A stretch of DNA of 64,000 nt from a virus. This document shows, one piece after another, positions 1 to 64,000 of the stretch. The stretch lies in IMG/VR virus record IMGVR_UViG_3300037804_000399, positions 1-64,000 of that record. One strand, written 5' to 3'. How positions within the stretch are numbered: position 1 is the stretch's first letter; each line of letters begins with the position of its first letter. The notes beneath the pieces are model-generated. The model did no database searches. It had not been told where the DNA came from and saw nothing but the letters and a program-made list of their open reading frames with translations. The position numbers and the translations under genes are program-made.

Positions 1-1
1 T

Positions 2-859
2 GAATGGTATAATCAAACTAGATTTGAGACTGGTATAACTTCTGCTCCTCATAAAGGTGCTGAGATATGGGTATTCTTTGAGCATGGAAATCCTCAATTT
101 CCAAAATACTTTGCAGCTTGTCAAGGTGGAGACGGTTGGCATAGCGAACATAAGAATCAACATGTAATAAAAACAGACAATGTGACTATTAGAATTGATG
201 AAGAACCTGATCTTTTGGTTGATCCAAGAGGCGGTAATGAAAAATCAAGTTGTCAATTTGCTCCATATGTTGATAGTAATATAGACGCTTCTAAAATAAG
301 AGTTAAGAATCAGGTAGATACTGGAAAGTATGTAGCTACTCCTCCAACTAGAGTTGACATAGAAATTTTAAATCCGGGTGCAAATGCTTTACATTTACGT
401 GTAAAAGGAAATATCAATTTACATCACGAAGGTGATTTATTTGAAGAGCATTTTGGAGATAAGCACATTACTCATAAAGGTGATGTTTTTAAACATCACG
501 TGGGTAATACTGAAGTTAAACATGAAGGCGATTATAAGTTCAGACATATAGGTTCTAATAAAGAAGAACAAACCGGTGACTGTTATAAGAACCAAAAAGG
601 TAACAAGGATCATACAATTGAAGGAAACCGAGTAAATACTATTATAGGTAATGAAGTAGTAGATGTTTCTCAAGTTACAAATACCACTTACCGACTTGGA
701 GAGTTCAAGTATGTAGGGGTTCAATACGTTACTATTGTAAATGGTGTAAAGCTAAATGTTGTTTCAGCTACCTTAACTGAATTGATCGCCGGGATTAATA
801 TTAGAGCATGTGCTTCTAATATATATGTAACAGCTGGTCCTAATATATTCCTTAATTAA
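2..859 (+). CDS. gp5: Baseplate central spike gp5/VgrG-like (5' partial)
   Basis: The frame is open from position 2 (EWYNQTRFETGITSAPHKGAEIWVFFEHGNPQFPKYFA, a gp5 OB-fold P..G..(V/I)..FF..G.P..P motif). It is followed by 8-residue beta-helix repeats (H.G.., ..G...), and a PAAR gene lies downstream. Confidence 0.8.
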   Translation, partial: EWYNQTRFETGITSAPHKGAEIWVFFEHGNPQFPKYFAACQGGDGWHSEHKNQHVIKTDNVTIRIDEEPDLLVDPRGGNEKSSCQFAPYVDSNIDASKIRVKNQVDTGKYVATPPTRVDIEILNPGANALHLRVKGNINLHHEGDLFEEHFGDKHITHKGDVFKHHVGNTEVKHEGDYKFRHIGSNKEEQTGDCYKNQKGNKDHTIEGNRVNTIIGNEVVDVSQVTNTTYRLGEFKYVGVQYVTIVNGVKLNVVSATLTELIAGINIRACASNIYVTAGPNIFLN

Positions 860-868
860 TAGGTACTT

Positions 869-3382
869 ATGATTACGATTACGCCAGATACCTTCAATGT
901 AATTGAAGATGTAAGTTTTAGTTCTGCTCCGATATCCGTTTTAGATAACGATGATTTAGGAAGTGGAGGTGGAGTATTATCTATTTTCAGTCACACTGAA
1001 CCGTCCAACGGAAGCCTGTCCATTCAAAATGACGGAACATTCGTTTACACTCCTTTGGGAAATTTTGTTGGAAATGATTCATTCCAATATACTATCAAAG
1101 ATAATACAGGAGCAACAGCTACTACATCAGTATCATTGATTGTTTCAGCAGCTCCTCCTGTTATTAATAATGGAAATGATATAATTGATACAGACGATCA
1201 AACTGCTGTATCGTTCTCAGTATTTGCTCCAGGGGTTATAACAGGTGGACCTATAGTAGTTTCATCATTTACTTTTCCAGCTACAGGTACCTTACAATTT
1301 CTAGGAGGAAACAACTTTAAGTTTACTCCTTCTGAAAGTGGAATAGAAACATTTCAATATAGTGTTTTAGACATTTCAAGTATTTTAGTTTCTTCAACTG
1401 TTACTATTAATATTGAAGATACTACTTATCAACAATCACTAGATGAAGATCTAGGAGTAGATGACATTAACGATGTTAAAAGTATTCCTCTTACTCCTGC
1501 TGATGAAATTGATGATGCTATGTCAGAAGCTTTTGATCAGTATGATGACTTTGTAAATTCAAATCCAATAGCTCCTCCTAGCATTACAGATATAAGCTCA
1601 CAGCTTTCAGCTTTTGATTCATTAAAATTTACTGATCAGGCATCTAATGATGTAATGAAGGCTCAGACAAATCAAGTTGATAACTTGATGAACATAGCAA
1701 GTGCTGATCCTTTAAGTATATTACCTGACAGCAGTGCATCAAATATAATAGACACTTTGCAGGTAGGACAAGAAGATTTAACAGCAGGTTTAGATTCTTT
1801 AAATGATCTTTGCAATCTTGCTAATGTTCAACAAACATTAGGTATAGAAGCAGGAAACACTTTTAAAGAAGCATCCGCTGCTTTAGGAGGCCTTCCTCTT
1901 TTCTTATCAAGTATAACATTATTAGATTCGACAATCAATTTAGGTTTCGAAAAAACTACCACAACTACTACTAGAGTATTTAATCAAACATTTAAACAAA
2001 TTGCTCAAGGTGGATTAACTATTGGCGGAATAAATGTTCAAGATGCTGTTATCAAAGGAATTATATCAGGAGGTAGTAGTGCTCTTGTTAAACAAATAAC
2101 TCTTTATGATACAGGTAATAAAGTTGCAATCCTTCAAGGTGCGCACGCTTCTATGACTCTAGTAGTTGGATTATCAGCTGACTTATTAAGAGCAGCAGTA
2201 CATGTTGTCGGTCAATCAAGTTCAGCTTTACTTCCAGGAGTTGTAGTCCCTCCTCCACCTGAAACAGCTGTCGCTTGTAGTGGATTGCAAACAATTTCAC
2301 AATTAAATGGAAGTCTATCTCAAATAGGACAGCTTCGTCAAAGTATGCAAAATACTTTACTAGATGATTTAAAGACCGATTTCGGATCTGAGATTTTAAA
2401 CAACTCATTAAAGGCTTCTCTTTGGAAAGTAGCAAACAGTACAACATCTAATCCACTCGATACAATTCTTACTGATATTACAGCTCCTGTAGATTTTTTA
2501 TCTGGACCTGATTTTCTAAGTAATACTTCTCCGTTGTTTAATTTCATTCCTGAGCGTTCAACTTTCTTATCACCTGATTTATTAACATGTAATCTTTTAG
2601 GTGGAATCATATCAGGAGCTGGTGGACTAATTCCAGGCGGTGGTGGTTTATTAACTATTGCAGGACAAGTTGCTGCATTTGCTTCAGATCCATCATTCGA
2701 AAATGGAACAGCATTAGCTTTCTCAGCTTTAGATTCATATTTAGAAGCTCAAACATTTGGTTTAATTAATACCGATGTTATCAATCAAGGATTAACTTTA
2801 GCAGGTGCGCCAACATTAGATGGAATAGTAAATCAAGTAGGTGAATCAACAGGTGCTAAAGATGTTTTTAATGATTATATGCAAACTATTGTTCCAGATG
2901 TTCCAGTTGAATTATTTGATATCGCATCAACAATAGGAAATTTTTCAAGCAATCCGACTTCAGTTGTAAACAGAGAAGCTTTAGCATCTTCGTCAATGGG
3001 ATCATACTTACAATCACAAATTGGTTCACCAGTCGATCTGAACGTTATTAACAGCACTCTAGCCACGATAGGTTCACCAAGTCCAGGTGCTCTCATAGAA
3101 ACTGTTACTCCTCAGCAGACAACGTCTATATCGTTTTCAAACCTATCCTTTAATACTGATAGATTCAACGCAACTAATAAAGAAGCTTTGGAAGATAACG
3201 ATGCTTATAAGAATGGGTATCAAACTCATCTTGATTACATGGATAAAATAAATGATGGTACTGAACAAATAGCAAATGCTGGGAGTACATTAACAAGAGA
3301 AACGAGAATAAGTGATATAAATAGAAATGTAGAAAAGATAATTCTACAGAAATCATTTATAGTAAACGAGAGTGTATCCTAA
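869..3382 (+). CDS. Structural protein with two N-terminal Ig/cadherin-like (Big_9-type) domains and a Gly/Ala-rich helical C-terminal part
   Basis: VLDNDD...NGSL...DGTFVYTP..NFVGNDSFQYTI.D..GAT.T..V.L.V Big_9-type motif occurs twice; the gene lies between gp5 and PAAR. Confidence 0.6.
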   Translation: MITITPDTFNVIEDVSFSSAPISVLDNDDLGSGGGVLSIFSHTEPSNGSLSIQNDGTFVYTPLGNFVGNDSFQYTIKDNTGATATTSVSLIVSAAPPVINNGNDIIDTDDQTAVSFSVFAPGVITGGPIVVSSFTFPATGTLQFLGGNNFKFTPSESGIETFQYSVLDISSILVSSTVTINIEDTTYQQSLDEDLGVDDINDVKSIPLTPADEIDDAMSEAFDQYDDFVNSNPIAPPSITDISSQLSAFDSLKFTDQASNDVMKAQTNQVDNLMNIASADPLSILPDSSASNIIDTLQVGQEDLTAGLDSLNDLCNLANVQQTLGIEAGNTFKEASAALGGLPLFLSSITLLDSTINLGFEKTTTTTTRVFNQTFKQIAQGGLTIGGINVQDAVIKGIISGGSSALVKQITLYDTGNKVAILQGAHASMTLVVGLSADLLRAAVHVVGQSSSALLPGVVVPPPPETAVACSGLQTISQLNGSLSQIGQLRQSMQNTLLDDLKTDFGSEILNNSLKASLWKVANSTTSNPLDTILTDITAPVDFLSGPDFLSNTSPLFNFIPERSTFLSPDLLTCNLLGGIISGAGGLIPGGGGLLTIAGQVAAFASDPSFENGTALAFSALDSYLEAQTFGLINTDVINQGLTLAGAPTLDGIVNQVGESTGAKDVFNDYMQTIVPDVPVELFDIASTIGNFSSNPTSVVNREALASSSMGSYLQSQIGSPVDLNVINSTLATIGSPSPGALIETVTPQQTTSISFSNLSFNTDRFNATNKEALEDNDAYKNGYQTHLDYMDKINDGTEQIANAGSTLTRETRISDINRNVEKIILQKSFIVNESVS

Positions 3383-4290
3383 TGAGTAATTCAATACAAT
3401 ATGATGATCTAATATTCCTCGAAGATGGAACTGTGATTGGTAATGGGAACTTAGTTTCTACAGATCCTGATGAAGCTATGAAAGAAGCTCTTAAACTACA
3501 AACAGATTGGGAAGCGGATTTCCCAACGCTTTCCATATCTAGTTACATTTACGGTGGTTCTCGAACGTTTGAAGCTAATGATAGTACTGAGATATATTTA
3601 AGTCGTAAAGATGTTTCTGATATCATAACAGGTATAAAGGATGACGAGACAGATAGATTAACAGCTATCTTCGGAATCGATACTACCATTATGGTCAAGT
3701 TACAGCAATCAGCTGATATGAGAGAAATATTACTTGATACTCTCAGTGAATTTTTAAACATAGGCGAACGTCCCGAACTTTCAAACAACGAACAGTATTT
3801 TAAAATTCTAATTGATACGTTACCAGGTACTTCTTTTTATACTGAAGGACATACAATTGTTGATACATTAGAAACTCTTCAACGTACTGAAGATACTCCG
3901 AAAGGATATGCTGGTGTAAATATTTTTGATCAGATTACTGAATTTGTTCCTACCACAGAAGAAGCGGACGCAATTGTTTCTATTGATGATATTGATATCA
4001 ACGATGCTGAAAGTCTTGTAAATTTTTGTAAGCAGAATGATTTAGAAAGTCTTTTAGATGATGACGGAACATTTAGTTTTGAAAAACTTAAACAGTTAGA
4101 TCCTGAGTTTATTGATTTCCAGCAAAGTCAACAGATAGCAAATGGTATTGTTGAAGAAGCTAGAAAGCAATTAATGGAAGAAGATGAATATAGTGAAATC
4201 AATAAGTTTACTCAAGCTCTTGATGTAATGGAAGAGCATTTACTCAAAGCCCTTCAAGTTTCTAACACTATGACAAATGGAGTTACCTAA
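3382..4290 (+). CDS. Acidic hypothetical protein, probably baseplate-associated
   Basis: 302-aa ORF translationally coupled (TAATG) to both neighbours. Confidence 0.5.
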   Translation: MSNSIQYDDLIFLEDGTVIGNGNLVSTDPDEAMKEALKLQTDWEADFPTLSISSYIYGGSRTFEANDSTEIYLSRKDVSDIITGIKDDETDRLTAIFGIDTTIMVKLQQSADMREILLDTLSEFLNIGERPELSNNEQYFKILIDTLPGTSFYTEGHTIVDTLETLQRTEDTPKGYAGVNIFDQITEFVPTTEEADAIVSIDDIDINDAESLVNFCKQNDLESLLDDDGTFSFEKLKQLDPEFIDFQQSQQIANGIVEEARKQLMEEDEYSEINKFTQALDVMEEHLLKALQVSNTMTNGVT

Positions 4291-4565
4291 TGCCACAAGT
4301 ACACCGTAAGGGAGATATTGGAACAGGTCATGGAAATTGTGGACCTCGTCCAAACATACAAGGATCACCAAACGTATTCACAAATGGAATAGAAACTCAT
4401 AGAGAAGGTGATGCTTGGGCAGTTCATTGTGATCATGGAGGTAGCTTAAAGAAAGGAAGTAGTACAGTTTTTATAAATGGAAAAGGATGTGCGAGAATAG
4501 GAGATCCTGTTACATGTGGATCGAGAGCGGCAACTCACTCTCCTAATGTATTTGCTGGAGGATAA
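4290..4565 (+). CDS. PAAR spike-tip protein (gp5.4-like)
   Basis: R.GD...GH, GSPNVFTNG, R.GD..A.H, GSSTVFINGKG.ARIGDPV.CG, SPNVFAG. Confidence 0.92.
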   Translation: MPQVHRKGDIGTGHGNCGPRPNIQGSPNVFTNGIETHREGDAWAVHCDHGGSLKKGSSTVFINGKGCARIGDPVTCGSRAATHSPNVFAGG

Positions 4566-4567
4566 TT

Positions 4568-5035
4568 ATGGCTCGTAAGAAAGGAAATAAATACGATCAA
4601 GGCCAATTTCATCCTAGACGTGTTGAAAAGTATAAAGGTAAATTACCTATCATTTATAGATCTAGCTGGGAAAAGAAGTTCTGTAGTTTTTGTGATAATA
4701 CTCCTCAAGTGATTGCTTGGGGATCAGAGTCTGTTGTGATCAGATATAATGATCCTTCTCGTAAAAATACATCTCATAGATATTTCATTGATTTCAATAT
4801 GACAGTAAAAACTAAAGATGGTTCACTTCAGAAGTTTATAGTTGAAGTAAAGCCATTCAAAGAAACTCAAAAACCCGTTCTATCAGCAAGACGTAAACCA
4901 GCTACAATGAAAAGAGAGTTGGAAACTTACATACGAAACCAAGCCAAGTGGAAAGCCGCTACTGAATGGGCTAAACAAAAAGGCGGAACTAAATTTATAG
5001 TTATAACTGAAAAGGATTTATTTCAACAAAAATAG
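4568..5035 (+). CDS. gp4: Head completion nuclease gp4 (TnsA-like)
   Basis: KYKG...IIYRSSWE..F..FCD....V..WGSE, HRYFIDF, EVKP, NQAKW.AA, F.VITE. Confidence 0.9.
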   Translation: MARKKGNKYDQGQFHPRRVEKYKGKLPIIYRSSWEKKFCSFCDNTPQVIAWGSESVVIRYNDPSRKNTSHRYFIDFNMTVKTKDGSLQKFIVEVKPFKETQKPVLSARRKPATMKRELETYIRNQAKWKAATEWAKQKGGTKFIVITEKDLFQQK

Positions 5036-5045
5036 ATTTTTGAGC

Positions 5046-5080
5046 TTGACTTCTCATTTTAAGAGTGTATATTATATAAA
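5046..5080 (+). promoter_or_regulatory. Early-type sigma70-like promoter (TTGACT-N16-TATATT)
   Basis: The same motif and spacing recur at 19197, 26976 and 35949. Confidence 0.7.
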
Positions 5081-5096
5081 CGACAATAGGATTTAT

Positions 5097-6551
5097 ATGG
5101 ATATACCACGTTCGCAAACATCAGAGTCACATCCATCAGAAGAACGAAATGTAAATTATACATATATTCCCTCTATTTATGGATTGAAACAATTAGTCAA
5201 ATACGGTGTTTCCCAAGAGGACGCTAACAAGATGTCTCTTCTTAGAGTTTCCTGTCACGATGAATGTTTCAAAAATGGATATGGTAAATTGTTATATCAT
5301 ATTGGTAGAATTATCGTTCCGTTTAATACCAAGCATAATTATAAAATTAATGATAATGATATGGCATTTTGGAAATGTGAAAATACTAATATTACTATCA
5401 CAATGATTAAACCTCAAAATCATAACTTCGTCACTAGTAAAATATTTTCAAAGACTGGAACTCATAATTCTAATATGAATGTAATAGTTAAAGAAACTAT
5501 TCCAATGTTGATGTGGAGTGAGATAGAATTATTTCCTGAAATAGTAAACAATAATTACAAAGATACACTCGAGAGATTGTACCAACTGGTAGATGATTCG
5601 CAAATAGTTAAATTGGGTGCCGATACTCGAGAGAAGGTAAAATTTTGGATCGATGATAATAGATACAGTTCTATACATTCAATAAGAAGTTTAAATGATA
5701 AAAGATCAATAGCAATTGAATTGGACAAATGCTTTAATAGAGAGACTCATATTATCGATAGAGATAATATTCTACCAATTATAAAAAACACATGTGCTAA
5801 TTATTTTGGACTTTTTCCTGATAAATACACACCTGCTGATATCATAATGATTAAAAGAGATTATATTGATAGAGTGATTGTAGATGTTGAAAATATAATT
5901 GCAACCAAAAATTCTGAACTAGAAACTGCAAAACTTCTCAATGAATATATTTTCAATATTACTAATGGACCGATTCATCTTATATCATTAAAAGAAGAAA
6001 ATCCGTTACATGGAAAAGGAAAAAGTTATATAAAAATGCAAACTGATAATCACTCTGAGTTTAACATTACAGAGGAAGATGAGCTTATTGGTTACCAGGA
6101 TATGATTAATAAGGTAGATTGCATCAAAGATTCTTTATTGGCTAAAAAACAGGACATTGGATTTAAGTTTAAATATAAAGAAGATGTTATAAATGATTAC
6201 TTACGAATATATGCAAATTTGAAGATATTAAACTTCTTGTTAGATTTAGGTTCACAGGAAATTATTAACACTGCATTATTTGCAGGAGGATTATTTGCTG
6301 GTAAGAAAGATATAATTCCGATGTTCATAAAACTAATCGGAAGAAGCAAAGGCGAATGCAAAGCATCTATTGTAAAAGAGAATCAAAACGTAACACTTAA
6401 TGGTAGGTTAGAAGTGGAAGTCAACATGTATCAAAAGGGAAATGTGTATATTTTCATCCCCATGTTGATTAATAACCAACCAAAAATATTTAAATTAAAT
6501 ATACGATCAAATGGATCATACCAATCAACTATTGAGCTCAATACAATGTAA
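5097..6551 (+). CDS. Putative PD-(D/E)xK-type nuclease-like protein
   Basis: DKYTPADIIMIK...HLISLKE motif. The ATG at 5097 follows the promoter and an AGGA RBS, and is preferred over the TTG at 5040. Confidence 0.45.
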   Translation: MDIPRSQTSESHPSEERNVNYTYIPSIYGLKQLVKYGVSQEDANKMSLLRVSCHDECFKNGYGKLLYHIGRIIVPFNTKHNYKINDNDMAFWKCENTNITITMIKPQNHNFVTSKIFSKTGTHNSNMNVIVKETIPMLMWSEIELFPEIVNNNYKDTLERLYQLVDDSQIVKLGADTREKVKFWIDDNRYSSIHSIRSLNDKRSIAIELDKCFNRETHIIDRDNILPIIKNTCANYFGLFPDKYTPADIIMIKRDYIDRVIVDVENIIATKNSELETAKLLNEYIFNITNGPIHLISLKEENPLHGKGKSYIKMQTDNHSEFNITEEDELIGYQDMINKVDCIKDSLLAKKQDIGFKFKYKEDVINDYLRIYANLKILNFLLDLGSQEIINTALFAGGLFAGKKDIIPMFIKLIGRSKGECKASIVKENQNVTLNGRLEVEVNMYQKGNVYIFIPMLINNQPKIFKLNIRSNGSYQSTIELNTM

Positions 6552-6555
6552 ACAA

Positions 6556-6587
6556 AAAAAGCTGTGGGAATTATCCCACAGCTTTTT
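6556..6587. terminator. Bidirectional intrinsic terminator
   Basis: AAAAAGCTGTGGGA-ATTA-TCCCACAGCTTTTT between convergent genes. Confidence 0.85.
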
Positions 6588-6608
6588 AAAATGTTTATAC
6601 GAGAGAAG

Positions 6609-6791
6609 TTATCGCTTACTTTCAACTACCGATTGTTTCTTATAATCAGTTACATGCTTCTTCAATTCGTTAATTGCCTTACGTGCACGAGCTGCAGCAG
6701 ACTTGTTTCCTTTTTCAGCAAAAATATTGTGATTTTCTTCGAATAAGTCCCACAGTTCTTTCATAGCTTCGTATTGTTCTTTTGAGTCCAT
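6609..6791 (-). CDS. Histone H1-like (Hc1-type) small DNA-binding protein
   Basis: MDSKEQYEAMKELW...KGNKSAAARARKAINELKK; an AGGAG RBS precedes the ATG at 6791. Confidence 0.7.
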   Translation of the reverse strand: MDSKEQYEAMKELWDLFEENHNIFAEKGNKSAAARARKAINELKKHVTDYKKQSVVESKR

Positions 6792-6999
6792 CTTGGATTC
6801 TCCTTGAGTTAGGGTTGTTGTTATAAATATATTTACAGTCCAAATCAAATGTAAATGATGTTGTATCCCGATATATTCAATAAAAATGTCGTTTTTATTT
6901 TTCGATAAAATATTTAAAAGCATTAAACATTATATAACTTGTTGTGATAATATAACATACATATAATGAAACGCATATGTATGATCTCTCCTCTATTAT

Positions 7000-7026
7000 A
7001 AAAAGCTGGCTTCGGCCGGCTTTTTT
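7000..7026 (+). terminator. Intrinsic terminator
   Basis: AAAAAGCTGGC-TTCG-GCCGGCTTTTTT. Confidence 0.8.
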
Positions 7027-7056
7027 ATACCCAAATAAAAATAATCAACATTTTTG

Positions 7057-7085
7057 TTTAAAAATCCAAACTATCCTCCTATAAT
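7057..7085 (+). promoter_or_regulatory. Putative promoter TTTAAA-N17-TATAAT
   Basis: Perfect -10 box. A similar TTTAAA-N16-TA(T/A)(T/A)AT precedes queD (15381) and folE2 (18053). Confidence 0.5.
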
Positions 7086-7108
7086 ACATATGTAGATAAA
7101 CTAACGTA

Positions 7109-7339
7109 AATCAATTGTGTTTGTCATTAAGTAAAATAAGGTTTTAACAGAGATAGATAGATGCCTGTGTCCAAGTAGTATTGGTAACACCTATCAACCG
7201 AGGTTTCACTGAGAAGTGAATATGAAATAATTGAAAGCTGATGTTCCGGACCTCCTCCGTCAGAAGTAGATTAGAAAGGCTTATAAGAGTTCATATCAAG
7301 AAAGTCATAGGGATGACGGTACAAGCATTACAATTGATT
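7109..7339 (+). ncRNA. Putative structured non-coding RNA (unassigned family)
   Basis: The 5' AATCAATTGT-GTTTGT pairs with the 3' ACAAGC..ACAATTGATT. Internal hairpins are TTCACT-GAGA-AGTGAA (GNRA loop) and GTCAT-AGGG-ATGAC. There is no ORF and a promoter lies just upstream. Confidence 0.45.
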
Positions 7340-7583
7340 AACACTAGCTAATATAGATTAGGCAAAACGTAGATAAGAAGTTTTTACTTTTACATCTTAT
7401 TAATACGAAGTTTCTGTCCCATAAGTTTGAGCGTAAGAACCTGCAACTAAAGAAACACTTTTTTATATTTTGACAACAAATTTTTATTTGGATTGGGTCA
7501 AAACACTACCTTCACTTTTTAATAGGTGTCTAGGTAAAGGCTTCCTGTTTTTAAAATATATTAATAATATTAATAATAAAAAT

Positions 7584-7884
7584 CATAACCAAATTAAATT
7601 ATATCTTGCGAAGCAAGATGTTGAGTGTTAAATGATATATCGTTCAGCGTAGCTGACATGACGCAGTCATGAGATATAGAATGTACACTCCCTAATCAAT
7701 AACTGCTAAATGATTATACAGTTATTAATATCCATTATCAGTTATTTAGCAATGAGGCTTTCAGCCTCAGAGAAGGATGTTCACTTCATCTCATGACTGC
7801 GTCATGTCAGCGTAGCTGAACGATCAAAGTTGAACATCCGATTTTACTTCGTAAAAGAAATTAGTTATTAAGGATGTGGTTATG
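7584..7884. repeat. Nested inverted-repeat / GNA-triloop hairpin array, candidate replication origin
   Basis: A 37-bp inverted repeat (~7639-7675 vs ~7788-7824) contains the mini-hairpins CAGC-GTA-GCTG and CATGAC-GCA-GTCATG. Nearby hairpins are ATCTTGC-GAA-GCAAGAT and TTTAC-TTC-GTAAA, with outer arms CATAACCA/TGGTTATG and an AT-only stretch at ~7548-7583. Confidence 0.6.
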
Positions 7885-7929
7885 TTAAAATGTATGTAGT
7901 AAGTCAGACTATAAAGTAAAAAGGTAAAA

Positions 7930-8406
7930 ATGCAATATAAAATAAATTTCGATGGTGGTAAGATAGTTGTTGATGGAAAAGATCATCAAACTATTGGTAT
8001 TGTAATAAAAGATGAAAATCAAAACATTGTATATGTAGAAGGGGACAACCTTGGACCTGGAACTACTAATCAAGCAGAAGGTCATGCTTTACTACTATCT
8101 TTAATAAGAGCTGTTCAACTTGGATATACGGATTTATTTGTAGAAGGTGATTCTCAATTAATAATAAATCAATCTACTGGTAAGTGGCAATGTCGTCATG
8201 AAAATCTCATTCCAATTATTTCTAAAGTAAAAAAGATAGCAAGTGTACCTGGTATTAACATTATATTCAATTGGGTACGTAGAGACTTTAATAAAGAAGC
8301 TGATGAACAAACTCATATCGGTAGAACAAAACCTATTAATGAGAAATTAAGAAATCAACTTTATCAAGGAAATCGAAAACAATCAGCAACGAGTATTGTA
8401 AAATGA
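7930..8406 (+). CDS. rnhA: Ribonuclease HI
   Basis: FDGG, GTTNQAEGHAL, GDSQLIINQ, WVRRDFNKEAD carry the four RNase H acidic residues. Confidence 0.9.
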   Translation: MQYKINFDGGKIVVDGKDHQTIGIVIKDENQNIVYVEGDNLGPGTTNQAEGHALLLSLIRAVQLGYTDLFVEGDSQLIINQSTGKWQCRHENLIPIISKVKKIASVPGINIIFNWVRRDFNKEADEQTHIGRTKPINEKLRNQLYQGNRKQSATSIVK

Positions 8407-8963
8407 TATTTGATTATTGTATTGATGTGGAAAATGATTTCGAGCGTAAGCAGGCAGCATGGCGTAGAGAAGCTCAATTCGCACCTTCGCAATCAAAAAG
8501 TTTTTCATCTACTAGTACAACAACAACTTCAGATGTAAATAATGTCAAAGAATCAAAACAAGAGACTAAACAGATGGCAATAGGATATTTAAAACCATGG
8601 GGAACTGGAAGCTTTAAAGGCGTTCAGAAATTAAAAAATGGAGTAATTGTTAATTGGGGTGGATCTGAAAGTGATGGTTGGGTAGTAGAAAATTCAGAAA
8701 TTCGTAAGTATCTCGGGTCTAGTCGCGATGGATTCACTATAAGTAATGGTATACTAAAATCTTGGGCCGGTTCAAGCCGTGACGGGATTAGATTTTCAAA
8801 CACTGGCTTCCGTATGTGGGATCAATCTGAAAGAGATGGGTACGTTATAAAAAACGGAAATGTTTTCAAGTGGGGTCAATCAGAAAGAGACGGATATGAA
8901 TTTAAAAACATGTCTCCTGCTGAGATCGCATTTGTAATATTATACCTTAAAGGAGGCCGATAA
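8403..8963 (+). CDS. Hypothetical protein with ~18-aa W-G-x-S-E-R-D-G repeats
   Basis: Six imperfect repeats (WGGSESDG, YLGSSRDG, WAGSSRDG, WDQSERDG, WGQSERDG). Confidence 0.55.
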   Translation: MIFDYCIDVENDFERKQAAWRREAQFAPSQSKSFSSTSTTTTSDVNNVKESKQETKQMAIGYLKPWGTGSFKGVQKLKNGVIVNWGGSESDGWVVENSEIRKYLGSSRDGFTISNGILKSWAGSSRDGIRFSNTGFRMWDQSERDGYVIKNGNVFKWGQSERDGYEFKNMSPAEIAFVILYLKGGR

Positions 8964-8983
8964 CAAGAGGGGAACATTCCCTA

Positions 8984-10783
8984 ATGTCGAACAATAAGAA
9001 ATTTTACATGGGCAATAAGCGATTAAAAGCTGAAGGCTTTGAAGAGACTATCGGTAAGGTCGAATTTAAAAAAAGAGTCCGTGAAATAAAAAGATGCAAA
9101 GAAGATATTTTATACTTTGCTGAAAAATACTTCTTCATTGTTTCTCCTGATAAGGGAAAACATAGAATACAAATGTTCGATAAACAAAAGCAACTAGTTA
9201 AATCTTTTCAAGAATTTGACAGAGTTGTTACTCTTGCGGCAAGACAAACAGGAAAGACAACAGCATATACAGTTTATCTGTGTTGGCTAATGATCTTTTT
9301 CAAAGACAAACGTATTCTCGTTTGTGGTAATAAACAATCAACCTCAAAAGAAATCGTAAGCAGGGTTAAACTTGCTTTTGAACTTCTTCCACTATGGCTT
9401 AAACCTGCAACAACAGAGTGGGCTGGACTCAGTTTTGCTTTGAACAACGGTTCCACTATAAAAGGTGTTGCTACATCTGCATCATCTGCTAGAGGTGACT
9501 CAATAAACGTTCTAGTTATCGATGAAGCTGCTTTCATACCGCCAAATATAATGGACGAGTTTTGGCAATCAGTATATCCTACTATATCAGCTCCTGGTGG
9601 AAACACTCAAGTTATAATGGTTTCAACTCCAAACGGTACTGGTAACCTATTTTATGAAACTTATGAGAGCGCTCGACTAGGATTAGAAGGTGGATGGCAT
9701 CTCGAACAAATGAATTGGGACGATAGACCTGGAAGAGATGCTGCTTGGAAAGATAAAACGATTGCATCATTTAACGGTGACATGCAAAAATGGGCTCAGG
9801 AATTTGGCAATAAATTTATAGGGTCATCTCAAACTTTATTCAAACCAACAGCTATTGAATATTTTAAATCGTTTATTATATCTGATAAATGGTTCGAGCC
9901 TACAATTATAGATTTGCCAAAACTTCCAGGCGAACATATTAATATCAAACAGTGGTTTAAACCGCACCCTTCACGGACTTATGCAATTGGAGCGGATGTT
10001 GCTGATGGAGTAGGTGGCGATAGTTCAATAGCATTAGTATTTGATATAACAGAATTGTATAATATAAAACAGGTAGCATCTTTTGCTAGTAATGTGGTTT
10101 CGCCAACAGAGTTTGCATATGTATTGGTTAAGATCGGAGTAATGTATAACAATGCTCATATTTTATGCGAAAGTAATAACATGGGAAGATCTACTCTAGA
10201 TTTCATATATCAGATTTATGAATATGAATGGATAGTAAACTTCGGAGGAAAGAGAAATCTTGGCATACTTTCAAATCATATGATAAAAATAAAGACTTGT
10301 TTATTCTCAAGAAGTCTAACTACTGCTGCAAACGTAAAAATAGAATTATATGATAAGAACGCTGTTGCTGAATTAGAGTACTTTGAAAAGGTAGTTGGAG
10401 GAAATACATACAAAGCTATTCAAGGAAAATATGATGACTACACTTTATCATTCATTTGGCTTATGTTTATCTTTCAACCTGAAATAGTAGACAACTATTA
10501 CGATGTTAGAGATTGGCAAACAACTACATTAGGATACTCACTTCCAAAAGTTATCAGAAACTTTAGTGTATATGGAAGCGGAAACATGTTTAACGATGCT
10601 TTGTCCGCAGCCATCAAAGATCCTGATAAAGTATTTGAAGGATTAGGCGATGGAACCATTTCAGAAGAAGCTGTAGGATACTTTGCAGGAGAAACAGACG
10701 GAGGTGATGATGTCATGAGTAGTAGAGGTTTTTCAGCGGATTCATATAGTAATGAAGATACCAGTTGGCTATTTAACACATAA
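8984..10783 (+). CDS. gp17: Terminase large subunit
   Basis: YMGN..LK, Walker A ARQTGKT, Walker B VLVIDEAAF, STPNG, QEF, nuclease GADVADG and YDD. Confidence 0.95.
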   Translation: MSNNKKFYMGNKRLKAEGFEETIGKVEFKKRVREIKRCKEDILYFAEKYFFIVSPDKGKHRIQMFDKQKQLVKSFQEFDRVVTLAARQTGKTTAYTVYLCWLMIFFKDKRILVCGNKQSTSKEIVSRVKLAFELLPLWLKPATTEWAGLSFALNNGSTIKGVATSASSARGDSINVLVIDEAAFIPPNIMDEFWQSVYPTISAPGGNTQVIMVSTPNGTGNLFYETYESARLGLEGGWHLEQMNWDDRPGRDAAWKDKTIASFNGDMQKWAQEFGNKFIGSSQTLFKPTAIEYFKSFIISDKWFEPTIIDLPKLPGEHINIKQWFKPHPSRTYAIGADVADGVGGDSSIALVFDITELYNIKQVASFASNVVSPTEFAYVLVKIGVMYNNAHILCESNNMGRSTLDFIYQIYEYEWIVNFGGKRNLGILSNHMIKIKTCLFSRSLTTAANVKIELYDKNAVAELEYFEKVVGGNTYKAIQGKYDDYTLSFIWLMFIFQPEIVDNYYDVRDWQTTTLGYSLPKVIRNFSVYGSGNMFNDALSAAIKDPDKVFEGLGDGTISEEAVGYFAGETDGGDDVMSSRGFSADSYSNEDTSWLFNT

Positions 10784-10819
10784 TGAATGTAAATAAGAAT
10801 AGGATAAACTTTAAGGAAT

Positions 10820-11083
10820 TTGTATATGACCATAAATGAACAGGATGATCCCAAACAAGAAGATCTCCATGATGATTTTAAGAAACAAGGATTGGTCCTA
10901 GTTGATGAATTGAAACAGATCATAGCTTTAGGATTGAATGATGATATACCGATCAAAGATTTAATCAAGACCAATGATAATATAAAGAAATTTAGAAAGA
11001 ATGGTTTGACTATCCTTCAAAACCTTACTGGTGTAACAGCTCCGCAAAAAGATGATGAGGGTGATGATAATGAAAACATTTAA
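10820..11083 (+). CDS. Hypothetical protein
   Basis: ORF with AAGGA RBS; TGTAAATA late-like element at ~10788. Confidence 0.5.
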   Translation: MYMTINEQDDPKQEDLHDDFKKQGLVLVDELKQIIALGLNDDIPIKDLIKTNDNIKKFRKNGLTILQNLTGVTAPQKDDEGDDNENI

Positions 11084-12254
11084 ACAATTTGTATCTGAAA
11101 ACTACACTTTCGTAGTTGAGCGGTCTGAAAACATGACAGTTCTAATACAAGTGCTTTATGAATACCACGAAGAACTAAAAAAAGAATTTTCTAAGTTGGA
11201 AAAAAAGATCACCAACTCGTCTAAAAAAGACGATACAAAAATTCAATCGTATCTTACCGGTACAGGAATGCAAAAACACTTTGACGATTGGGTTACTACA
11301 AAGGTTAAAACTAAAAAAATAGATTCGCTTTTACCATCAGATATGTCTATAAACAAGGACAAAAACAAAGGTAATGGTGATAAAAAAGAAGACGGTGATG
11401 ATAATAATATAACTCCTCAGGAAGCTTTCTATAAATTAGGTGATAAGGATAAACAGAAATTACAAGATATTAATCACAAAGATAATAGAAAGAAGCATAT
11501 TGTTAGTCTCATGCAAGACGAACCAGCACTTGCAAAATTTGTTTCAGAATTTGATCCAGAGAAGATGTTAACACCTGCTCAAGAAAAATTAGTATCTCAA
11601 TTAGACAAAAGGATGAGTGACGAAAATTGGTTTGAAGCTTTTTTCGGAAATGCTGACAAAGTAAATGTTAAAAATTATAATTCGTCATTAGCTAAAAAGA
11701 TCAAAGATGCGATGCTATTAAAAAAAGAAAGTGTTCTTATTGAAGACAATTTTAGTATAACAAGTGACGAAGCTGATGGAAAGCTTCTTAAAGATATAGC
11801 AGCCGCAAATAAAGGATATTTAAAAGCTTTCAAGATATACGTTAAAAGAGTGGGCGAAGTAGCTTTTGCATTTAGAGCAAGAACGAGTTCAGCTATGAAA
11901 GTAGCAACTGCACTAGATGATAAAAAGTCTGTCGATCCTGAAACTGGATTTTCAACAAATGATCAAAAAGTTATATCTGATATATTTGGTGATCTACTAG
12001 CTGCAAAAAACAATTTGAAAAATATAATCAATAGTACAAAGACAACGAGAATGAAAGTTGGATCAACTATTGCAAAAGAAATTATGACATTTAACGATGA
12101 CAATAATTTAATTGAAAAGATGGAAAATCTCGACTTTGAAAAAACAGATGAGTTTGGAAAGTTTATGAAAGAACTTGAAACTTTATCTGACCTAATTGAT
12201 AAACATCTTTCATCTGACAAAAGAAAAGAAGAAAAACCAAAAGAAAATAAATAA
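11070..12254 (+). CDS. Putative internal head protein (MKTFKQFVSE leader)
   Basis: The ATG at 11070 gives MKTFKQFVSE, which resembles the T4 internal-protein capsid-targeting sequence; the protein is Lys/Asp-rich and helical. Confidence 0.5.
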   Translation: MKTFKQFVSENYTFVVERSENMTVLIQVLYEYHEELKKEFSKLEKKITNSSKKDDTKIQSYLTGTGMQKHFDDWVTTKVKTKKIDSLLPSDMSINKDKNKGNGDKKEDGDDNNITPQEAFYKLGDKDKQKLQDINHKDNRKKHIVSLMQDEPALAKFVSEFDPEKMLTPAQEKLVSQLDKRMSDENWFEAFFGNADKVNVKNYNSSLAKKIKDAMLLKKESVLIEDNFSITSDEADGKLLKDIAAANKGYLKAFKIYVKRVGEVAFAFRARTSSAMKVATALDDKKSVDPETGFSTNDQKVISDIFGDLLAAKNNLKNIINSTKTTRMKVGSTIAKEIMTFNDDNNLIEKMENLDFEKTDEFGKFMKELETLSDLIDKHLSSDKRKEEKPKENK

Positions 12255-13396
12255 TGCAAATATTTAATCCAGAAACTGATACAATAAAAAACATAAGGTT
12301 CCTCAAACAGAAGAACTTAGAAGGCGAACAGTTAATTCAAAAAGGACTGTACCGTGAAACTATTATTCAGAATGGAATAGATGTAACTTATTTTAGAAAA
12401 GAACTAGACTTCTATCATGATGGAGGCGGTATTGATGCTAATCATATTTACGGAGAGTCTCCAAATGCAAAATACAAACACTCTGAAGATATTATTGTCT
12501 TTATGACAATAACAGCAGACAATGCTCTCCTTCAAACATTTGGAATAGAGACATCTGTTACTGCTGAAATTTTTATGATGAAAGAGGATTTTGTAGAAGC
12601 ATTCAGAGATAAAGTGGGAAAAGAGTTATCAGTTGATATTTCAGTACCAGTCAGCGTTACTGTTCGTAACTATGAAGGAACTTTAGAAGCAAATTTCACA
12701 TCAGATAAACTAAAGGGTTCAATTGAATTATCAATGGATCAATATTTTAATGGTGATGAGTCAGGCGAACAAACTATCCCTGTAACAGTAGCTCCTTTCA
12801 GAACAGCTGAACCACACAATCATATGTTAGCGGTGTCAACAGCTTATACCGAAAGAGAAATAACCGGAGAGTTTGCTGGAGATTTAACAGGAACGTTATC
12901 GCCACTTGGTAGTGGAATACTTACAGGTACTTTGAGTGCTACATTGTCATACTTCTCAGAAGATGATTCTGATAACAAAACTGATTTTTGGGGAATTGCA
13001 CCACAAGTTGGAGACTTTATTAGATTTATAGAATTTGGTCACAATGATGGAAACTTTGAAGAGTATGAGATCACTCAAATAAATGACAAAGATTTAGCGT
13101 CATCTGGTTTAAATCCACTATTGGATAAATACTTATGGAGATGTAATATTGTGAGACGTACCCCAAGTCATGAAGACATTGCTGTTCGTGCAGAAGATGA
13201 GAACGGTAATCCACTTGGCGAAGATAGTGATCCTACATATGTTGATTTTCCTGAAGAAGAAAAGTACACCCAGAATAATACTGAGTTACATGAACTGTTA
13301 CAGAATGAAGAATCGGATAATGTATTTGAATATACTGAAAATGATGTTGACAAGATCGATAAAAAAGAAAGCGATGACGTTTATGGAGGCTTCTAA
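12254..13396 (+). CDS. gp14: Neck/head-closure protein gp14
   Basis: E.I...G.DV.Y.R, IYGE, FGI, P.VGD.I, EYEI..I motifs, with a central insertion. Confidence 0.75.
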   Translation: MQIFNPETDTIKNIRFLKQKNLEGEQLIQKGLYRETIIQNGIDVTYFRKELDFYHDGGGIDANHIYGESPNAKYKHSEDIIVFMTITADNALLQTFGIETSVTAEIFMMKEDFVEAFRDKVGKELSVDISVPVSVTVRNYEGTLEANFTSDKLKGSIELSMDQYFNGDESGEQTIPVTVAPFRTAEPHNHMLAVSTAYTEREITGEFAGDLTGTLSPLGSGILTGTLSATLSYFSEDDSDNKTDFWGIAPQVGDFIRFIEFGHNDGNFEEYEITQINDKDLASSGLNPLLDKYLWRCNIVRRTPSHEDIAVRAEDENGNPLGEDSDPTYVDFPEEEKYTQNNTELHELLQNEESDNVFEYTENDVDKIDKKESDDVYGGF

Positions 13397-13935
13397 TGCC
13401 AGAAGATATTGATACCTCATTAACTGATCCTCTCAATTTAATGACAGATAATAGATGGATAGCTGTTATTCCTACTCGATTCACTGCTAGTGATCCGAGA
13501 CAACAAAAAGAAATATGTCTAAACCTACAAGAGTTTACTCTCCCAGGCTTTGGAATTTCAACAGCTGAGATATCTACAAGAGGATATAAAGTCAACGTGC
13601 CTACTAATGCAATGGAGATTTCAAAAGAACTAACATTTTCTTACATTCTTGATTCAGCACTTACGCAGTATAAGTGGTTATATGCTTGGTTTTTACAGAC
13701 TACATTATCTCAATGCCAGACAGAAAAGCCAGTACTACATGAAGTAGTGGTACCTATCCAAGTTAAATTGATTTCAGAATATAAAAATGTAGTACTAGAA
13801 TTAGTTTTCGAAAACTGCTTCTTGAAAAATATCGCTGATTTAAGATTAAACTATACTGGCAACAATGATCCACTTAAACACTCATTTACTATTATGTTCT
13901 CAGAGATGAGAATAGTAGATCCACATAAAAGCTAA
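13396..13935 (+). CDS. gp3: Tail tube terminator / tail completion protein gp3-like
   Basis: Q.FTLPG..I, LTFSYILD..L..YKWLY.W, L.F.NCF, tail-tube fold signature. Confidence 0.7.
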   Translation: MPEDIDTSLTDPLNLMTDNRWIAVIPTRFTASDPRQQKEICLNLQEFTLPGFGISTAEISTRGYKVNVPTNAMEISKELTFSYILDSALTQYKWLYAWFLQTTLSQCQTEKPVLHEVVVPIQVKLISEYKNVVLELVFENCFLKNIADLRLNYTGNNDPLKHSFTIMFSEMRIVDPHKS

Positions 13936-13947
13936 TAGGAATTTATT

Positions 13948-14202
13948 ATGAAGAAATATAAAAAATCAGATCTTGCAGAAAGATTTAAAAACATGAAGAA
14001 GTCAAATATCATTTCTGAAGATGAAAATGAACAGAAGAATTATAGAATTTTTAAAATATCAAATTCTAATAACGAAGTAGTTCATGTAATAGGCGTAGAT
14101 GTATCAGACGGACAAACTCCTCCTTCTTTTAATATAAGTAGTGAAGACTTTACTGGTACTTCAGAGCAACTCACTCAGAAGAAACAAGATTTAAAAAAAT
14201 AA
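13948..14202 (+). CDS. Hypothetical protein
   Basis: ORF with RBS in the late operon. Confidence 0.5.
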   Translation: MKKYKKSDLAERFKNMKKSNIISEDENEQKNYRIFKISNSNNEVVHVIGVDVSDGQTPPSFNISSEDFTGTSEQLTQKKQDLKK

Positions 14203-14214
14203 AGGAACTATATT

Positions 14215-14883
14215 ATGATTGATAAGGTAAAAGCAAAAAAGCTTCTTGATAAATTACTCAGCAAAGAGGAAGAGGAAGAATTGATTGTCGATCCTATTGA
14301 TTCCCAGGATGTTGATTTAGAAGCTGAAGTAGAAGAACTTGAAGATGAAGTTTTAGATTTAGAAGCTGAAGTTGAAGAACTTGAAGCAGAAGATCCTGCT
14401 GAAGAAGAGGTTGTTGAAGAAGAGGTTGTTGAAGAAGCTGAAGAAGATGAATTAGATGAAGAAGATGAAGAAGATGAAGAAGCAAACATGTTTGATTTAG
14501 ATAATCTATCTGATGATGAATTCGGAGACGATCTTGATGAAGAAGAACTAGACGCTGACGCCGAACTCAGTAGCGAACAAGATCTTTATAAAACAGCTTT
14601 GGCTGATTTATCAAATGAATTTAATTCTAAAAATGAAAAAACTCCTTATAACTTATTTGTATACGCTCCATCTGATGAACACTTTAAATCATTTAAGATT
14701 GGTTTTGAAACAGACGACACAATGATCTATTTTGACAATAGTGATTACGATGAAGGCAAAGTTGATTTAAAATTCAATGATGTATTTTATGGAGAGTTAG
14801 ACGCTATCGCAAAAGACGTTGGTATTCGTAGAATAGAATGGTCTGATAATGACGAAGGCGTTTACGGTACAATTACACTATAA
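14215..14883 (+). CDS. Highly acidic hypothetical protein
   Basis: Glu/Asp-rich N-terminal half with a duplicated DLEAEVEELE. Confidence 0.55.
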   Translation: MIDKVKAKKLLDKLLSKEEEEELIVDPIDSQDVDLEAEVEELEDEVLDLEAEVEELEAEDPAEEEVVEEEVVEEAEEDELDEEDEEDEEANMFDLDNLSDDEFGDDLDEEELDADAELSSEQDLYKTALADLSNEFNSKNEKTPYNLFVYAPSDEHFKSFKIGFETDDTMIYFDNSDYDEGKVDLKFNDVFYGELDAIAKDVGIRRIEWSDNDEGVYGTITL

Positions 14884-14888
14884 ACTTT

Positions 14889-14918
14889 AATAAAAGGGTC
14901 TTAAATGACCCTTTTATT
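14889..14918 (+). terminator. Intrinsic terminator
   Basis: AATAAAAGGGTC-TTAAAT-GACCCTTTTATT. Confidence 0.8.
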
Positions 14919-14939
14919 ATCTTTACCGTCTCTTATGCG

Positions 14940-14947
14940 TATAAATA
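14940..14947 (+). promoter_or_regulatory. T4-type late promoter TATAAATA
   Basis: Exact consensus in an intergenic region. Confidence 0.6.
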
Positions 14948-15015
14948 AATCACGAAAGATGGACTATACTTTAACCATGCATGATAGATACTAATTAATA
15001 AATTAAGAGGTTGGT

Positions 15016-15357
15016 TTGGATAATATTACCCAAGGTAATACAGATGCTGCGAGAGAGTTAATAGCTTTTGATTTACAAGCTATGATTTCAGATGAAGAGT
15101 GTCTAAAGAAGAGACAAGTACTCATTTTGGAATATAATGTTGCTCTTGATATGCTAAGTGAAGAAACAGCTTGTTCTTCTATTACAACTTTTGATAATGT
15201 TATTGAAGCTCTAGAATTAGAGATTAATATCATACAAGAATTAAAAGATGAAATTGGACACTCAGAAGAACAAACAGAAGAACTTCAGAATGCTATATCC
15301 TTCCTGAAGTCTGTCCCCTATATGTCATATATGATTGATGGCGAAATCATTTCATAA
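15016..15357 (+). CDS. Hypothetical protein
   Basis: TTG start with a GAGG RBS. Confidence 0.45.
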   Translation: MDNITQGNTDAARELIAFDLQAMISDEECLKKRQVLILEYNVALDMLSEETACSSITTFDNVIEALELEINIIQELKDEIGHSEEQTEELQNAISFLKSVPYMSYMIDGEIIS

Positions 15358-15443
15358 TTTATAAAAATATCATTCCCAGCTTTAAAATCCCAAAATTAAA
15401 CGTATTATAAGTAGATAATAAACATAATGAGTAGGTTTGCAAC

Positions 15444-15929
15444 ATGAGTACATTTCAAGCAACAAAAGTAATAGACGGTTTTAGTACTGTATTTAGACAA
15501 TGGAGAGCAGACGGCACTCATTGTAGATTTTTACATGGATATGGAACATCTGTAAAGTTTTGGTTTGAAGGTGCTCTTGATGAAAGAAATTGGACATATG
15601 ATTTCGGAGGTTTTAAAAGAAGTAAAGTTTTAGTAGATAAAATGCAACCCAAACAATGGTTCAGTTATCTATTGGACCATACTACTATAATAGCACAAGA
15701 CGATCCAGCACTTCCTGCAATGAAACAATTACATGATGACGGAGTGATCCAATTAAGAATCATTCCACATGTTGGTGCGGAACAATTTGCAAAATACATT
15801 TACGATAAAATTCAACCAGTAGTAGATCAGGAAACTGATGGAAGAGTAAGAGTTACTCAAGTTGAATTTAGAGAACATGAAAAAAACACAGCTCTTTATA
15901 TAGCTGATACCAAACAGGGAGAATTTTAA
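15444..15929 (+). CDS. queD: 6-carboxytetrahydropterin synthase QueD
   Basis: HCRFLHGY, DFGG.K, LDHT, GAEQFA, VEFREHEKN. Confidence 0.88.
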   Translation: MSTFQATKVIDGFSTVFRQWRADGTHCRFLHGYGTSVKFWFEGALDERNWTYDFGGFKRSKVLVDKMQPKQWFSYLLDHTTIIAQDDPALPAMKQLHDDGVIQLRIIPHVGAEQFAKYIYDKIQPVVDQETDGRVRVTQVEFREHEKNTALYIADTKQGEF

Positions 15930-16333
15930 TGAGTGATGAAGCAATCCAATTAAATGATTTAAAAGTTACGGAGGGAAACCTTCTTGATGTTTACAATAAA
16001 CAAACCAGTAAATTTTCAAATGCAAAGAAAACTTATAAGGTTGCTTGGGTTCAAGATTGTTGTGGTGAAAAAACTATTATGTTTACTGATAACGAAATTG
16101 AAAAATTTAAAGCACGTGCAGCTAAACACGGACTACCTTCTACTTTTCCTAATGACTATAATATCGGTCATCTAGTTACAGTACTTAATTATATATTTCT
16201 TCCTATCAATACTCAACTAGGTGAAATTTATCTCCTAATGACTCAGCGTGAAGTATCTATAGCTATCACGAGAGCTTATAAAAACCCTGAAGATATCCCA
16301 TCGAAATCTTTTTTAACTGATCTATTAGATTAA
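15929..16333 (+). CDS. Hypothetical protein
   Basis: Coupled to queD; two internal repeats ending R.A.(K/N).P. Confidence 0.55.
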   Translation: MSDEAIQLNDLKVTEGNLLDVYNKQTSKFSNAKKTYKVAWVQDCCGEKTIMFTDNEIEKFKARAAKHGLPSTFPNDYNIGHLVTVLNYIFLPINTQLGEIYLLMTQREVSIAITRAYKNPEDIPSKSFLTDLLD

Positions 16334-16342
16334 AGGAACAAT

Positions 16343-16954
16343 ATGTTTTCTATTTTACAATTAACAAATAAGCTTGAAAGTAATGGCCCAAGAAGAGGTC
16401 AAGGTGTAATACGAATAGAACTCGTTGCAGCTGAAATTTGTAACATGACAGTAACAGATGTCATCAAAGCTATTAAAGCAAGCAAAGCGCCCTTTCACGC
16501 AATAGTGTTCGAGGGAGATGATTCTCTATCTCAAATTAATAATCCAGTTGGACAAGATTTACTTGATGCATTAACTCAAGTATTTAACGTACCTATGATT
16601 ATTGAATCCAATACTACATCATTTGTGTCTGACGTATTTGTATCATCTACCAGTGACCTTTCATTTACTCATATTATTGATATCAAAGATAAATGGTTAG
16701 ATTACTTTTTAGATCGTACTGTAGGCAATGCTCTATATACAATATATAAGAATGTAAAATCTAATTGTAATATTGTTTTCAAACTCCCAACAGATGTTTC
16801 AGAAAGCACGTTTGATGAAATACAAAGATTTGTTGATGCCTTTAAAATTGAAATGCTCAACGCAACCATTCTACAACCTACATCTAAATTTGAACACTCA
16901 AAATTAGTTTATGATCAATGCATGCAAAGAGGGATGGTTTTAGATAACCTATAA
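16343..16954 (+). CDS. Degenerate QueE-like (radical-SAM fold) protein lacking CX3CX2C
   Basis: ESNGPRRG..IRI resembles QGEG...G..FIR, IVFEGDDSL resembles ITGGEPL, IESNT resembles IETNG, and ILQP is present. There is no Fe-S Cys triad. Confidence 0.5.
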   Translation: MFSILQLTNKLESNGPRRGQGVIRIELVAAEICNMTVTDVIKAIKASKAPFHAIVFEGDDSLSQINNPVGQDLLDALTQVFNVPMIIESNTTSFVSDVFVSSTSDLSFTHIIDIKDKWLDYFLDRTVGNALYTIYKNVKSNCNIVFKLPTDVSESTFDEIQRFVDAFKIEMLNATILQPTSKFEHSKLVYDQCMQRGMVLDNL

Positions 16955-16998
16955 CCTCTTTTAGGTTCTACAGTTATATTTTAATGGAAATGTAATAT

Positions 16999-17646
16999 AT
17001 GAATACGAAAAATAAAAAAATAACCATAATTGTTGATCAAGATTCAACTTTAGTGGATATAGTGACTCCTTGGTTAAAACATATTAATCTACGATTAAAC
17101 GCTACAGTTAAAAAGAAAGATATTGTCCAATATGATATGTTTCAAGTACTACAAGACATGGGAATCGAAAAGCAAAAAGCTGCTACGGTATTTGATATCT
17201 TTGCAGATGAAAATGTTAACTTATATAATGAATCTGATTTAGAACCTACCTTTGATCCTATATTCAAATGTATGGTCGAAAATAGAGATGTTAATTGGAA
17301 ACTGTTTACGAAGTCTGCCTCAAGTAATATGACCAATACAAAGGAGTATTGGCTTTGTAGAAATAAGATTACAAAATATTTCGATACTATTTTTATTGAT
17401 GAAATTACTGGAAGTGAAATCATTACAAGTGACAAAGCAGTTGCTGGTGATATTTTAATTGATGATCACAGACAATATTGTAATTCGTTTATTAAAAAGA
17501 ATCCAAATGGCATTGCTCTTCAAATTAAACAACCTTGGAATAAAAGGTTCGAAGACACTGAACAAATTATAACTGTTGATGAACATACATTGTATGATAA
17601 ACTAACTAATAGAATAACAGAGTTAAGGAGATTGAATGCAAATTAA
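16999..17646 (+). CDS. HAD 5'(3')-deoxyribonucleotidase (NT5C-like)
   Basis: DQDSTL motif I, K..WL, GDILIDD, QPWN. Confidence 0.8.
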   Translation: MNTKNKKITIIVDQDSTLVDIVTPWLKHINLRLNATVKKKDIVQYDMFQVLQDMGIEKQKAATVFDIFADENVNLYNESDLEPTFDPIFKCMVENRDVNWKLFTKSASSNMTNTKEYWLCRNKITKYFDTIFIDEITGSEIITSDKAVAGDILIDDHRQYCNSFIKKNPNGIALQIKQPWNKRFEDTEQIITVDEHTLYDKLTNRITELRRLNAN

Positions 17647-18049
17647 TCCAAAAGAAATTATAGCTAAAGGTGTCTTAATTCCTGACAAGGGAACAGAGTG
17701 TCAGCAAAATGGAATCGATGTAACTATTTCACAGGATGTATTGATACCAGCAAAAGGATTTGTTAATATTTTATGTAACGAGAAAGTTAATATCCCATCT
17801 GGGGTATTTGCTACTACTAATATTAGATCCTCCTTTTCAAGAAGAGGAATGTTTACAACTACTGGTATTTGGGACAGTGGATATAATGGTCCAGTTGGCT
17901 GTAGCATATATAATTTGTCAGATGAAGAAATTGTCATTGTAAAAGATACACGTATTATGCAATTGATTTTTTGGCAAGGCAATGAAGCAGAAATGTATGA
18001 TGGTCATTATAATCATACGAGTGATATTAATTCAAAATTAGATAAATAA
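17636..18049 (+). CDS. dut: dUTPase / dCTP deaminase family protein
   Basis: QNGIDVT, RSSFSRRG, GIWDSGYNG, RIMQL, Y.G.Y. The Dcd catalytic Glu is not evident, which favours dUTPase. Confidence 0.75.
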   Translation: MQINPKEIIAKGVLIPDKGTECQQNGIDVTISQDVLIPAKGFVNILCNEKVNIPSGVFATTNIRSSFSRRGMFTTTGIWDSGYNGPVGCSIYNLSDEEIVIVKDTRIMQLIFWQGNEAEMYDGHYNHTSDINSKLDK

Positions 18050-18108
18050 TACTTTAAAACAAGTATAAAATCACTATAATATAATAATCAAACGAATGAG
18101 GAATACCG

Positions 18109-19071
18109 ATGACCGAACCAAAATATTTACGTAATGATATCCAAGAACATACTGAAGGATTTCACAAAATAAAACTAGACGCAGTCGGCGTGCGCGAATT
18201 AGTAGCTCCGATTAAAATTAAAAGAAAAGACGGAACTGTTTACTCTACAAATACCAAAGTATCTGCATACTGTAAGTTAGATGCCGATCAGAAAGGTGTT
18301 AACATGAGTAGAAACTCACGCACTATTTTTGAACATCTTCCAGCGGGTGAATTTGAACTACATAATCTCGACAAGCTTGTTCTCGAGTTAGCAAAGGCTC
18401 ATGACGAAACTGATGTTAAATTGAAATTTAAATTTACATATCTTTTTGCTGACCCTTCTCCTGTTACAAAGATCGATGGTTTCGAACCAGTTGATGTAAA
18501 AGTAACTGTTCATTATATCAACGGAAAGGTCAGAACATATTTTGATATTGTAGATGTTGAATCATCTTGTTGTCCTTGTTCAAAAAACATGTCAATGTTA
18601 TTAAATAACATTACTGATGAACAGCACGAAGTATTAAAAGATCTACCTGAAGAACTTTACGCTAAAGTTAAAGAAGCTGGATTTGGTGCTCACAATCAAA
18701 GATCGAATATCAATGTTACTGTAGAACTTAACAGTCTAAGTGAAGATGTTCTTTGGATTGAAGATATTGTTGAAATGGTTCAACGAAGTGTTTCTTCTCC
18801 TATTCACAATATTCTTAAACGACCTGATGAAAAAGTTGTAACTGAATTACAATACATGGGTGGATATTTTGATGACGATATGGTCTTCCAAAAAGTTGAA
18901 GGCGCAGGACCAGCTTTCTCAGAAGACATTTGTAGAAATGTTGCAGCAAAGTTGATTGATGAACTTGATAACAGAATTGTTGACTTTAGTGTTGTAGTGG
19001 ATAATGAAGAATCTATCCACACTACATTATTTGCAACTAGTATTTGTAATGCTGGAAGAGAACTACATTAA
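18109..19071 (+). CDS. folE2: GTP cyclohydrolase I, type IB (FolE2)
   Basis: VGV, KGVNMSR, CPCS, AHNQRS, LKRPDE, FSED..R, EESIH. Confidence 0.92.
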   Translation: MTEPKYLRNDIQEHTEGFHKIKLDAVGVRELVAPIKIKRKDGTVYSTNTKVSAYCKLDADQKGVNMSRNSRTIFEHLPAGEFELHNLDKLVLELAKAHDETDVKLKFKFTYLFADPSPVTKIDGFEPVDVKVTVHYINGKVRTYFDIVDVESSCCPCSKNMSMLLNNITDEQHEVLKDLPEELYAKVKEAGFGAHNQRSNINVTVELNSLSEDVLWIEDIVEMVQRSVSSPIHNILKRPDEKVVTELQYMGGYFDDDMVFQKVEGAGPAFSEDICRNVAAKLIDELDNRIVDFSVVVDNEESIHTTLFATSICNAGRELH

Positions 19072-19099
19072 TATAATTTTTAATAAATTATAATTTTTC

Positions 19100-19130
19100 A
19101 AGAGGAGTCTTTTAGACTCCTCTTTTTTTT
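19100..19130 (+). terminator. Intrinsic terminator
   Basis: AAGAGGAGTCT-TTT-AGACTCCTCTTTTTTTT. Confidence 0.85.
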
Positions 19131-19196
19131 GTTTAGATGTTGTTGACTTTATCATATGTAAAAACATGTAAAATACATAATAAAGTCAACCTCTTG

Positions 19197-19231
19197 TTGA
19201 CTTTTATATAAATAGGTGTATAGTATATAAA
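19197..19231 (+). promoter_or_regulatory. Early-type promoter TTGACT-N16-TATAGT with an embedded late TATAAATA (19207-19214)
   Basis: Matches the motif at 5046 and 26976. Confidence 0.65.
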
Positions 19232-19253
19232 GAACAATTTAAAGGACTGCATT

Positions 19254-19508
19254 ATGGAAGATCAAAAGAAACTTATTATGGAAGCTTATCAGGGCATGGT
19301 AACTGAGAATGTTTCAGTGAATGCTCAAATTGGAGATGAATGGGAAGCTAAAGATAAAACTCTTCAAATTAAAGTTACACATATTTCAGATGATGAAATA
19401 ATTGTAAGTGATATTGCAACCGGTCAGCGTTACGTTACAGACGACCTACATTTAAATATTGAATATGATTTAATGTTACGTGATGGAAAAGTTGTAAAAG
19501 AGAATTAA
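19254..19508 (+). CDS. Small protein with IMEAY leader
   Basis: MEDQKKLIMEAYQGMVTE; has its own promoter and terminator. Confidence 0.6.
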   Translation: MEDQKKLIMEAYQGMVTENVSVNAQIGDEWEAKDKTLQIKVTHISDDEIIVSDIATGQRYVTDDLHLNIEYDLMLRDGKVVKEN

Positions 19509-19529
19509 TTTTTATCTCATTATTATTTT

Positions 19530-19563
19530 AAAAGAGAAGTCCTTAAAAGACTTCTCTTTTTTT
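19530..19563 (+). terminator. Intrinsic terminator
   Basis: AAAAGAGAAGTC-CTTAAAA-GACTTCTCTTTTTTT. Confidence 0.85.
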
Positions 19564-19628
19564 GTGTCCTGATATTAAATTGTTGTTATAATTTATGATA
19601 ATATATCAAACTAATACAAGGAACAACT

Positions 19629-20000
19629 ATGGTATATGTAACCACCACTTCAGTAATAATGACTCTTCAGAAAGAACTCGTTCATCAATGGGTTGATTGT
19701 GATCTCGAAGGTGTTGAATTTTTACAACATCCACACCGACACATGTTTCATATTGAAGCAGAAGTTGTAGTTGGAAAGAATGATGACTCGAGAGAGATTG
19801 AAATCATTCTTTGTAAGAGAGCTATAGAGAAATATATAGATGATACTTATCCTGATGGAAATATGAAGAATACAAGCTGTGAAGTATTAGCTCATAATAT
19901 TGGAATGTTCCTACACGAAACATACAATTCAAATTGGATCAGAGTAAAGGTTCTTGAAGATGGAGAGAATGGAAGCAACTGTACTTTGGAGTTTAGTTAA
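19629..20000 (+). CDS. QueD/PTPS-like T-fold protein (second copy, phage type)
   Basis: H.W, FL.HPHRH.FH, REIE, SCE.LA, V.EDGENG. Confidence 0.7.
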   Translation: MVYVTTTSVIMTLQKELVHQWVDCDLEGVEFLQHPHRHMFHIEAEVVVGKNDDSREIEIILCKRAIEKYIDDTYPDGNMKNTSCEVLAHNIGMFLHETYNSNWIRVKVLEDGENGSNCTLEFS

Positions 20001-20005
20001 AACAC

Positions 20006-20488
20006 ATGAAGAAATCTAAATTATGTAAAATGTTAAATCTTATGGTTGACGATAAAACAAAAATCATTTGCGGATTTCCAGGTGTGGGAAAAAGTTATTT
20101 ATTTTCAAACGAATTCAAAGACTTAAAAATACAGGATTCTGATTCCAGTACTTTTGATAAAAAAGATTTTCCTAAAAACTATATTGATCATATTAAAAGT
20201 CAAATAGGACATCTTGATGTCCATTTAGTATCTACTCATAATGATGTGATAGCTGGATTAATCAACGAAGGACTTTCTTTTTCAATAGTGTATCCTGATA
20301 TATCATTGAAGGATGAATACCTAAAACGATATGTTGACAGGGGAAGCCCAGAAGGGTTTGTCAAACTACTTGATGAACAATGGGATAATTTTATCGGTGA
20401 CATAGAATCAATACAAAATTTAAACGTTATTTTAATAAAATTATCTAAAGGTCAATATCTTAAAGATGTATTAAAGGATATATTATAA
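20006..20488 (+). CDS. P-loop kinase-like protein
   Basis: IICGFPGVGKS, DSDSS, FP.NYI..I, R...RG. Confidence 0.7.
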   Translation: MKKSKLCKMLNLMVDDKTKIICGFPGVGKSYLFSNEFKDLKIQDSDSSTFDKKDFPKNYIDHIKSQIGHLDVHLVSTHNDVIAGLINEGLSFSIVYPDISLKDEYLKRYVDRGSPEGFVKLLDEQWDNFIGDIESIQNLNVILIKLSKGQYLKDVLKDIL

Positions 20489-20552
20489 CAATCTCTCAAT
20501 ATTTAATAATAAATATTGAACAAACAAAAACAAACATAGGAGTTAGAACCCC

Positions 20553-20723
20553 ATGGATGAAAATAAAGAAGGTACTTACGAAGTACTTGAAAAAGCAATG
20601 AAGCAATGTGCTACAATGGCAGCGGAACAAAAAGTAACATCACTTGCCGCTTTGCAATTATCACAAGCAGCTTGCAATCTTGCAAATACCATGAGTACCT
20701 ATCAAAGTATAAAACAAAACTAA
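20553..20723 (+). CDS. Small hypothetical protein (56 aa, not in ORF track)
   Basis: AGGAG RBS; MDENKEGTYEVLEKAMKQC...LQLSQAACNLANTMSTYQSIKQN*. Confidence 0.55.
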   Translation: MDENKEGTYEVLEKAMKQCATMAAEQKVTSLAALQLSQAACNLANTMSTYQSIKQN

Positions 20724-20728
20724 ATGAT

Positions 20729-20754
20729 TAATGGAGAGTGTACACTCTCCATTA
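20729..20754. terminator. Hairpin between convergent genes
   Basis: TAATGGAGAGTG-TA-CACTCTCCATTA. Confidence 0.55.
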
Positions 20755-20770
20755 CGGATAATTTTAAAGG

Positions 20771-21394
20771 TTAGTATTTAGATCCCTTTGAGTAATTGTC
20801 ATTTGCCCAAAGGGGTTGCAAGTTCGAGTAGTGGAAACATTCTCTTTGTTGGGACTCAATAGTTAGGTCATATGAATCGATTGGACGGATGTGATCAATA
20901 TGCCAACCATCTTGACCATAATTGTCCCAACTCATATCGTCAATAAATTGAGTTTCTAAATGAAGCTTCAATTCATTTAACGAGCATCCAATAAGTGCAT
21001 TTGAAGAATCTACCTTCTTGGTGTTTCGTAATAGTGAATGAAACCGTCCTCTTAGATTATGCATTGCTCTTTTTGATGGATCGCTTTTTATACGTTCCCA
21101 CCTAGTTTGATTATAGGTTTTTCCGTTCTTAAGTCTATATTCTTTGTTTCGTTTTAACATTTCATCTTTGTGCAAAGCATAAGTGTTCTTGCGATATTGT
21201 TTGACTTTGTCTGGGTTATTAATGGCCCAGTCCCTATTTTGTTGTAGCTTCTTGTCTTTGTTTTTTACCATCCACTTCTTTTCGTTTTGCTTCATGCACA
21301 ACTTACACACTCCTGCTCTACCATCTTTTAAATTCTTATTCTTGTAGAATGATGTTACTTCTTGATCAACTTTACATTTTGTACATGTTTTCAT
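20771..21394 (-). mobile_element. Free-standing HNH homing endonuclease
   Basis: MKTCTKCK...CKLC zinc ribbon; MSWDNYG..WHIDHIRP...NLQPLW..DN.SKG. It is opposite in orientation to the cluster and has a late promoter TATAAATA on the minus strand at 21412-21419. Confidence 0.85.
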
Positions 21395-21469
21395 AATAAT
21401 TCCTTTTCTTTTATTTATATTTAAATATATGGTTCGTCTGAGGATAATAAAATAAACACAGGAAATATT

Positions 21470-21796
21470 ATGATTACTCGAATTGATGAAATATGTAGTA
21501 ATAAAGAAATGATTACTGAAGAACGATATTTGGAAATTATCAAACCGCTTATGGATCTTTCTATTTCTCGTAATGAGAAATACGGTTCCAGTATCGAACA
21601 AATGGGAGATAAATCAATTGTTGAACTTATCATGATGAAATTAGTTCGTACTAAAAATATGATCGATGTACCAAATCCCGATCCAAAAGTTTATGATGAG
21701 ATTGGTGATAGTATAAACTATTTAGTTTACATCCTTAGAAGATTAAAGGATAATGGTATAGATATTGATACTGAAGATGGAACACATTTAACCTAA
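21470..21796 (+). CDS. DUF1599-like nucleotide-modification-associated (MazG-like helical) protein
   Basis: RN.KYG.S, K..R, D...D.INY. Confidence 0.6.
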   Translation: MITRIDEICSNKEMITEERYLEIIKPLMDLSISRNEKYGSSIEQMGDKSIVELIMMKLVRTKNMIDVPNPDPKVYDEIGDSINYLVYILRRLKDNGIDIDTEDGTHLT

Positions 21797-21805
21797 GGAT
21801 TCAAC

Positions 21806-22282
21806 ATGGAAATTATTAATAAGGATTTTGTTGGTGGCATGGTAATAGATAAAAACAATACTGTTTACAAATGTATTTCGTATTGTGATCAACCTACTAT
21901 AACTCTCGAAGATTTGGTAACTGGAAAACAAGTTACTCATGTTGTTGATTGTTTAAACATTCAGGAATTGGAATTGAATAGAATAGACAGACCAGTTGAA
22001 CAGTCAGAGTATTCTAATGAAGCATTTGAACACGATAGTGTAGAACAACTAGAAGCAACATTCAACTCTGATGCTCCAGACTTTAACTTCGTACCATATC
22101 TTCGACCAAATTTTAAAGTTGTTGCTAAAAAACTTGGAAGTCAACTAGGAGAATTTTGTGCAGCAGTAAAAGAACAAAGCATTGATTCTATTCAAAGATT
22201 CAACATGATAGGGGAAATAGAAATTAATGGAAAGATGTACGATAAGAACGATATTCAAATAATAAAAGAAGGAGTAAGCTAA
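21806..22282 (+). CDS. Hypothetical protein
   Basis: ORF with RBS. Confidence 0.5.
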   Translation: MEIINKDFVGGMVIDKNNTVYKCISYCDQPTITLEDLVTGKQVTHVVDCLNIQELELNRIDRPVEQSEYSNEAFEHDSVEQLEATFNSDAPDFNFVPYLRPNFKVVAKKLGSQLGEFCAAVKEQSIDSIQRFNMIGEIEINGKMYDKNDIQIIKEGVS

Positions 22283-22283
22283 T

Positions 22284-23027
22284 ATGTTATATTTACCTAT
22301 AGTGCCATTTGCAAATCTTGATATCTTAGATAGTTACGATACTGGATTGTGCTTAACTAATCTTTTTAAACAAAACAAATCATATGTTGATTATTATACA
22401 ACTAGAAAATGGAAACGGTTGATTGTTGATATGGGTACCTTTGAAGGTGATCCATCAACTCCAGAAGAAATTGCTGAATGTATTGATTTGTTTGATTTTG
22501 ATCTCATTGAGGAATTTATAGTTGTGTGTCCCGATGATCTTTATAACGGAGATGTTACTGTTAGTCAAACTAAACAATTCATCAAAGATTATTTAGGAAG
22601 ATGGCCAATTAGTTTTATGGCAGTTCCTCAAGGTAAAACTCTTGAAGAATATTTGGAATGTGCAACACAACTAGCTAAAATTGAAGAAATTGAGTTCTTT
22701 GGAATTTCAAGACTGTCAGCAGAAGATTGCACTACTGATAGATGTACTACTCTTAGAAGCGTGATGCCTATTTTAAAATACAAAAAAGTTCATATGCTTG
22801 GAATGAATAGTCCTTTGGAACCTATGTTTGCAAAACAGTGGAGTAACATAGAAAGTATTGATTCGTGTATGGCAGCTCTTTATGCTTTACATAGTAGAGA
22901 AGTTCCACTTACCTTTTCAAAAGGCGGAAGGATAAAAACTCCTCATGATTTGTTTACTCAAATATTAACTGATGATCAAATTGTAAAAGCTCATCAAAAT
23001 ATTAACAAACTTACCTCAGTCTGTTAA
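22284..23027 (+). CDS. TGT/DpdA-like transglycosylase (TIM barrel)
   Basis: LIVDMGTFE, V.PDD, MAVPQG, VHMLG, SIDS motifs; sits in a folE2/queD context. Confidence 0.7.
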   Translation: MLYLPIVPFANLDILDSYDTGLCLTNLFKQNKSYVDYYTTRKWKRLIVDMGTFEGDPSTPEEIAECIDLFDFDLIEEFIVVCPDDLYNGDVTVSQTKQFIKDYLGRWPISFMAVPQGKTLEEYLECATQLAKIEEIEFFGISRLSAEDCTTDRCTTLRSVMPILKYKKVHMLGMNSPLEPMFAKQWSNIESIDSCMAALYALHSREVPLTFSKGGRIKTPHDLFTQILTDDQIVKAHQNINKLTSVC

Positions 23028-23029
23028 AC

Positions 23030-23059
23030 AAAAAGGCCCTTCATTTGAAGGGCCTTTTT
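23030..23059. terminator. Bidirectional intrinsic terminator
   Basis: AAAAAGGCCCTTCA-TT-TGAAGGGCCTTTTT. Confidence 0.85.
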
Positions 23060-23061
23060 GT

Positions 23062-24135
23062 TTAAGACATTAAATCGTCATACTCGAGATCTAAAATATT
23101 TGATCTCTTTCCACCTCTTTGCTTTAAAGGGGTAGTTCTTGGAATGATTCCTCTTCCATAAATACCATCAGTCTTTGTAGCTTTTGATGCATTCCTTTCA
23201 AACTCAATCATTGGAAAATCACTAGGTTCAAAATCATCTAACGATTGTTGAATTTTAGAAGCCTTGATTGTTAATACTTCCCCATTCAATTCAAAATCGC
23301 TTTCAGTGAAACTGCGTTGTACAATTAATGCATCATCCTTTCCGAATGCCATGTCATAAATATCATTATCAGGATTACTAGGATCGAGTCCAGGATGGTT
23401 ATTAATGATTACTCGACTGTACGGCTTTCCGTTATCATCAAGCATTCTAAGAAGTCGTGGGTTTCCATCATCAGGAGTGAGATGTAAATTTTCAATTTCA
23501 CCTGCTTTTGCTTTTGTCATGAACGCAATAAATACATCTCTGTATCTTGTCATTACAGATTCCCATCTGAAGCCACCGTCTTTCTTAATCGAAATGTGGT
23601 TATTGACATCACCACTCGAAATAATATTAACATCTCCTTTCCAACCTTTACGTTCTCCTTCTTTACCGATATGAGTAACATCTGAAACATTCTCAATGGA
23701 AACTGTTTTATTATCAGCAACAAAATTAATAGTAAGATCGGGACGAGTATCAAGAGCTTGTTTAACAGCCTTGTAGAAAATTTGTTCATTGTCTATACCA
23801 CTTCCGCCTAAAAGAGATAGTGTTTTTGGTTTGTTAATAACATTAATACCTTCAGGTGAAACAAATCCACCTGCAGACGAACCAGTCATAACAGCATTTT
23901 TTTCAAACCCCATTTTTTCAAGTCCGCTGAATACTGCTGACCTATCATCAGATAATATAATTATAGTCCTTTTTGTGCCAGCAATAAAATCTTCTATTGG
24001 AATATTTAATTCTGTTGCGATAGACTGGGCCACTTGTTGTGCTTCGTCATTTAAATATGTAAACGGATGCTTTGCTTCGTTTAATATATTACTTTTTATT
24101 TTTTGACCGAGCTCTATTACTCTATTAAACTTCAT
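23062..24135 (-). CDS. Putative PD-(D/E)xK nuclease-like protein
   Basis: G..NE, KGDV.I...HISIKK motif; minus-strand late promoter TATAAATA at 24174-24181. Confidence 0.5.
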   Translation of the reverse strand: MKFNRVIELGQKIKSNILNEAKHPFTYLNDEAQQVAQSIATELNIPIEDFIAGTKRTIIILSDDRSAVFSGLEKMGFEKNAVMTGSSAGGFVSPEGINVINKPKTLSLLGGSGIDNEQIFYKAVKQALDTRPDLTINFVADNKTVSIENVSDVTHIGKEGERKGWKGDVNIISSGDVNNHISIKKDGGFRWESVMTRYRDVFIAFMTKAKAGEIENLHLTPDDGNPRLLRMLDDNGKPYSRVIINNHPGLDPSNPDNDIYDMAFGKDDALIVQRSFTESDFELNGEVLTIKASKIQQSLDDFEPSDFPMIEFERNASKATKTDGIYGRGIIPRTTPLKQRGGKRSNILDLEYDDLMS

Positions 24136-24254
24136 TTAGGGTCTCCGTGAGGGTTACAGTATATTCTATAGAATATTTATACTAACTGTCACTTTAAATT
24201 GGGTTTGATAATATTTAATTGTAAATAAATGCAACTACAAAAAGGACTACATGC

Positions 24255-25181
24255 ATGAAGTTTAGATCTTATCAAAAAGAGATTCATAATTCAACAGCTC
24301 AGGTTTTAGATTTGTTCAATAATATTATCATTGACAGACGAAATTCCAATGAAGATGTTTCAAAAGAAGTGAGTGTTCCTTGCTTTTATGGTCAACGTTC
24401 GCGTGTTTTAAAGAGCCTTGAAGATAAGAATAAAACAATTAAGCTACCACTTACATGTCTCACCGTCGGAGGAATTCAAAGAGACGCAAGTAGAGCTATT
24501 GACATTCACAAAGACCTTGTAAGTCAGAATGATCATGGATCTAAAAACCATTTAGAGATGCAACCAGTTCCTGTCAACATCACATATGATTTAGAATGTG
24601 TATCTAAATATCAACAAGACTTAGATCAAATCATTTCTAACTTTGTAGTATTTTTTAATCCATCAGTGTACATTACCATTCCACATCCTCACAAAACAGA
24701 CAAGCGATTAAAATATCCTGTCACTTGGAACGGAAGTGTAACATATGATCCTAACCCTACTATTCCGGAATCAACAGATGCTCGATGTACAGCAAAGACT
24801 TCATTTACTGTTAAGACTTGGTTCTTTACAGGACTTGAAGCAAACACTGATATGTTGAAACGTATTCATTCAATAAACTTTACACCTACTATGTATGAAG
24901 AAGATGGAGTAGCTGCCCTCCAACATTGGTACGCAGTTCCACCTGATATGACATTTGAAGAGTATGAAGGAAATATTGTACTCGGATTGATCAAACCAGA
25001 ATTTATTGACAAAATGACCTTAGTAGTTGGAACAAGTGGGTTGTGGTGTGTAGCCAAACAAGGTATGACTGTAAATATTCCGCCAGATATATTGGCCCAA
25101 CTAGAAGAACAAAATGCAGAATTTATTGTAACAAATGAATATAACTTATTAATAACAGCCCCTGAAGAAGGAAACCCCTAA
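24255..25181 (+). CDS. gp15: Tail terminator / sheath stabiliser gp15
   Basis: FNNI.I.R, VP..YG, LP, PVPVNI.Y.L...KYQ.D.DQI..N...FFNP, FTVKTW. Confidence 0.85.
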   Translation: MKFRSYQKEIHNSTAQVLDLFNNIIIDRRNSNEDVSKEVSVPCFYGQRSRVLKSLEDKNKTIKLPLTCLTVGGIQRDASRAIDIHKDLVSQNDHGSKNHLEMQPVPVNITYDLECVSKYQQDLDQIISNFVVFFNPSVYITIPHPHKTDKRLKYPVTWNGSVTYDPNPTIPESTDARCTAKTSFTVKTWFFTGLEANTDMLKRIHSINFTPTMYEEDGVAALQHWYAVPPDMTFEEYEGNIVLGLIKPEFIDKMTLVVGTSGLWCVAKQGMTVNIPPDILAQLEEQNAEFIVTNEYNLLITAPEEGNP

Positions 25182-25360
25182 TGAATGAATTTTTACAAAA
25201 CCAATGTGAGATAGAATTTTTCGATTATATTGAAGAAAACTTTGGATCTCTCGTTGACTTATCACAACAAGAGATTATATTAATACTAGAGCAAACAAAA
25301 GAACTAGAATTGGATTTAGATTTGTTAGCTCAGCAACTTTTCATTTACATAAACGGGTAA
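25181..25360 (+). CDS. Small hypothetical protein (59 aa, not in ORF track)
   Basis: TAATG-coupled to gp15; MNEFLQNQCEIEFFDY...FIYING*. Confidence 0.5.
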   Translation: MNEFLQNQCEIEFFDYIEENFGSLVDLSQQEIILILEQTKELELDLDLLAQQLFIYING

Positions 25361-25366
25361 TATAAT

Positions 25367-26968
25367 ATGAAGACCTTCAAACAATTTTTCGAAGACGAAA
25401 AGAAAAAGAAAGTAAACAAAGATTCTAGTAAAGGTCTTGACATCTCCATTAAACATCTTGAAAAAGAAATCAAGACTTTAGAACAAAAAGAAGCTTTCTT
25501 AAATGATGATATCATTGTTACTGAAAAGTTTGATGGTACAAAACTTACCTTGATTAGAACCTCTACTCCTAAGAGTAAAAATTATTCCGATAATTGGATT
25601 ATAGCTTACAAGGGTTCAATTATATCTGCTGCTGATGTCAGTAATTTAGATGCTGACAAAGTTAAGAAACAATCGATTGGTATATCCCAATATAAAATTG
25701 TTCATGACCACTTAAAAGAAATAAACTCCTCTCTTGACGATTCAATTATCATACCAGGTACAGAGTACTTTGTAGAGTTCATGCAACGAAAGGATACTTT
25801 AACACGTGAGTATGCTGAGCTACATGGAATGATTCTATTAAGCAAAGCACAAACTGATTATAAAGTTACTGGTACTCGTCTGCTATCTAATCCAAAAACT
25901 GAAATGACGTTTGATATTGATAAAGATTCTGAAGCATTGGAAATTCCTGCCCCTCCAAAAGTGTATCAAGGAAAGTCTGATTCGAAAGAAACTATTAGAA
26001 AGAATATTATTTCAGATTCCATGAAAGAAGTATATGATAACATAGACGACTTCGAAGAAACTACTGAAGGATTATTTGATGTAATGGTTAAATTGTTTCA
26101 AGAATACGATTCTGTATTTGGTGGAACACCAGAAGGTACAGTTATCAATACAACAGATGGAAAGATTTTAAAAGTTGTTCAGCAAGATCAGTATGATGCT
26201 GAAACAAGAAACGCTATCAAAAACAAATATCGTTACGATCATGAAACCATGCAACAGTATTGGGATTATGTTACAAAGTACGCTGAGAAAGTTCTTGATG
26301 GGATTGATAAAGAAAAATCCATTGAAGAAATGTTACATCAATTATCAGATGTTGTTCGAAATCAATCAACAGATTTTAATCCTCCCGATCCAGAAGGTAA
26401 GAGAGAAGATCAAATTCAAAGAGATGATCTTTACTTGACTACTAAGATGAGACTTGAAAAGCTCATGAAGGGAAATCGTTATGCAATGTTCATTGGTAGG
26501 TTCCAACCATCAACAGTTGCACATGAACAAATTGTTAGAGACGCACTCGATAGACCAGAAGTAGATGGAATGGTTATTGCAATTGTTGCAGGAGCTGCAT
26601 CTAGTAAAAATAAAGATCAAAATCCATTAACATATGAAGAACGTGTCGAACTTTGGGAAAAGGCTCTTAAAGATGTTACCAAACCAGTAGTGTTCTATAA
26701 ATTAAAGACTGGTTCGATTGGAGCAGCTGTTAGAGGGGTTCCGTATCCAGTGTTTTATATCCTAGCAGGAGAAGATCGTGCAGAGGGATATAGAAAGCAA
26801 ATGAAGGGCGATTTAATCGACCTAATAGAGATTCCTAGATCAGAGGAAGATGTCAGTGCTTCAAAGCTCAGAGCAGCCATTAAAAGCGGTGATTTTGATA
26901 CAGCAAAGACTCTCGGTGGATCATATATGGATGAAGAAACTTTTAAACAATTACAAACTAAAATTTAA
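25367..26968 (+). CDS. Fusion of an ATP-grasp ligase-like domain and a HIGH-family nucleotidyl(cytidylyl)transferase, with capsid-targeting-like leader
   Basis: MKTFKQFFEDE; TEKFDGT (KxDG), F.E, EG.V, K ligase motifs; GRFQP.T.AH, NPL.YEER, GEDR, SASKLR. Confidence 0.75.
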   Translation: MKTFKQFFEDEKKKKVNKDSSKGLDISIKHLEKEIKTLEQKEAFLNDDIIVTEKFDGTKLTLIRTSTPKSKNYSDNWIIAYKGSIISAADVSNLDADKVKKQSIGISQYKIVHDHLKEINSSLDDSIIIPGTEYFVEFMQRKDTLTREYAELHGMILLSKAQTDYKVTGTRLLSNPKTEMTFDIDKDSEALEIPAPPKVYQGKSDSKETIRKNIISDSMKEVYDNIDDFEETTEGLFDVMVKLFQEYDSVFGGTPEGTVINTTDGKILKVVQQDQYDAETRNAIKNKYRYDHETMQQYWDYVTKYAEKVLDGIDKEKSIEEMLHQLSDVVRNQSTDFNPPDPEGKREDQIQRDDLYLTTKMRLEKLMKGNRYAMFIGRFQPSTVAHEQIVRDALDRPEVDGMVIAIVAGAASSKNKDQNPLTYEERVELWEKALKDVTKPVVFYKLKTGSIGAAVRGVPYPVFYILAGEDRAEGYRKQMKGDLIDLIEIPRSEEDVSASKLRAAIKSGDFDTAKTLGGSYMDEETFKQLQTKI

Positions 26969-26975
26969 TTACACC

Positions 26976-27010
26976 TTGACTTATGAAGTTAAGGGTGTAT
27001 ATTATATAAA
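26976..27010 (+). promoter_or_regulatory. Early-type promoter TTGACT-N16-TATATT
   Basis: TTGACTTATGAAGTTAAGGGTGTATATTATATAAA. Confidence 0.7.
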
Positions 27011-27031
27011 AGGATCGAGGACTTTAAAATT

Positions 27032-27583
27032 ATGAATAAAGAAAAACAAAGTATCATGGAAGCTTATAACGCAATGATAAAAGAAGAACAATCTCCTGTT
27101 GCAATAAACCAATTTGTAGCTCTTGACATTCTAAAGAAGATGGTCAAATCAAAAGTTCTATCTGCTGCAGCTGCAAGGTTTTTGGACATAGGGACAAGTG
27201 GTCGGATACGTTTTGGAGGGGAGTCAAGTGCACAGGGAAGTATATTTGATCCTAACGAAGATTACTTGACTCATAAAACCGAATGGCCAAATCCTGCAGA
27301 CTATTGGTACAAAGAGTATGATTCTGAAAAGAGTGATTGGTTAGTTGAACCTAAAAAAATGATGAAACATATGAAAAAGTCAATGATAACTGCTCTTCGT
27401 ATTGCCAACAAGCAAGGAAGGATTGATGACTTGGAATTTATTAATGAAATTCTCGAGCAAGGCGCAGACGTTCAAAAATTTAATAAAAAGCTAGATGGAG
27501 ATGATCGCCGAGGTTTTCGAATGCTCGATCGATCTATGAATGATAGAGACATTGAAGACTTAACTTACAAAACCTGGAAATAA
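27032..27583 (+). CDS. IMEAY-leader hypothetical protein
   Basis: MNKEKQSIMEAYNAMIKEE. Confidence 0.6.
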   Translation: MNKEKQSIMEAYNAMIKEEQSPVAINQFVALDILKKMVKSKVLSAAAARFLDIGTSGRIRFGGESSAQGSIFDPNEDYLTHKTEWPNPADYWYKEYDSEKSDWLVEPKKMMKHMKKSMITALRIANKQGRIDDLEFINEILEQGADVQKFNKKLDGDDRRGFRMLDRSMNDRDIEDLTYKTWK

Positions 27584-27585
27584 TT

Positions 27586-28083
27586 ATGAAATATGAAAAG
27601 AAAGCAATCATGGAAGCTTATAACAAAGTTATAAGTGAAGATTTAGGTTATTCAACACAGTCCGATGTTATAGACTTTTTATATACGAGAAACTATCACT
27701 CTATTTTGGATCGTTTTGACAACCAAAGATTTCATTCAACTGATAGCATCATTGATTTTTTACAATCAACTGAATTACCAGAAGAAGATTTAGATAAAAT
27801 TATAGACATGATATCCCCAACAGTGAATGAAGGTTGGCAAGATGAAATTCCTGATAGAAGAGTTGTGTTTGACGAATATGAATTTGATGAACGACTTTCA
27901 ACGATGGAAGAAGAGGACGGCATTTACACTATAAAAAATTATATGATCACATGTGGAGAAGGAGATGAGCGATTAATTGTTTCGTCCCTCGATTCAAATA
28001 CCATGATGGTGAATTTTCTAAATGGAGAATCTGTTGCTATAGGTGAACAGGGTAACATACAAACTTGGAGACATTATGAATAA
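27586..28083 (+). CDS. IMEAY-leader hypothetical protein
   Basis: MKYEKKAIMEAYNKVISE. Confidence 0.6.
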   Translation: MKYEKKAIMEAYNKVISEDLGYSTQSDVIDFLYTRNYHSILDRFDNQRFHSTDSIIDFLQSTELPEEDLDKIIDMISPTVNEGWQDEIPDRRVVFDEYEFDERLSTMEEEDGIYTIKNYMITCGEGDERLIVSSLDSNTMMVNFLNGESVAIGEQGNIQTWRHYE

Positions 28084-28501
28084 TGAAAAACAATCAATTC
28101 ACGAAGCTTATATAAAAATGATGAAAGAAGCCGAAACTGTAGTTGATATAGATGATTACGTTGATGTTATTGTAAATGGTCTTCGTCAAGGTATGCAAGC
28201 TCTGACTCAAATGTTGTTAGAAGAAGCTAATATTGGAAAGTTCGAAAATTTCAAACCCGAATCAATAGCAAAACGTATAAACATGTTTGGATATGCAATC
28301 AACCGATTGGAAAATGCTGAAGATGATCGAAAGCAAAGAAGTATAATATGGGACATCATTAAAGGCGTTTCAGAAACTGATAGTTGGATTCTTAACAAGG
28401 AAGTTTATGGAGATAAAGTTGCTGATGTGGCAAGTACATTGTCATCAGCTAGAGGAGCTTTCGGTTTGAATTTAGATTGGAGCAAGCTAGGATACTTCTA
28501 A
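28076..28501 (+). CDS. IMEAY-leader hypothetical protein
   Basis: ATG at 28076 after GGAG gives MNNEKQSIHEAYIKMMKEAE. Confidence 0.6.
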   Translation: MNNEKQSIHEAYIKMMKEAETVVDIDDYVDVIVNGLRQGMQALTQMLLEEANIGKFENFKPESIAKRINMFGYAINRLENAEDDRKQRSIIWDIIKGVSETDSWILNKEVYGDKVADVASTLSSARGAFGLNLDWSKLGYF

Positions 28502-28538
28502 AAAGAATATTTCTACCTATAAAAGATATTGACATTAA

Positions 28539-28564
28539 AAAAAGCTCCTTTTAAGGAGCTTTTT
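28539..28564 (+). terminator. Intrinsic terminator
   Basis: AAAAGCTCCTT-TT-AAGGAGCTTTT. Confidence 0.75.
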
Positions 28565-28625
28565 CTTTTTACTTACAATTCCGTGTCCAACGTGGAGTAT
28601 ATGGGAAACAATCAAGGAGAACTAA

Positions 28626-29150
28626 ATGCCTGCTAGACAAAAGGTCAAAGGAAATACTTGGGAAAGAAAAGTCGCTGAGATATTTTCAGAAGAAACTGGA
28701 ACCCATTGGCAACGGAACATTTGCGGGAGTGGCGGATTCGTGGGAGGTAAAAATGCTCATAGAATAGCCCATTTAACTGAAAATCAGACATTGATGGCTA
28801 GAGGAGACATAGTTCCAGGAGATGGATTTGAAAAAACTATTATCGAATGTAAGTTTTATAAGGACTTTGCATTTCATAGTTTAATGGCTCTGAACGGAGT
28901 TTCTAAATTAAACGAATGGATAGAACAAGTAAACATAGATCACGAAGTGTCCAACAGTGAATTTTACTGCGTTGTATTTAAGATCAATCGCAAAGGCATG
29001 TTCATAGCATTTCCCAGTGACCTGTTAACTCCTATTAATAATTTTTGTACTTATCAGTATGCAGAAACCAACACCACCTTTGCAATAGAAGAATTTAACA
29101 ATGAATGGGTTTCGAGAAATCTAGATGCTTTGAAGGAGCTAAACAAATAA
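28626..29150 (+). CDS. Holliday junction resolvase (PD-(D/E)xK, Hjc-like)
   Basis: K.KG..WER.VA, R...SG, GDI, IECK, W..Q. Confidence 0.75.
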   Translation: MPARQKVKGNTWERKVAEIFSEETGTHWQRNICGSGGFVGGKNAHRIAHLTENQTLMARGDIVPGDGFEKTIIECKFYKDFAFHSLMALNGVSKLNEWIEQVNIDHEVSNSEFYCVVFKINRKGMFIAFPSDLLTPINNFCTYQYAETNTTFAIEEFNNEWVSRNLDALKELNK

Positions 29151-29785
29151 TGGACGCACCTAACTCGTTTACTATCATAAATGCAATCATTAATAACGGA
29201 TTAACTCTTGTACAGAAACAACTGACCCCAGCATTGAAAACTATTGAATCGATGTCAAAAATCAGAGAAAGTTACGAACTTCATTTTGACCGAAAAGGAT
29301 ATACTACTGAAGAATTTATAGAAGATGTTTATGTCTCGATGTCTGGAATTATTAAAAAAGTTAGATTGAGTACTGATGGATTACGAAGAGTTGTAACAAT
29401 CTCAAATACACACGGAATACAACAAACCGGGGGAAATATTTCAATTGAGGATTTCTTTATAGAGCTTGCAAAGAAACGATCCGGAGCTATTGTATATTTA
29501 ACAAAGCTTCATAGGTTTTTGAGAAATGCATTAGCTACTTCAAGGAATGAAGTATCTGAAGAATTTGTTGTAAAAATGTTTGACATTTTAGATGATATAT
29601 TATTAGTTGTAGATGAATTAGTAATCCAAAATGATTTAGAATATACCAGAGTGTGTAATATCAAACAACGATTTGAAATTATTTTAGATGATTTGTGGAT
29701 GGAGGGAAACGGAAAGGGTGAAGAAGGTGGATTTGATGATTTTGATGATTTTGATGATTTTGATGAATATGATGATTTGGAGTAA
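29150..29785 (+). CDS. Hypothetical protein with acidic (DDF)n tail
   Basis: TAATG-coupled start MDAPNS at 29150; 9-bp GATGATTTT repeats near the 3' end. Confidence 0.55.
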   Translation: MDAPNSFTIINAIINNGLTLVQKQLTPALKTIESMSKIRESYELHFDRKGYTTEEFIEDVYVSMSGIIKKVRLSTDGLRRVVTISNTHGIQQTGGNISIEDFFIELAKKRSGAIVYLTKLHRFLRNALATSRNEVSEEFVVKMFDILDDILLVVDELVIQNDLEYTRVCNIKQRFEIILDDLWMEGNGKGEEGGFDDFDDFDDFDEYDDLE

Positions 29786-29794
29786 AGGGATATT

Positions 29795-30088
29795 ATGACA
29801 AATAAGAAATTAACAATTTATGAATACTTGAAGGATATTTATACCACGAAAAGTGGTACTTTATGTGATAGAGATGATTTTAATAATACGTTCGTACCTT
29901 ATATCATTATTAGATTTATATCAATGAGAAAAGATTCATTACATGTTGCTGCACTTGCTAATCATTATCAAACTTCAATGACAAAAAAGCAAATGTATAA
30001 ATTTTTAGTTGCCACTGTGCCACATAGTAAAAATTCATTTGTAAAGTATATTGCAAAACCAAAAGTCAAAGAGGAAACAAATGATTGA
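29795..30088 (+). CDS. gp62: Clamp loader small subunit gp62-like
   Basis: F.PYII.RF.S, N, Y.FL...VP....F.KY. Confidence 0.7.
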   Translation: MTNKKLTIYEYLKDIYTTKSGTLCDRDDFNNTFVPYIIIRFISMRKDSLHVAALANHYQTSMTKKQMYKFLVATVPHSKNSFVKYIAKPKVKEETND

Positions 30089-30497
30089 TCCAGATAGAAA
30101 TGTTTTACCCGAACTCATTCTTAAATACAATGTAGATGTTGAAGAAGATTTAAACATCAATCAAATGAATATAAAAGAATCGAGTATGCAAACTCCTGGT
30201 TTAAAAACAAAGTGGTTGATGACTTATATTAACGAACGAAGACTACTAACTGTTTTAAAAAATAGAAAGTATGATTTAGTACAATCATATATTGATGCTA
30301 ACATGGGCCCAGGAAAGATCATTCCTACTTTGAAAATACAAGCAGAGCACTTGCCAAATGTTAGAGAATTAAATGATAAAATTACTACTCAACAAGACAT
30401 TGTCGATTATTTAGAAGGAGTTAAAGATGTTTTTCAAAAACTTGACTTTACAATTAAGAATGTTGTGGACATTATCAAGCTAGAGAACTCTGTATAA
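30081..30497 (+). CDS. uvsY: Recombination mediator UvsY
   Basis: DL.I...N......P....KW, YLE......F.IKN..D..K; lies directly before uvsW. Confidence 0.75.
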   Translation: MIDPDRNVLPELILKYNVDVEEDLNINQMNIKESSMQTPGLKTKWLMTYINERRLLTVLKNRKYDLVQSYIDANMGPGKIIPTLKIQAEHLPNVRELNDKITTQQDIVDYLEGVKDVFQKLDFTIKNVVDIIKLENSV

Positions 30498-30503
30498 TAC
30501 GTT

Positions 30504-32261
30504 ATGATAATAGATATTGACGAACACAAATTTAATTACCTGAAGATTAAAATAGACGGCGAACATGAACTATATGTGTTTGATACTCTCCAAAAAGACA
30601 TGTCTGTCACAAACAAGGCTGCTAGATTCAATAAGTGGGCAAAGGATAGAATTTGTCCGATAACACTTACTGGATCATTTCCTGCTGGACTATATGCAGA
30701 TGTTGTAAAGAATATTAAAAAGATTTCATCTGAAATTGAAATTGAAATTACAACATCAGCAAAAAAACTAATGTGTCCTTGGTCAGCAAAGACTGCAAAT
30801 ATTTCCACTTACTTACCTGAAGGATTTCAATTAAGAGATTATCAACAAGAGTGCACTGAAAAATCTCTTCAATATGGAAGAGGCATTATAGAGTGTCCGA
30901 CAGGTGGTGGTAAATCACTTATTCAATATTTGATTATTAAACATCTTCAAGAATACAATCTCAATAAGATTTTAGTATTGGTTCCGAACCTTCAATTGGT
31001 TACTCAAATTCATGCTGATTTTATTGATTATGGATTTGATCCTTCAGCTGTCCAAATGTTCTCATCTTTTGACGATGAATTAGGAGACGCTCCAATTGTT
31101 ATCACTAATAGAAGTTGGGTTCAGAAGTATTGTAAAGAAGAATTACGGTCTTTGGAAAAAGAATTAAAAGAGTGTGCTGTATTATTTAAAAAACTTACAA
31201 AAAACATAAAAGCAGTTCCTAGTAAAATTGCTATCAAAATGTTTGACTTACAAAAAGCATATAAAATAGTTAAAGATGAAAACAAGAAAATTATAGTACC
31301 TCCTAAAAATAAAATTACAGGAGTGTCTCCTACGTGTTTACTTGACGAGCCTGATAAGATTCTTGCAAAAATGAAGAGACGAATCAAAGATATTCCTATT
31401 CGTATGAAGCATATCGTTGAAACAATTCCTGTGTTTAAACAATTCGATGCTGTATTTGTAGATGAAGTTCATCAACTATCAACAGGAAATCAAGTTACAA
31501 AGTTTGTACAGGACCTTCCCACTCTTATTAGATTTGGATTTACAGGTACTCTTCAAGAGCAAGACACTAACGGTGCCGAAGACAGATGGAATATTATAGG
31601 GACGATTGGACCTGTATTATATTTCCAACGAGCTCATGAATTACAAAAAGATGACTTCTTAGCGCAATTAAAGATTCATGCTATTGAGTTAGTTCATAGT
31701 AGTCCGGTTCCGTATTCTGTTAATGGTGACAACTTTAGACAAGTTCACATGTTAGAACAAGCATATATAGAAGAACTTGAACCTTATAATAATCTAATTG
31801 CAGGTATTGCAAATAAGGTGAATGGAAATTCATTTGTATTATTTGATCATACTAAACACGGTAAAGAGTTATTTGAAATAGTAAAGAAGGTTTGTCCTTC
31901 TAAACAAGTATTCTTTATTAATGGTTCTGTTGCAATCGAAGATAGAGATGATATTAAACAAACTATGGTTGAGCATCAGGACTGTGTACTTGTTGGTAAT
32001 ATCAAATGTGTAGGTACTGGTTTGTCTATAAAGAACATTCGACATATTATATTTGCAATTAATGGCAAAGCTACGGTAAAGATCATTCAAGCTATTGGTC
32101 GTGGTATTCGTTTACATGAAGACAAGGAAAGAATGTACTTATATGATGTGTATCACAATTTAAAATATAGCGAAGATCACTTTAATCACAGAAGAAGGTT
32201 ATATGAGAAGCATTACAAGCTTGTAATAAATGATGAAGATATCAAAAAGATTAACATTTAA
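30504..32261 (+). CDS. uvsW: SF2 DNA helicase UvsW
   Basis: LRDYQ, PTGGGKS, VP...LV.Q, DEVH, GFTGT, Q.IGRG.R; ~100-aa insertion before motif II. Confidence 0.92.
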   Translation: MIIDIDEHKFNYLKIKIDGEHELYVFDTLQKDMSVTNKAARFNKWAKDRICPITLTGSFPAGLYADVVKNIKKISSEIEIEITTSAKKLMCPWSAKTANISTYLPEGFQLRDYQQECTEKSLQYGRGIIECPTGGGKSLIQYLIIKHLQEYNLNKILVLVPNLQLVTQIHADFIDYGFDPSAVQMFSSFDDELGDAPIVITNRSWVQKYCKEELRSLEKELKECAVLFKKLTKNIKAVPSKIAIKMFDLQKAYKIVKDENKKIIVPPKNKITGVSPTCLLDEPDKILAKMKRRIKDIPIRMKHIVETIPVFKQFDAVFVDEVHQLSTGNQVTKFVQDLPTLIRFGFTGTLQEQDTNGAEDRWNIIGTIGPVLYFQRAHELQKDDFLAQLKIHAIELVHSSPVPYSVNGDNFRQVHMLEQAYIEELEPYNNLIAGIANKVNGNSFVLFDHTKHGKELFEIVKKVCPSKQVFFINGSVAIEDRDDIKQTMVEHQDCVLVGNIKCVGTGLSIKNIRHIIFAINGKATVKIIQAIGRGIRLHEDKERMYLYDVYHNLKYSEDHFNHRRRLYEKHYKLVINDEDIKKINI

Positions 32262-32263
32262 TA

Positions 32264-32271
32264 TATAAATA
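32264..32271 (+). promoter_or_regulatory. T4-type late promoter TATAAATA
   Basis: Exact consensus upstream of gp13. Confidence 0.75.
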
Positions 32272-32311
32272 ACGGCAAATGAATTATAAATGTTGAACAC
32301 GAGGACTAATA

Positions 32312-33064
32312 ATGAGTAACTTTTTAAATTATTCGGTACAAGAAAAGACCGATCTGTCCGGTTGGATACTAAGAAAAATGGGCCACCCTTTAATTACAGT
32401 AGAAATAACAGAGTGTCAATTGATAGATGCTATTGATGATGCTATGGAATTTTTTACAAAATATGTACAGTTCGACAGAGATTACTTTGGTGTTGACATG
32501 AATGAATACATACAAGGACAAGGAGTGCTTCTTCCTGACAATGTTGCCGGTGTTTTCTCATTAACTAATCAAGCTGCTGGTTCTTCTGATGCTAATAGAT
32601 TATTTAGTATTCCCAATCAATTAATGAATGCAGGTATGTTACCTAGTCAGTCTACTATTGGTGGAGGATGGGTAACTTATGAACTGTCTCGACAATACAT
32701 GGATATGGTATCGAGAATGATATCAGGTGGAAGTGGAGGATTTCAGTTTAGTTATAATCAAAGAACTAAAATGTTAAAGCTAGTTCCTGATCCAGCTAAG
32801 CAAGGTATGTTCGGACAAATAGTTTTAGGGGTAAATGTTCTACGTCCAGAGACGCAACTTTTTGGAGAACATGAAATCAAAAACCTTTCACTATCATACG
32901 CAAAGATGCAAGTCGGAACAAATAGATCAAAGATCAAAGGTGTTCAACTTCTTGGCGGCGGTAATATAGAAAATGATATGTACAACGAAGGTAAAGCTGA
33001 GAAAGAAAAGATCGAAGAAGACATTAAAAAAAATCAGGGAATTTCGGCATTCTTTGTTGGTTAA
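32312..33064 (+). CDS. gp13: Neck protein gp13
   Basis: ILR.MG.P.I.VE....Q..D.I..A.E.F, F.YN, K..G.QL.GG, EG..E, FFVG end. Confidence 0.88.
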   Translation: MSNFLNYSVQEKTDLSGWILRKMGHPLITVEITECQLIDAIDDAMEFFTKYVQFDRDYFGVDMNEYIQGQGVLLPDNVAGVFSLTNQAAGSSDANRLFSIPNQLMNAGMLPSQSTIGGGWVTYELSRQYMDMVSRMISGGSGGFQFSYNQRTKMLKLVPDPAKQGMFGQIVLGVNVLRPETQLFGEHEIKNLSLSYAKMQVGTNRSKIKGVQLLGGGNIENDMYNEGKAEKEKIEEDIKKNQGISAFFVG

Positions 33065-33075
33065 CATGTAAAACA

Positions 33076-33122
33076 CCTTGGTTATTGCTTATAGAACTAT
33101 AAGTAATGACAACAAACCAAGG
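33076..33122 (+). promoter_or_regulatory. RBS-sequestering hairpin with internal late-like promoter (TATAAGTA 33098-33105)
   Basis: CCTTGGTT...AACCAAGG stem covers the AAGG RBS of the endonuclease gene. Confidence 0.6.
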
Positions 33123-33130
33123 AACATATT

Positions 33131-34099
33131 GTGCCAGCTAAAATTACCAATGAAATATTCACTCAAAGGTTCTATGTGAACTTTGAGCCTAAGTATATTA
33201 TAATTAAAGATTCCTTTATTAAAATGAGTAGTAAGGTAGGAATCAATTGTCCTGATCACGGAGATAATTGGGTGATTGCAAGTAGTTTATTTAGAAAGGA
33301 TATTTCTTTACCTTGTCCTATTTGTTCAAGACAAAAACTTAGTAAAAATATGCAACATACGTGTGAAGAGTTTGTACAAAAAGCAAAGTCATTCTCAAAC
33401 TCTTCACATATTGACTACTCAAAAGTTGAGTATAAAAATACTAACACCCCTGTTGTATTAATTTGTAAAGAACATGGTGAGTTTAAGTGTACTCCAAGAG
33501 CCCATTTGAGACTTCTACGAGATGGTGGCACACCTTGTAAGAAATGTAGAGGAAAGTCTCAATTAAAATCACATGACCAAGTTATTGAATCTTTTAGAAA
33601 AATACATGGTAACATGTATGATTATTCCAAAGTTGATTATAAAGGAGCTACTAAAAAAGTAATTATCACTTGTCCCAAACACGGTGAATTTCATCAAGTG
33701 GTTAGAAATCATTATTCAGGTGCTGGATGTCCAGTGTGCTGCGAATCGAAAGGTGAAAAGATTGTAAGACAATCACTAGAAGAGTCAAACATAAGTTTTA
33801 TTAAAGAATATAAATTCGATGATTGCAGAGGTTACAAGCGACCACTTCCATTTGATTTTTATCTTCCTGAATTACATATTTGTATTGAGTATGATGGAAT
33901 ACAACATTTTGCTGGTGGCGATCATCACTTTGGTAAGAAAGGAGGATTTGAGGCTACTCAAAAGAACGATGACATCAAGACAAATTTCTGTAATGATAAC
34001 GGCATTCAATTAATTAGAGTTGATTATACAATGACAAGAGAAACAATCATAAATACTATTACTGAATTACACAATCAAAAGGAATACAAGTATGAATAA
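33131..34099 (+). mobile_element. Free-standing homing endonuclease (C..HG zinc repeats plus C-terminal Vsr/PD-(D/E)xK-like nuclease)
   Basis: Three CPDHG/CKEHG/CPKHG..C..C repeats; ESKGE, LPFDFY, IEYDGIQH, D..K..FC....I.LIR. Confidence 0.85.
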
Positions 34100-34142
34100 A
34101 ACACAAGATATTTTTAAAGCATATCGCAGTATGCTCAATGAA
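34078..34142 (+). repeat. 65-bp direct repeat, copy 1 (RBS plus first 17 codons)
   Basis: Matches 35391-35455 with 3 mismatches by eye. Confidence 0.85.
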
Positions 34143-34766
34143 GATGCTAATGAATTTGAGACAGGCACAGCAACTTTTAAAACAAACACTTATGCGTCAT
34201 CATTGAAGAGATTTTTAACAAAAAGGTTAAAAGCTTCTACAGAAGGATTGCTGGTAGGTGACATTCTTTCAGGTGATAAGCCAGAAGTAGTATTTCAAAA
34301 AGATTTAAAAAGTGTTGATTATGTTATACCTAATAGGTTTTCAAATATATTATCTGATCGTGTAAAATCATTACAAGATCGAGAAAATGAAGCATTGGAG
34401 AGTGGAGAAATTTCTTTAAATGAGGGCCAACCATTTTCAATTTTTCCAATTAATCCAACCAATGAATTGAAATCAATGCTAAATGACTGGTTTCCTGAAT
34501 TACTCCAACATGCTCAAGCTTCATCAGAAAAACTAGAACAGTTTGTTGGTAAAGATGTAAAAAAGGAAGCTTATGTTACTATACCATTTCCAGAAGATAA
34601 TCCAATTTGGACCATAAGAGGTGAAGAATACGATAGTGATGATAAAGAAATTAATGTTTCTGAAATCATCATAAGAAAGAATCAAAAGAATATTGGATCA
34701 ATTCATGTTCCCACTGACTTAATGAATAAATATTTAGAAGACAAAAACATTACAATAGGATTTTAA
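34092..34766 (+). CDS. IFKAY-leader hypothetical protein
   Basis: MNKTQDIFKAYRSMLNE. Confidence 0.6.
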   Translation: MNKTQDIFKAYRSMLNEDANEFETGTATFKTNTYASSLKRFLTKRLKASTEGLLVGDILSGDKPEVVFQKDLKSVDYVIPNRFSNILSDRVKSLQDRENEALESGEISLNEGQPFSIFPINPTNELKSMLNDWFPELLQHAQASSEKLEQFVGKDVKKEAYVTIPFPEDNPIWTIRGEEYDSDDKEINVSEIIIRKNQKNIGSIHVPTDLMNKYLEDKNITIGF

Positions 34767-34775
34767 GGATTTATA

Positions 34776-35375
34776 ATGAAACAAACAATAATGGAAGCAT
34801 ATAGTAACATTTCAAAGGATATTTTACAAGATAGTATAAAAACTATTGTAACTGAAGATGCCAATGAAGAGTTTGAACAACAACTAGCTGATGATGATTA
34901 TCAAAGAGGAATCGATCCACATTTTGATGATGAAGATGGGAGTCCTGAGTTTGGTCCTGATGAAACAGACGATGAAAATAAGTATCTTGATGGTGCTTGG
35001 TACGCCACTATTTCAAAGAAGAAAGGTTTCAGAAGAGCGTTAAGATATAATGAAGTTCTTGGAACATTTGAAAATGGTCGTGGAGTTTCTGTAGATGAAA
35101 GCATAGCCTATATTGGAAAAGAAATACCTTTTTCATTCTGGCCAGTAGAATCATCAAATGAATCTATGATCATTCCTGGAGCAAAAGACACAATTGACAA
35201 TCAATTGTCAAAAGATTGGGAAGCTGAAGAAGAAGTAGAAGCTGAAATCGATTCACGTGAACTTCCTAAAGGATCTGAGCCAGTAGAGCTCAAAGAAAGT
35301 AAAGTATTACCAACATCATCTATAATGGATGTATATAATAACATATCAACTGAACCTGTTGATAAAAACAGCTAA
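34776..35375 (+). CDS. IMEAY-leader acidic protein
   Basis: MKQTIMEAYSNIS at the N-terminus and SSIMDVYNNIS near the C-terminus. Confidence 0.6.
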   Translation: MKQTIMEAYSNISKDILQDSIKTIVTEDANEEFEQQLADDDYQRGIDPHFDDEDGSPEFGPDETDDENKYLDGAWYATISKKKGFRRALRYNEVLGTFENGRGVSVDESIAYIGKEIPFSFWPVESSNESMIIPGAKDTIDNQLSKDWEAEEEVEAEIDSRELPKGSEPVELKESKVLPTSSIMDVYNNISTEPVDKNS

Positions 35376-35390
35376 ATTAATGATTAAACG

Positions 35391-35455
35391 AAAGGAATAC
35401 AGGTATGAATAAAACACAAGATATTTTTAAAGCATATCACGGTATGCTCAATGAA
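35391..35455 (+). repeat. 65-bp direct repeat, copy 2
   Basis: AAAGGAATACAGGTATGAATAAAACACAAGATATTTTTAAAGCATATC...ATGCTCAATGAA. Confidence 0.85.
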
Positions 35456-35902
35456 TCAAACGTTATGAGTGAGAATGTTTCGGACGATGACTTCTATGTC
35501 ATTTCAGAGTGGGACGGAGAGTATGATAACTGGACTGTTATTGGCGGACCGTTTACTAAAGTAAATGGTGAATGGATTTGTGCTAGTGATGTTGAAGGAG
35601 AGTATGGTGATAACGAGAGACTTCGTATTATTTCAATAGCAACTTATGATGAGATGCTCAGAGATAATAAAGCAAATTACGATAAAATGACCAGTGGTAA
35701 TGAATCAATTTCAGAATTAGGAGAATCATCTGATATGGATAAACTTTATTTATCCATAGACGAAAAACTACTAATCATTAGATTTGCGTTAGAAGAGGAT
35801 TACGGAAACATTGAAGGTATACTTAATGACATAAAAACTCAGATTGGTGAAGAAGAGTGGATGGAATTAGTATCAGCTGCTCGCAGAACTGCAAAGAAAT
35901 AA
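35405..35902 (+). CDS. IFKAY-leader hypothetical protein
   Basis: MNKTQDIFKAYHGMLNES. Confidence 0.6.
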   Translation: MNKTQDIFKAYHGMLNESNVMSENVSDDDFYVISEWDGEYDNWTVIGGPFTKVNGEWICASDVEGEYGDNERLRIISIATYDEMLRDNKANYDKMTSGNESISELGESSDMDKLYLSIDEKLLIIRFALEEDYGNIEGILNDIKTQIGEEEWMELVSAARRTAKK

Positions 35903-35926
35903 CTCCAATTAAATATCAATTATTTT

Positions 35927-35980
35927 AGGCAATTCCATTAATTTGGGGTTGCCTTTTGTGTTTAAGGGTGTATATTAAAG
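35927..35980 (+). promoter_or_regulatory. Terminator hairpin overlapping an early-type promoter (TTGCCT-N16-TATATT)
   Basis: AGGCAATTCCA..TGGGGTTGCCTTTT followed by TTTAAGGGTGTATATT. Confidence 0.55.
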
Positions 35981-36019
35981 TAAGGTAAGAAAGAAAAACG
36001 AACTTAAAAGGTATACAAA

Positions 36020-36346
36020 ATGAGACTCACTGAACTAACAAAAGATCACCTTTCACAACTAGAACGTCTTGGAAATGTAACAGAAGTAAACATGACGTTT
36101 AATAAAGGCAGTGTAGAATTTGATTTCTTCTCTGGTGTATCTAAACTAGGTCAAACTAAACTTCAACCAAATAAGAATGGTTGGAAAGTAGTAGAGAGAT
36201 ATGATTCTGAAATGATAGATCTTGAAGAAGATCTTACTTGGCATTATCATGGTGCAACTGACGAACCAGTTGACTACCAAGAACAATATGAAGCAGAAGT
36301 CTCAGCTGCTCTATCTGGTTCACCTTACTGGAAAGCAAATGACTAA
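36020..36346 (+). CDS. Hypothetical (early) protein
   Basis: ORF with RBS after the promoter. Confidence 0.55.
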   Translation: MRLTELTKDHLSQLERLGNVTEVNMTFNKGSVEFDFFSGVSKLGQTKLQPNKNGWKVVERYDSEMIDLEEDLTWHYHGATDEPVDYQEQYEAEVSAALSGSPYWKAND

Positions 36347-37034
36347 ACACAAACAAGATAAACAATATCCCAAAGACTTACACGCTTTGATATTTAATAG
36401 CATTGCACATAATTCTGAAAAATATAAAGATAGTATTTTTAAAATTATTTCTGCTTTTACATCAAAGCGTGAAGTATTCTTTCTAGGAGGAATAGTGAGA
36501 GATACTTTACTTGGGAGAGTATATAAAGATATTGATATAGTAGTGTTAAATAATCCACATGAAGCATTAGATATTATCCTACCTTCTAGTAATGTATTTA
36601 GAAAGAAGGGAGAAGCTAGTGCTATACAATCAATTCTACCAAACTACAAAGGTGGATATAAATTTTCTGCTGCGGAAGAGGACACTGCAATTGTTTTTGG
36701 AACAAAGCAGGTAGATATTGAAAGATACAGAGAGCCAAAAAATCAAATAGACATTTGGTCCACTCAGAACATTCAACAAGAAGTAGCTTCCACAGTAATG
36801 GCTTTTAACAGTATTGCAGTTAATGTAAAAACAGGAAAGGTTTATTCTACGGAAAAGTGTGATCAATTTTATGCTGCTGATGAAAGCGATCGATATTTAT
36901 CTGTTAATATTGACAGAGTTGATAAAGAGTATGAGAGCTGTAAATTCCGAATTGAAATGTTTAGACAGAAGTTAAACTTACCGCTAGATCCTGAATATGT
37001 ATTATGGAAAAAGATGAAACAACACCTTCGCTAA
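36339..37034 (+). CDS. Class II nucleotidyltransferase (poly(A) polymerase / CCA-adding head-domain-like), atypical
   Basis: F.LGG.VRD.LLG...KDIDIV and FNSIAVN are present; there is no RRD motif. The start at 36339 overlaps the upstream gene. Confidence 0.7.
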   Translation: MTKHKQDKQYPKDLHALIFNSIAHNSEKYKDSIFKIISAFTSKREVFFLGGIVRDTLLGRVYKDIDIVVLNNPHEALDIILPSSNVFRKKGEASAIQSILPNYKGGYKFSAAEEDTAIVFGTKQVDIERYREPKNQIDIWSTQNIQQEVASTVMAFNSIAVNVKTGKVYSTEKCDQFYAADESDRYLSVNIDRVDKEYESCKFRIEMFRQKLNLPLDPEYVLWKKMKQHLR

Positions 37035-37121
37035 CAAAATCAAAAGTCAGTGGGACTATATCATACATGATTTAAAAGCATCATGATATAAACACGCAAC
37101 CTAGCAATCAAAAGGTAACAC

Positions 37122-39761
37122 ATGATTAGAAATATTGATTATTCCGTTGAAGACGGAGTAGGCGTTATTGAGTTCTTTACATGGAACGAAGATAATGAAA
37201 GAGTAAATTTTAAACTGACACAAGAGTCTAGTTTACATTTTGAAAACCCAGCAGGTAAATTCAAAAGCATTTTAGGTACCAATCTTAAAAAGCAATCGTT
37301 CTCGAATTTATATCACCGAACAAAATTCATCAAAGAAAATAAACATTTAAATTATTTTGATATACAAACTCCTCAACGAGAGTTTCTTCAAAACATGTTT
37401 AGTGAAGTAAACGATCGAGATGACTTCGCTTTAAATCCTCTAAAGACTCAAATAATAGATATAGAGGTAGCTGTAGAAAAAGAATTTCCGCATCCTGATG
37501 TAGCAAAGTATCCAGTCAACTTAATAACAGTTCATGATTCATTTGAAAAGATGTATCATGTTTTTGCTTGGGGTGATACTATTGTAAGAAGAAAAGCAGA
37601 AGATTGTGAAACTGATTGGAGTAAAGTAGTTATACATCAGTGCGGTTCTGAAAAAGAATTGTTTATAGAATGGATTAATTGGATGAAGTCTGATTATCCA
37701 GATGTGATAGCAGGATTCAACTCGCGACCATTTGATATACCTTACCTAATTAATAGAGGAGAGCAAATAGTTGGAGAGGATAAGATCCTTGAAATTTCTC
37801 CTTGTAGAAAATTCAGAAAGGAACAATTCACAAGTCGAATAACTCAACAACCAATTGACACTTATGCAATTGCTGGTATCACTCATTTAGATTATTTGAT
37901 TTTATATCGTGACAAGTTCTCATATAAAAACTTAGTAAACTTTAAATTAGATACTGTTTGTGAAGAAGAACTAAATGCAAGAAAGATTCATTATGATGGC
38001 ACATATGAAGAATTTTGGAAGAATGACTTTCAGCTGTATACTGAATACAATATTCGAGACGTAGAGCTTCTTGTAAAACTTGAAGAAAAACTACAGTATG
38101 TGCAATTAGTAAGACAAGTTTGTAACATGGGACTAGTAGAATACGAAGCTATCTATAAATCACTACCGTATGTAATTGGATCAGCTGTTGTTGCTGAAAA
38201 ACGAAACACTGGTAGATTGTTCCCATCACCTCAAAACATTGATTATGAAAACATTGATGCTAAGTATCCTGGAGCATATGTTATGGATCCAGTAGTTGGA
38301 CGATACAACTCTGTAATGTCAATGGATTTGAATTCACTTTATCCTTCCATTATGATTACATTAAATGTTTGTCCGTCTACAAAGTTTGCTAAAATTATTA
38401 ATAGAGAAGAAGATGGATCGATCACAATCAGAACTACAAAAGGAGTTGTGAAAGAATTAAATGCAAAAGAGTATAAAGCTGTTTTAGATCAGCACTGTAC
38501 AGAATCATCTTATGATACGTTGTTTATAAAGCCATCAAAACAGAAAGGATGTATTCCAATATTCTTAGAAAGCTTATATGCTACTCGTAGAGCAGCAAAA
38601 GATACAATGCTTGAATGGCAGATGAAAGTATCAGAAATAAAAAAGAAATTGAAAAGAAAGAATATTTCAGAGTCCAGAAAAGAAGAATTGGAAAAAGAAC
38701 TCGCTTTTGCTTTATTAAATGATCAACGTTTTGGTACAAAGCAGTTGGTTTTAAAAATTGTATTGAATACAATGTATGGTATTTTAGGTAATAAATATTC
38801 TCCTATTTTTGATACTGATCTAGCTGGTAGCATTACAGTAACTGGACAAACTATAATTAAAATGTCACAGTCGTTTGTTAATGCATACTTTAAGAAATTA
38901 TATAATGCAGAAACAGATGTGGTAGTGTACGGTGATACTGACTCTTTCTACTTTAATGCAAAACCGCTTTCAGATGCTATATGTGGAGAGGACGGAGACA
39001 TTAACGATGAAGGCAATATTCAATTAATATGTAAAGAGGGTGATAAGTTTGCAAGAATAATAAACAAATTCTGTTTTGAAAAGATTGTGAAAGATAAATT
39101 ACACTCTGATCAAGATTGGATACAATTCAAACGAGAAATGTTTTCTTCAGGAGCAATGTTCTTCAAAAAGAAAAGATATATTGCCAGAGTTAGAAATGAT
39201 GAAGGTGTACCTGTTGATAAGTTTAAATATGTTGGAGTTGAATTAACTCGACAAGAGATTCCTCCTTTAGTAAAAACTAGATTAAAAGATTTTGTTGAAG
39301 TTTCATTTAAAGAGTTTTGGGATAATGAAAAAGCTCAAGAGAAGATGAATGAGATTTATGAATGGTTTATGGCGTTGGATCAAACTGAGATAGCTTGTAT
39401 CAGTGGTGTCAACTCATGGAAAGAAGGAATTGGTTTCTTGAGAGCTGCAAAAGGAGCAGGAGTGCACTTGAGAGGATCTCAATATTACAATCAGCTTGTT
39501 GGTAAATTACATATGGAAGACAAGTACGATTTAATACAAAAGGGAACTAAAGTCCGTTATGTGTTATTAAAAGATAATCATTACAAGATTAATGTTATAT
39601 CATATCCTGATCAATATCCAGATGAGTTTAGAGAACACTTCTTTGCGGACTATGACAAAATGTTTGCAAAAGCGGTTACATCTCCTATGAAACACTTCTT
39701 TAATGTCAATAAATGGCAACAATTCGATAAGGATTTTGAAAGTTCTTTCCTAGATGTATAA
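37122..39761 (+). CDS. gp43: Family B DNA polymerase
   Basis: DIEV exo I, FN...FD.PY exo II, YN..DV exo III, DLNSLYPS, K...N..YG, YGDTDS, KKRY. Confidence 0.97.
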   Translation: MIRNIDYSVEDGVGVIEFFTWNEDNERVNFKLTQESSLHFENPAGKFKSILGTNLKKQSFSNLYHRTKFIKENKHLNYFDIQTPQREFLQNMFSEVNDRDDFALNPLKTQIIDIEVAVEKEFPHPDVAKYPVNLITVHDSFEKMYHVFAWGDTIVRRKAEDCETDWSKVVIHQCGSEKELFIEWINWMKSDYPDVIAGFNSRPFDIPYLINRGEQIVGEDKILEISPCRKFRKEQFTSRITQQPIDTYAIAGITHLDYLILYRDKFSYKNLVNFKLDTVCEEELNARKIHYDGTYEEFWKNDFQLYTEYNIRDVELLVKLEEKLQYVQLVRQVCNMGLVEYEAIYKSLPYVIGSAVVAEKRNTGRLFPSPQNIDYENIDAKYPGAYVMDPVVGRYNSVMSMDLNSLYPSIMITLNVCPSTKFAKIINREEDGSITIRTTKGVVKELNAKEYKAVLDQHCTESSYDTLFIKPSKQKGCIPIFLESLYATRRAAKDTMLEWQMKVSEIKKKLKRKNISESRKEELEKELAFALLNDQRFGTKQLVLKIVLNTMYGILGNKYSPIFDTDLAGSITVTGQTIIKMSQSFVNAYFKKLYNAETDVVVYGDTDSFYFNAKPLSDAICGEDGDINDEGNIQLICKEGDKFARIINKFCFEKIVKDKLHSDQDWIQFKREMFSSGAMFFKKKRYIARVRNDEGVPVDKFKYVGVELTRQEIPPLVKTRLKDFVEVSFKEFWDNEKAQEKMNEIYEWFMALDQTEIACISGVNSWKEGIGFLRAAKGAGVHLRGSQYYNQLVGKLHMEDKYDLIQKGTKVRYVLLKDNHYKINVISYPDQYPDEFREHFFADYDKMFAKAVTSPMKHFFNVNKWQQFDKDFESSFLDV

Positions 39762-39777
39762 ATTCGTTGAAAAAAAC

Positions 39778-39785
39778 TATAAATA
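39778..39785 (+). promoter_or_regulatory. T4-type late promoter TATAAATA
   Basis: Exact consensus. Confidence 0.7.
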
Positions 39786-39861
39786 AATGTATGCTATTTT
39801 GTCACTATGATCAATGACAATAGAAATAGTTAACCGGTTAAAAAACTAAAGGAACGATCGT

Positions 39862-40659
39862 ATGAATAAAATTAAAAAAGATTCAAAACTTGAATTAACT
39901 GAGGAAGAGCTTAAAGCAATTGCTGTACCAGCTCAACTATCAGAAGATGATACTGAAGACCTTGATATGGAGTATGAAGAGTTGGAAGATCTCGACATGG
40001 AAGAACTTGAAGACGAAGCTGCTGAAATGGATTCTGATGAAGACATTAATGAAGACGAATTAGAAGAATTGATTCGTAAAGTTGTTAAAGAAGAATTAAT
40101 GGCTCTTTTAGACGAAGACGAAGAAGAAGACGAAGAAGAAGCTGAAGAAGAAGAATCTGAGTCCGAAGAAGAATCTGAAGAAGTTGAAGAAGAGGAAGAA
40201 GAAGTCGAAGAGTCTGTTCTGACTGAAGAAGAAGACTGTGAAGCATGTGACAAGTGCGATTGCGCTCCTTGTGAATGTGAAGAAGTTGAAGAATCTGTAA
40301 TCACTGAAACGGACAAAGAATGTGAAAAGTGTTCTAAGACTCCATGTGAATGTGAAGAAGTTGTAGAAGCAGTTGTAGAAACAGCAAAAGAAGAAGTTAA
40401 AGAATCTAAAAAAGCTAGATTCAAAAGAGTTCTTTCTGAAAGACGCAGAGCTGAAACTATCAAAAAGATTAAATCTAAAATCGCAGAGTCAAGAAAGACA
40501 TCTCCTAAAAAAGAAGAGTCAGTAGCTGAAACTGTAAAGCCAACTCCTGTTGTTGAAAGCGCTCCAAAGAAATTAAAGCGTACTCGTGACAATAAGAAAG
40601 TTGACAACGAACAAATAATGATGGAAAATTACGCTCGTATTTTAAATAGAGACAAGTAA
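39862..40659 (+). CDS. Acidic prohead core/scaffold-like protein with Cys clusters
   Basis: Glu/Asp-rich, repeated VEES/ITE/LSE sites, CEACDKCDCAPCEC and CEKCSKTPCEC, basic C-terminus, late promoter. Confidence 0.5.
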   Translation: MNKIKKDSKLELTEEELKAIAVPAQLSEDDTEDLDMEYEELEDLDMEELEDEAAEMDSDEDINEDELEELIRKVVKEELMALLDEDEEEDEEEAEEEESESEEESEEVEEEEEEVEESVLTEEEDCEACDKCDCAPCECEEVEESVITETDKECEKCSKTPCECEEVVEAVVETAKEEVKESKKARFKRVLSERRRAETIKKIKSKIAESRKTSPKKEESVAETVKPTPVVESAPKKLKRTRDNKKVDNEQIMMENYARILNRDK

Positions 40660-40684
40660 TTTCCAGTAAAATTAAATTACTATC

Positions 40685-40718
40685 GAAACCTGGAGTTTTT
40701 TTCTCCGGGTTTCTTTTT
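40685..40718 (+). terminator. Intrinsic terminator
   Basis: GAAACCTGGAG...CTCCGGGTTTCTTTTT. Confidence 0.75.
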
Positions 40719-40725
40719 GTCTACG

Positions 40726-40733
40726 TATAAATA
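40726..40733 (+). promoter_or_regulatory. T4-type late promoter TATAAATA
   Basis: Exact consensus upstream of gp6. Confidence 0.75.
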
Positions 40734-40767
40734 ACTACAACATTCATAACTCGAGGATCTATAATTA

Positions 40768-43236
40768 ATGAGTACTGACATTTCCATCTCAAACAAAAAT
40801 GAATATTTGCGGTTCTCTGCAAGTTCTATAAAAGAGCTCCTTCAACAAAAACTTTCAGAAGGAACTAATTTTACTGACCAAGCATTTGCTGGATCTGTTA
40901 TTGATATAATGTTAGACTCTTTATCACAGATGTACGCAGCTCAAATGTTCTATCTTAATAACTCTGCAGCTGAAAGTATCTTTACTGATTCTTCATTGTA
41001 TGAAAACATGAACCGTATCGTAAAAATGCTTGCGTATAACCCAAGAGGTTACATAACATCATCATTACCAGTAAGACTTACAACTACAGATAAGTATTCT
41101 GATGATGCTAGAAACGTTTTACATAGATACACAACTGTTACAACAAATTTAAAAACATCAAGTTTTAAAACTGAACCAATTACCTATTCTTGTGCATTTG
41201 ATCTTGATAGAGGATTTAGTTTCAGTACTGAATCTCCAAATGAATTAGTATTGTATAACGGAAGCTGGAATCTTTATCCGCAAAAGACAGTATCTCTAGG
41301 AGTTCCTTTCGAGACTGTAATCCTTAACAAGTTAGATATAAGTGAAGATTCTCAAAAAAGAGATTTTATTTCACATGATCATATTGATGTATTTGTTCAG
41401 ACATCCCCTACTAGCTTAACTTACGAAAAATATTCTACAGTTAACACTTTATTTGAAAGTGGATCACAAGATCTACATGTAGAAGTTAGATTAAATGAAA
41501 ACAAAAATTACCAACTTAGGTTTGGTGATGGTGTTAAGGGAAGACGTATTCCTAAGAACTGTGACATTAGAGTAATTTATCTCAAATCAAACGGTGCAGA
41601 AGGAGTTGTTGGACCAGAAGCTTTCCCAACAGCAGAACCTCTAACCTTAAAATGGGGCGTGACCGGACTTACTATTTCTGAATTAAGAAATATGTTAGAC
41701 GTGTCTGATAGAGACTATAATTTAATCAACAGTGCAACTCATTTAGGAGCTACAAGTATTGTTACAGATACCTCTGCGACAGAATCTTCTGAATTTGAAA
41801 CAGTTGCTGACATCAGAACTAATGCTCCAAACTGGTTCCGTATGGGAAGTCGTTTAATCACTTATACTGATTTTGAACAATTTATTAAAGGAACGTTCTC
41901 ACAGGTTCGTGATGTAACAGTTCATAATAACTGGGACTTCTTAATCGAATTTGAAGAGTGGCTTAGAACATATGATAAACTATCAATGGCAATACGTCAA
42001 AGCTTTTATAAGTTCGCAGATGCTGCTGATGCAAATAACATTTACATTTGGATTAAGAACTTAACAAATATTGATAACAAACGCGCAATTGAAGAAGCTT
42101 GTAATAGAATTAAAAGTCTTACAGCTGAGTTAATCGTTCTTGATCCTGTTCACACTTTCTATTCTCCTTTAATCACAAAACATAATTTAGATTATGTTAC
42201 TTCTGATACATTCTATGATGAACTTGAAGCTGACGATCAAAACATTTTTGATCAAGACCAATCTGATAAGATTGATCAAGTGGAAGATCGTTTCGGATAC
42301 ATCTTTATCGATAAAGATGAACAGATAACAGAAATCGTTGATGATGTAGAAATAACTAGAAGTAGAACCCAAGCAGAGATGGCAGCACTGACAGATTTTA
42401 TTCCTATAAGATCTTTAGATACGTACGCTCCTATCCAAACAGGAAACGAAGCAAGTGATAATGCTGCTAACTTAAATATTCGTAGAGATATAAAAATGTT
42501 TATATTCTCAAACTATGAACCAAAACGTGACAAGTTAATTGCCGGAAACGATTCTTGGGAACGTGATTTGAAGACAAGAATATTAAACGGTCAGGCTGAT
42601 ATCGAAAGCGAAGTTATTGAAATTTCAGAACAAGTTTACACATACGGAGTTTACTTTCCAACCTCAACGGTTTGGGAACATTCACAACAAGTAAATATTG
42701 CAAAGATTGAAGTACTAAGAAATATGTTTGTAACTTTTGATCAAGTTGACGCAGCGCTCAAGCAACAGTACGCTGATCGTGTAAATAATTACAGAAATGG
42801 ATTATATATGGATGCTGTGAATAGTTCGTACCTTGAAATTACAAGAAACAAACATTCACTTATTACTACAGAGCGAATTAGAAAACAAGTTGGAGATATT
42901 TTAATCAACTATTTTCGGGTCGTAAATTCCAATCTAGGAATGAAAATTGATATTGATCAGATACACACTAACATTCTTGCTATAGATGGTGTAAATAAGG
43001 TTCGTACGATAACGTTGGAACAAGGCGATCAAGGAAAAATTAGAAAGAATGAATTTGACGGAATTTCCTTCGGAGCATGGACAGACGAATTAGTCGACAA
43101 GAGAGATAAACGAAACGTATCAGCAAATGAAAAGATAAAAGATTTTCAGTTTCCTGTTTTATATTTCGCAACTCAGATAGATAATATCATTAGAGTAGAA
43201 CAAGACGACTACCTTGTAACAGGTGTTGAATACTAA
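40768..43236 (+). CDS. gp6: Baseplate wedge gp6
   Basis: FTD..F.GS....LD, E.....Y.P, L.FGDG..G..P, YL.S.G..G, E....IR.NAP, RL.T..D. Confidence 0.88.
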   Translation: MSTDISISNKNEYLRFSASSIKELLQQKLSEGTNFTDQAFAGSVIDIMLDSLSQMYAAQMFYLNNSAAESIFTDSSLYENMNRIVKMLAYNPRGYITSSLPVRLTTTDKYSDDARNVLHRYTTVTTNLKTSSFKTEPITYSCAFDLDRGFSFSTESPNELVLYNGSWNLYPQKTVSLGVPFETVILNKLDISEDSQKRDFISHDHIDVFVQTSPTSLTYEKYSTVNTLFESGSQDLHVEVRLNENKNYQLRFGDGVKGRRIPKNCDIRVIYLKSNGAEGVVGPEAFPTAEPLTLKWGVTGLTISELRNMLDVSDRDYNLINSATHLGATSIVTDTSATESSEFETVADIRTNAPNWFRMGSRLITYTDFEQFIKGTFSQVRDVTVHNNWDFLIEFEEWLRTYDKLSMAIRQSFYKFADAADANNIYIWIKNLTNIDNKRAIEEACNRIKSLTAELIVLDPVHTFYSPLITKHNLDYVTSDTFYDELEADDQNIFDQDQSDKIDQVEDRFGYIFIDKDEQITEIVDDVEITRSRTQAEMAALTDFIPIRSLDTYAPIQTGNEASDNAANLNIRRDIKMFIFSNYEPKRDKLIAGNDSWERDLKTRILNGQADIESEVIEISEQVYTYGVYFPTSTVWEHSQQVNIAKIEVLRNMFVTFDQVDAALKQQYADRVNNYRNGLYMDAVNSSYLEITRNKHSLITTERIRKQVGDILINYFRVVNSNLGMKIDIDQIHTNILAIDGVNKVRTITLEQGDQGKIRKNEFDGISFGAWTDELVDKRDKRNVSANEKIKDFQFPVLYFATQIDNIIRVEQDDYLVTGVEY

Positions 43237-43247
43237 AGGAAAAAAGT

Positions 43248-46200
43248 ATGGTTGACAAGAAAGGTTCGGACTTCAATCAAGGCGAATTGTTAAAGAAGTA
43301 TATTAACAACCCTGAATGGATCCGAACATATGAAACGTTGTGGAATACTCTCGAAACATCTACTCAATTAGTAGGGGCTGAAATACATGAGAAAACTAGA
43401 AATTATGTACAGAACCTACGTGACATAGACCTTTGTGAAACAAAAGCTCTAAGATCAATAGTTACAGAACTTCAAGTCGACAATATGGAAATTGTTGACG
43501 CTCTTCCTAAAGAGATTCAACGACTAGTCGATATCTTTTCAATTAACCCTTCCCTTCTTTTAACAGATGGAATGGTTTTTGAAGATTACATGGAAACGTT
43601 TGAAGCAGAAGTTCAAGCCATATATGCAAAATACTTTCCCACTCAGTTCTTCCTTCGTCAATTTGAATTTGATGACGCAGAAGTAAAGTGGAACAACCAA
43701 CCTATAGAAGAATTCGTAGATAGATACGCTTGTAAGGTTGTTAATATAATTAACAAATACAAAGAAGAATCTGAATCTGATATTGATGAACTTGATATTA
43801 CAAATGAAATGTTATTTGATTCTTCCGAACCTAGATTCTATGATTCAAGTGATGTTGATTTTGTAGGAACGCTTGAAGGCGTAATCCAAAATACAATAGC
43901 TGATAGACTTTACGATCAATTTAGCACTGATATCGAAACAGGAATTTACCGTCAAAGCATTTCAGAAGATGGAGACAATCCAGTATTTGGAGATGTATTC
44001 GGATTTACTTGGATTGTGGACGATGAGAACTTCATGAAAGTTCAAATCAAAGCAAATATTGAAACAATTTTCAAAGCATTTAACGATAGTGTTATTCTTG
44101 GAGAATCATACTACGTACCTTTCCAAGTGTTTACTGTAACTCAACTTTCAATTACTAGTGGGTTAATACTTCCAGAGCACGTCTCTAAGACGTATACTCG
44201 CTCGAAGGTGATACTGAACGGGGTAGCAACATTTATCGATGATGAAGACATCTCAGAATGGATGGCATTGATTGTTAGAAGATTTGAAGACTCTTCATTC
44301 TTTATTGATGACGCAGAATCTAAAATAGAATCTTTAGAATATGTTCAGTTCCGTCAAAAGTTTCCACCTACAGTTACAGAATATATCAATCTTGTTGATC
44401 CAGCTGCTACTGAAATAGATGAAAGTTTCGTTTGGGACATTATTGGTCTTGATCCACTTAACGAAGAACGTGATGTTTTGTATCATGAATGTTATGCTGG
44501 AAAGACAATGCTCGATTTGTTTATCATTGCTCAGTTCACTGATACTCTTTACAAGCACTGGTTAGAAGAATCTTACCAGTCATTGGTTGAAAACATTTTA
44601 GATCAAAACTTTGAATTTGGCACAGATGCTGATTACAAATACAGAGGCGTTTACCAAATAATTGGTGATGATGCCAAAACAGAATTAGATGCACTTGCAC
44701 CTTCACAATTTGAAAAAGACCATTACCTAATTACATTAACTAATGAAGTTGAACAGTTCTTTGTATATAACGGTTTAGAGTGGCTGGAACAATGTCCGTT
44801 CAGAGATCTGGATCGAATCACAGAAGCTGCTGCTGAAAGCCTTCTTGACACCTGTAAACGTATTAGACTACAACGTAACAATTTAAAAGAGATTGCTCAA
44901 CGCCATGCTATTATTGGTACCAACAGAGCTGTTGAAAGTGTTTTCACAGATTATGTATTAAGATCATTTACTCAATTAGAAGATTGGGAAATGACAACTG
45001 TCACTGATGATCGTAATTGGAGATTAGTTGGTGCAATAACTTTACAAGATTATGAACAAACTGCTGCTGGGTTATATGTAGATGATGATATAAAAATTGG
45101 AACATATAAAAGAGTTTTGGTTGCAAACCAATATACTGATTATGTTGTATTCAGAAGTAAACAAACTTCAACATTAGTTGCAACTGAAATTGGATTATCA
45201 GACGAATTCGAATTTAATACTGATTCTGTTTATAACTTGAATGACATTCTTCCTTCACTTGGAACATTAGATTCAAAAGTAAAAGTTATTGAATATTGGG
45301 ATACAACAGAGTATTTTAATATTGAACCAACCGAGACTAAGTATCTTACTGGACCGATCAATAAACGTATCAGTATGAAAGATGTTGTTAATATTACAGA
45401 TGATGGTGATCTTGAGATTGCTGAAACTGGCGAACTAGTAGAATTCATAGAAGGTCAATCAAAATATCAAATCTTTAATCAGTATCTTGATAAAGGAAAT
45501 CCTCAATACTGGAATGATAACAAGGAAACAAATTACTCTACAAGTCGTGAAAACAGCATAAACTTTTCAGATGAAGAAGTTTCCGAAAGAAAGAGATTCA
45601 TGGGATCTTACAGTCCAATCGATCTTGTATTCAGTGCTGGTCTGTCAAGAATTGAAACTCCTGGCCCGTTGAGAAGTTCAGATATCCAAGCTGGTGATTA
45701 CTACGATGTAAACTTTACTGTACCTGATTTTGCAAACACTGCATATACAGCAGCTCAATTAGCAGCTGTTGATGCAAATGCAACAAACGGTCTTGATGCA
45801 ATGGATTTAATCCAACAAGAAGCTTATTACACTAATCTTTATTCATCTCTCGATGATCAAGAGATTTTTGACGATGGTGCTCAATGGATTTTATCTTACA
45901 AGAGAGGCGATGCAGAAAAAGCTGAAGGTTTAACTTTTGATGATGCTAAAGACTGGGATCCTGAAAACGTTTTACATCAAACATATATTTTAAAAAGAGC
46001 TAGAACCAAAGCAATACGTTTTTGGGGACAAGGCGCTGACATAAACTTCATGTCATTTAAATTTGATAATTGGTTCAAGATTTCATTAGAAGAATGGTTG
46101 ATCAACAATCAAGACAAACACATGACTCAATTCTGGAATGATGTTGGTATGAAGGGTGACTGGGAAGCTGACATACGTCCTATCCTTGATCAATACTGGA

Positions 46201-49200
46201 ACATGCATGCTTCATCAGGATATTTAGATACTGAACTTTATGATATCCATAAGAAATACATTGGTGTTTCAAAATCAAGATTGTTAGAAGGTGCTATTAC
46301 AAAAGATCCTAGTACTGGAACATGGGACTTTGAAAATTTTGTTAGAGAAGTTGCTCACGAAGGATCACACCCTGCAGCAAACTATAAAAACTCACTTTAC
46401 CCAACTATTCAACACCAACCATTCCTTTGGAACTTGGTAGAAAAACTTGCGGTTGTTTTCCCTTCAGTATTGTTTACTGTATTAGTAGGAGAAGGTGAAG
46501 AAGTTTTAAACCGTTTAAGTCAAATAGATGAATTTGGTAACTTGATTGACAGTTGGAAACATACTCACCAAGAGTTTATGTCATACCAAACTAGATATGA
46601 AGCTTCTACTAATACAGGAATTGCTTCAATAAGCGATCCGCAGATTGATAGAGATGGTCCATTTAATCCAGATGCGTTAAAAGAATTAATTAAATCAAAT
46701 GCTGAACCTCTTTCAGATAAGAGTTCGTTCGGAAATGATTTTGTTGAAATCTTTAGAAATGATTATTACGGATACGCATCTGTGTTCTCAGATTTTTATT
46801 TCCTACAAGCTGAAAAAGCAAAGATTCAATTTCACTTGGATCGCATTGACGGTGTAAAAGAATTTGATATTGTTGGAATACCAACAGGAGATGAAGATTT
46901 ATTTGGATTGAGAAATCAAAAGATCTTTCAATTTGCTGCTGATCAAAATGAATATCACTATACCCTTTACAAAGATGTAAACATCAAAGATTGCCCTGGA
47001 CAGCTTTGGGTTCGTTATAATAATTTCCCATTCTCATTTCCAGTTGCTGTCGACCAAACAGATCTTATCACATATGATGATACATTAGTAAGTATTAATC
47101 AATTAGAAACTAGAGATGTTTCACTCGTAAACGTTATGAATAACTGTTACGATTTTGGAATACAGCAAAACATTATTTGGGCACTTGGAGATAATCACGG
47201 CGAACTAACATGGACGGTTTTAAATGTTGGATTTACTCTTAATGATGAAGTAAGAACATCTCTTTATACAATCATTAATAACGCAACACCTTATGTATTT
47301 TTAGAGAATGAACATTATGTTGGTACTCACTTTAATGGTGATACTATTATTCTTGTAATTTATAATGAAGAAACAAATAAATTTACAAATAAATATATTG
47401 ATCTTATCGAATTAGTTTACTTACCTGACAGAACATATTCTGTAGGTGATGATATGAGATTCTTTAAAGATTCTGATGAAGCGCTTATCCAAGGACATGC
47501 TCTTTCAAATACTACAGTAAGAATTTGTCGTCCAGTTGATCTACCAACCACTCTTCCAGCTACAACTACTACTGAAGGACCAATTATTGTTGTTCCTCCT
47601 GCGACTACTCTTGGACCGACTACATTAGCACCTCCTACCACATTAGCACCAACAACTACAGTGGGACCAACAACTACAGTGGGACCAACAACTACAACAA
47701 CTATTTGTCCATCATTAAAAGAAGATCTATTTGTAAGATGGCAGTATCAATCTTCATATGTTCACGAACAACCTACTCCGAGAGATATAATTGTAAAGGT
47801 ATATCGTGACCCACTAAGTACATTTACTGGAGCATTTTCAGTAGCTTATAATACATTAGATGAAGGTGATCCAGGTTCGCAGTGGCCAAGAACTCAATTT
47901 CCAGATACAGGCCCTTCAGCTGAGAAAATAAAAGATTACATACCTAAAGCAGATTTCATTTATTTTGCAGAAGGTCAAATGGAAGCGGAAGTAAAAATTA
48001 CTATTCTTCCAAGTGCTCAACCAGAAAATGCAGAATATTTCTATATTAGAATGACTGATTTCTTATTCAACGATTGTTGTGAAGTTAATTCAAATGTGGT
48101 TGAACAGAATCCGCATATGATTTTAATAACAGATAGATGTTGCCCTTGTCCTGAAACTACTTCTACTACAAGTACATCTACTTCAACATCTACTTCAACA
48201 AGTACTTCAACAAGTACTTCAACATCTACAAGTACTTCAACATCTACTTCAACAAGTACAAGTACTTCAACAAGTACTTCAACAAGTACTTCAACAAGTA
48301 CTTCAACAAGTACTTCAACAAGTACTTCAACATCTACAAGTACTTCAACAAGTACTTCTACATCTACAAGTACATCTACTTCTACATCTACAAGTACATC
48401 TACTTCTACTTCAACAAGTACATCTACTTCTACATCTACTTCTACATCTACAAGTACATCTACATCTACTTCAACAAGTACATCTACTTCTACATCTACT
48501 TCTACATCTACAAGTACATCTACATCTACTTCAACAAGTACATCTACATCTACTTCTACTTCAACAAGTACATCTACTTCTACTTCAACAAGTACATCTA
48601 CAAGTACATCTACTTCAACAAGTACTTCTACATCAACAAGTACATCTACTTCAACAAGTACCACAACACTAGCACCTACGACAAGTACCACAACAAGTAC
48701 CTCTACTTCTACTACAAGTACATCAACATCTACTTCAACAAGTACATCAACAAGTACAAGTACTTCAACAAGTACATCTACTTCAACATCTACTTCAACA
48801 AGTACTTCAACAAGTACATCTACTTCAACATCTACTTCAACATCTACTTCAACAAGTACAAGTACTTCAACAAGTACCACAACACTAGCACCTACGACAA
48901 GTACAACTAGTACATCTACAACTAGTACATCTTCAACAAGTACATCTACTACGTTGCCACCAGTATTAAGTTGGAAGTATGTTCCATGTCCGACTACAAC
49001 AAGTACTTCGACAAGTACTTCAACATCTACAAGTACAACTACACTTGCACCTACAACAAGTACTTCGACTTCGACTTCAACAAGTACTTCAACAAGTACT
49101 TCAACAAGTACTTCAACAAGTACTTCGACAAGTACAAGTACTTCAACATCTACAACTACACTTGCACCTACAACAAGTACTTCGACTTCAACAAGTACTT

Positions 49201-49925
49201 CGACAACTACATTAGCTCCTACAACTAGTACGACTACGACTACAACGACTGGTGTACCTACAACAACAACTACTCCGGCTCCAATATTAAGCTATGAGTA
49301 TGAAGAATGTTTTCCAGTTACAACAACTACTGCGGCTCCAACAACGACTCCGACTCCAACCACTAGTACAACATCTGCGCCGATGGGAGCAGTTGGAACT
49401 CCGAACGGTGATCCGACTATGTTGATAACTCTAAACTGGACTCCAGGTGACGCTACTAAAAACTATCTAGGAGAAAGCTGGACTCCTGGAGAGACAAAAA
49501 TAGCTTATTCTTCTGATCCATATAGAAAAGGAGTTTACACTGGCGGAGCAACTATCGAATCAGAATTCTGGGGAATTAATGCAGCTGGTGTGAACAACGA
49601 TAAATTTGTATTAGCAGCATTCATTTCTGCTGCAGCGGGATATAGACATTATGATAAAGTTCACTATGCTGCTGAAAATGCAAAGATTACAATAGGATCA
49701 AATTACACTTTTAATTCTGCACAAGCAAGTTCAAAAATATTATCCTTTACTCCTGAAGGAAATGCTTTTCCATTTGGAGGTCCGTGGGGTACAGCAATAA
49801 ATACTGTCAGTAGTGGAATATTAGTAAATATTGGCCAAGGATATATTCAACCTCTTCAGTTTTCTGGAATGGTTGCTCTAACAAACGGATTAACAATTTC
49901 ATGGTCACAAGGAACTGGGTGGTAA
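43248..49925 (+). CDS. Giant baseplate-associated structural protein with Calx-beta-like domain and Thr/Ser mucin-like stalk
   Basis: Follows gp6 and is acidic. V.V.R.....F.V.Y.T......DY.....I.F..GQ....V.I.I....E..EYF.I is Calx-beta-like (~47710-48140); TS tracts follow, then a C-terminal domain shared with downstream genes. Confidence 0.7.
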   Translation: MVDKKGSDFNQGELLKKYINNPEWIRTYETLWNTLETSTQLVGAEIHEKTRNYVQNLRDIDLCETKALRSIVTELQVDNMEIVDALPKEIQRLVDIFSINPSLLLTDGMVFEDYMETFEAEVQAIYAKYFPTQFFLRQFEFDDAEVKWNNQPIEEFVDRYACKVVNIINKYKEESESDIDELDITNEMLFDSSEPRFYDSSDVDFVGTLEGVIQNTIADRLYDQFSTDIETGIYRQSISEDGDNPVFGDVFGFTWIVDDENFMKVQIKANIETIFKAFNDSVILGESYYVPFQVFTVTQLSITSGLILPEHVSKTYTRSKVILNGVATFIDDEDISEWMALIVRRFEDSSFFIDDAESKIESLEYVQFRQKFPPTVTEYINLVDPAATEIDESFVWDIIGLDPLNEERDVLYHECYAGKTMLDLFIIAQFTDTLYKHWLEESYQSLVENILDQNFEFGTDADYKYRGVYQIIGDDAKTELDALAPSQFEKDHYLITLTNEVEQFFVYNGLEWLEQCPFRDLDRITEAAAESLLDTCKRIRLQRNNLKEIAQRHAIIGTNRAVESVFTDYVLRSFTQLEDWEMTTVTDDRNWRLVGAITLQDYEQTAAGLYVDDDIKIGTYKRVLVANQYTDYVVFRSKQTSTLVATEIGLSDEFEFNTDSVYNLNDILPSLGTLDSKVKVIEYWDTTEYFNIEPTETKYLTGPINKRISMKDVVNITDDGDLEIAETGELVEFIEGQSKYQIFNQYLDKGNPQYWNDNKETNYSTSRENSINFSDEEVSERKRFMGSYSPIDLVFSAGLSRIETPGPLRSSDIQAGDYYDVNFTVPDFANTAYTAAQLAAVDANATNGLDAMDLIQQEAYYTNLYSSLDDQEIFDDGAQWILSYKRGDAEKAEGLTFDDAKDWDPENVLHQTYILKRARTKAIRFWGQGADINFMSFKFDNWFKISLEEWLINNQDKHMTQFWNDVGMKGDWEADIRPILDQYWNMHASSGYLDTELYDIHKKYIGVSKSRLLEGAITKDPSTGTWDFENFVREVAHEGSHPAANYKNSLYPTIQHQPFLWNLVEKLAVVFPSVLFTVLVGEGEEVLNRLSQIDEFGNLIDSWKHTHQEFMSYQTRYEASTNTGIASISDPQIDRDGPFNPDALKELIKSNAEPLSDKSSFGNDFVEIFRNDYYGYASVFSDFYFLQAEKAKIQFHLDRIDGVKEFDIVGIPTGDEDLFGLRNQKIFQFAADQNEYHYTLYKDVNIKDCPGQLWVRYNNFPFSFPVAVDQTDLITYDDTLVSINQLETRDVSLVNVMNNCYDFGIQQNIIWALGDNHGELTWTVLNVGFTLNDEVRTSLYTIINNATPYVFLENEHYVGTHFNGDTIILVIYNEETNKFTNKYIDLIELVYLPDRTYSVGDDMRFFKDSDEALIQGHALSNTTVRICRPVDLPTTLPATTTTEGPIIVVPPATTLGPTTLAPPTTLAPTTTVGPTTTVGPTTTTTICPSLKEDLFVRWQYQSSYVHEQPTPRDIIVKVYRDPLSTFTGAFSVAYNTLDEGDPGSQWPRTQFPDTGPSAEKIKDYIPKADFIYFAEGQMEAEVKITILPSAQPENAEYFYIRMTDFLFNDCCEVNSNVVEQNPHMILITDRCCPCPETTSTTSTSTSTSTSTSTSTSTSTSTSTSTSTSTSTSTSTSTSTSTSTSTSTSTSTSTSTSTSTSTSTSTSTSTSTSTSTSTSTSTSTSTSTSTSTSTSTSTSTSTSTSTSTSTSTSTSTSTSTSTSTSTSTSTSTSTSTSTSTSTSTSTSTSTSTSTSTSTSTSTSTSTTTLAPTTSTTTSTSTSTTSTSTSTSTSTSTSTSTSTSTSTSTSTSTSTSTSTSTSTSTSTSTSTSTSTSTSTTTLAPTTSTTSTSTTSTSSTSTSTTLPPVLSWKYVPCPTTTSTSTSTSTSTSTTTLAPTTSTSTSTSTSTSTSTSTSTSTSTSTSTSTSTSTTTLAPTTSTSTSTSTSTTTLAPTTSTTTTTTTGVPTTTTTPAPILSYEYEECFPVTTTTAAPTTTPTPTTSTTSAPMGAVGTPNGDPTMLITLNWTPGDATKNYLGESWTPGETKIAYSSDPYRKGVYTGGATIESEFWGINAAGVNNDKFVLAAFISAAAGYRHYDKVHYAAENAKITIGSNYTFNSAQASSKILSFTPEGNAFPFGGPWGTAINTVSSGILVNIGQGYIQPLQFSGMVALTNGLTISWSQGTGW
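48156..49370 (+). repeat. Low-complexity tandem repeat encoding (TS)n and TTTLAPTT
   Basis: Built from the 6-nt units ACAAGT/ACTTCA/ACATCT/ACTTCT; includes an exact 60-bp duplication 48421-48480 = 48481-48540. Confidence 0.95.
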
Positions 49926-49926
49926 A

Positions 49927-50850
49927 ATGGCAGATTTATATTTAGATGCAGATTACGGAAACTTTATAAGACATTTAGGAATATGCTACATGTTAGAAGA
50001 TCCTGACTTTGTAACCCCTCCGGACTTTGCAGGTCCACCAGACGAGGTTGGATTTACTGATTGTGATGATTGTGAATCAACTCCTATTACAACAACCACT
50101 CTCGGACCTACAACAAGTACTACACCAGCACCATTGTCAATTGTAGGACCAGTTAACGGCGATGGAACAATGCTAATTAAATTAGAATGGACGTCAACTG
50201 CAGTTGCAAGTGTTTCTATAGCCAGTCCTTCTCAAATTACTACATCTGCTGTTCACAATTACGAAACAGGAGATTCGATTACTATTAGTGGAACAGATAC
50301 TACGCCGTCAATAAACGGAACACATATAGTAACAAAAATAGATGCTAACAACTTTACTATTCCAGTCAATGTTACTGCAGTAGTTTCTGGTGTAGGAGCA
50401 ACTGAATTTGCAACTGTTCCATTTGTAGGAGGTAGTTGGACAAACGGCGAAACTAAAAAAGTTTATTCACAGGCAGGTGGGTATGTATATGAAACTAGTT
50501 ATTATCCTTCAATTACCTCATACTCTGGATCAGCTGAAAGATGGGTAAGAGTGGTAAGCGGAGACACATTTAGAGTAGGAGGATTCGAAAAGCAATTAGG
50601 AACTTTCGCGGGTAAAATCAGTGACGGAAATTTAATAGTCAAAGGATTGCATGGAGCAAATTTGTATATGGATAACTATACTAATGGATCATATGGATTT
50701 GCTGGCACTCCTACAAGTGATAATATAGCAAGTAAAGCACTGGCTGCTGCTGGTATCGTGAGAGGATTCCCATGTGGAGCTCCTCAAAAATCATCTTCAT
50801 TCGTTACTACGCATGATATAACTATAACATGGTCTCCACAAGGATGGTAA
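49927..50850 (+). CDS. Adhesin/fibre module protein (Cys N-domain, short T/P linker, shared tip domain)
   Basis: MADLYLDADYG..IRH..ICY...F.GPPDE.GF.DCDDCE; G..NGDGTMLI.L.W; WTNGETK.VY; ITWSPQGW. Confidence 0.6.
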   Translation: MADLYLDADYGNFIRHLGICYMLEDPDFVTPPDFAGPPDEVGFTDCDDCESTPITTTTLGPTTSTTPAPLSIVGPVNGDGTMLIKLEWTSTAVASVSIASPSQITTSAVHNYETGDSITISGTDTTPSINGTHIVTKIDANNFTIPVNVTAVVSGVGATEFATVPFVGGSWTNGETKKVYSQAGGYVYETSYYPSITSYSGSAERWVRVVSGDTFRVGGFEKQLGTFAGKISDGNLIVKGLHGANLYMDNYTNGSYGFAGTPTSDNIASKALAAAGIVRGFPCGAPQKSSSFVTTHDITITWSPQGW

Positions 50851-50851
50851 T

Positions 50852-51385
50852 ATGGCAGATTTAAAATTAGATGCGGATTACGGAAATGTTGTAAGACATA
50901 ATGCAATCTGTTATATACTTGATAGAGTAGAGGCTGGCGTTGCTGACTTTGCAGGTCCACCAGAAGGAATTAATTTTGATGATTGTGACGAATGTCACAA
51001 TGCACCATTTCCACCTATGTCACTTGTGACATTAGAGCAAACAGGCGTTCTCGTTGAAGGCGACCCACTTGGTCAGCTAGTAGGTAATTTTGTTATAACT
51101 GGAGGAAAGTTTCCGTTTACCATTGCACTCATAGTCGGAGTTGATGATGATGACAATGCACATTATCAGATTAACGGCAATGATCTCGAATTAAGTAACA
51201 CTGGAGGAACCGTAACACCTTCAAGTTCTATTAGAGTGGAAGTAACAGATGCTCTAGGTAATAAATTAGAATCAGTTATAACTGTAATTGTTGCTCCTAT
51301 CTTAGGTACAAAAACTATTACATTAACACCAGGTGATAACTTATTTGATTATGATTTTAATGAACCAGTAGGAACATTAAACTAA
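50852..51385 (+). CDS. Adhesin/fibre module protein (Cys N-domain plus cadherin-like repeat)
   Basis: MADLKLDADYG..VRH..ICY...DDCDEC; EGDP.G.LVG...GG..PF..AL..G..D.DN.HYQING. Confidence 0.6.
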   Translation: MADLKLDADYGNVVRHNAICYILDRVEAGVADFAGPPEGINFDDCDECHNAPFPPMSLVTLEQTGVLVEGDPLGQLVGNFVITGGKFPFTIALIVGVDDDDNAHYQINGNDLELSNTGGTVTPSSSIRVEVTDALGNKLESVITVIVAPILGTKTITLTPGDNLFDYDFNEPVGTLN

Positions 51386-51414
51386 TGAATACAATTAATA
51401 AAGGAATGGTATAA

Positions 51415-52395
51415 ATGGCTGATGTATATAGTATAGCACCAGATCCTCAAGGTTTAGGTAGAGATGTTGATAATTTAAAATTTAGCATAGAGATTCCAAA
51501 TACATTAAATGTATCTGTAGCGGGACCTTATCCAGCCGGCACTTATAAGGTTACGGTAAAAGTAGTTGATGATGTTACTATGGAATTTGGGTATGGATTT
51601 TTCAATGTAGTTATATATGCTTCCATTACAGATTTTATACTTAATCAAACAAATACTCCTAACGAAGGAGATCCAATCAGTACCTTAATAGGTGACTTAC
51701 AAGTTACTGGAGGAACCGCCCCTTTTGTTTTTGCACTAATAGCTGGATTTGGAGACGGAGACAATCCCCATTATCAAATAAATCTTGCGGATTTAGAACT
51801 AAGTGGTACTGGTGGATCTACAGAACCTACAGATTCAATTTACGCAAGAGTGACTGATGCAAATGGTGACGAAGCATTTGACAACTTTATTATAAACTTA
51901 GATGCTCCTGGTGCTCCATTAGCAACAATAGGAACTCCAAATGCTGACCCTACATTGTTTATTAAAGTAGAATCTGCAAATGCTGGAGGTACTGCATTAT
52001 TTCCTTATAATTTCCTAGATGAAGATTTTACTGACGGTGAAACAAAAGAAGTATATGGAACTTATGTTAATGTAGCTCTATTAAAATCTTGGACTATTGG
52101 AGCTGGTGATGATAGCGTCACAATAGCTGATGATAAAGTAGTATCACCAGCATCATATACTGTTATAACTGCAAACTCCGCTAGTGAGAATCTTCGCCGA
52201 GGAAAAGACAACGGTGATTTTGTTTGGGGTGGATATTTTGCTCCAGATGCTAGTGTAAATGTAGTTAGTACTACCATCGTAGCTGCCACTCCTAATGATG
52301 TATTAGATGCTAGCAATTATGGCGAAGTTGTATTTGACATTTCGGGTGGCGGGAATCATGTTAAAATAACAATAAGCGAAGGAAATGGTTGGTAA
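51415..52395 (+). CDS. Adhesin/fibre module protein (cadherin-like repeats plus tip domain)
   Basis: Cadherin repeat paralogous to that of 50852; GTPNADPT, DGETKEVY, ITISEGNGW. Confidence 0.6.
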   Translation: MADVYSIAPDPQGLGRDVDNLKFSIEIPNTLNVSVAGPYPAGTYKVTVKVVDDVTMEFGYGFFNVVIYASITDFILNQTNTPNEGDPISTLIGDLQVTGGTAPFVFALIAGFGDGDNPHYQINLADLELSGTGGSTEPTDSIYARVTDANGDEAFDNFIINLDAPGAPLATIGTPNADPTLFIKVESANAGGTALFPYNFLDEDFTDGETKEVYGTYVNVALLKSWTIGAGDDSVTIADDKVVSPASYTVITANSASENLRRGKDNGDFVWGGYFAPDASVNVVSTTIVAATPNDVLDASNYGEVVFDISGGGNHVKITISEGNGW

Positions 52396-52470
52396 TCTGC
52401 CTTTGTGATGTAACAAACATTCCTCAATACTAGAATATAATTAAATTGTAAATGTATTGAGGAATAAAAA

Positions 52471-53601
52471 ATGATTATAGTAAGTGGATGCCCTAGATCT
52501 GGAACTAGTTTAACTATGGATATTCTTCGTAAGGCGACTGGCGAAGAGAACATGATTGCTTCAAAATTTCCACAGAAAAGAGAGTTAGAAATCACAAGAG
52601 GGGAGGACGAATCAGATAGTGATTTCCAAATACGAAATTATTTGTTTCAAAAATTCAAACGTCCAGATAGAGATGATGATTATACTGACATGAATCCAAA
52701 CGGATTTTGGGAATGTAAATTTTCTGTATTAGGAGTCGGAGCTGAATACGGGTCAAGACTATTCAATTATCACTCTGCAAAGTTTACCGAAACACTATTA
52801 GACACTGGTAAAGATAAAATTTGTAAAATCGTAAGTCAAGGTTTAATGTCATCCGATGTAAGATATATTGATAAAGTAATTTATTTAATAAGACATCCTA
52901 GAAACGTTGCAAAATCTCATGAAAGATTAAAGAGAGGGTTTGATGTTAAAGTAAATGGCAAGAAGCAAAATATATTTGAAGGATTGACCATACACACTCC
53001 TGAGATGTATATAGGAGTTACCATTCAAGCTTGTAGATGGATTTTAGAAAATCCAACCGTGCCAATATTATTTGTTAACTTTGATGATTTGTTATCTAAC
53101 CCAACTGAAACAATTGACACTATTGCAGAGTTTGTCGAGTTCGGAGATTTTGAAAAATCTAAAACTATTGTAGATCCAGTGTTGAATAGAAGTAAAATTC
53201 AAGACATCGAACATGTGCTTTGGGAAGATGCTGAATTTGTTTATGAACAGTTTAATAAACAAAACTATCAGGAAATATTAGATTACTTCGAAGATCCTAC
53301 AAGAGCATATAGAAAATACACAGATAAATTTATTTGCACTAGAACAAATGATGAAGTAACCAATCGTGATTGTCAGAGTTGTTTATCGAGTGACGTAGTC
53401 AAATACAATAAAAAAGTATTAGCCAATCACAAACAGATTGATTATTTAAAAGAACCTTGTATGTATGAATGCGGAAAGAATGTTGATACTGATTCATATA
53501 AAACCATTGAAGAAAGTATTAAAAACCATACTTGGGATAATGGAAAGAAAATAATAGACGGAAAACTGGATGTTATTCCTAGTGGAAATACTTTAGGATA
53601 A
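52471..53601 (+). CDS. Sulfotransferase (PAPS-dependent) with C-terminal Cys domain
   Basis: 5'-PSB IIVSGCPRSGTSL, NP.GFWE, 3'-PB YLIRHP..VA.S, FDDLL.NP...I..I.EF. Confidence 0.85.
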   Translation: MIIVSGCPRSGTSLTMDILRKATGEENMIASKFPQKRELEITRGEDESDSDFQIRNYLFQKFKRPDRDDDYTDMNPNGFWECKFSVLGVGAEYGSRLFNYHSAKFTETLLDTGKDKICKIVSQGLMSSDVRYIDKVIYLIRHPRNVAKSHERLKRGFDVKVNGKKQNIFEGLTIHTPEMYIGVTIQACRWILENPTVPILFVNFDDLLSNPTETIDTIAEFVEFGDFEKSKTIVDPVLNRSKIQDIEHVLWEDAEFVYEQFNKQNYQEILDYFEDPTRAYRKYTDKFICTRTNDEVTNRDCQSCLSSDVVKYNKKVLANHKQIDYLKEPCMYECGKNVDTDSYKTIEESIKNHTWDNGKKIIDGKLDVIPSGNTLG

Positions 53602-53716
53602 TATTTTTAGGATATGGTTAATATATTCAAAGAATAATAAGTAAATAAGGATACTGTAACAATATTTTTGGAATACTTATGACTCGAGAATATATTAACC
53701 ACATGGACAAATTATA

Positions 53717-56700
53717 ATGGCAAATATTTATTTAGATACTGATACTCACGGAGAGTATATAAAACATAATGATATTTGTTACAAGCGTGTAGGTCCGAGT
53801 ACCACTGAGCCAGCAACTGTATTTGGAGCTCCTGATGAGACTGGATTTGCAGATTGTGACGATTGTGAGTTTGATCCCCCTGTATTCTTCGGAGAGTTTG
53901 ATTATGAAACTGAAGAAGAAGGAAGTCTCACTGCATTTACTGCTACCGCTACCGATACTGACACATATGAAATAATAGAACAACGAGATGAAGCCTTTTT
54001 TAACATAAATCCTGTAACTGGAGAAATAGTATGGAAAACCGCTCCCGATTTTGATGACGCTAGAGATGAAAATTACGACAACAATTATGTTCTTAGAATA
54101 CGAGCAACTGGACCAGGTGGACAAACTTTTCAATTTTATTCTGTTACAGTAACCAATATTTCAGAATTACCTGAATTTTATGGACCATCTACAAGGGAAA
54201 GATTTGATGGTTATGATGAAGGAATGACAATTACAGCACACGATACAACTTCTTTTTCTATGATAGGCGGAGAAGACATTTCCAAATTTTCGTTAGATCC
54301 CACAACGGGCGTTTTAACATTTCTAGCAATACCTGATTTTGCTTCCCCTGGTGATTTTGATGCAGATAATGAATATCATGTAACTGTAAGAGCAACGGGA
54401 CCTGGTGGGTTTGCTGACAGAAACTTTACGATATTTATAAGTGAATTTCCAACGGCTAGATGTACTGAATACGGAGCTGATGATATATTAGGAAATTTAC
54501 CAACTAACACACATCCAACGATAGACTATAAAATAGAAGGAATGAATTTAGCTGGTGATAAATGGGTTGCTCAATTTGCGAGACTGATGTGTGATAGTAA
54601 TGGAGTACAGGCTGGAAGATGGTATTCAGTAAAAGCAAATAGAGGTGCAAGCGGGACCCTAGTTTTCGACACTAACTATATAGAAACAAACTTACGACAC
54701 CGCTGGACTACAGTAGCTGTTTCTAGTTTAGGATTTGGAGACGAAGACGTTGGACAATTTTACTTCGATATAGACAAAGATTCTGCAACCATTTTTATGG
54801 TGGTAAATTATGGTCTAATTAGACAAGGAATACGTTTCTCTTCTACTTGGAGATCTAATGATTACAAGGATGTCTTTAATCTAGATGGAAATTGGCAACA
54901 CAGTTTTGATTCTTTAGGAACAAGCGCAACATTAATTTCATCAACATGGGATAACTACAATTCTGGAGTGTCTGCTTTAGGAGTACAAGCACCGACAGGA
55001 GATTGGACGAATACTGCAACACCAACTTACATTGAAGATCAAAAGATAACAGATGCTATGTTCGGAGAAATTGTATTTGACATAGGCTCATCGGGATTTG
55101 CCAGTCCGATAAGAGTAAAACTTTCAACTAGACGTGGTACAGGAATAAATCCTGATTGGAATGATGTTCCAGCTCCTGTTGCTCCTGAAATAATTGGACC
55201 AACAAAATACGTAGTAAATGATGGAGTAATGCCAGCATTTCAAGTGAATGTAAAGGATAGAACATTTGAACCCACTTATACAATATCCGGTGGAGCCGAT
55301 GCTGCTCTATTTACTGTTGACGCTAGAGGATTTGTAAATTTTAAAGTAGCTACTAATTATTCAGCACCTACTGATGCTGGCGCAAATAACAAATATGATC
55401 TTCAAATTACAGCTACAAATGATCAAGGAGCTGATTCAGAAACTTATGAAATCACTGTTATAGGAGTATCTGGTGTAGTTGGTCCGATACAAACTCTTAA
55501 TTTTTCTGGTTCGGGAACAACTGATCCAACTAGTTTAGACAATACAGTATTTGTAAAGTATGTTGGTGGTGGTGGAGAAGGTGTTTCTGCTTTTAATAAA
55601 ACGTGGAACTCGGGTCAGTTAGGACATGTATTTGTTGATTATACAGATGCTAGTCCAAATGGAGAATCCATTGCTATTTCAATTGGTGACTCTGTATTGA
55701 ACATTTCTGATTTAAGTGATACTGCAATAATAGAATTTACAGTACGTGCTGGGTTGACTTTGGACTTAGAAAAGATTTTAGCTCCTTTAGCTGATAATGA
55801 TACTTCAGTGGGAGTTGAATCTCACACTTTAGATTTTACATATAATGATTCTATTTCAGATCAGTTTGGTAGAGTTACATTTACAAACGGAGAAGTGTGG
55901 GAATTTTTAAGAGGAAGTAATTGGCCTGCTCCGACAGCGCCAGTATTCACAGGAGCCACAGCTCATAGTCTTACAACAGGATATTCCAATCCGTTCACTG
56001 CCACTGCAAATCCAAATACTTATGATCTAAATTTTGCAATAACAGGTGGAGCAGATGCAGCTGTGTTTAATATCACATATGACGGCACAGTTACTTTTAT
56101 AGTTCCTCCTGATTTTTCAGCACCAATAGATGCGGGTGCAAATAATGTTTATGATTTGGAAATCACTGCTACTAATGAAACAGGATCCACTGTACAAGCC
56201 TTTACTGTGACTGTGAATGATTTTACATTACCAGTTTTTAATGGTCCTTTTGCATTGAACGTAGATGAAGAACAAACAGATATTTTGACAGTTGATGTTC
56301 AATTTAATGATTATCCTCCTACTTTTTCAATAGTTAGTGGAGTGGATGAAGCTCTATTTGCGGTTGATAATATAACTGGTGTGGTTACATTTATAGCAGC
56401 TCCTGACTTTTTAACTCCGTTAGATGTTGGTGCTAATAATGTTTATGATTTTGAAGTTACAGCAACTAATCCTGCAGGTGATCAGACTCAAGCTTATGTT
56501 ATAACAGTTGATCAATTACCATTGCCTGTTTTTACAGGAACGTTTATTCTTGAAATATCGGAAGGGTCAGCAGCTTTTACAGCAGTAGCTACTAACACTC
56601 CAACGTTTGCTATAACTGGAGGATTGGATCAATCCTTATTTGATATTGTACCAGCTACTGGAGTTGTAACATTCTCACCAGCAGTATTATTTGCTTCACC

Positions 56701-57154
56701 TACTGACAATGGTGCTAACAATGTATATGATGTTGAAATAACAGCAACTAATTTAGGCGGTTCAGTTGCTCAAGCATACGCGATAACTATTAGAGATCCA
56801 GCTTTAGTTCAAGAGATAGGAATAGAAATCGCAGGAGATCCACATGCTGAGATTACTTGGTCTTGGTCTGACGCTGCTGCAACAAAAGATTGGTTAGGTG
56901 AGACTTGGTCCAACGGAGAAACTAAACTAGTACATGATGAATTTGCAGGAGCAAATGCTTCAGGATTTTACAGAGGTAATTATTCAGTAGGAAGCATTTA
57001 TGTTGGCGGCTCGGTAAATGCAACATCTGGAAATATATTTGCTTATGGATCATCAATTGGATTTATGTCTGGTTATGGTAATTTAAATACAGGAGTTGTG
57101 TTAGTATCTGGTACAAATACAATGACATTATTGATGAAAGCATCATTAACTTAA
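53717..57154 (+). CDS. Large cadherin-repeat adhesin/fibre protein
   Basis: Cys N-domain as in 49927; about six GG.D...F.I....G..TF...PDF..P.D.GANN.YD....AT cadherin repeats interspersed with tip-type domains. Confidence 0.75.
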   Translation: MANIYLDTDTHGEYIKHNDICYKRVGPSTTEPATVFGAPDETGFADCDDCEFDPPVFFGEFDYETEEEGSLTAFTATATDTDTYEIIEQRDEAFFNINPVTGEIVWKTAPDFDDARDENYDNNYVLRIRATGPGGQTFQFYSVTVTNISELPEFYGPSTRERFDGYDEGMTITAHDTTSFSMIGGEDISKFSLDPTTGVLTFLAIPDFASPGDFDADNEYHVTVRATGPGGFADRNFTIFISEFPTARCTEYGADDILGNLPTNTHPTIDYKIEGMNLAGDKWVAQFARLMCDSNGVQAGRWYSVKANRGASGTLVFDTNYIETNLRHRWTTVAVSSLGFGDEDVGQFYFDIDKDSATIFMVVNYGLIRQGIRFSSTWRSNDYKDVFNLDGNWQHSFDSLGTSATLISSTWDNYNSGVSALGVQAPTGDWTNTATPTYIEDQKITDAMFGEIVFDIGSSGFASPIRVKLSTRRGTGINPDWNDVPAPVAPEIIGPTKYVVNDGVMPAFQVNVKDRTFEPTYTISGGADAALFTVDARGFVNFKVATNYSAPTDAGANNKYDLQITATNDQGADSETYEITVIGVSGVVGPIQTLNFSGSGTTDPTSLDNTVFVKYVGGGGEGVSAFNKTWNSGQLGHVFVDYTDASPNGESIAISIGDSVLNISDLSDTAIIEFTVRAGLTLDLEKILAPLADNDTSVGVESHTLDFTYNDSISDQFGRVTFTNGEVWEFLRGSNWPAPTAPVFTGATAHSLTTGYSNPFTATANPNTYDLNFAITGGADAAVFNITYDGTVTFIVPPDFSAPIDAGANNVYDLEITATNETGSTVQAFTVTVNDFTLPVFNGPFALNVDEEQTDILTVDVQFNDYPPTFSIVSGVDEALFAVDNITGVVTFIAAPDFLTPLDVGANNVYDFEVTATNPAGDQTQAYVITVDQLPLPVFTGTFILEISEGSAAFTAVATNTPTFAITGGLDQSLFDIVPATGVVTFSPAVLFASPTDNGANNVYDVEITATNLGGSVAQAYAITIRDPALVQEIGIEIAGDPHAEITWSWSDAAATKDWLGETWSNGETKLVHDEFAGANASGFYRGNYSVGSIYVGGSVNATSGNIFAYGSSIGFMSGYGNLNTGVVLVSGTNTMTLLMKASLT

Positions 57155-57166
57155 TAGGAAAATGAA

Positions 57167-58057
57167 ATGATTGTAGTAACAGGAACTCCTCGTAGTGGAA
57201 CTTCATTAGCAATGTTATCATTGGCAAAGTTAATTGGCAAAGATAAAATAGTAGGAGATAAGTTCCCTCAGAAAAAGAAAGCTCAAAATGCTGCCGAACG
57301 ATATGTATATGAATTGAAGAATAATAATAACTTGAACCCTACAGGGTTTTGGGAAAATTTAAAGTATATATCCAATGGATTTTCATATTCATCAGAAAAT
57401 GAAAAAGAGTTTTATAAACTATCGACATCCTCTGATCATGCTGTTAAAATAATTGCTACTGGGTTACCAAAAACAGAACCAAAGTATATTGACAAGTTAG
57501 TCATCTGTTTGAGAGATCCTCTTGAAACTGCAACATCACAAACCGGACTTGTTGGACAAATTGGTCCAAGTGAAGCTGACCCTAAAAAACAAATCTTTGA
57601 TTTAATAACGATTGCAAAATATATGATAGTAAATCCAAAGGTTGATTACTTTCTGCTGAATTATTCAGATCATAAGATAAATGCAAAATACACTATGGAA
57701 CAATTAAGTGCATTTGTAGAAGTACCTTATAAGGAAAGCATTTACAAGGCCACTGGAAAGAAAACAATGAAGCGTCCCGATACAAAAATTTGGGACGAAG
57801 CATTTTACATTTACAATTTAATGATACAGGAAAATTTTCAAGCAGTGTGTGATTATTCCAATGATGTTACAACTGAGCTATCAAGACAAACAAAATCTTG
57901 GTTTTGTCCAAAGTTTGATTTTTTAACTAATGATGATCGATGTAATACGTGTAGAAGCAATAGCAAGGTAAGAGAAAACTTTATTAAAAAAGCAAATCAC
58001 AATAAACATGATCATGAAAACGAACCATGTTACTTGGATCTATTAGAACAGGAGTAG
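57167..58057 (+). CDS. Sulfotransferase paralogue with C-terminal Cys domain
   Basis: IVVTGTPRSGTSL, KFPQK, NPTGFWE, CLRDP.E.A.S. Confidence 0.85.
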   Translation: MIVVTGTPRSGTSLAMLSLAKLIGKDKIVGDKFPQKKKAQNAAERYVYELKNNNNLNPTGFWENLKYISNGFSYSSENEKEFYKLSTSSDHAVKIIATGLPKTEPKYIDKLVICLRDPLETATSQTGLVGQIGPSEADPKKQIFDLITIAKYMIVNPKVDYFLLNYSDHKINAKYTMEQLSAFVEVPYKESIYKATGKKTMKRPDTKIWDEAFYIYNLMIQENFQAVCDYSNDVTTELSRQTKSWFCPKFDFLTNDDRCNTCRSNSKVRENFIKKANHNKHDHENEPCYLDLLEQE

Positions 58058-58060
58058 TAA

Positions 58061-58558
58061 ATGAATTGGATTTACACATACAAAGCGCAAATATTACAAA
58101 AACTTCCACAGTTTGATTCAAATTATGATGAGATAGAAAAGAAGATTCAGAAAGCTGACTGTCCTAGATGTGTAAAGACTCGATATGAATTAAAACTGAA
58201 AAGACAAGTTTCTCAATCTATGAAACCTGGAATGTTTCCTCCACAACTCGAACAACTTCTAGCAGCTTACAATCCTTCATATGGACAAAAGAATAAAATC
58301 AAAACAGTAAGTCTCAAACCAGAAGAGATTTCAATACTCGATGAACGAAAAGGATGTATTGATTGCGTTAGAAAACATATGAGCCAGGCAATAATTTTAC
58401 TTCGTGAATGTAATCAAGGGTATGGTACAGACGAATTTGAGCACAAGTGGTTAGCTGTAGGTCATTTAGCCGAAGCAGCTGATGAAGCGTTGCAAATAAA
58501 TCCAGCATTGAGTATGAAGATTAGAGATCTCAGATTAATGATCATGGAACAAGAATGA
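58061..58558 (+). CDS. Hypothetical protein with two CxxC motifs
   Basis: CPRC, C.DC.RKH, GHL.EA.DE. Confidence 0.55.
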   Translation: MNWIYTYKAQILQKLPQFDSNYDEIEKKIQKADCPRCVKTRYELKLKRQVSQSMKPGMFPPQLEQLLAAYNPSYGQKNKIKTVSLKPEEISILDERKGCIDCVRKHMSQAIILLRECNQGYGTDEFEHKWLAVGHLAEAADEALQINPALSMKIRDLRLMIMEQE

Positions 58559-58755
58559 ATACATCTCCTGAAGTAATAAGAATTGCAATACAAATATTAA
58601 GATCTACATGTCAATTTAAACAAATAGGTCCTTATAACCAACCTATAATTGAAATTCAAAACACGTTAAAAACAATTCACGGCAACGATCTAACAGTATC
58701 AGAAGAAACTTTAACTCAACTAAAAGACATTAGTGACGCTATTGGTAATAAATAA
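58555..58755 (+). CDS. Small hypothetical protein
   Basis: ATGA-coupled ORF. Confidence 0.5.
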   Translation: MNTSPEVIRIAIQILRSTCQFKQIGPYNQPIIEIQNTLKTIHGNDLTVSEETLTQLKDISDAIGNK

Positions 58756-58787
58756 AGATAAACTGATAACATACTTGGAACCCATAC

Positions 58788-60593
58788 ATGGCAAAGTTCA
58801 GCGACTTTAATACAGATATAGTTTGTCCTCCCGATGTGGAAGACTCTCAATTTGACGATCAACCAGAATTATATGATGCCGGTGTTTGGAAACGATTCAA
58901 ATTTGACATGACTGCGGTCGATGAAAAATTTGTAATTGCTTTTGAGGCTGAAAATATCGCAAAGTCTGGACTAGACGAATCAGAAAACGGATTGGAGTTT
59001 CAAAACAATTACGATTTCCCATCTATTGAACCTGATACAGGAGCTGTTGCAGAAGGAAGAGTATTGGATGATTCTGAACGATATGAAAATGCGGTAGGTA
59101 TTATTCAAATTGATCAATCTACTTTAACATTTAACAAACATAATCATAAAGTAAAAGTTAGATTAGATGATACTGAAACTGATGATCAGGAAACAACATC
59201 TGTAATTTTACAAGAACATGTTGGTAAATATCTTCCAGCTTATGAAATAGATGAATCAAACATTGACATTTATTATCTTGATCGTATTAGAAGTACGGTA
59301 GACTTTGAAAGTTTAAATGTAGATCCTACAAATGCTCGTTTTAGAATTAATAAAGTAGTTTCAGGTGATAATAATTCACATGAAGTATTTTTAGATATCA
59401 TAGAAAATGATGATGTTAAATACACATCAATGTTTTTAGTAAACGTTCCAGAGCATTATGTAAATCGTTCTTTAATTGACTTGAAATTAATTGACAAGTC
59501 TTATGTTGAAGAAACTGACAGAGAAGCTATATTATGTAATGGACCTGAAGTTAAAAATTATATCGGCGCTGTTCAATATGAAACGTTTAGTTTTGTATTA
59601 GGTGGACGAGAAGCGAAATATAAAAAACAATCTTTACAAGCACGAGACACAAGACAAATAGTTGAAAACCAATTTAACCCAAGTGTGTTTCATCCTGAAT
59701 ACTTACTAGATGCAGATAAAGAAGGTTGGAATGTTGATAATGATGGAGTAGTTTATTATCACCCATCAGCTAGAGATGAATCATTTATCATTGATGAGTA
59801 TTCTCCTCTTGTTCCGTTCACTGATGTATATGATGAGACAGGAGTTATCAACGGAAGGAACTATCTTCCTGGAGTTGTTCCTACGAATGCACTTTATGAA
59901 TGTCAGAAGGTTGCTGAAGGAATCATTCCTGATAATATTATAGATGATGTTGTAACAGGAGAATATCCTCAACGTTGTGACATACCTTGGAATTATCTTA
60001 CCGAACAGAATTTAACTTTGGATAGTTTCAAAAGCGAATACCAATTTTTTGATACCGATACATTAATCGGTGAACAGCATCCAATATATGTTAACAAGAG
60101 TAATCAACTTAACGTACTTTATCCTGAAGTCATGTCAGCTCAATCATTCAGACTTAAAAATATGTATGATCCAAATTGGCAAACTTATATCACACAAAAT
60201 GACGAATGTATGGAAAGAACGCTAGATGGATTGAGAAAATACTGGAGTATAGGTAAAGATTCAAATGACATTTGGTTATCCTACTCGTATAGAGATGTAG
60301 ATAATGTAAATAACTTCGATCAGTTTGAGTTAATTGAAAGAATTGAAGGTTTTTATAAGCTGTCTGGATGTCCGTTACATAAGAGTAATGTATATTCACT
60401 CTTGATTGAAAATAGTGGATTAAATGAACGATTAGAAAAAGGTGAGCATAATGCTGACTCAAATAGTCCAACATTCAATAAAGCTATAAAAATCAAAGTA
60501 CAAGAACTTGTTGAACAAAATATAAGAAAACTTATAGATAAAGTAGCACCAGTTCACACTCAGCTTTGGCGAATAATTTGGAAAGGCGAATAA
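58788..60593 (+). CDS. Baseplate wedge-like structural protein
   Basis: Acidic; the C-terminal I...I.K..PVHT.L..I.W resembles the wedge (gp7/tail-I-like) C-terminal motif. Confidence 0.5.
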   Translation: MAKFSDFNTDIVCPPDVEDSQFDDQPELYDAGVWKRFKFDMTAVDEKFVIAFEAENIAKSGLDESENGLEFQNNYDFPSIEPDTGAVAEGRVLDDSERYENAVGIIQIDQSTLTFNKHNHKVKVRLDDTETDDQETTSVILQEHVGKYLPAYEIDESNIDIYYLDRIRSTVDFESLNVDPTNARFRINKVVSGDNNSHEVFLDIIENDDVKYTSMFLVNVPEHYVNRSLIDLKLIDKSYVEETDREAILCNGPEVKNYIGAVQYETFSFVLGGREAKYKKQSLQARDTRQIVENQFNPSVFHPEYLLDADKEGWNVDNDGVVYYHPSARDESFIIDEYSPLVPFTDVYDETGVINGRNYLPGVVPTNALYECQKVAEGIIPDNIIDDVVTGEYPQRCDIPWNYLTEQNLTLDSFKSEYQFFDTDTLIGEQHPIYVNKSNQLNVLYPEVMSAQSFRLKNMYDPNWQTYITQNDECMERTLDGLRKYWSIGKDSNDIWLSYSYRDVDNVNNFDQFELIERIEGFYKLSGCPLHKSNVYSLLIENSGLNERLEKGEHNADSNSPTFNKAIKIKVQELVEQNIRKLIDKVAPVHTQLWRIIWKGE

Positions 60594-60611
60594 TTTTTAA
60601 AGGAATAATAA

Positions 60612-63368
60612 ATGAATAGACAACTTCCAGTTGATATAAAAGATATTAAAGCGTTTTCAAACGAGTATATAAATCATTCGGTTGTAAACAGAGGACGAAT
60701 CAGACTATATCAGAACGACGAATACTTACTACAACAAATCGAAGGTATTTGGGGAAGTAGAGTTGATGAGCGTTTTCGTCTCATACGTACTTCAGAAACT
60801 GATTTTCAATATAAGCTTATCAATAATGCGGATGTACCAGCTGTAAAGCTAGGTGACGTTATTGCGTACAGTGAAGAAGTAACTCTAGATGGTATTAAAC
60901 CAAAATGGGGAATTCACACACCAACTACTTATCTCAATGATTTGGTTGATGTTGATACTGATCTCGGCGAAGATGATGCTGAATTTAGTTATGCACTTGT
61001 ATATGATAGAGAAACTGAATCTTGGAAAGCTACAAAAGCTTTAATTAATATCGACCAATTAACAATTAATGTTATTGATGTTGTTCATGAAGTTATTGGA
61101 AGAACTATTGATGTAAACTCTGATCCACTTATTCAGGATTTAGTTTATGTAAATGATGAAGTCATTTATCTTCCAAAGCCAAATAATCATGGTGATAAAA
61201 TCACTATTGTTAAACCAGCTATCAACACTGGAACAAGTCCAGTAGATGAAGAGCTCCAAGTTGGTAGTCCTTTTAGAGTTATGATCAGAGTTGTTGATCC
61301 TGTTACCCCTTTCACAAGAGACGATAGTGAAACATTAACAGTAAGTAAACTGACTCATCCAACTATTTTAGGTAAGCTTTATAATGAAGCTCAAGTATAC
61401 TGCGAAGATGAAGATAGACCTTTCTCGAGTATTACTTTTATTGCATCCATGGAGACATTGACATTAAACACTGGTGAAGAAGTAGAAGTTTCAAATTGGG
61501 TTCCTGTAAACGGTACAGGTAACTGGCAATATGATTATGCTGATCCAACAATGAGTGAAACTCTTGATGATCATGGATTTGATTTAGATACTGGAAATAC
61601 TTTAACTGCTGCTGCACAAATAAATTTCAACCCAAGTCAGTTATCATCAAAAGGTCTAATAACTTTATTAGGTGATACTCCTGCTAACTATGGACTTGAT
61701 AATCAAGTGCTTGTTACTAATCCAGGAGAATCCAAGTATGAATTAAAAAACCTTCATCATGATTTACATGATAGTGATTATCATACAAATGTTGATGCTG
61801 CTGAAATTACTACTGGTCAAACTTTAGTATTCAAAAAGAATCTTGGCGATAACGGAATGTTCGTAAATGAAACTCTGAAATCAAACAATTCTGCAAACTT
61901 AAATGTTAGCGTCGGAACTATTATAGAAGTGTATAGTAGTACTGCTTTAACACAAATCAATCTACCAAATACTACAGAGTCAGATGATTCTTGGTTACTG
62001 GCTGATGGATCTGAGATAGTTGCGGCTGATTATCCTGCTCTCATTCCTATTTTAAATAGTGATACAGTTGATATGTTGACTCTTCCGAGTATCACAACAG
62101 CAACAGATGTTTACGCCTTCATAAAGGCTACAAATGCTACTGTACGTGAAATAAGAGACATGTCATATAAGCACTTAGCAAACCCTTTAGAATTAACACC
62201 GCAACCAATCACTAGCAAGGACGATGCCTTAATAGAACAAACTGTTCTTTTATCAAGCCCGAACTTTGCTGGAATATCATTTTGGAACGTAAGAAAACTT
62301 TATGTTGAGATTTGTGTAACCGACAAGTATACTCCTTATTGGGAAGATTCATATATCGGAACTGATTCATACTTCTCACCAAACCTCGATGATTCATGTC
62401 AAGATTCATTTCAAGATTCATTTCAAGATTCATTTCAAGATTCATTTCAAGACTCTTGTCAGGATTCAGCATTTGATTTCCAAGACTCAATGTTCACAGG
62501 ATTTGAAGTTGGTATAGGTGATACGTTCATAACATTACAAGCAAAACTACCTGGCGCAACAAACTATACAAAATTATTTCAGAAGCAAACATTTGACACT
62601 GAAAGCTTTTCAACCCTTCTTGAGATTCCAGTTAATGAGAATCAGGAATGTGTTAACATTAAGTTTGGTTCAATGGTTAATTCATACTTTGGATTATCAG
62701 TAAAAGTAATTGGAGTAGATTGCGTTCGTGAATTAACTTCTTCATTAGATGTAGAAACAGTTCAGATTAAAGGTACTGTTTCAAATGTAGATGTTTATAA
62801 TCAACAGTATATTGATAACATTAGTAAATCATTAACTGATAGCACTACAGGATTGAGCATTTATCCAATTCATGTGTTAGCCAATCAAGAAGTTTCAGAA
62901 CCGTTTACTGAGTGGAGCGAAGTATTCGCATTCCTAAATAACGATCTCGATCTTTCGACAGTTACAAAGACTACAATCAAAGGACAATTTTACAACTCTG
63001 GTTTATCAACAACACTGATCAATACAAACACACATCTTCAAGAAAACATGGCAACATTAAATGTCACTTTTGATTGGGAAGGTGGAACGATGATTGGTTC
63101 GTATGATATAAATCAAGGTGCTAGTCCATTGTTATTGTTTAGTGGAATTATAAAAGGTACTCGTTCAGTTGTTGGTGGTCTATATGTTTGGGACATTACA
63201 ACACAAACTACTTTTGGTGTTGAGCCTTCACTTGCTCCGACTATCAAATTTGAGTTTGAGCCAAGCGTGTCTCCATCATTCCCAGTTATCAATGCACTTC
63301 CGAAACCAGGTATCAACGATGTAGTATCATACGATATTACACATTATCGTCACACTAACACGATTTAA
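60612..63368 (+). CDS. Tail fibre / baseplate structural protein with collar-like motif
   Basis: LNDLVDVD fibre repeat; VGTI...WLLADGS.....YPAL collar-like motif; QDSF tandem repeats. Confidence 0.55.
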   Translation: MNRQLPVDIKDIKAFSNEYINHSVVNRGRIRLYQNDEYLLQQIEGIWGSRVDERFRLIRTSETDFQYKLINNADVPAVKLGDVIAYSEEVTLDGIKPKWGIHTPTTYLNDLVDVDTDLGEDDAEFSYALVYDRETESWKATKALINIDQLTINVIDVVHEVIGRTIDVNSDPLIQDLVYVNDEVIYLPKPNNHGDKITIVKPAINTGTSPVDEELQVGSPFRVMIRVVDPVTPFTRDDSETLTVSKLTHPTILGKLYNEAQVYCEDEDRPFSSITFIASMETLTLNTGEEVEVSNWVPVNGTGNWQYDYADPTMSETLDDHGFDLDTGNTLTAAAQINFNPSQLSSKGLITLLGDTPANYGLDNQVLVTNPGESKYELKNLHHDLHDSDYHTNVDAAEITTGQTLVFKKNLGDNGMFVNETLKSNNSANLNVSVGTIIEVYSSTALTQINLPNTTESDDSWLLADGSEIVAADYPALIPILNSDTVDMLTLPSITTATDVYAFIKATNATVREIRDMSYKHLANPLELTPQPITSKDDALIEQTVLLSSPNFAGISFWNVRKLYVEICVTDKYTPYWEDSYIGTDSYFSPNLDDSCQDSFQDSFQDSFQDSFQDSCQDSAFDFQDSMFTGFEVGIGDTFITLQAKLPGATNYTKLFQKQTFDTESFSTLLEIPVNENQECVNIKFGSMVNSYFGLSVKVIGVDCVRELTSSLDVETVQIKGTVSNVDVYNQQYIDNISKSLTDSTTGLSIYPIHVLANQEVSEPFTEWSEVFAFLNNDLDLSTVTKTTIKGQFYNSGLSTTLINTNTHLQENMATLNVTFDWEGGTMIGSYDINQGASPLLLFSGIIKGTRSVVGGLYVWDITTQTTFGVEPSLAPTIKFEFEPSVSPSFPVINALPKPGINDVVSYDITHYRHTNTI
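62388..62492 (+). repeat. 12-bp tandem repeat CAAGATTCATTT (QDSF)n
   Basis: Four perfect units at 62400-62447 plus degenerate flanks. Confidence 0.9.
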
Positions 63369-63379
63369 GGATAATAATT

Positions 63380-64000
63380 ATGAAAGAAATTCAATCTATA
63401 CAAATTGAAGATGGTGACGATGGAAGAGTTCCAGCAACAGATTCAACTTCTTCAAAGGGATATGTAGTTAGAAAATTAGATAACCCTGACTTTGTAGAAC
63501 CGTTTAAAACAGAAGCAGCATTTGATCAATTTGAAGATTCTTCTTTTGATCCTCTCGTAAGTAAAGTTGATTATGTATATGATTATGTAACTCAGTTTGA
63601 TGATAGTTTTATGTTGGAAGATTCATTTCCAGGATTTACAGATCCTAATGATAGAGCAAATCATTTTGGAACTCAAACAGCTGATACAATTGAAGACTTT
63701 GACGAAGCAGTGTTGTTACTTCTTCCAATGGAAGCCTTTAAACATTATATTGCTGTTGTCGTACACACTGATAATGTCACTAATCAATTCAGTGAAATCA
63801 TCAATCCAGCTGCACCTGCTTATTCAAGCAAAGATCCATTAGGAACTATTGTTGCAGATATTCTTCCAATGAACATTGGAGATATTACATACGCTTCAAT
63901 GAATTATAAATGTTCAGGACAAGATGGTACCAAAGATTGGGATTATCATTTGATTCTTGATTTAGAAAATGAAACATACAGTGGGTATGTTGCAATGTCT
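63380..64000 (+). CDS. Structural protein, 3' partial
   Basis: AAGGA RBS; MKEIQSIQIEDG... stays open to the window end. Confidence 0.7.
   Translation, partial: MKEIQSIQIEDGDDGRVPATDSTSSKGYVVRKLDNPDFVEPFKTEAAFDQFEDSSFDPLVSKVDYVYDYVTQFDDSFMLEDSFPGFTDPNDRANHFGTQTADTIEDFDEAVLLLLPMEAFKHYIAVVVHTDNVTNQFSEIINPAAPAYSSKDPLGTIVADILPMNIGDITYASMNYKCSGQDGTKDWDYHLILDLENETYSGYVAMS

Follow-up and report, generated by a model that had tools for sequence, protein, structure and literature searches.

Does a phage sulfate its own appendages? The question is raised by a 64,000-nucleotide stretch of viral DNA (IMG/VR record IMGVR_UViG_3300037804_000399, positions 1 to 64,000; hereafter the window), in which a gp6-like gene is followed by fibre and adhesin genes with two sulfotransferase (ST) genes, ST1 and ST2, lying co-oriented and closely packed among them. 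The source is a large uncultured T4-like phage, represented by a 90.8-kb contig that covers ~35% of a genome of roughly 260 kb. An earlier note on the window had proposed a sulfated, mucin-mimicking appendage. Having weighed the evidence below, we lean cautiously towards the view that the phage encodes the sulfation of its own mucin-like proteins, with O-glycans or the Ser/Thr residues themselves as acceptors.

Gene block and the Thr/Ser-tract protein

Features of the locus are summarized in Table 1. The block is bordered by a DNA polymerase gene on its upstream side and by SbcCD, primase and topoisomerase genes on its downstream side. Its placement inside a baseplate gene block stands as far as the upstream gp6-like gene is concerned, whose tblastn matches are cyanophage baseplate wedge genes with about 22% identity, but no other gene is recognisably of the baseplate. 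The T4-type late-promoter-like motif preceding the gp6-like gene is suggestive by position only, since TATAAATA occurs 11 times in the window against 9.2 expected and is not enriched overall.

Table 1. Coordinates of features in the window and of the APS kinase gene on the same contig
Feature	Position	Strand	Remarks
Late-promoter-like motif, T4-type TATAAATA	40726..40733	+	just 5' of gp6-like gene
gp6-like baseplate wedge gene	40768..43236	+	phrog_219, E 5.9e-28
2225-aa 'stalk' protein	43248..49925	+	gp7 position; starts 12 nt past gp6-like gene
Short Thr/Pro-rich tract 1, 33 aa	47616..47714	+	in 2225-aa protein
Main (TS)n tract, 389 aa	48129..49295	+	residues 1628-2016; 345 Ser/Thr
Second short Thr/Pro-rich tract	49305-49403	+	in 2225-aa protein
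C-terminal module of 2225-aa protein	49404..49922	+	ends WSQGTGW; recurs in other fibre genes
FibA, 307 aa	49927..50850	+	N-terminal motif MADLYLDADYGN..DCDDCE; short T-rich linker; shared C-terminal module
FibB, 177 aa	50852..51385	+	N-terminal motif as FibA; middle domain common with FibC
FibC, 326 aa	51415..52395	+	middle domain common with FibB; shared C-terminal module
ST1, 376 aa	52471..53601	+	PAPS-type sulfotransferase fold aa 1-265; Pfam PF00685, PF13469
ST1 C-terminal Cys4 domain, aa 260-359	53248-53547	+	pLDDT 90
Cadherin-repeat adhesin, 1145 aa	53717..57154	+	PF00028 Cadherin, E 7.6e-15
ST2, 296 aa	57167..58057	+	divergent ST1 paralog; 5'-PSB, 3'-PB residues and four Cys kept
orf165	58061..58558	+	small Cys-containing protein, no assigned family; recurs beside ST or APS kinase in other phages
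APS kinase (cysC)	83011-83508		TIGR00455, 172 bits (cut-off 138.7); outside the window

All the ORFs described after the 2225-aa gene, four adhesin-like genes and two paralogous sulfotransferases, were found, and the roughly 400 almost pure Thr/Ser(/Pro) residues reported in the 2225-aa protein correspond to its main tract. This tract consists of 193 Thr, 152 Ser and 14 Pro among 389 residues (89% Thr/Ser), broken up by TTTLAPTT units and two Cys-containing spacers, and the three tracts of the protein together amount to 455 residues. Codons of the tract are mixed (ACA, ACT, AGT, TCT and TCA) and Tandem Repeats Finder gave matches of 65-75% only, indicating that it is not a pure microsatellite. 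Remote relatives of the N-terminal 1200 aa number 158 in metagenomes (845-2863 aa), all of them without an S/T tract; annotated relatives of this region were not found, and the protein has no match in PDB, PHROG or cultured phages. Gene position, the basis of this assignment, suggests a virion component with 'stalk' geometry.

The C-terminal module ending in WSQGTGW is common to the 2225-aa protein, FibA and FibC and is partly present in the cadherin-repeat adhesin. It has no sequence match in PDB, and a module of the same type occurs in L005/L119, in a gene two positions before the ST (L005 is the closest relative in IMG/VR). FibA weakly matches a short tail fibre family (phrog_4527, E 0.0016), and its N-terminal motif is found not only in FibB but also in the cadherin-repeat adhesin.

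Sulfotransferase fold, motifs and distribution

The 5'-PSB and 3'-PB motifs first noticed in the two paralogs are indeed present in both (GCPRSGTS and RHPRxVAKS in ST1, GTPRSGTS and RDPLETATS in ST2). ST1 scores 32.7 bits against PF00685 (cut-off 22) and also passes the PF13469 cut-off. ST2 has no Pfam match of its own; it aligns with ST1 over its full length (BLASTP, 28% identity, E 2e-37) and reaches 292 bits with the family profile. Among more than 20 diverse family members, the 5'-PSB loop GCPRSGTS and the 3'-PB residues R141/S149 are invariant or nearly so, and MNPNGFWE and KIVSQGL are further invariant motifs. In the AF2 model of ST1 (pLDDT 82), aa 1-265 match PAPS sulfotransferases with Z 9-11.5 (CurM ST 11.5, TPST2 11.3), while the Cys4 domain, which ST2 has as well, is without a match among solved structures (best PDB Z 2.0). 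Cytoplasmic action is expected for ST1, since the protein begins right at the PSB strand and thus has no signal peptide. Sequence and model point to both proteins as cytoplasmic sulfotransferases that would use PAPS.

Structural resemblance also brings up protein tyrosine sulfotransferases (TPST/RaxST-like), which would act on Tyr in acidic adhesin contexts, such as the MADLYLDADYGN motif that the adhesins share at their N-termini or the SYEYEEC spacer in the stalk, and not on the Ser/Thr tract. In structural comparison TPST1 and TPST2 (Z 10.6-11.3) are level with the top match (11.5), the Arg in the 5'-PSB loop of ST1 (PRSGTS) is as in Sulfotransfer_3, a family that ST1 also matches, and an acidic Tyr-containing N-terminus is common to three adhesins. 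Nevertheless, Z gaps below 1 are equally ties with CurM, Stf9, Teg12 and heparan-sulfate sulfotransferases, so that the fold does not discriminate Tyr sulfotransferases from others. With no TPST sequence match at E<=1, and with Ser/Thr richness rather than Tyr content recurring across lineages (Tyr makes up 1-7% of the S/T-rich neighbours), Tyr sulfation is considered improbable.

It could also be supposed that the tract is only a flexible spacer, possibly unmodified, and that the sulfotransferases are inactive or structural. ST2 is highly diverged, forming a long branch in the family tree, and lacks the conserved HTPEMY segment. The PAPS-binding residues are, however, conserved across the diverse members and kept in ST2, and linkage with APS kinase (see below) would be pointless unless the enzymes actively used PAPS, which renders inactivity very improbable.

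The family comprises over 300 metagenomic members and is almost missing from cellular genomes, with 2 finds in 185,579 species genomes as opposed to 30 IMG/VR loci and 126 metagenome loci. No match was obtained by tblastn in deposited phage genomes. The family is essentially confined to phages.

Linkage to Ser/Thr-rich genes and glycosyltransferases

The earlier note had proposed to look for TS-rich genes occurring together with sulfotransferases of this clade, and such co-occurrence was found. Sixteen of 112 ST-neighbour genes are S/T-rich compared with 13 of 1381 distant genes (OR 17.5, p 1e-11, by a Fisher test counting genes without regard to shared ancestry). The distant genes, all at more than 10 kb, come from 12 records fetched in full, one of which contributes 10 of the 13. 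When only genes of at least 250 aa are counted, the figures are 14/48 and 10/492 (p 3e-10). The S/T-rich gene lies directly beside the ST in 14 of 67 non-redundant loci, which occupy about eight separate places in the ST tree. The 17 S/T-rich neighbours belong to 10 unrelated homology groups, indicating linkage to composition and not one inherited gene pair. Because related phages repeat this pairing, the phage's own mucin-like appendages are probably sulfated.

The occurrence of homologous sulfotransferases without TS-rich genes had been named beforehand as evidence against the proposal, and such cases exist: 53 of the 67 loci (79%) have no S/T-rich neighbour, and no S/T-rich gene at the threshold used is present in four large ST-carrying records (G001, G008, G010 and G025; 62-91% complete). 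These cases weaken the sulfated appendage, whereas the enrichment, the APS kinase and the glycosyltransferases near the ST in relatives favour it. S/T-rich fibre modules may also serve mechanics, in which case adjacency could reflect a shared module only.

Glycosyltransferases (GT9, GT2-TPR, GT1 and GT8) cluster with the ST in at least seven lineages. In G007, a gene for a 1279-aa protein with 57% S/T is followed by the ST and GT9, then by GT1 and GT2, and further on by Sulfotransfer_2 and a GT8-like gene. In L005/L119 the second gene downstream of the ST is a GT2-TPR gene, and the L138 locus has one too; L012, L125, L131 and L150 have GT9-like genes no further than 10 kb from the ST.

Such clusters could equally make a free or lipid-linked sulfated glycan, and the sulfotransferases may act on host envelope glycan or lipid-linked precursors (in surface remodelling or superinfection exclusion) or on a small metabolite. 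Their position amid fibre and S/T-rich genes would then reflect accessory genes piling up in a variable host-recognition module. The loci without an S/T-rich neighbour are in line with this, as are the heterogeneous contexts of the family, in which terminase, portal, DNA pol III alpha, ClpP and peptide deformylase genes are also neighbours; in published surveys, phage sulfotransferases are entered among the auxiliary genes with no role assigned (PMC10580990; PMC8290583). However, a 17-fold S/T-rich adjacency over 10 unrelated scaffolds is not predicted by a passive 'variable region' model, ST1 and ST2 have neither signal peptide nor membrane anchor, and envelope-glycan sulfotransferases should have relatives in cellular genomes, where this family is nearly missing. 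A target other than phage protein is therefore regarded as unlikely.

Supply of PAPS

No glycosyltransferase or PAPS synthase had been seen in the window, which is correct for the window itself. Beyond it, the same contig encodes an APS kinase, indicating that the phage can supply PAPS, and in the 90.8-kb contig neither glycosyltransferases (GT1, GT2, GT2_3, GT8) nor ATP sulfurylase or CysD were found. A search of five records (G000, G001, G006, G009 and G013) for ATP sulfurylase and CysD gave none, and a PAPS_reduct-family gene is present in G006 only. Of all Pfam families, APS kinase occurs most often in the 141 genes flanking ST family members (5 matches): it is adjacent in L010, L013, L122 and L184, beside the ST in L017 and two genes off in L033. 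The 7-kb contig of L122 has the order APS kinase, ST, S/T-rich gene.

On the present contig, APS kinase is surrounded by GroEL, topoisomerase II and dUTPase/dCTP-deaminase-like genes, and DNA pol III alpha genes adjoin some members of the ST family, as might be expected if ST and APS kinase were part of a pathway that hypermodifies DNA or nucleotides. According to a survey, systems that modify nucleotides by means of glycosyltransferases and sulfotransferases have been reported in phages (PMC10829341). Nevertheless, ST1 and ST2 are embedded in fibre and adhesin genes and not in nucleotide-metabolism genes, the recurrent partners of the family are S/T-rich proteins, APS kinase and glycosyltransferases, and the Cys4 domain is unlike any known DNA-binding fold, making such a pathway most improbable. 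In large freshwater phages, which likewise encode adenylylsulfate kinase, CysC has been described as an 'assimilatory sulfate reduction' auxiliary gene (bioRxiv 10.1101/2020.02.13.942896). Here, in contrast, cysC is genetically coupled to a sulfotransferase, pointing to PAPS as sulfate donor and not to a sulfur-assimilation step.

Proposed mechanism and comparison with known systems

In the scheme of appendage sulfation that we infer, which extends to enzyme activity, acceptor, expression timing, virion incorporation and benefit to the phage, the phage APS kinase would convert host APS to PAPS late in infection. ST1 and ST2 would then move sulfate from PAPS to the phage's own hydroxyl-rich appendage proteins, chiefly to the main (TS)n tract. 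The acceptors may be the Ser/Thr hydroxyls themselves or O-linked sugars, for which the glycosyltransferases would be encoded in another part of the genome. Sulfation would thus yield a stalk of polyanionic, mucin-like character that bears the downstream adhesins. As the earlier note suggests, such a stalk might act as a shield or as bait. The literature searched describes no bacterial or viral system in which a long Ser/Thr scaffold is sulfated in the cytoplasm; if the proposal is true, sulfation of own mucin-like appendages would be a modification new for phages.

In mycobacteriophages, glycosyltransferases modify capsid and tail-tube proteins on their short C-terminal tails. This virion O-glycosylation was reportedly described by Freeman et al. 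in 2023 for Che8, Corndog and Myrna. Both systems, the present one as read from its genes, would have cytoplasmic phage transferases acting on own hydroxyl-rich virion extensions, encoded beside structural genes. Unlike the mycobacteriophage case, sulfotransferases and a phage PAPS supply are involved here, and the short tails are replaced by a 389-residue tract inside a giant baseplate-linked protein.

Long Ser/Thr tracts are O-modification scaffolds that keep an adhesive domain at a distance from the particle or cell, as in mucins, the serine-rich repeat adhesins of bacteria and autotransporters modified by heptosylation (TibC/Aah, GT9-like). Mucin sulfation takes place on glycans, in the Golgi. 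The phage resembles these systems in its long Ser/Thr tract, and related phages do so in the GT9-like genes recurring near the ST, whereas the known systems are cellular and glycosylated. With PAPS-dependent sulfotransferases (PF00685/PF13469; CurM ST 4gbm, TPST2 3ap2, Stf9 2z6v, StaL and Teg12), the phage family shares the 5'-PSB, the 3'-PB and the α/β fold. It differs from the solved ones in its identity of at most 19% to any of them, its MNPNGFWE and KIVSQGL motifs and its extra Cys4 domain of about 100 aa.

An accompanying small gene

The product of orf165 gave no lead in Pfam, NCBIfam or Atlas and has only five homologs in a large protein collection. Homologs adjoin ST or APS kinase genes in L010 and L026.

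Ser/Thr-Rich Genes Beside the Sulfotransferase Family

Over 300 metagenomic proteins, hardly any of them named, are homologous to the phage sulfotransferase ST1 at 39-61% identity. Motif-guided scans of IMG/VR, metagenomes and 185,579 prokaryotic species (a single genome per species) located 30 loci of the ST family in IMG/VR, many on contigs of 130-476 kb, and 126 in metagenomes, 80 of which were kept. Among the prokaryotic genomes only two carried the family, both on short MAG contigs. A single-sequence ST1 locus search of IMG/VR returned none, while an alignment-based search succeeded, and the 50,697 deposited phage genomes gave no tblastn match to ST1.

The earlier note had proposed examining the co-occurrence of this clade with Thr/Ser-rich genes, and an association was found. 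An S/T-rich gene was defined as an ORF of at least 100 aa with a 40-aa window of at least 65% Ser plus Thr. Eight of the 12 full phage records scored contain any such gene, and in seven of these eight one directly adjoins the sulfotransferase gene, within 440 bp; on the contig studied here the distance is 2.5 kb. Of the 67 non-redundant sulfotransferase clusters (80% identity) for which a flanking gene is available, the immediate neighbor is S/T-rich in 14, and in 16 an S/T-rich gene lies within three genes. S/T-rich genes account for 16 of 112 neighbor genes versus 13 of 1381 genes more than 10 kb away (odds ratio 17.5, Fisher p 1e-11, ignoring kinship), with one record, G003, supplying most of the background S/T-rich genes. 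The difference persists in a size control restricted to genes of at least 250 aa (14 of 48 neighbors versus 10 of 492 distant genes, p 3e-10, likewise ignoring kinship). S/T-rich-positive loci lie at about eight separate places on a sulfotransferase tree built by a quick method and used only qualitatively for its topology. After masking, the 17 S/T-rich neighbors fall into 10 unrelated homology groups, indicating that the association is with composition and not with one conserved partner gene.

An S/T-rich neighbor is missing from 79% of the loci, and four large records carry the sulfotransferase and no S/T-rich gene. Genes for terminase, portal, DNA pol III alpha, ClpP and peptide deformylase are among the surroundings of family members; in G010, another phage record, the sulfotransferase gene has a gp6-like gene on one side and a tail-fibre gene on the other. 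A non-protein acceptor, for instance the host envelope or a metabolite, is to be weighed at this point, and beside the S/T-rich linkage it appears unlikely. The feature itself is real, and the cross-lineage gene linkage backs its reading as phage-encoded virion decoration, as far as sequence comparison can tell. The best-supported model, ahead of all rivals, is sulfation of the phage's own appendage proteins: on balance, active sulfotransferases fed by phage-made PAPS probably sulfate its mucin-like appendages.

As a separate observation, small proteins matching DUF6171 (PF19668) adjoin the sulfotransferase gene (3 of 141 flanking genes); one from L005, the closest IMG/VR relative, scores 25.1 bits when taken alone, just below the 27-bit cut-off.

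Coordinates of features on the phage contig (G000; L004 gives the same positions in a second numbering) and in related loci
Feature	Coordinates	Gene or context
C-terminal Cys4 domain	53248-53547 (ST1 aa 260-359); 57878-58054 (ST2)	Common to whole ST family
N-terminal motif, ~55 aa, MADLYLDADYGN...FAGPPDE..F.DCD(D/E)C(E/H)	49927-50090; 50852-51010; 53717-53880	Three adhesin genes
C-terminal fibre module ending WSxGNGW	49404-49922; 50128-50847; 51910-52392	Stalk, FibA, FibC
Same WSxGNGW module in relatives	L005:8820-9470; L119:8528-9433	In L005, two genes upstream of ST
orf165	58061-58558	Directly after ST2
orf165 homologs	L010 (2771-3448); L026 (10963-11649)	Adjoin ST or APS kinase
APS kinase (CysC)	G000:C1:83011-83508; L004:7011-7508	Among GroEL-like, topoisomerase II, dUTPase/DCD-like genes
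APS kinase, ST, 326-aa Ser-rich gene	L122:2941-5761	7-kb metagenome contig
Ser/Thr protein, ST and GT cluster	L011 (G007:C1:51130-64576)	159-kb contig
DUF6171-like small protein	L005:9519-9935	
Antisense ORF, 279 aa	48041-48880 (-)	Wholly within TS tract
DUF2201 and AAA_5 genes	G000:C1:87166-90831; L004:11166-14829	Contig end

The Stalk Protein and Its Tract

The 2225-aa stalk protein had been described as carrying some 400 nearly pure Thr/Ser(/Pro) residues, and the count agrees: residues 1628-2016 comprise 193 Thr, 152 Ser and 14 Pro, so that S, T and P make up 359 of the 389 residues, a composition of the mucin-type PTS kind. Strict TS alternation prevails, with TTTLAPTT units and two short spacers containing Cys as interruptions, and two further T/P tracts of 33 aa each flank the main one. 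Its DNA mixes five Ser/Thr codons, with repeat matches of 65-75%, indicating that the tract is maintained as protein sequence rather than being a pure microsatellite. An antisense ORF within the tract was taken as a by-product of the codon repeat, not a gene. A Calx-beta domain considered at aa 1490-1627 found no support in PDB sequences.

The stalk ORF (43248-49925) begins 12 nt downstream of the gp6-like gene, which is preceded at 35 nt by a late-promoter-like motif, TATAAATA. This position is its only gp7-like trait, and aa 1-1451 showed no similarity to the gp7 baseplate wedge protein in PHROG, Pfam, PDB or cultured phages. The N-terminus has no match in the PDB, cultured phages or a collection of 5.8e9 protein clusters; an exhaustive search returned only remote unnamed relatives of this part, and PHROGs on six of these were uninformative. 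None of 150 such relatives has an S/T tract, which marks it as a feature of this lineage alone. The complete stalk is missing from the 5.8e9-cluster and a 1.84e9-representative protein collection, in which the neighboring ST1 and orf165 are present letter for letter; these two, identical, were also seen on a second contig of 257 kb. A filter or a different gene call may explain the missing stalk.

The Two Sulfotransferases

ST1 (52471-53601) and ST2 (57167-58057) are full-length paralogs (E 2e-37). Both carry a PKSGTT-like 5'-PSB loop at the end of strand 1, GCPRSGTS in ST1 and GTPRSGTS in ST2, in which R9, S10, G11, T12 and S13 reach 90% conservation or more across an alignment of 23 family sequences. 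In the 3'-PB motif R141, P143 and S149 are invariant (family alignment A1), the ST2 counterpart is RDPLETATS, and HMMER aligned the stretch to the same motif of SULT1A3. Hardly any or no variation occurs among the 23 sequences in the 5'-PSB loop, in the Arg and Ser of the 3'-PB motif, in MNPNGFWE and KIVSQGL, and in four Cys near the C-terminus; the invariant E81 within MNPNGFWE is a candidate catalytic base. ST1 exceeds the Pfam cut-offs of PF00685 (Sulfotransfer_1, 32.7 bits versus 22) and PF13469 (Sulfotransfer_3, 28.7 versus 27). ST2 alone gave no Pfam hit; it scores 292 bits against the family profile and retains the PAPS-binding residues and the four Cys. With these residues in place, that the two are inactive or structural proteins is very improbable.

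The AF2 model of ST1 (pLDDT 82) matches PAPS sulfotransferases over aa 1-265, and all 50 structural matches listed (Z at least 9.1) are sulfotransferase-fold proteins. The CurM sulfotransferase 4gbm gave Z 11.5 (rmsd 4.3, 199 aligned residues), with TPST2 at 11.3 and Stf9, Teg12, StaL and heparan-sulfate enzymes within about 2 Z. Since these enzymes score so closely, the fold gives no acceptor class. Tyr sulfation of the adhesins, for which the resemblance to TPST2 might speak, is quite improbable: the CurM enzyme scores alongside TPST2 with others within 1 Z, and no TPST sequence matched at E<=1. Modification of nucleotides, another rival, would be highly surprising.

Behind the catalytic part lies a Cys4 domain, which may be a zinc-binding substrate-recognition module. 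Its separate model (AF2 pLDDT 90) yielded no structural match among 48,161 PDB chains/representatives, the best Z being 2.0. Both enzymes are without an N-terminal signal or anchor and should therefore act in the cytoplasm, the compartment of PAPS synthesis and of virion protein folding.

Supply of the Sulfate Donor

The earlier note saw no PAPS-synthesis gene in the window, which holds for those 64,000 nt; further along the contig an APS kinase gene, cysC, is present (TIGR00455, 172 bits versus 138.7; PF01583, 166 bits versus 21.1). The cysC/cysDN scan that it suggested, covering the 90.8-kb contig (about 35% of the genome), was thus positive for cysC. ATP sulfurylase and CysD were not found on the contig nor in four relatives with cysC, so APS would need to come from the host. 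APS kinase is also the commonest Pfam family among the 141 genes flanking sulfotransferases (five hits): it is adjacent in L010, L013, L122, L184 and L017 and two genes off in L033. For instance, in L122 an APS kinase gene is followed by an ST-family gene and a Ser-rich gene. In the proposed mechanism, phage CysC would produce PAPS from host APS, and the sulfotransferases would use it on the mucin-like appendage proteins.

Possible Glycan or Direct Sulfation

The nearest precedent is the phage-encoded O-glycosylation of virion proteins in mycobacteriophages, where the phage glycosyltransferase (GT) is linked to its acceptor gene. By contrast, the GT scan that had been suggested found none of GT1, GT2, GT2_3 and GT8 on this 90.8-kb contig (about 35% of the genome), whereas such an acceptor-linked gene does occur in the relatives G007, G001 and G020. 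GTs are rare among the two genes on either side of the sulfotransferase but recurrent within 10 kb. In L005 and L119 the second gene downstream of the sulfotransferase is a GT2-TPR gene, and the L138 locus has one as well; GT9-like genes occur nearby in L011, L012, L125, L131 and L150, and GT2 genes in L024. In G007 a 1279-aa protein of 57% Ser/Thr is followed by the sulfotransferase, GT9, GT1, GT2, Sulfotransfer_2 and GT8-like genes, with other genes interspersed, all within 14 kb, which amounts to scaffold, glycan-building and sulfating genes in one place.

The clusters of G007, G001 and G020 count for sulfation of O-glycans, a version of the model that is possible and tentative. Loci with no GT nearby, such as the L122 trio and this contig, fit direct Ser/Thr sulfation, in which the family would be a protein Ser/Thr O-sulfotransferase polysulfating naked (TS)n or poly-Ser tracts with PAPS made by phage CysC; judged from gene content, this is rather unlikely. 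The remaining weight of the model lies with mixed or other routes. To our knowledge, no protein Ser/Thr sulfotransferase has been identified so far, and direct action would make this the first enzyme assigned to direct protein Ser/Thr O-sulfation, with a synthetic-polymer-like polyanionic brush on the baseplate appendages. A 2026 review describes Ser/Thr O-sulfation as under-detected and, in the accessible part of its text, names no responsible enzyme.

Phage sulfotransferases and cysC are routinely classed as auxiliary metabolic genes, either with unclear role or in sulfur assimilation (PMC10580990; PMC8290583; bioRxiv 10.1101/2020.02.13.942896). The linkage gives them a concrete candidate job, the sulfate decoration of the phage's own mucin-like appendages. 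A literature search on phage sulfotransferases with tail fibres or jumbo phages, and on mucin-like phage proteins, turned up no account of virion sulfation. If the model is true, sulfation joins the short list of phage-encoded virion post-translational modifications, and cysC of large phages would serve donor supply, not sulfur assimilation. The enzyme would be compact, soluble and cytoplasmic and would have a substrate-side domain of a new kind; it might prove to be the Ser/Thr protein sulfotransferase that has long been missing, or it might serve to make sulfated glycoproteins in bacteria. Sulfation would also affect the sticking of phages to sulfated marine polysaccharides, mucus and host surfaces.

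Fibre Genes and the Source Phage

Downstream of the stalk lie three small genes of fibre-like type and one that encodes 1145 aa with cadherin-like repeats. Three of these four share the N-terminal motif MADLYLDADYGN..DCDDCE, which may attach the adhesins to the stalk or baseplate and whose acidic Tyr context resembles Tyr-sulfation sites. The WSxGNGW module at the C-terminus of the stalk and two fibre proteins has no significant PDB sequence match. Upstream the block is bounded by DNA polymerase, downstream by genes for recombination and replication, so its 'baseplate' label rests on the gp6-like gene (phrog_219, E 6e-28) and gene order. The 165-aa, Cys-containing orf165 (CPRC...CIDC) gave no lead in Pfam, NCBIfam, PHROG or Atlas, and only five unnamed homologs in a large protein collection.

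The source contig, a viral one from IMG/VR, is linear, 90,831 bp long and about 35% complete (CheckV), with the window as its first 64 kb; G+C of the genome is about 33%. Its T4-type family B DNA polymerase is only about 28% identical to that of any cultured phage, and SbcCD, primase, topoisomerase II, a GroEL-like chaperonin and other large-myovirus-type genes are also encoded. The source is a deep-branching uncultured T4-like phage. At the contig end, and unrelated to the sulfotransferase finding, an AAA_5 (MoxR-like) ATPase gene lies two ORFs downstream of a DUF2201 metallopeptidase/VWA-like gene.
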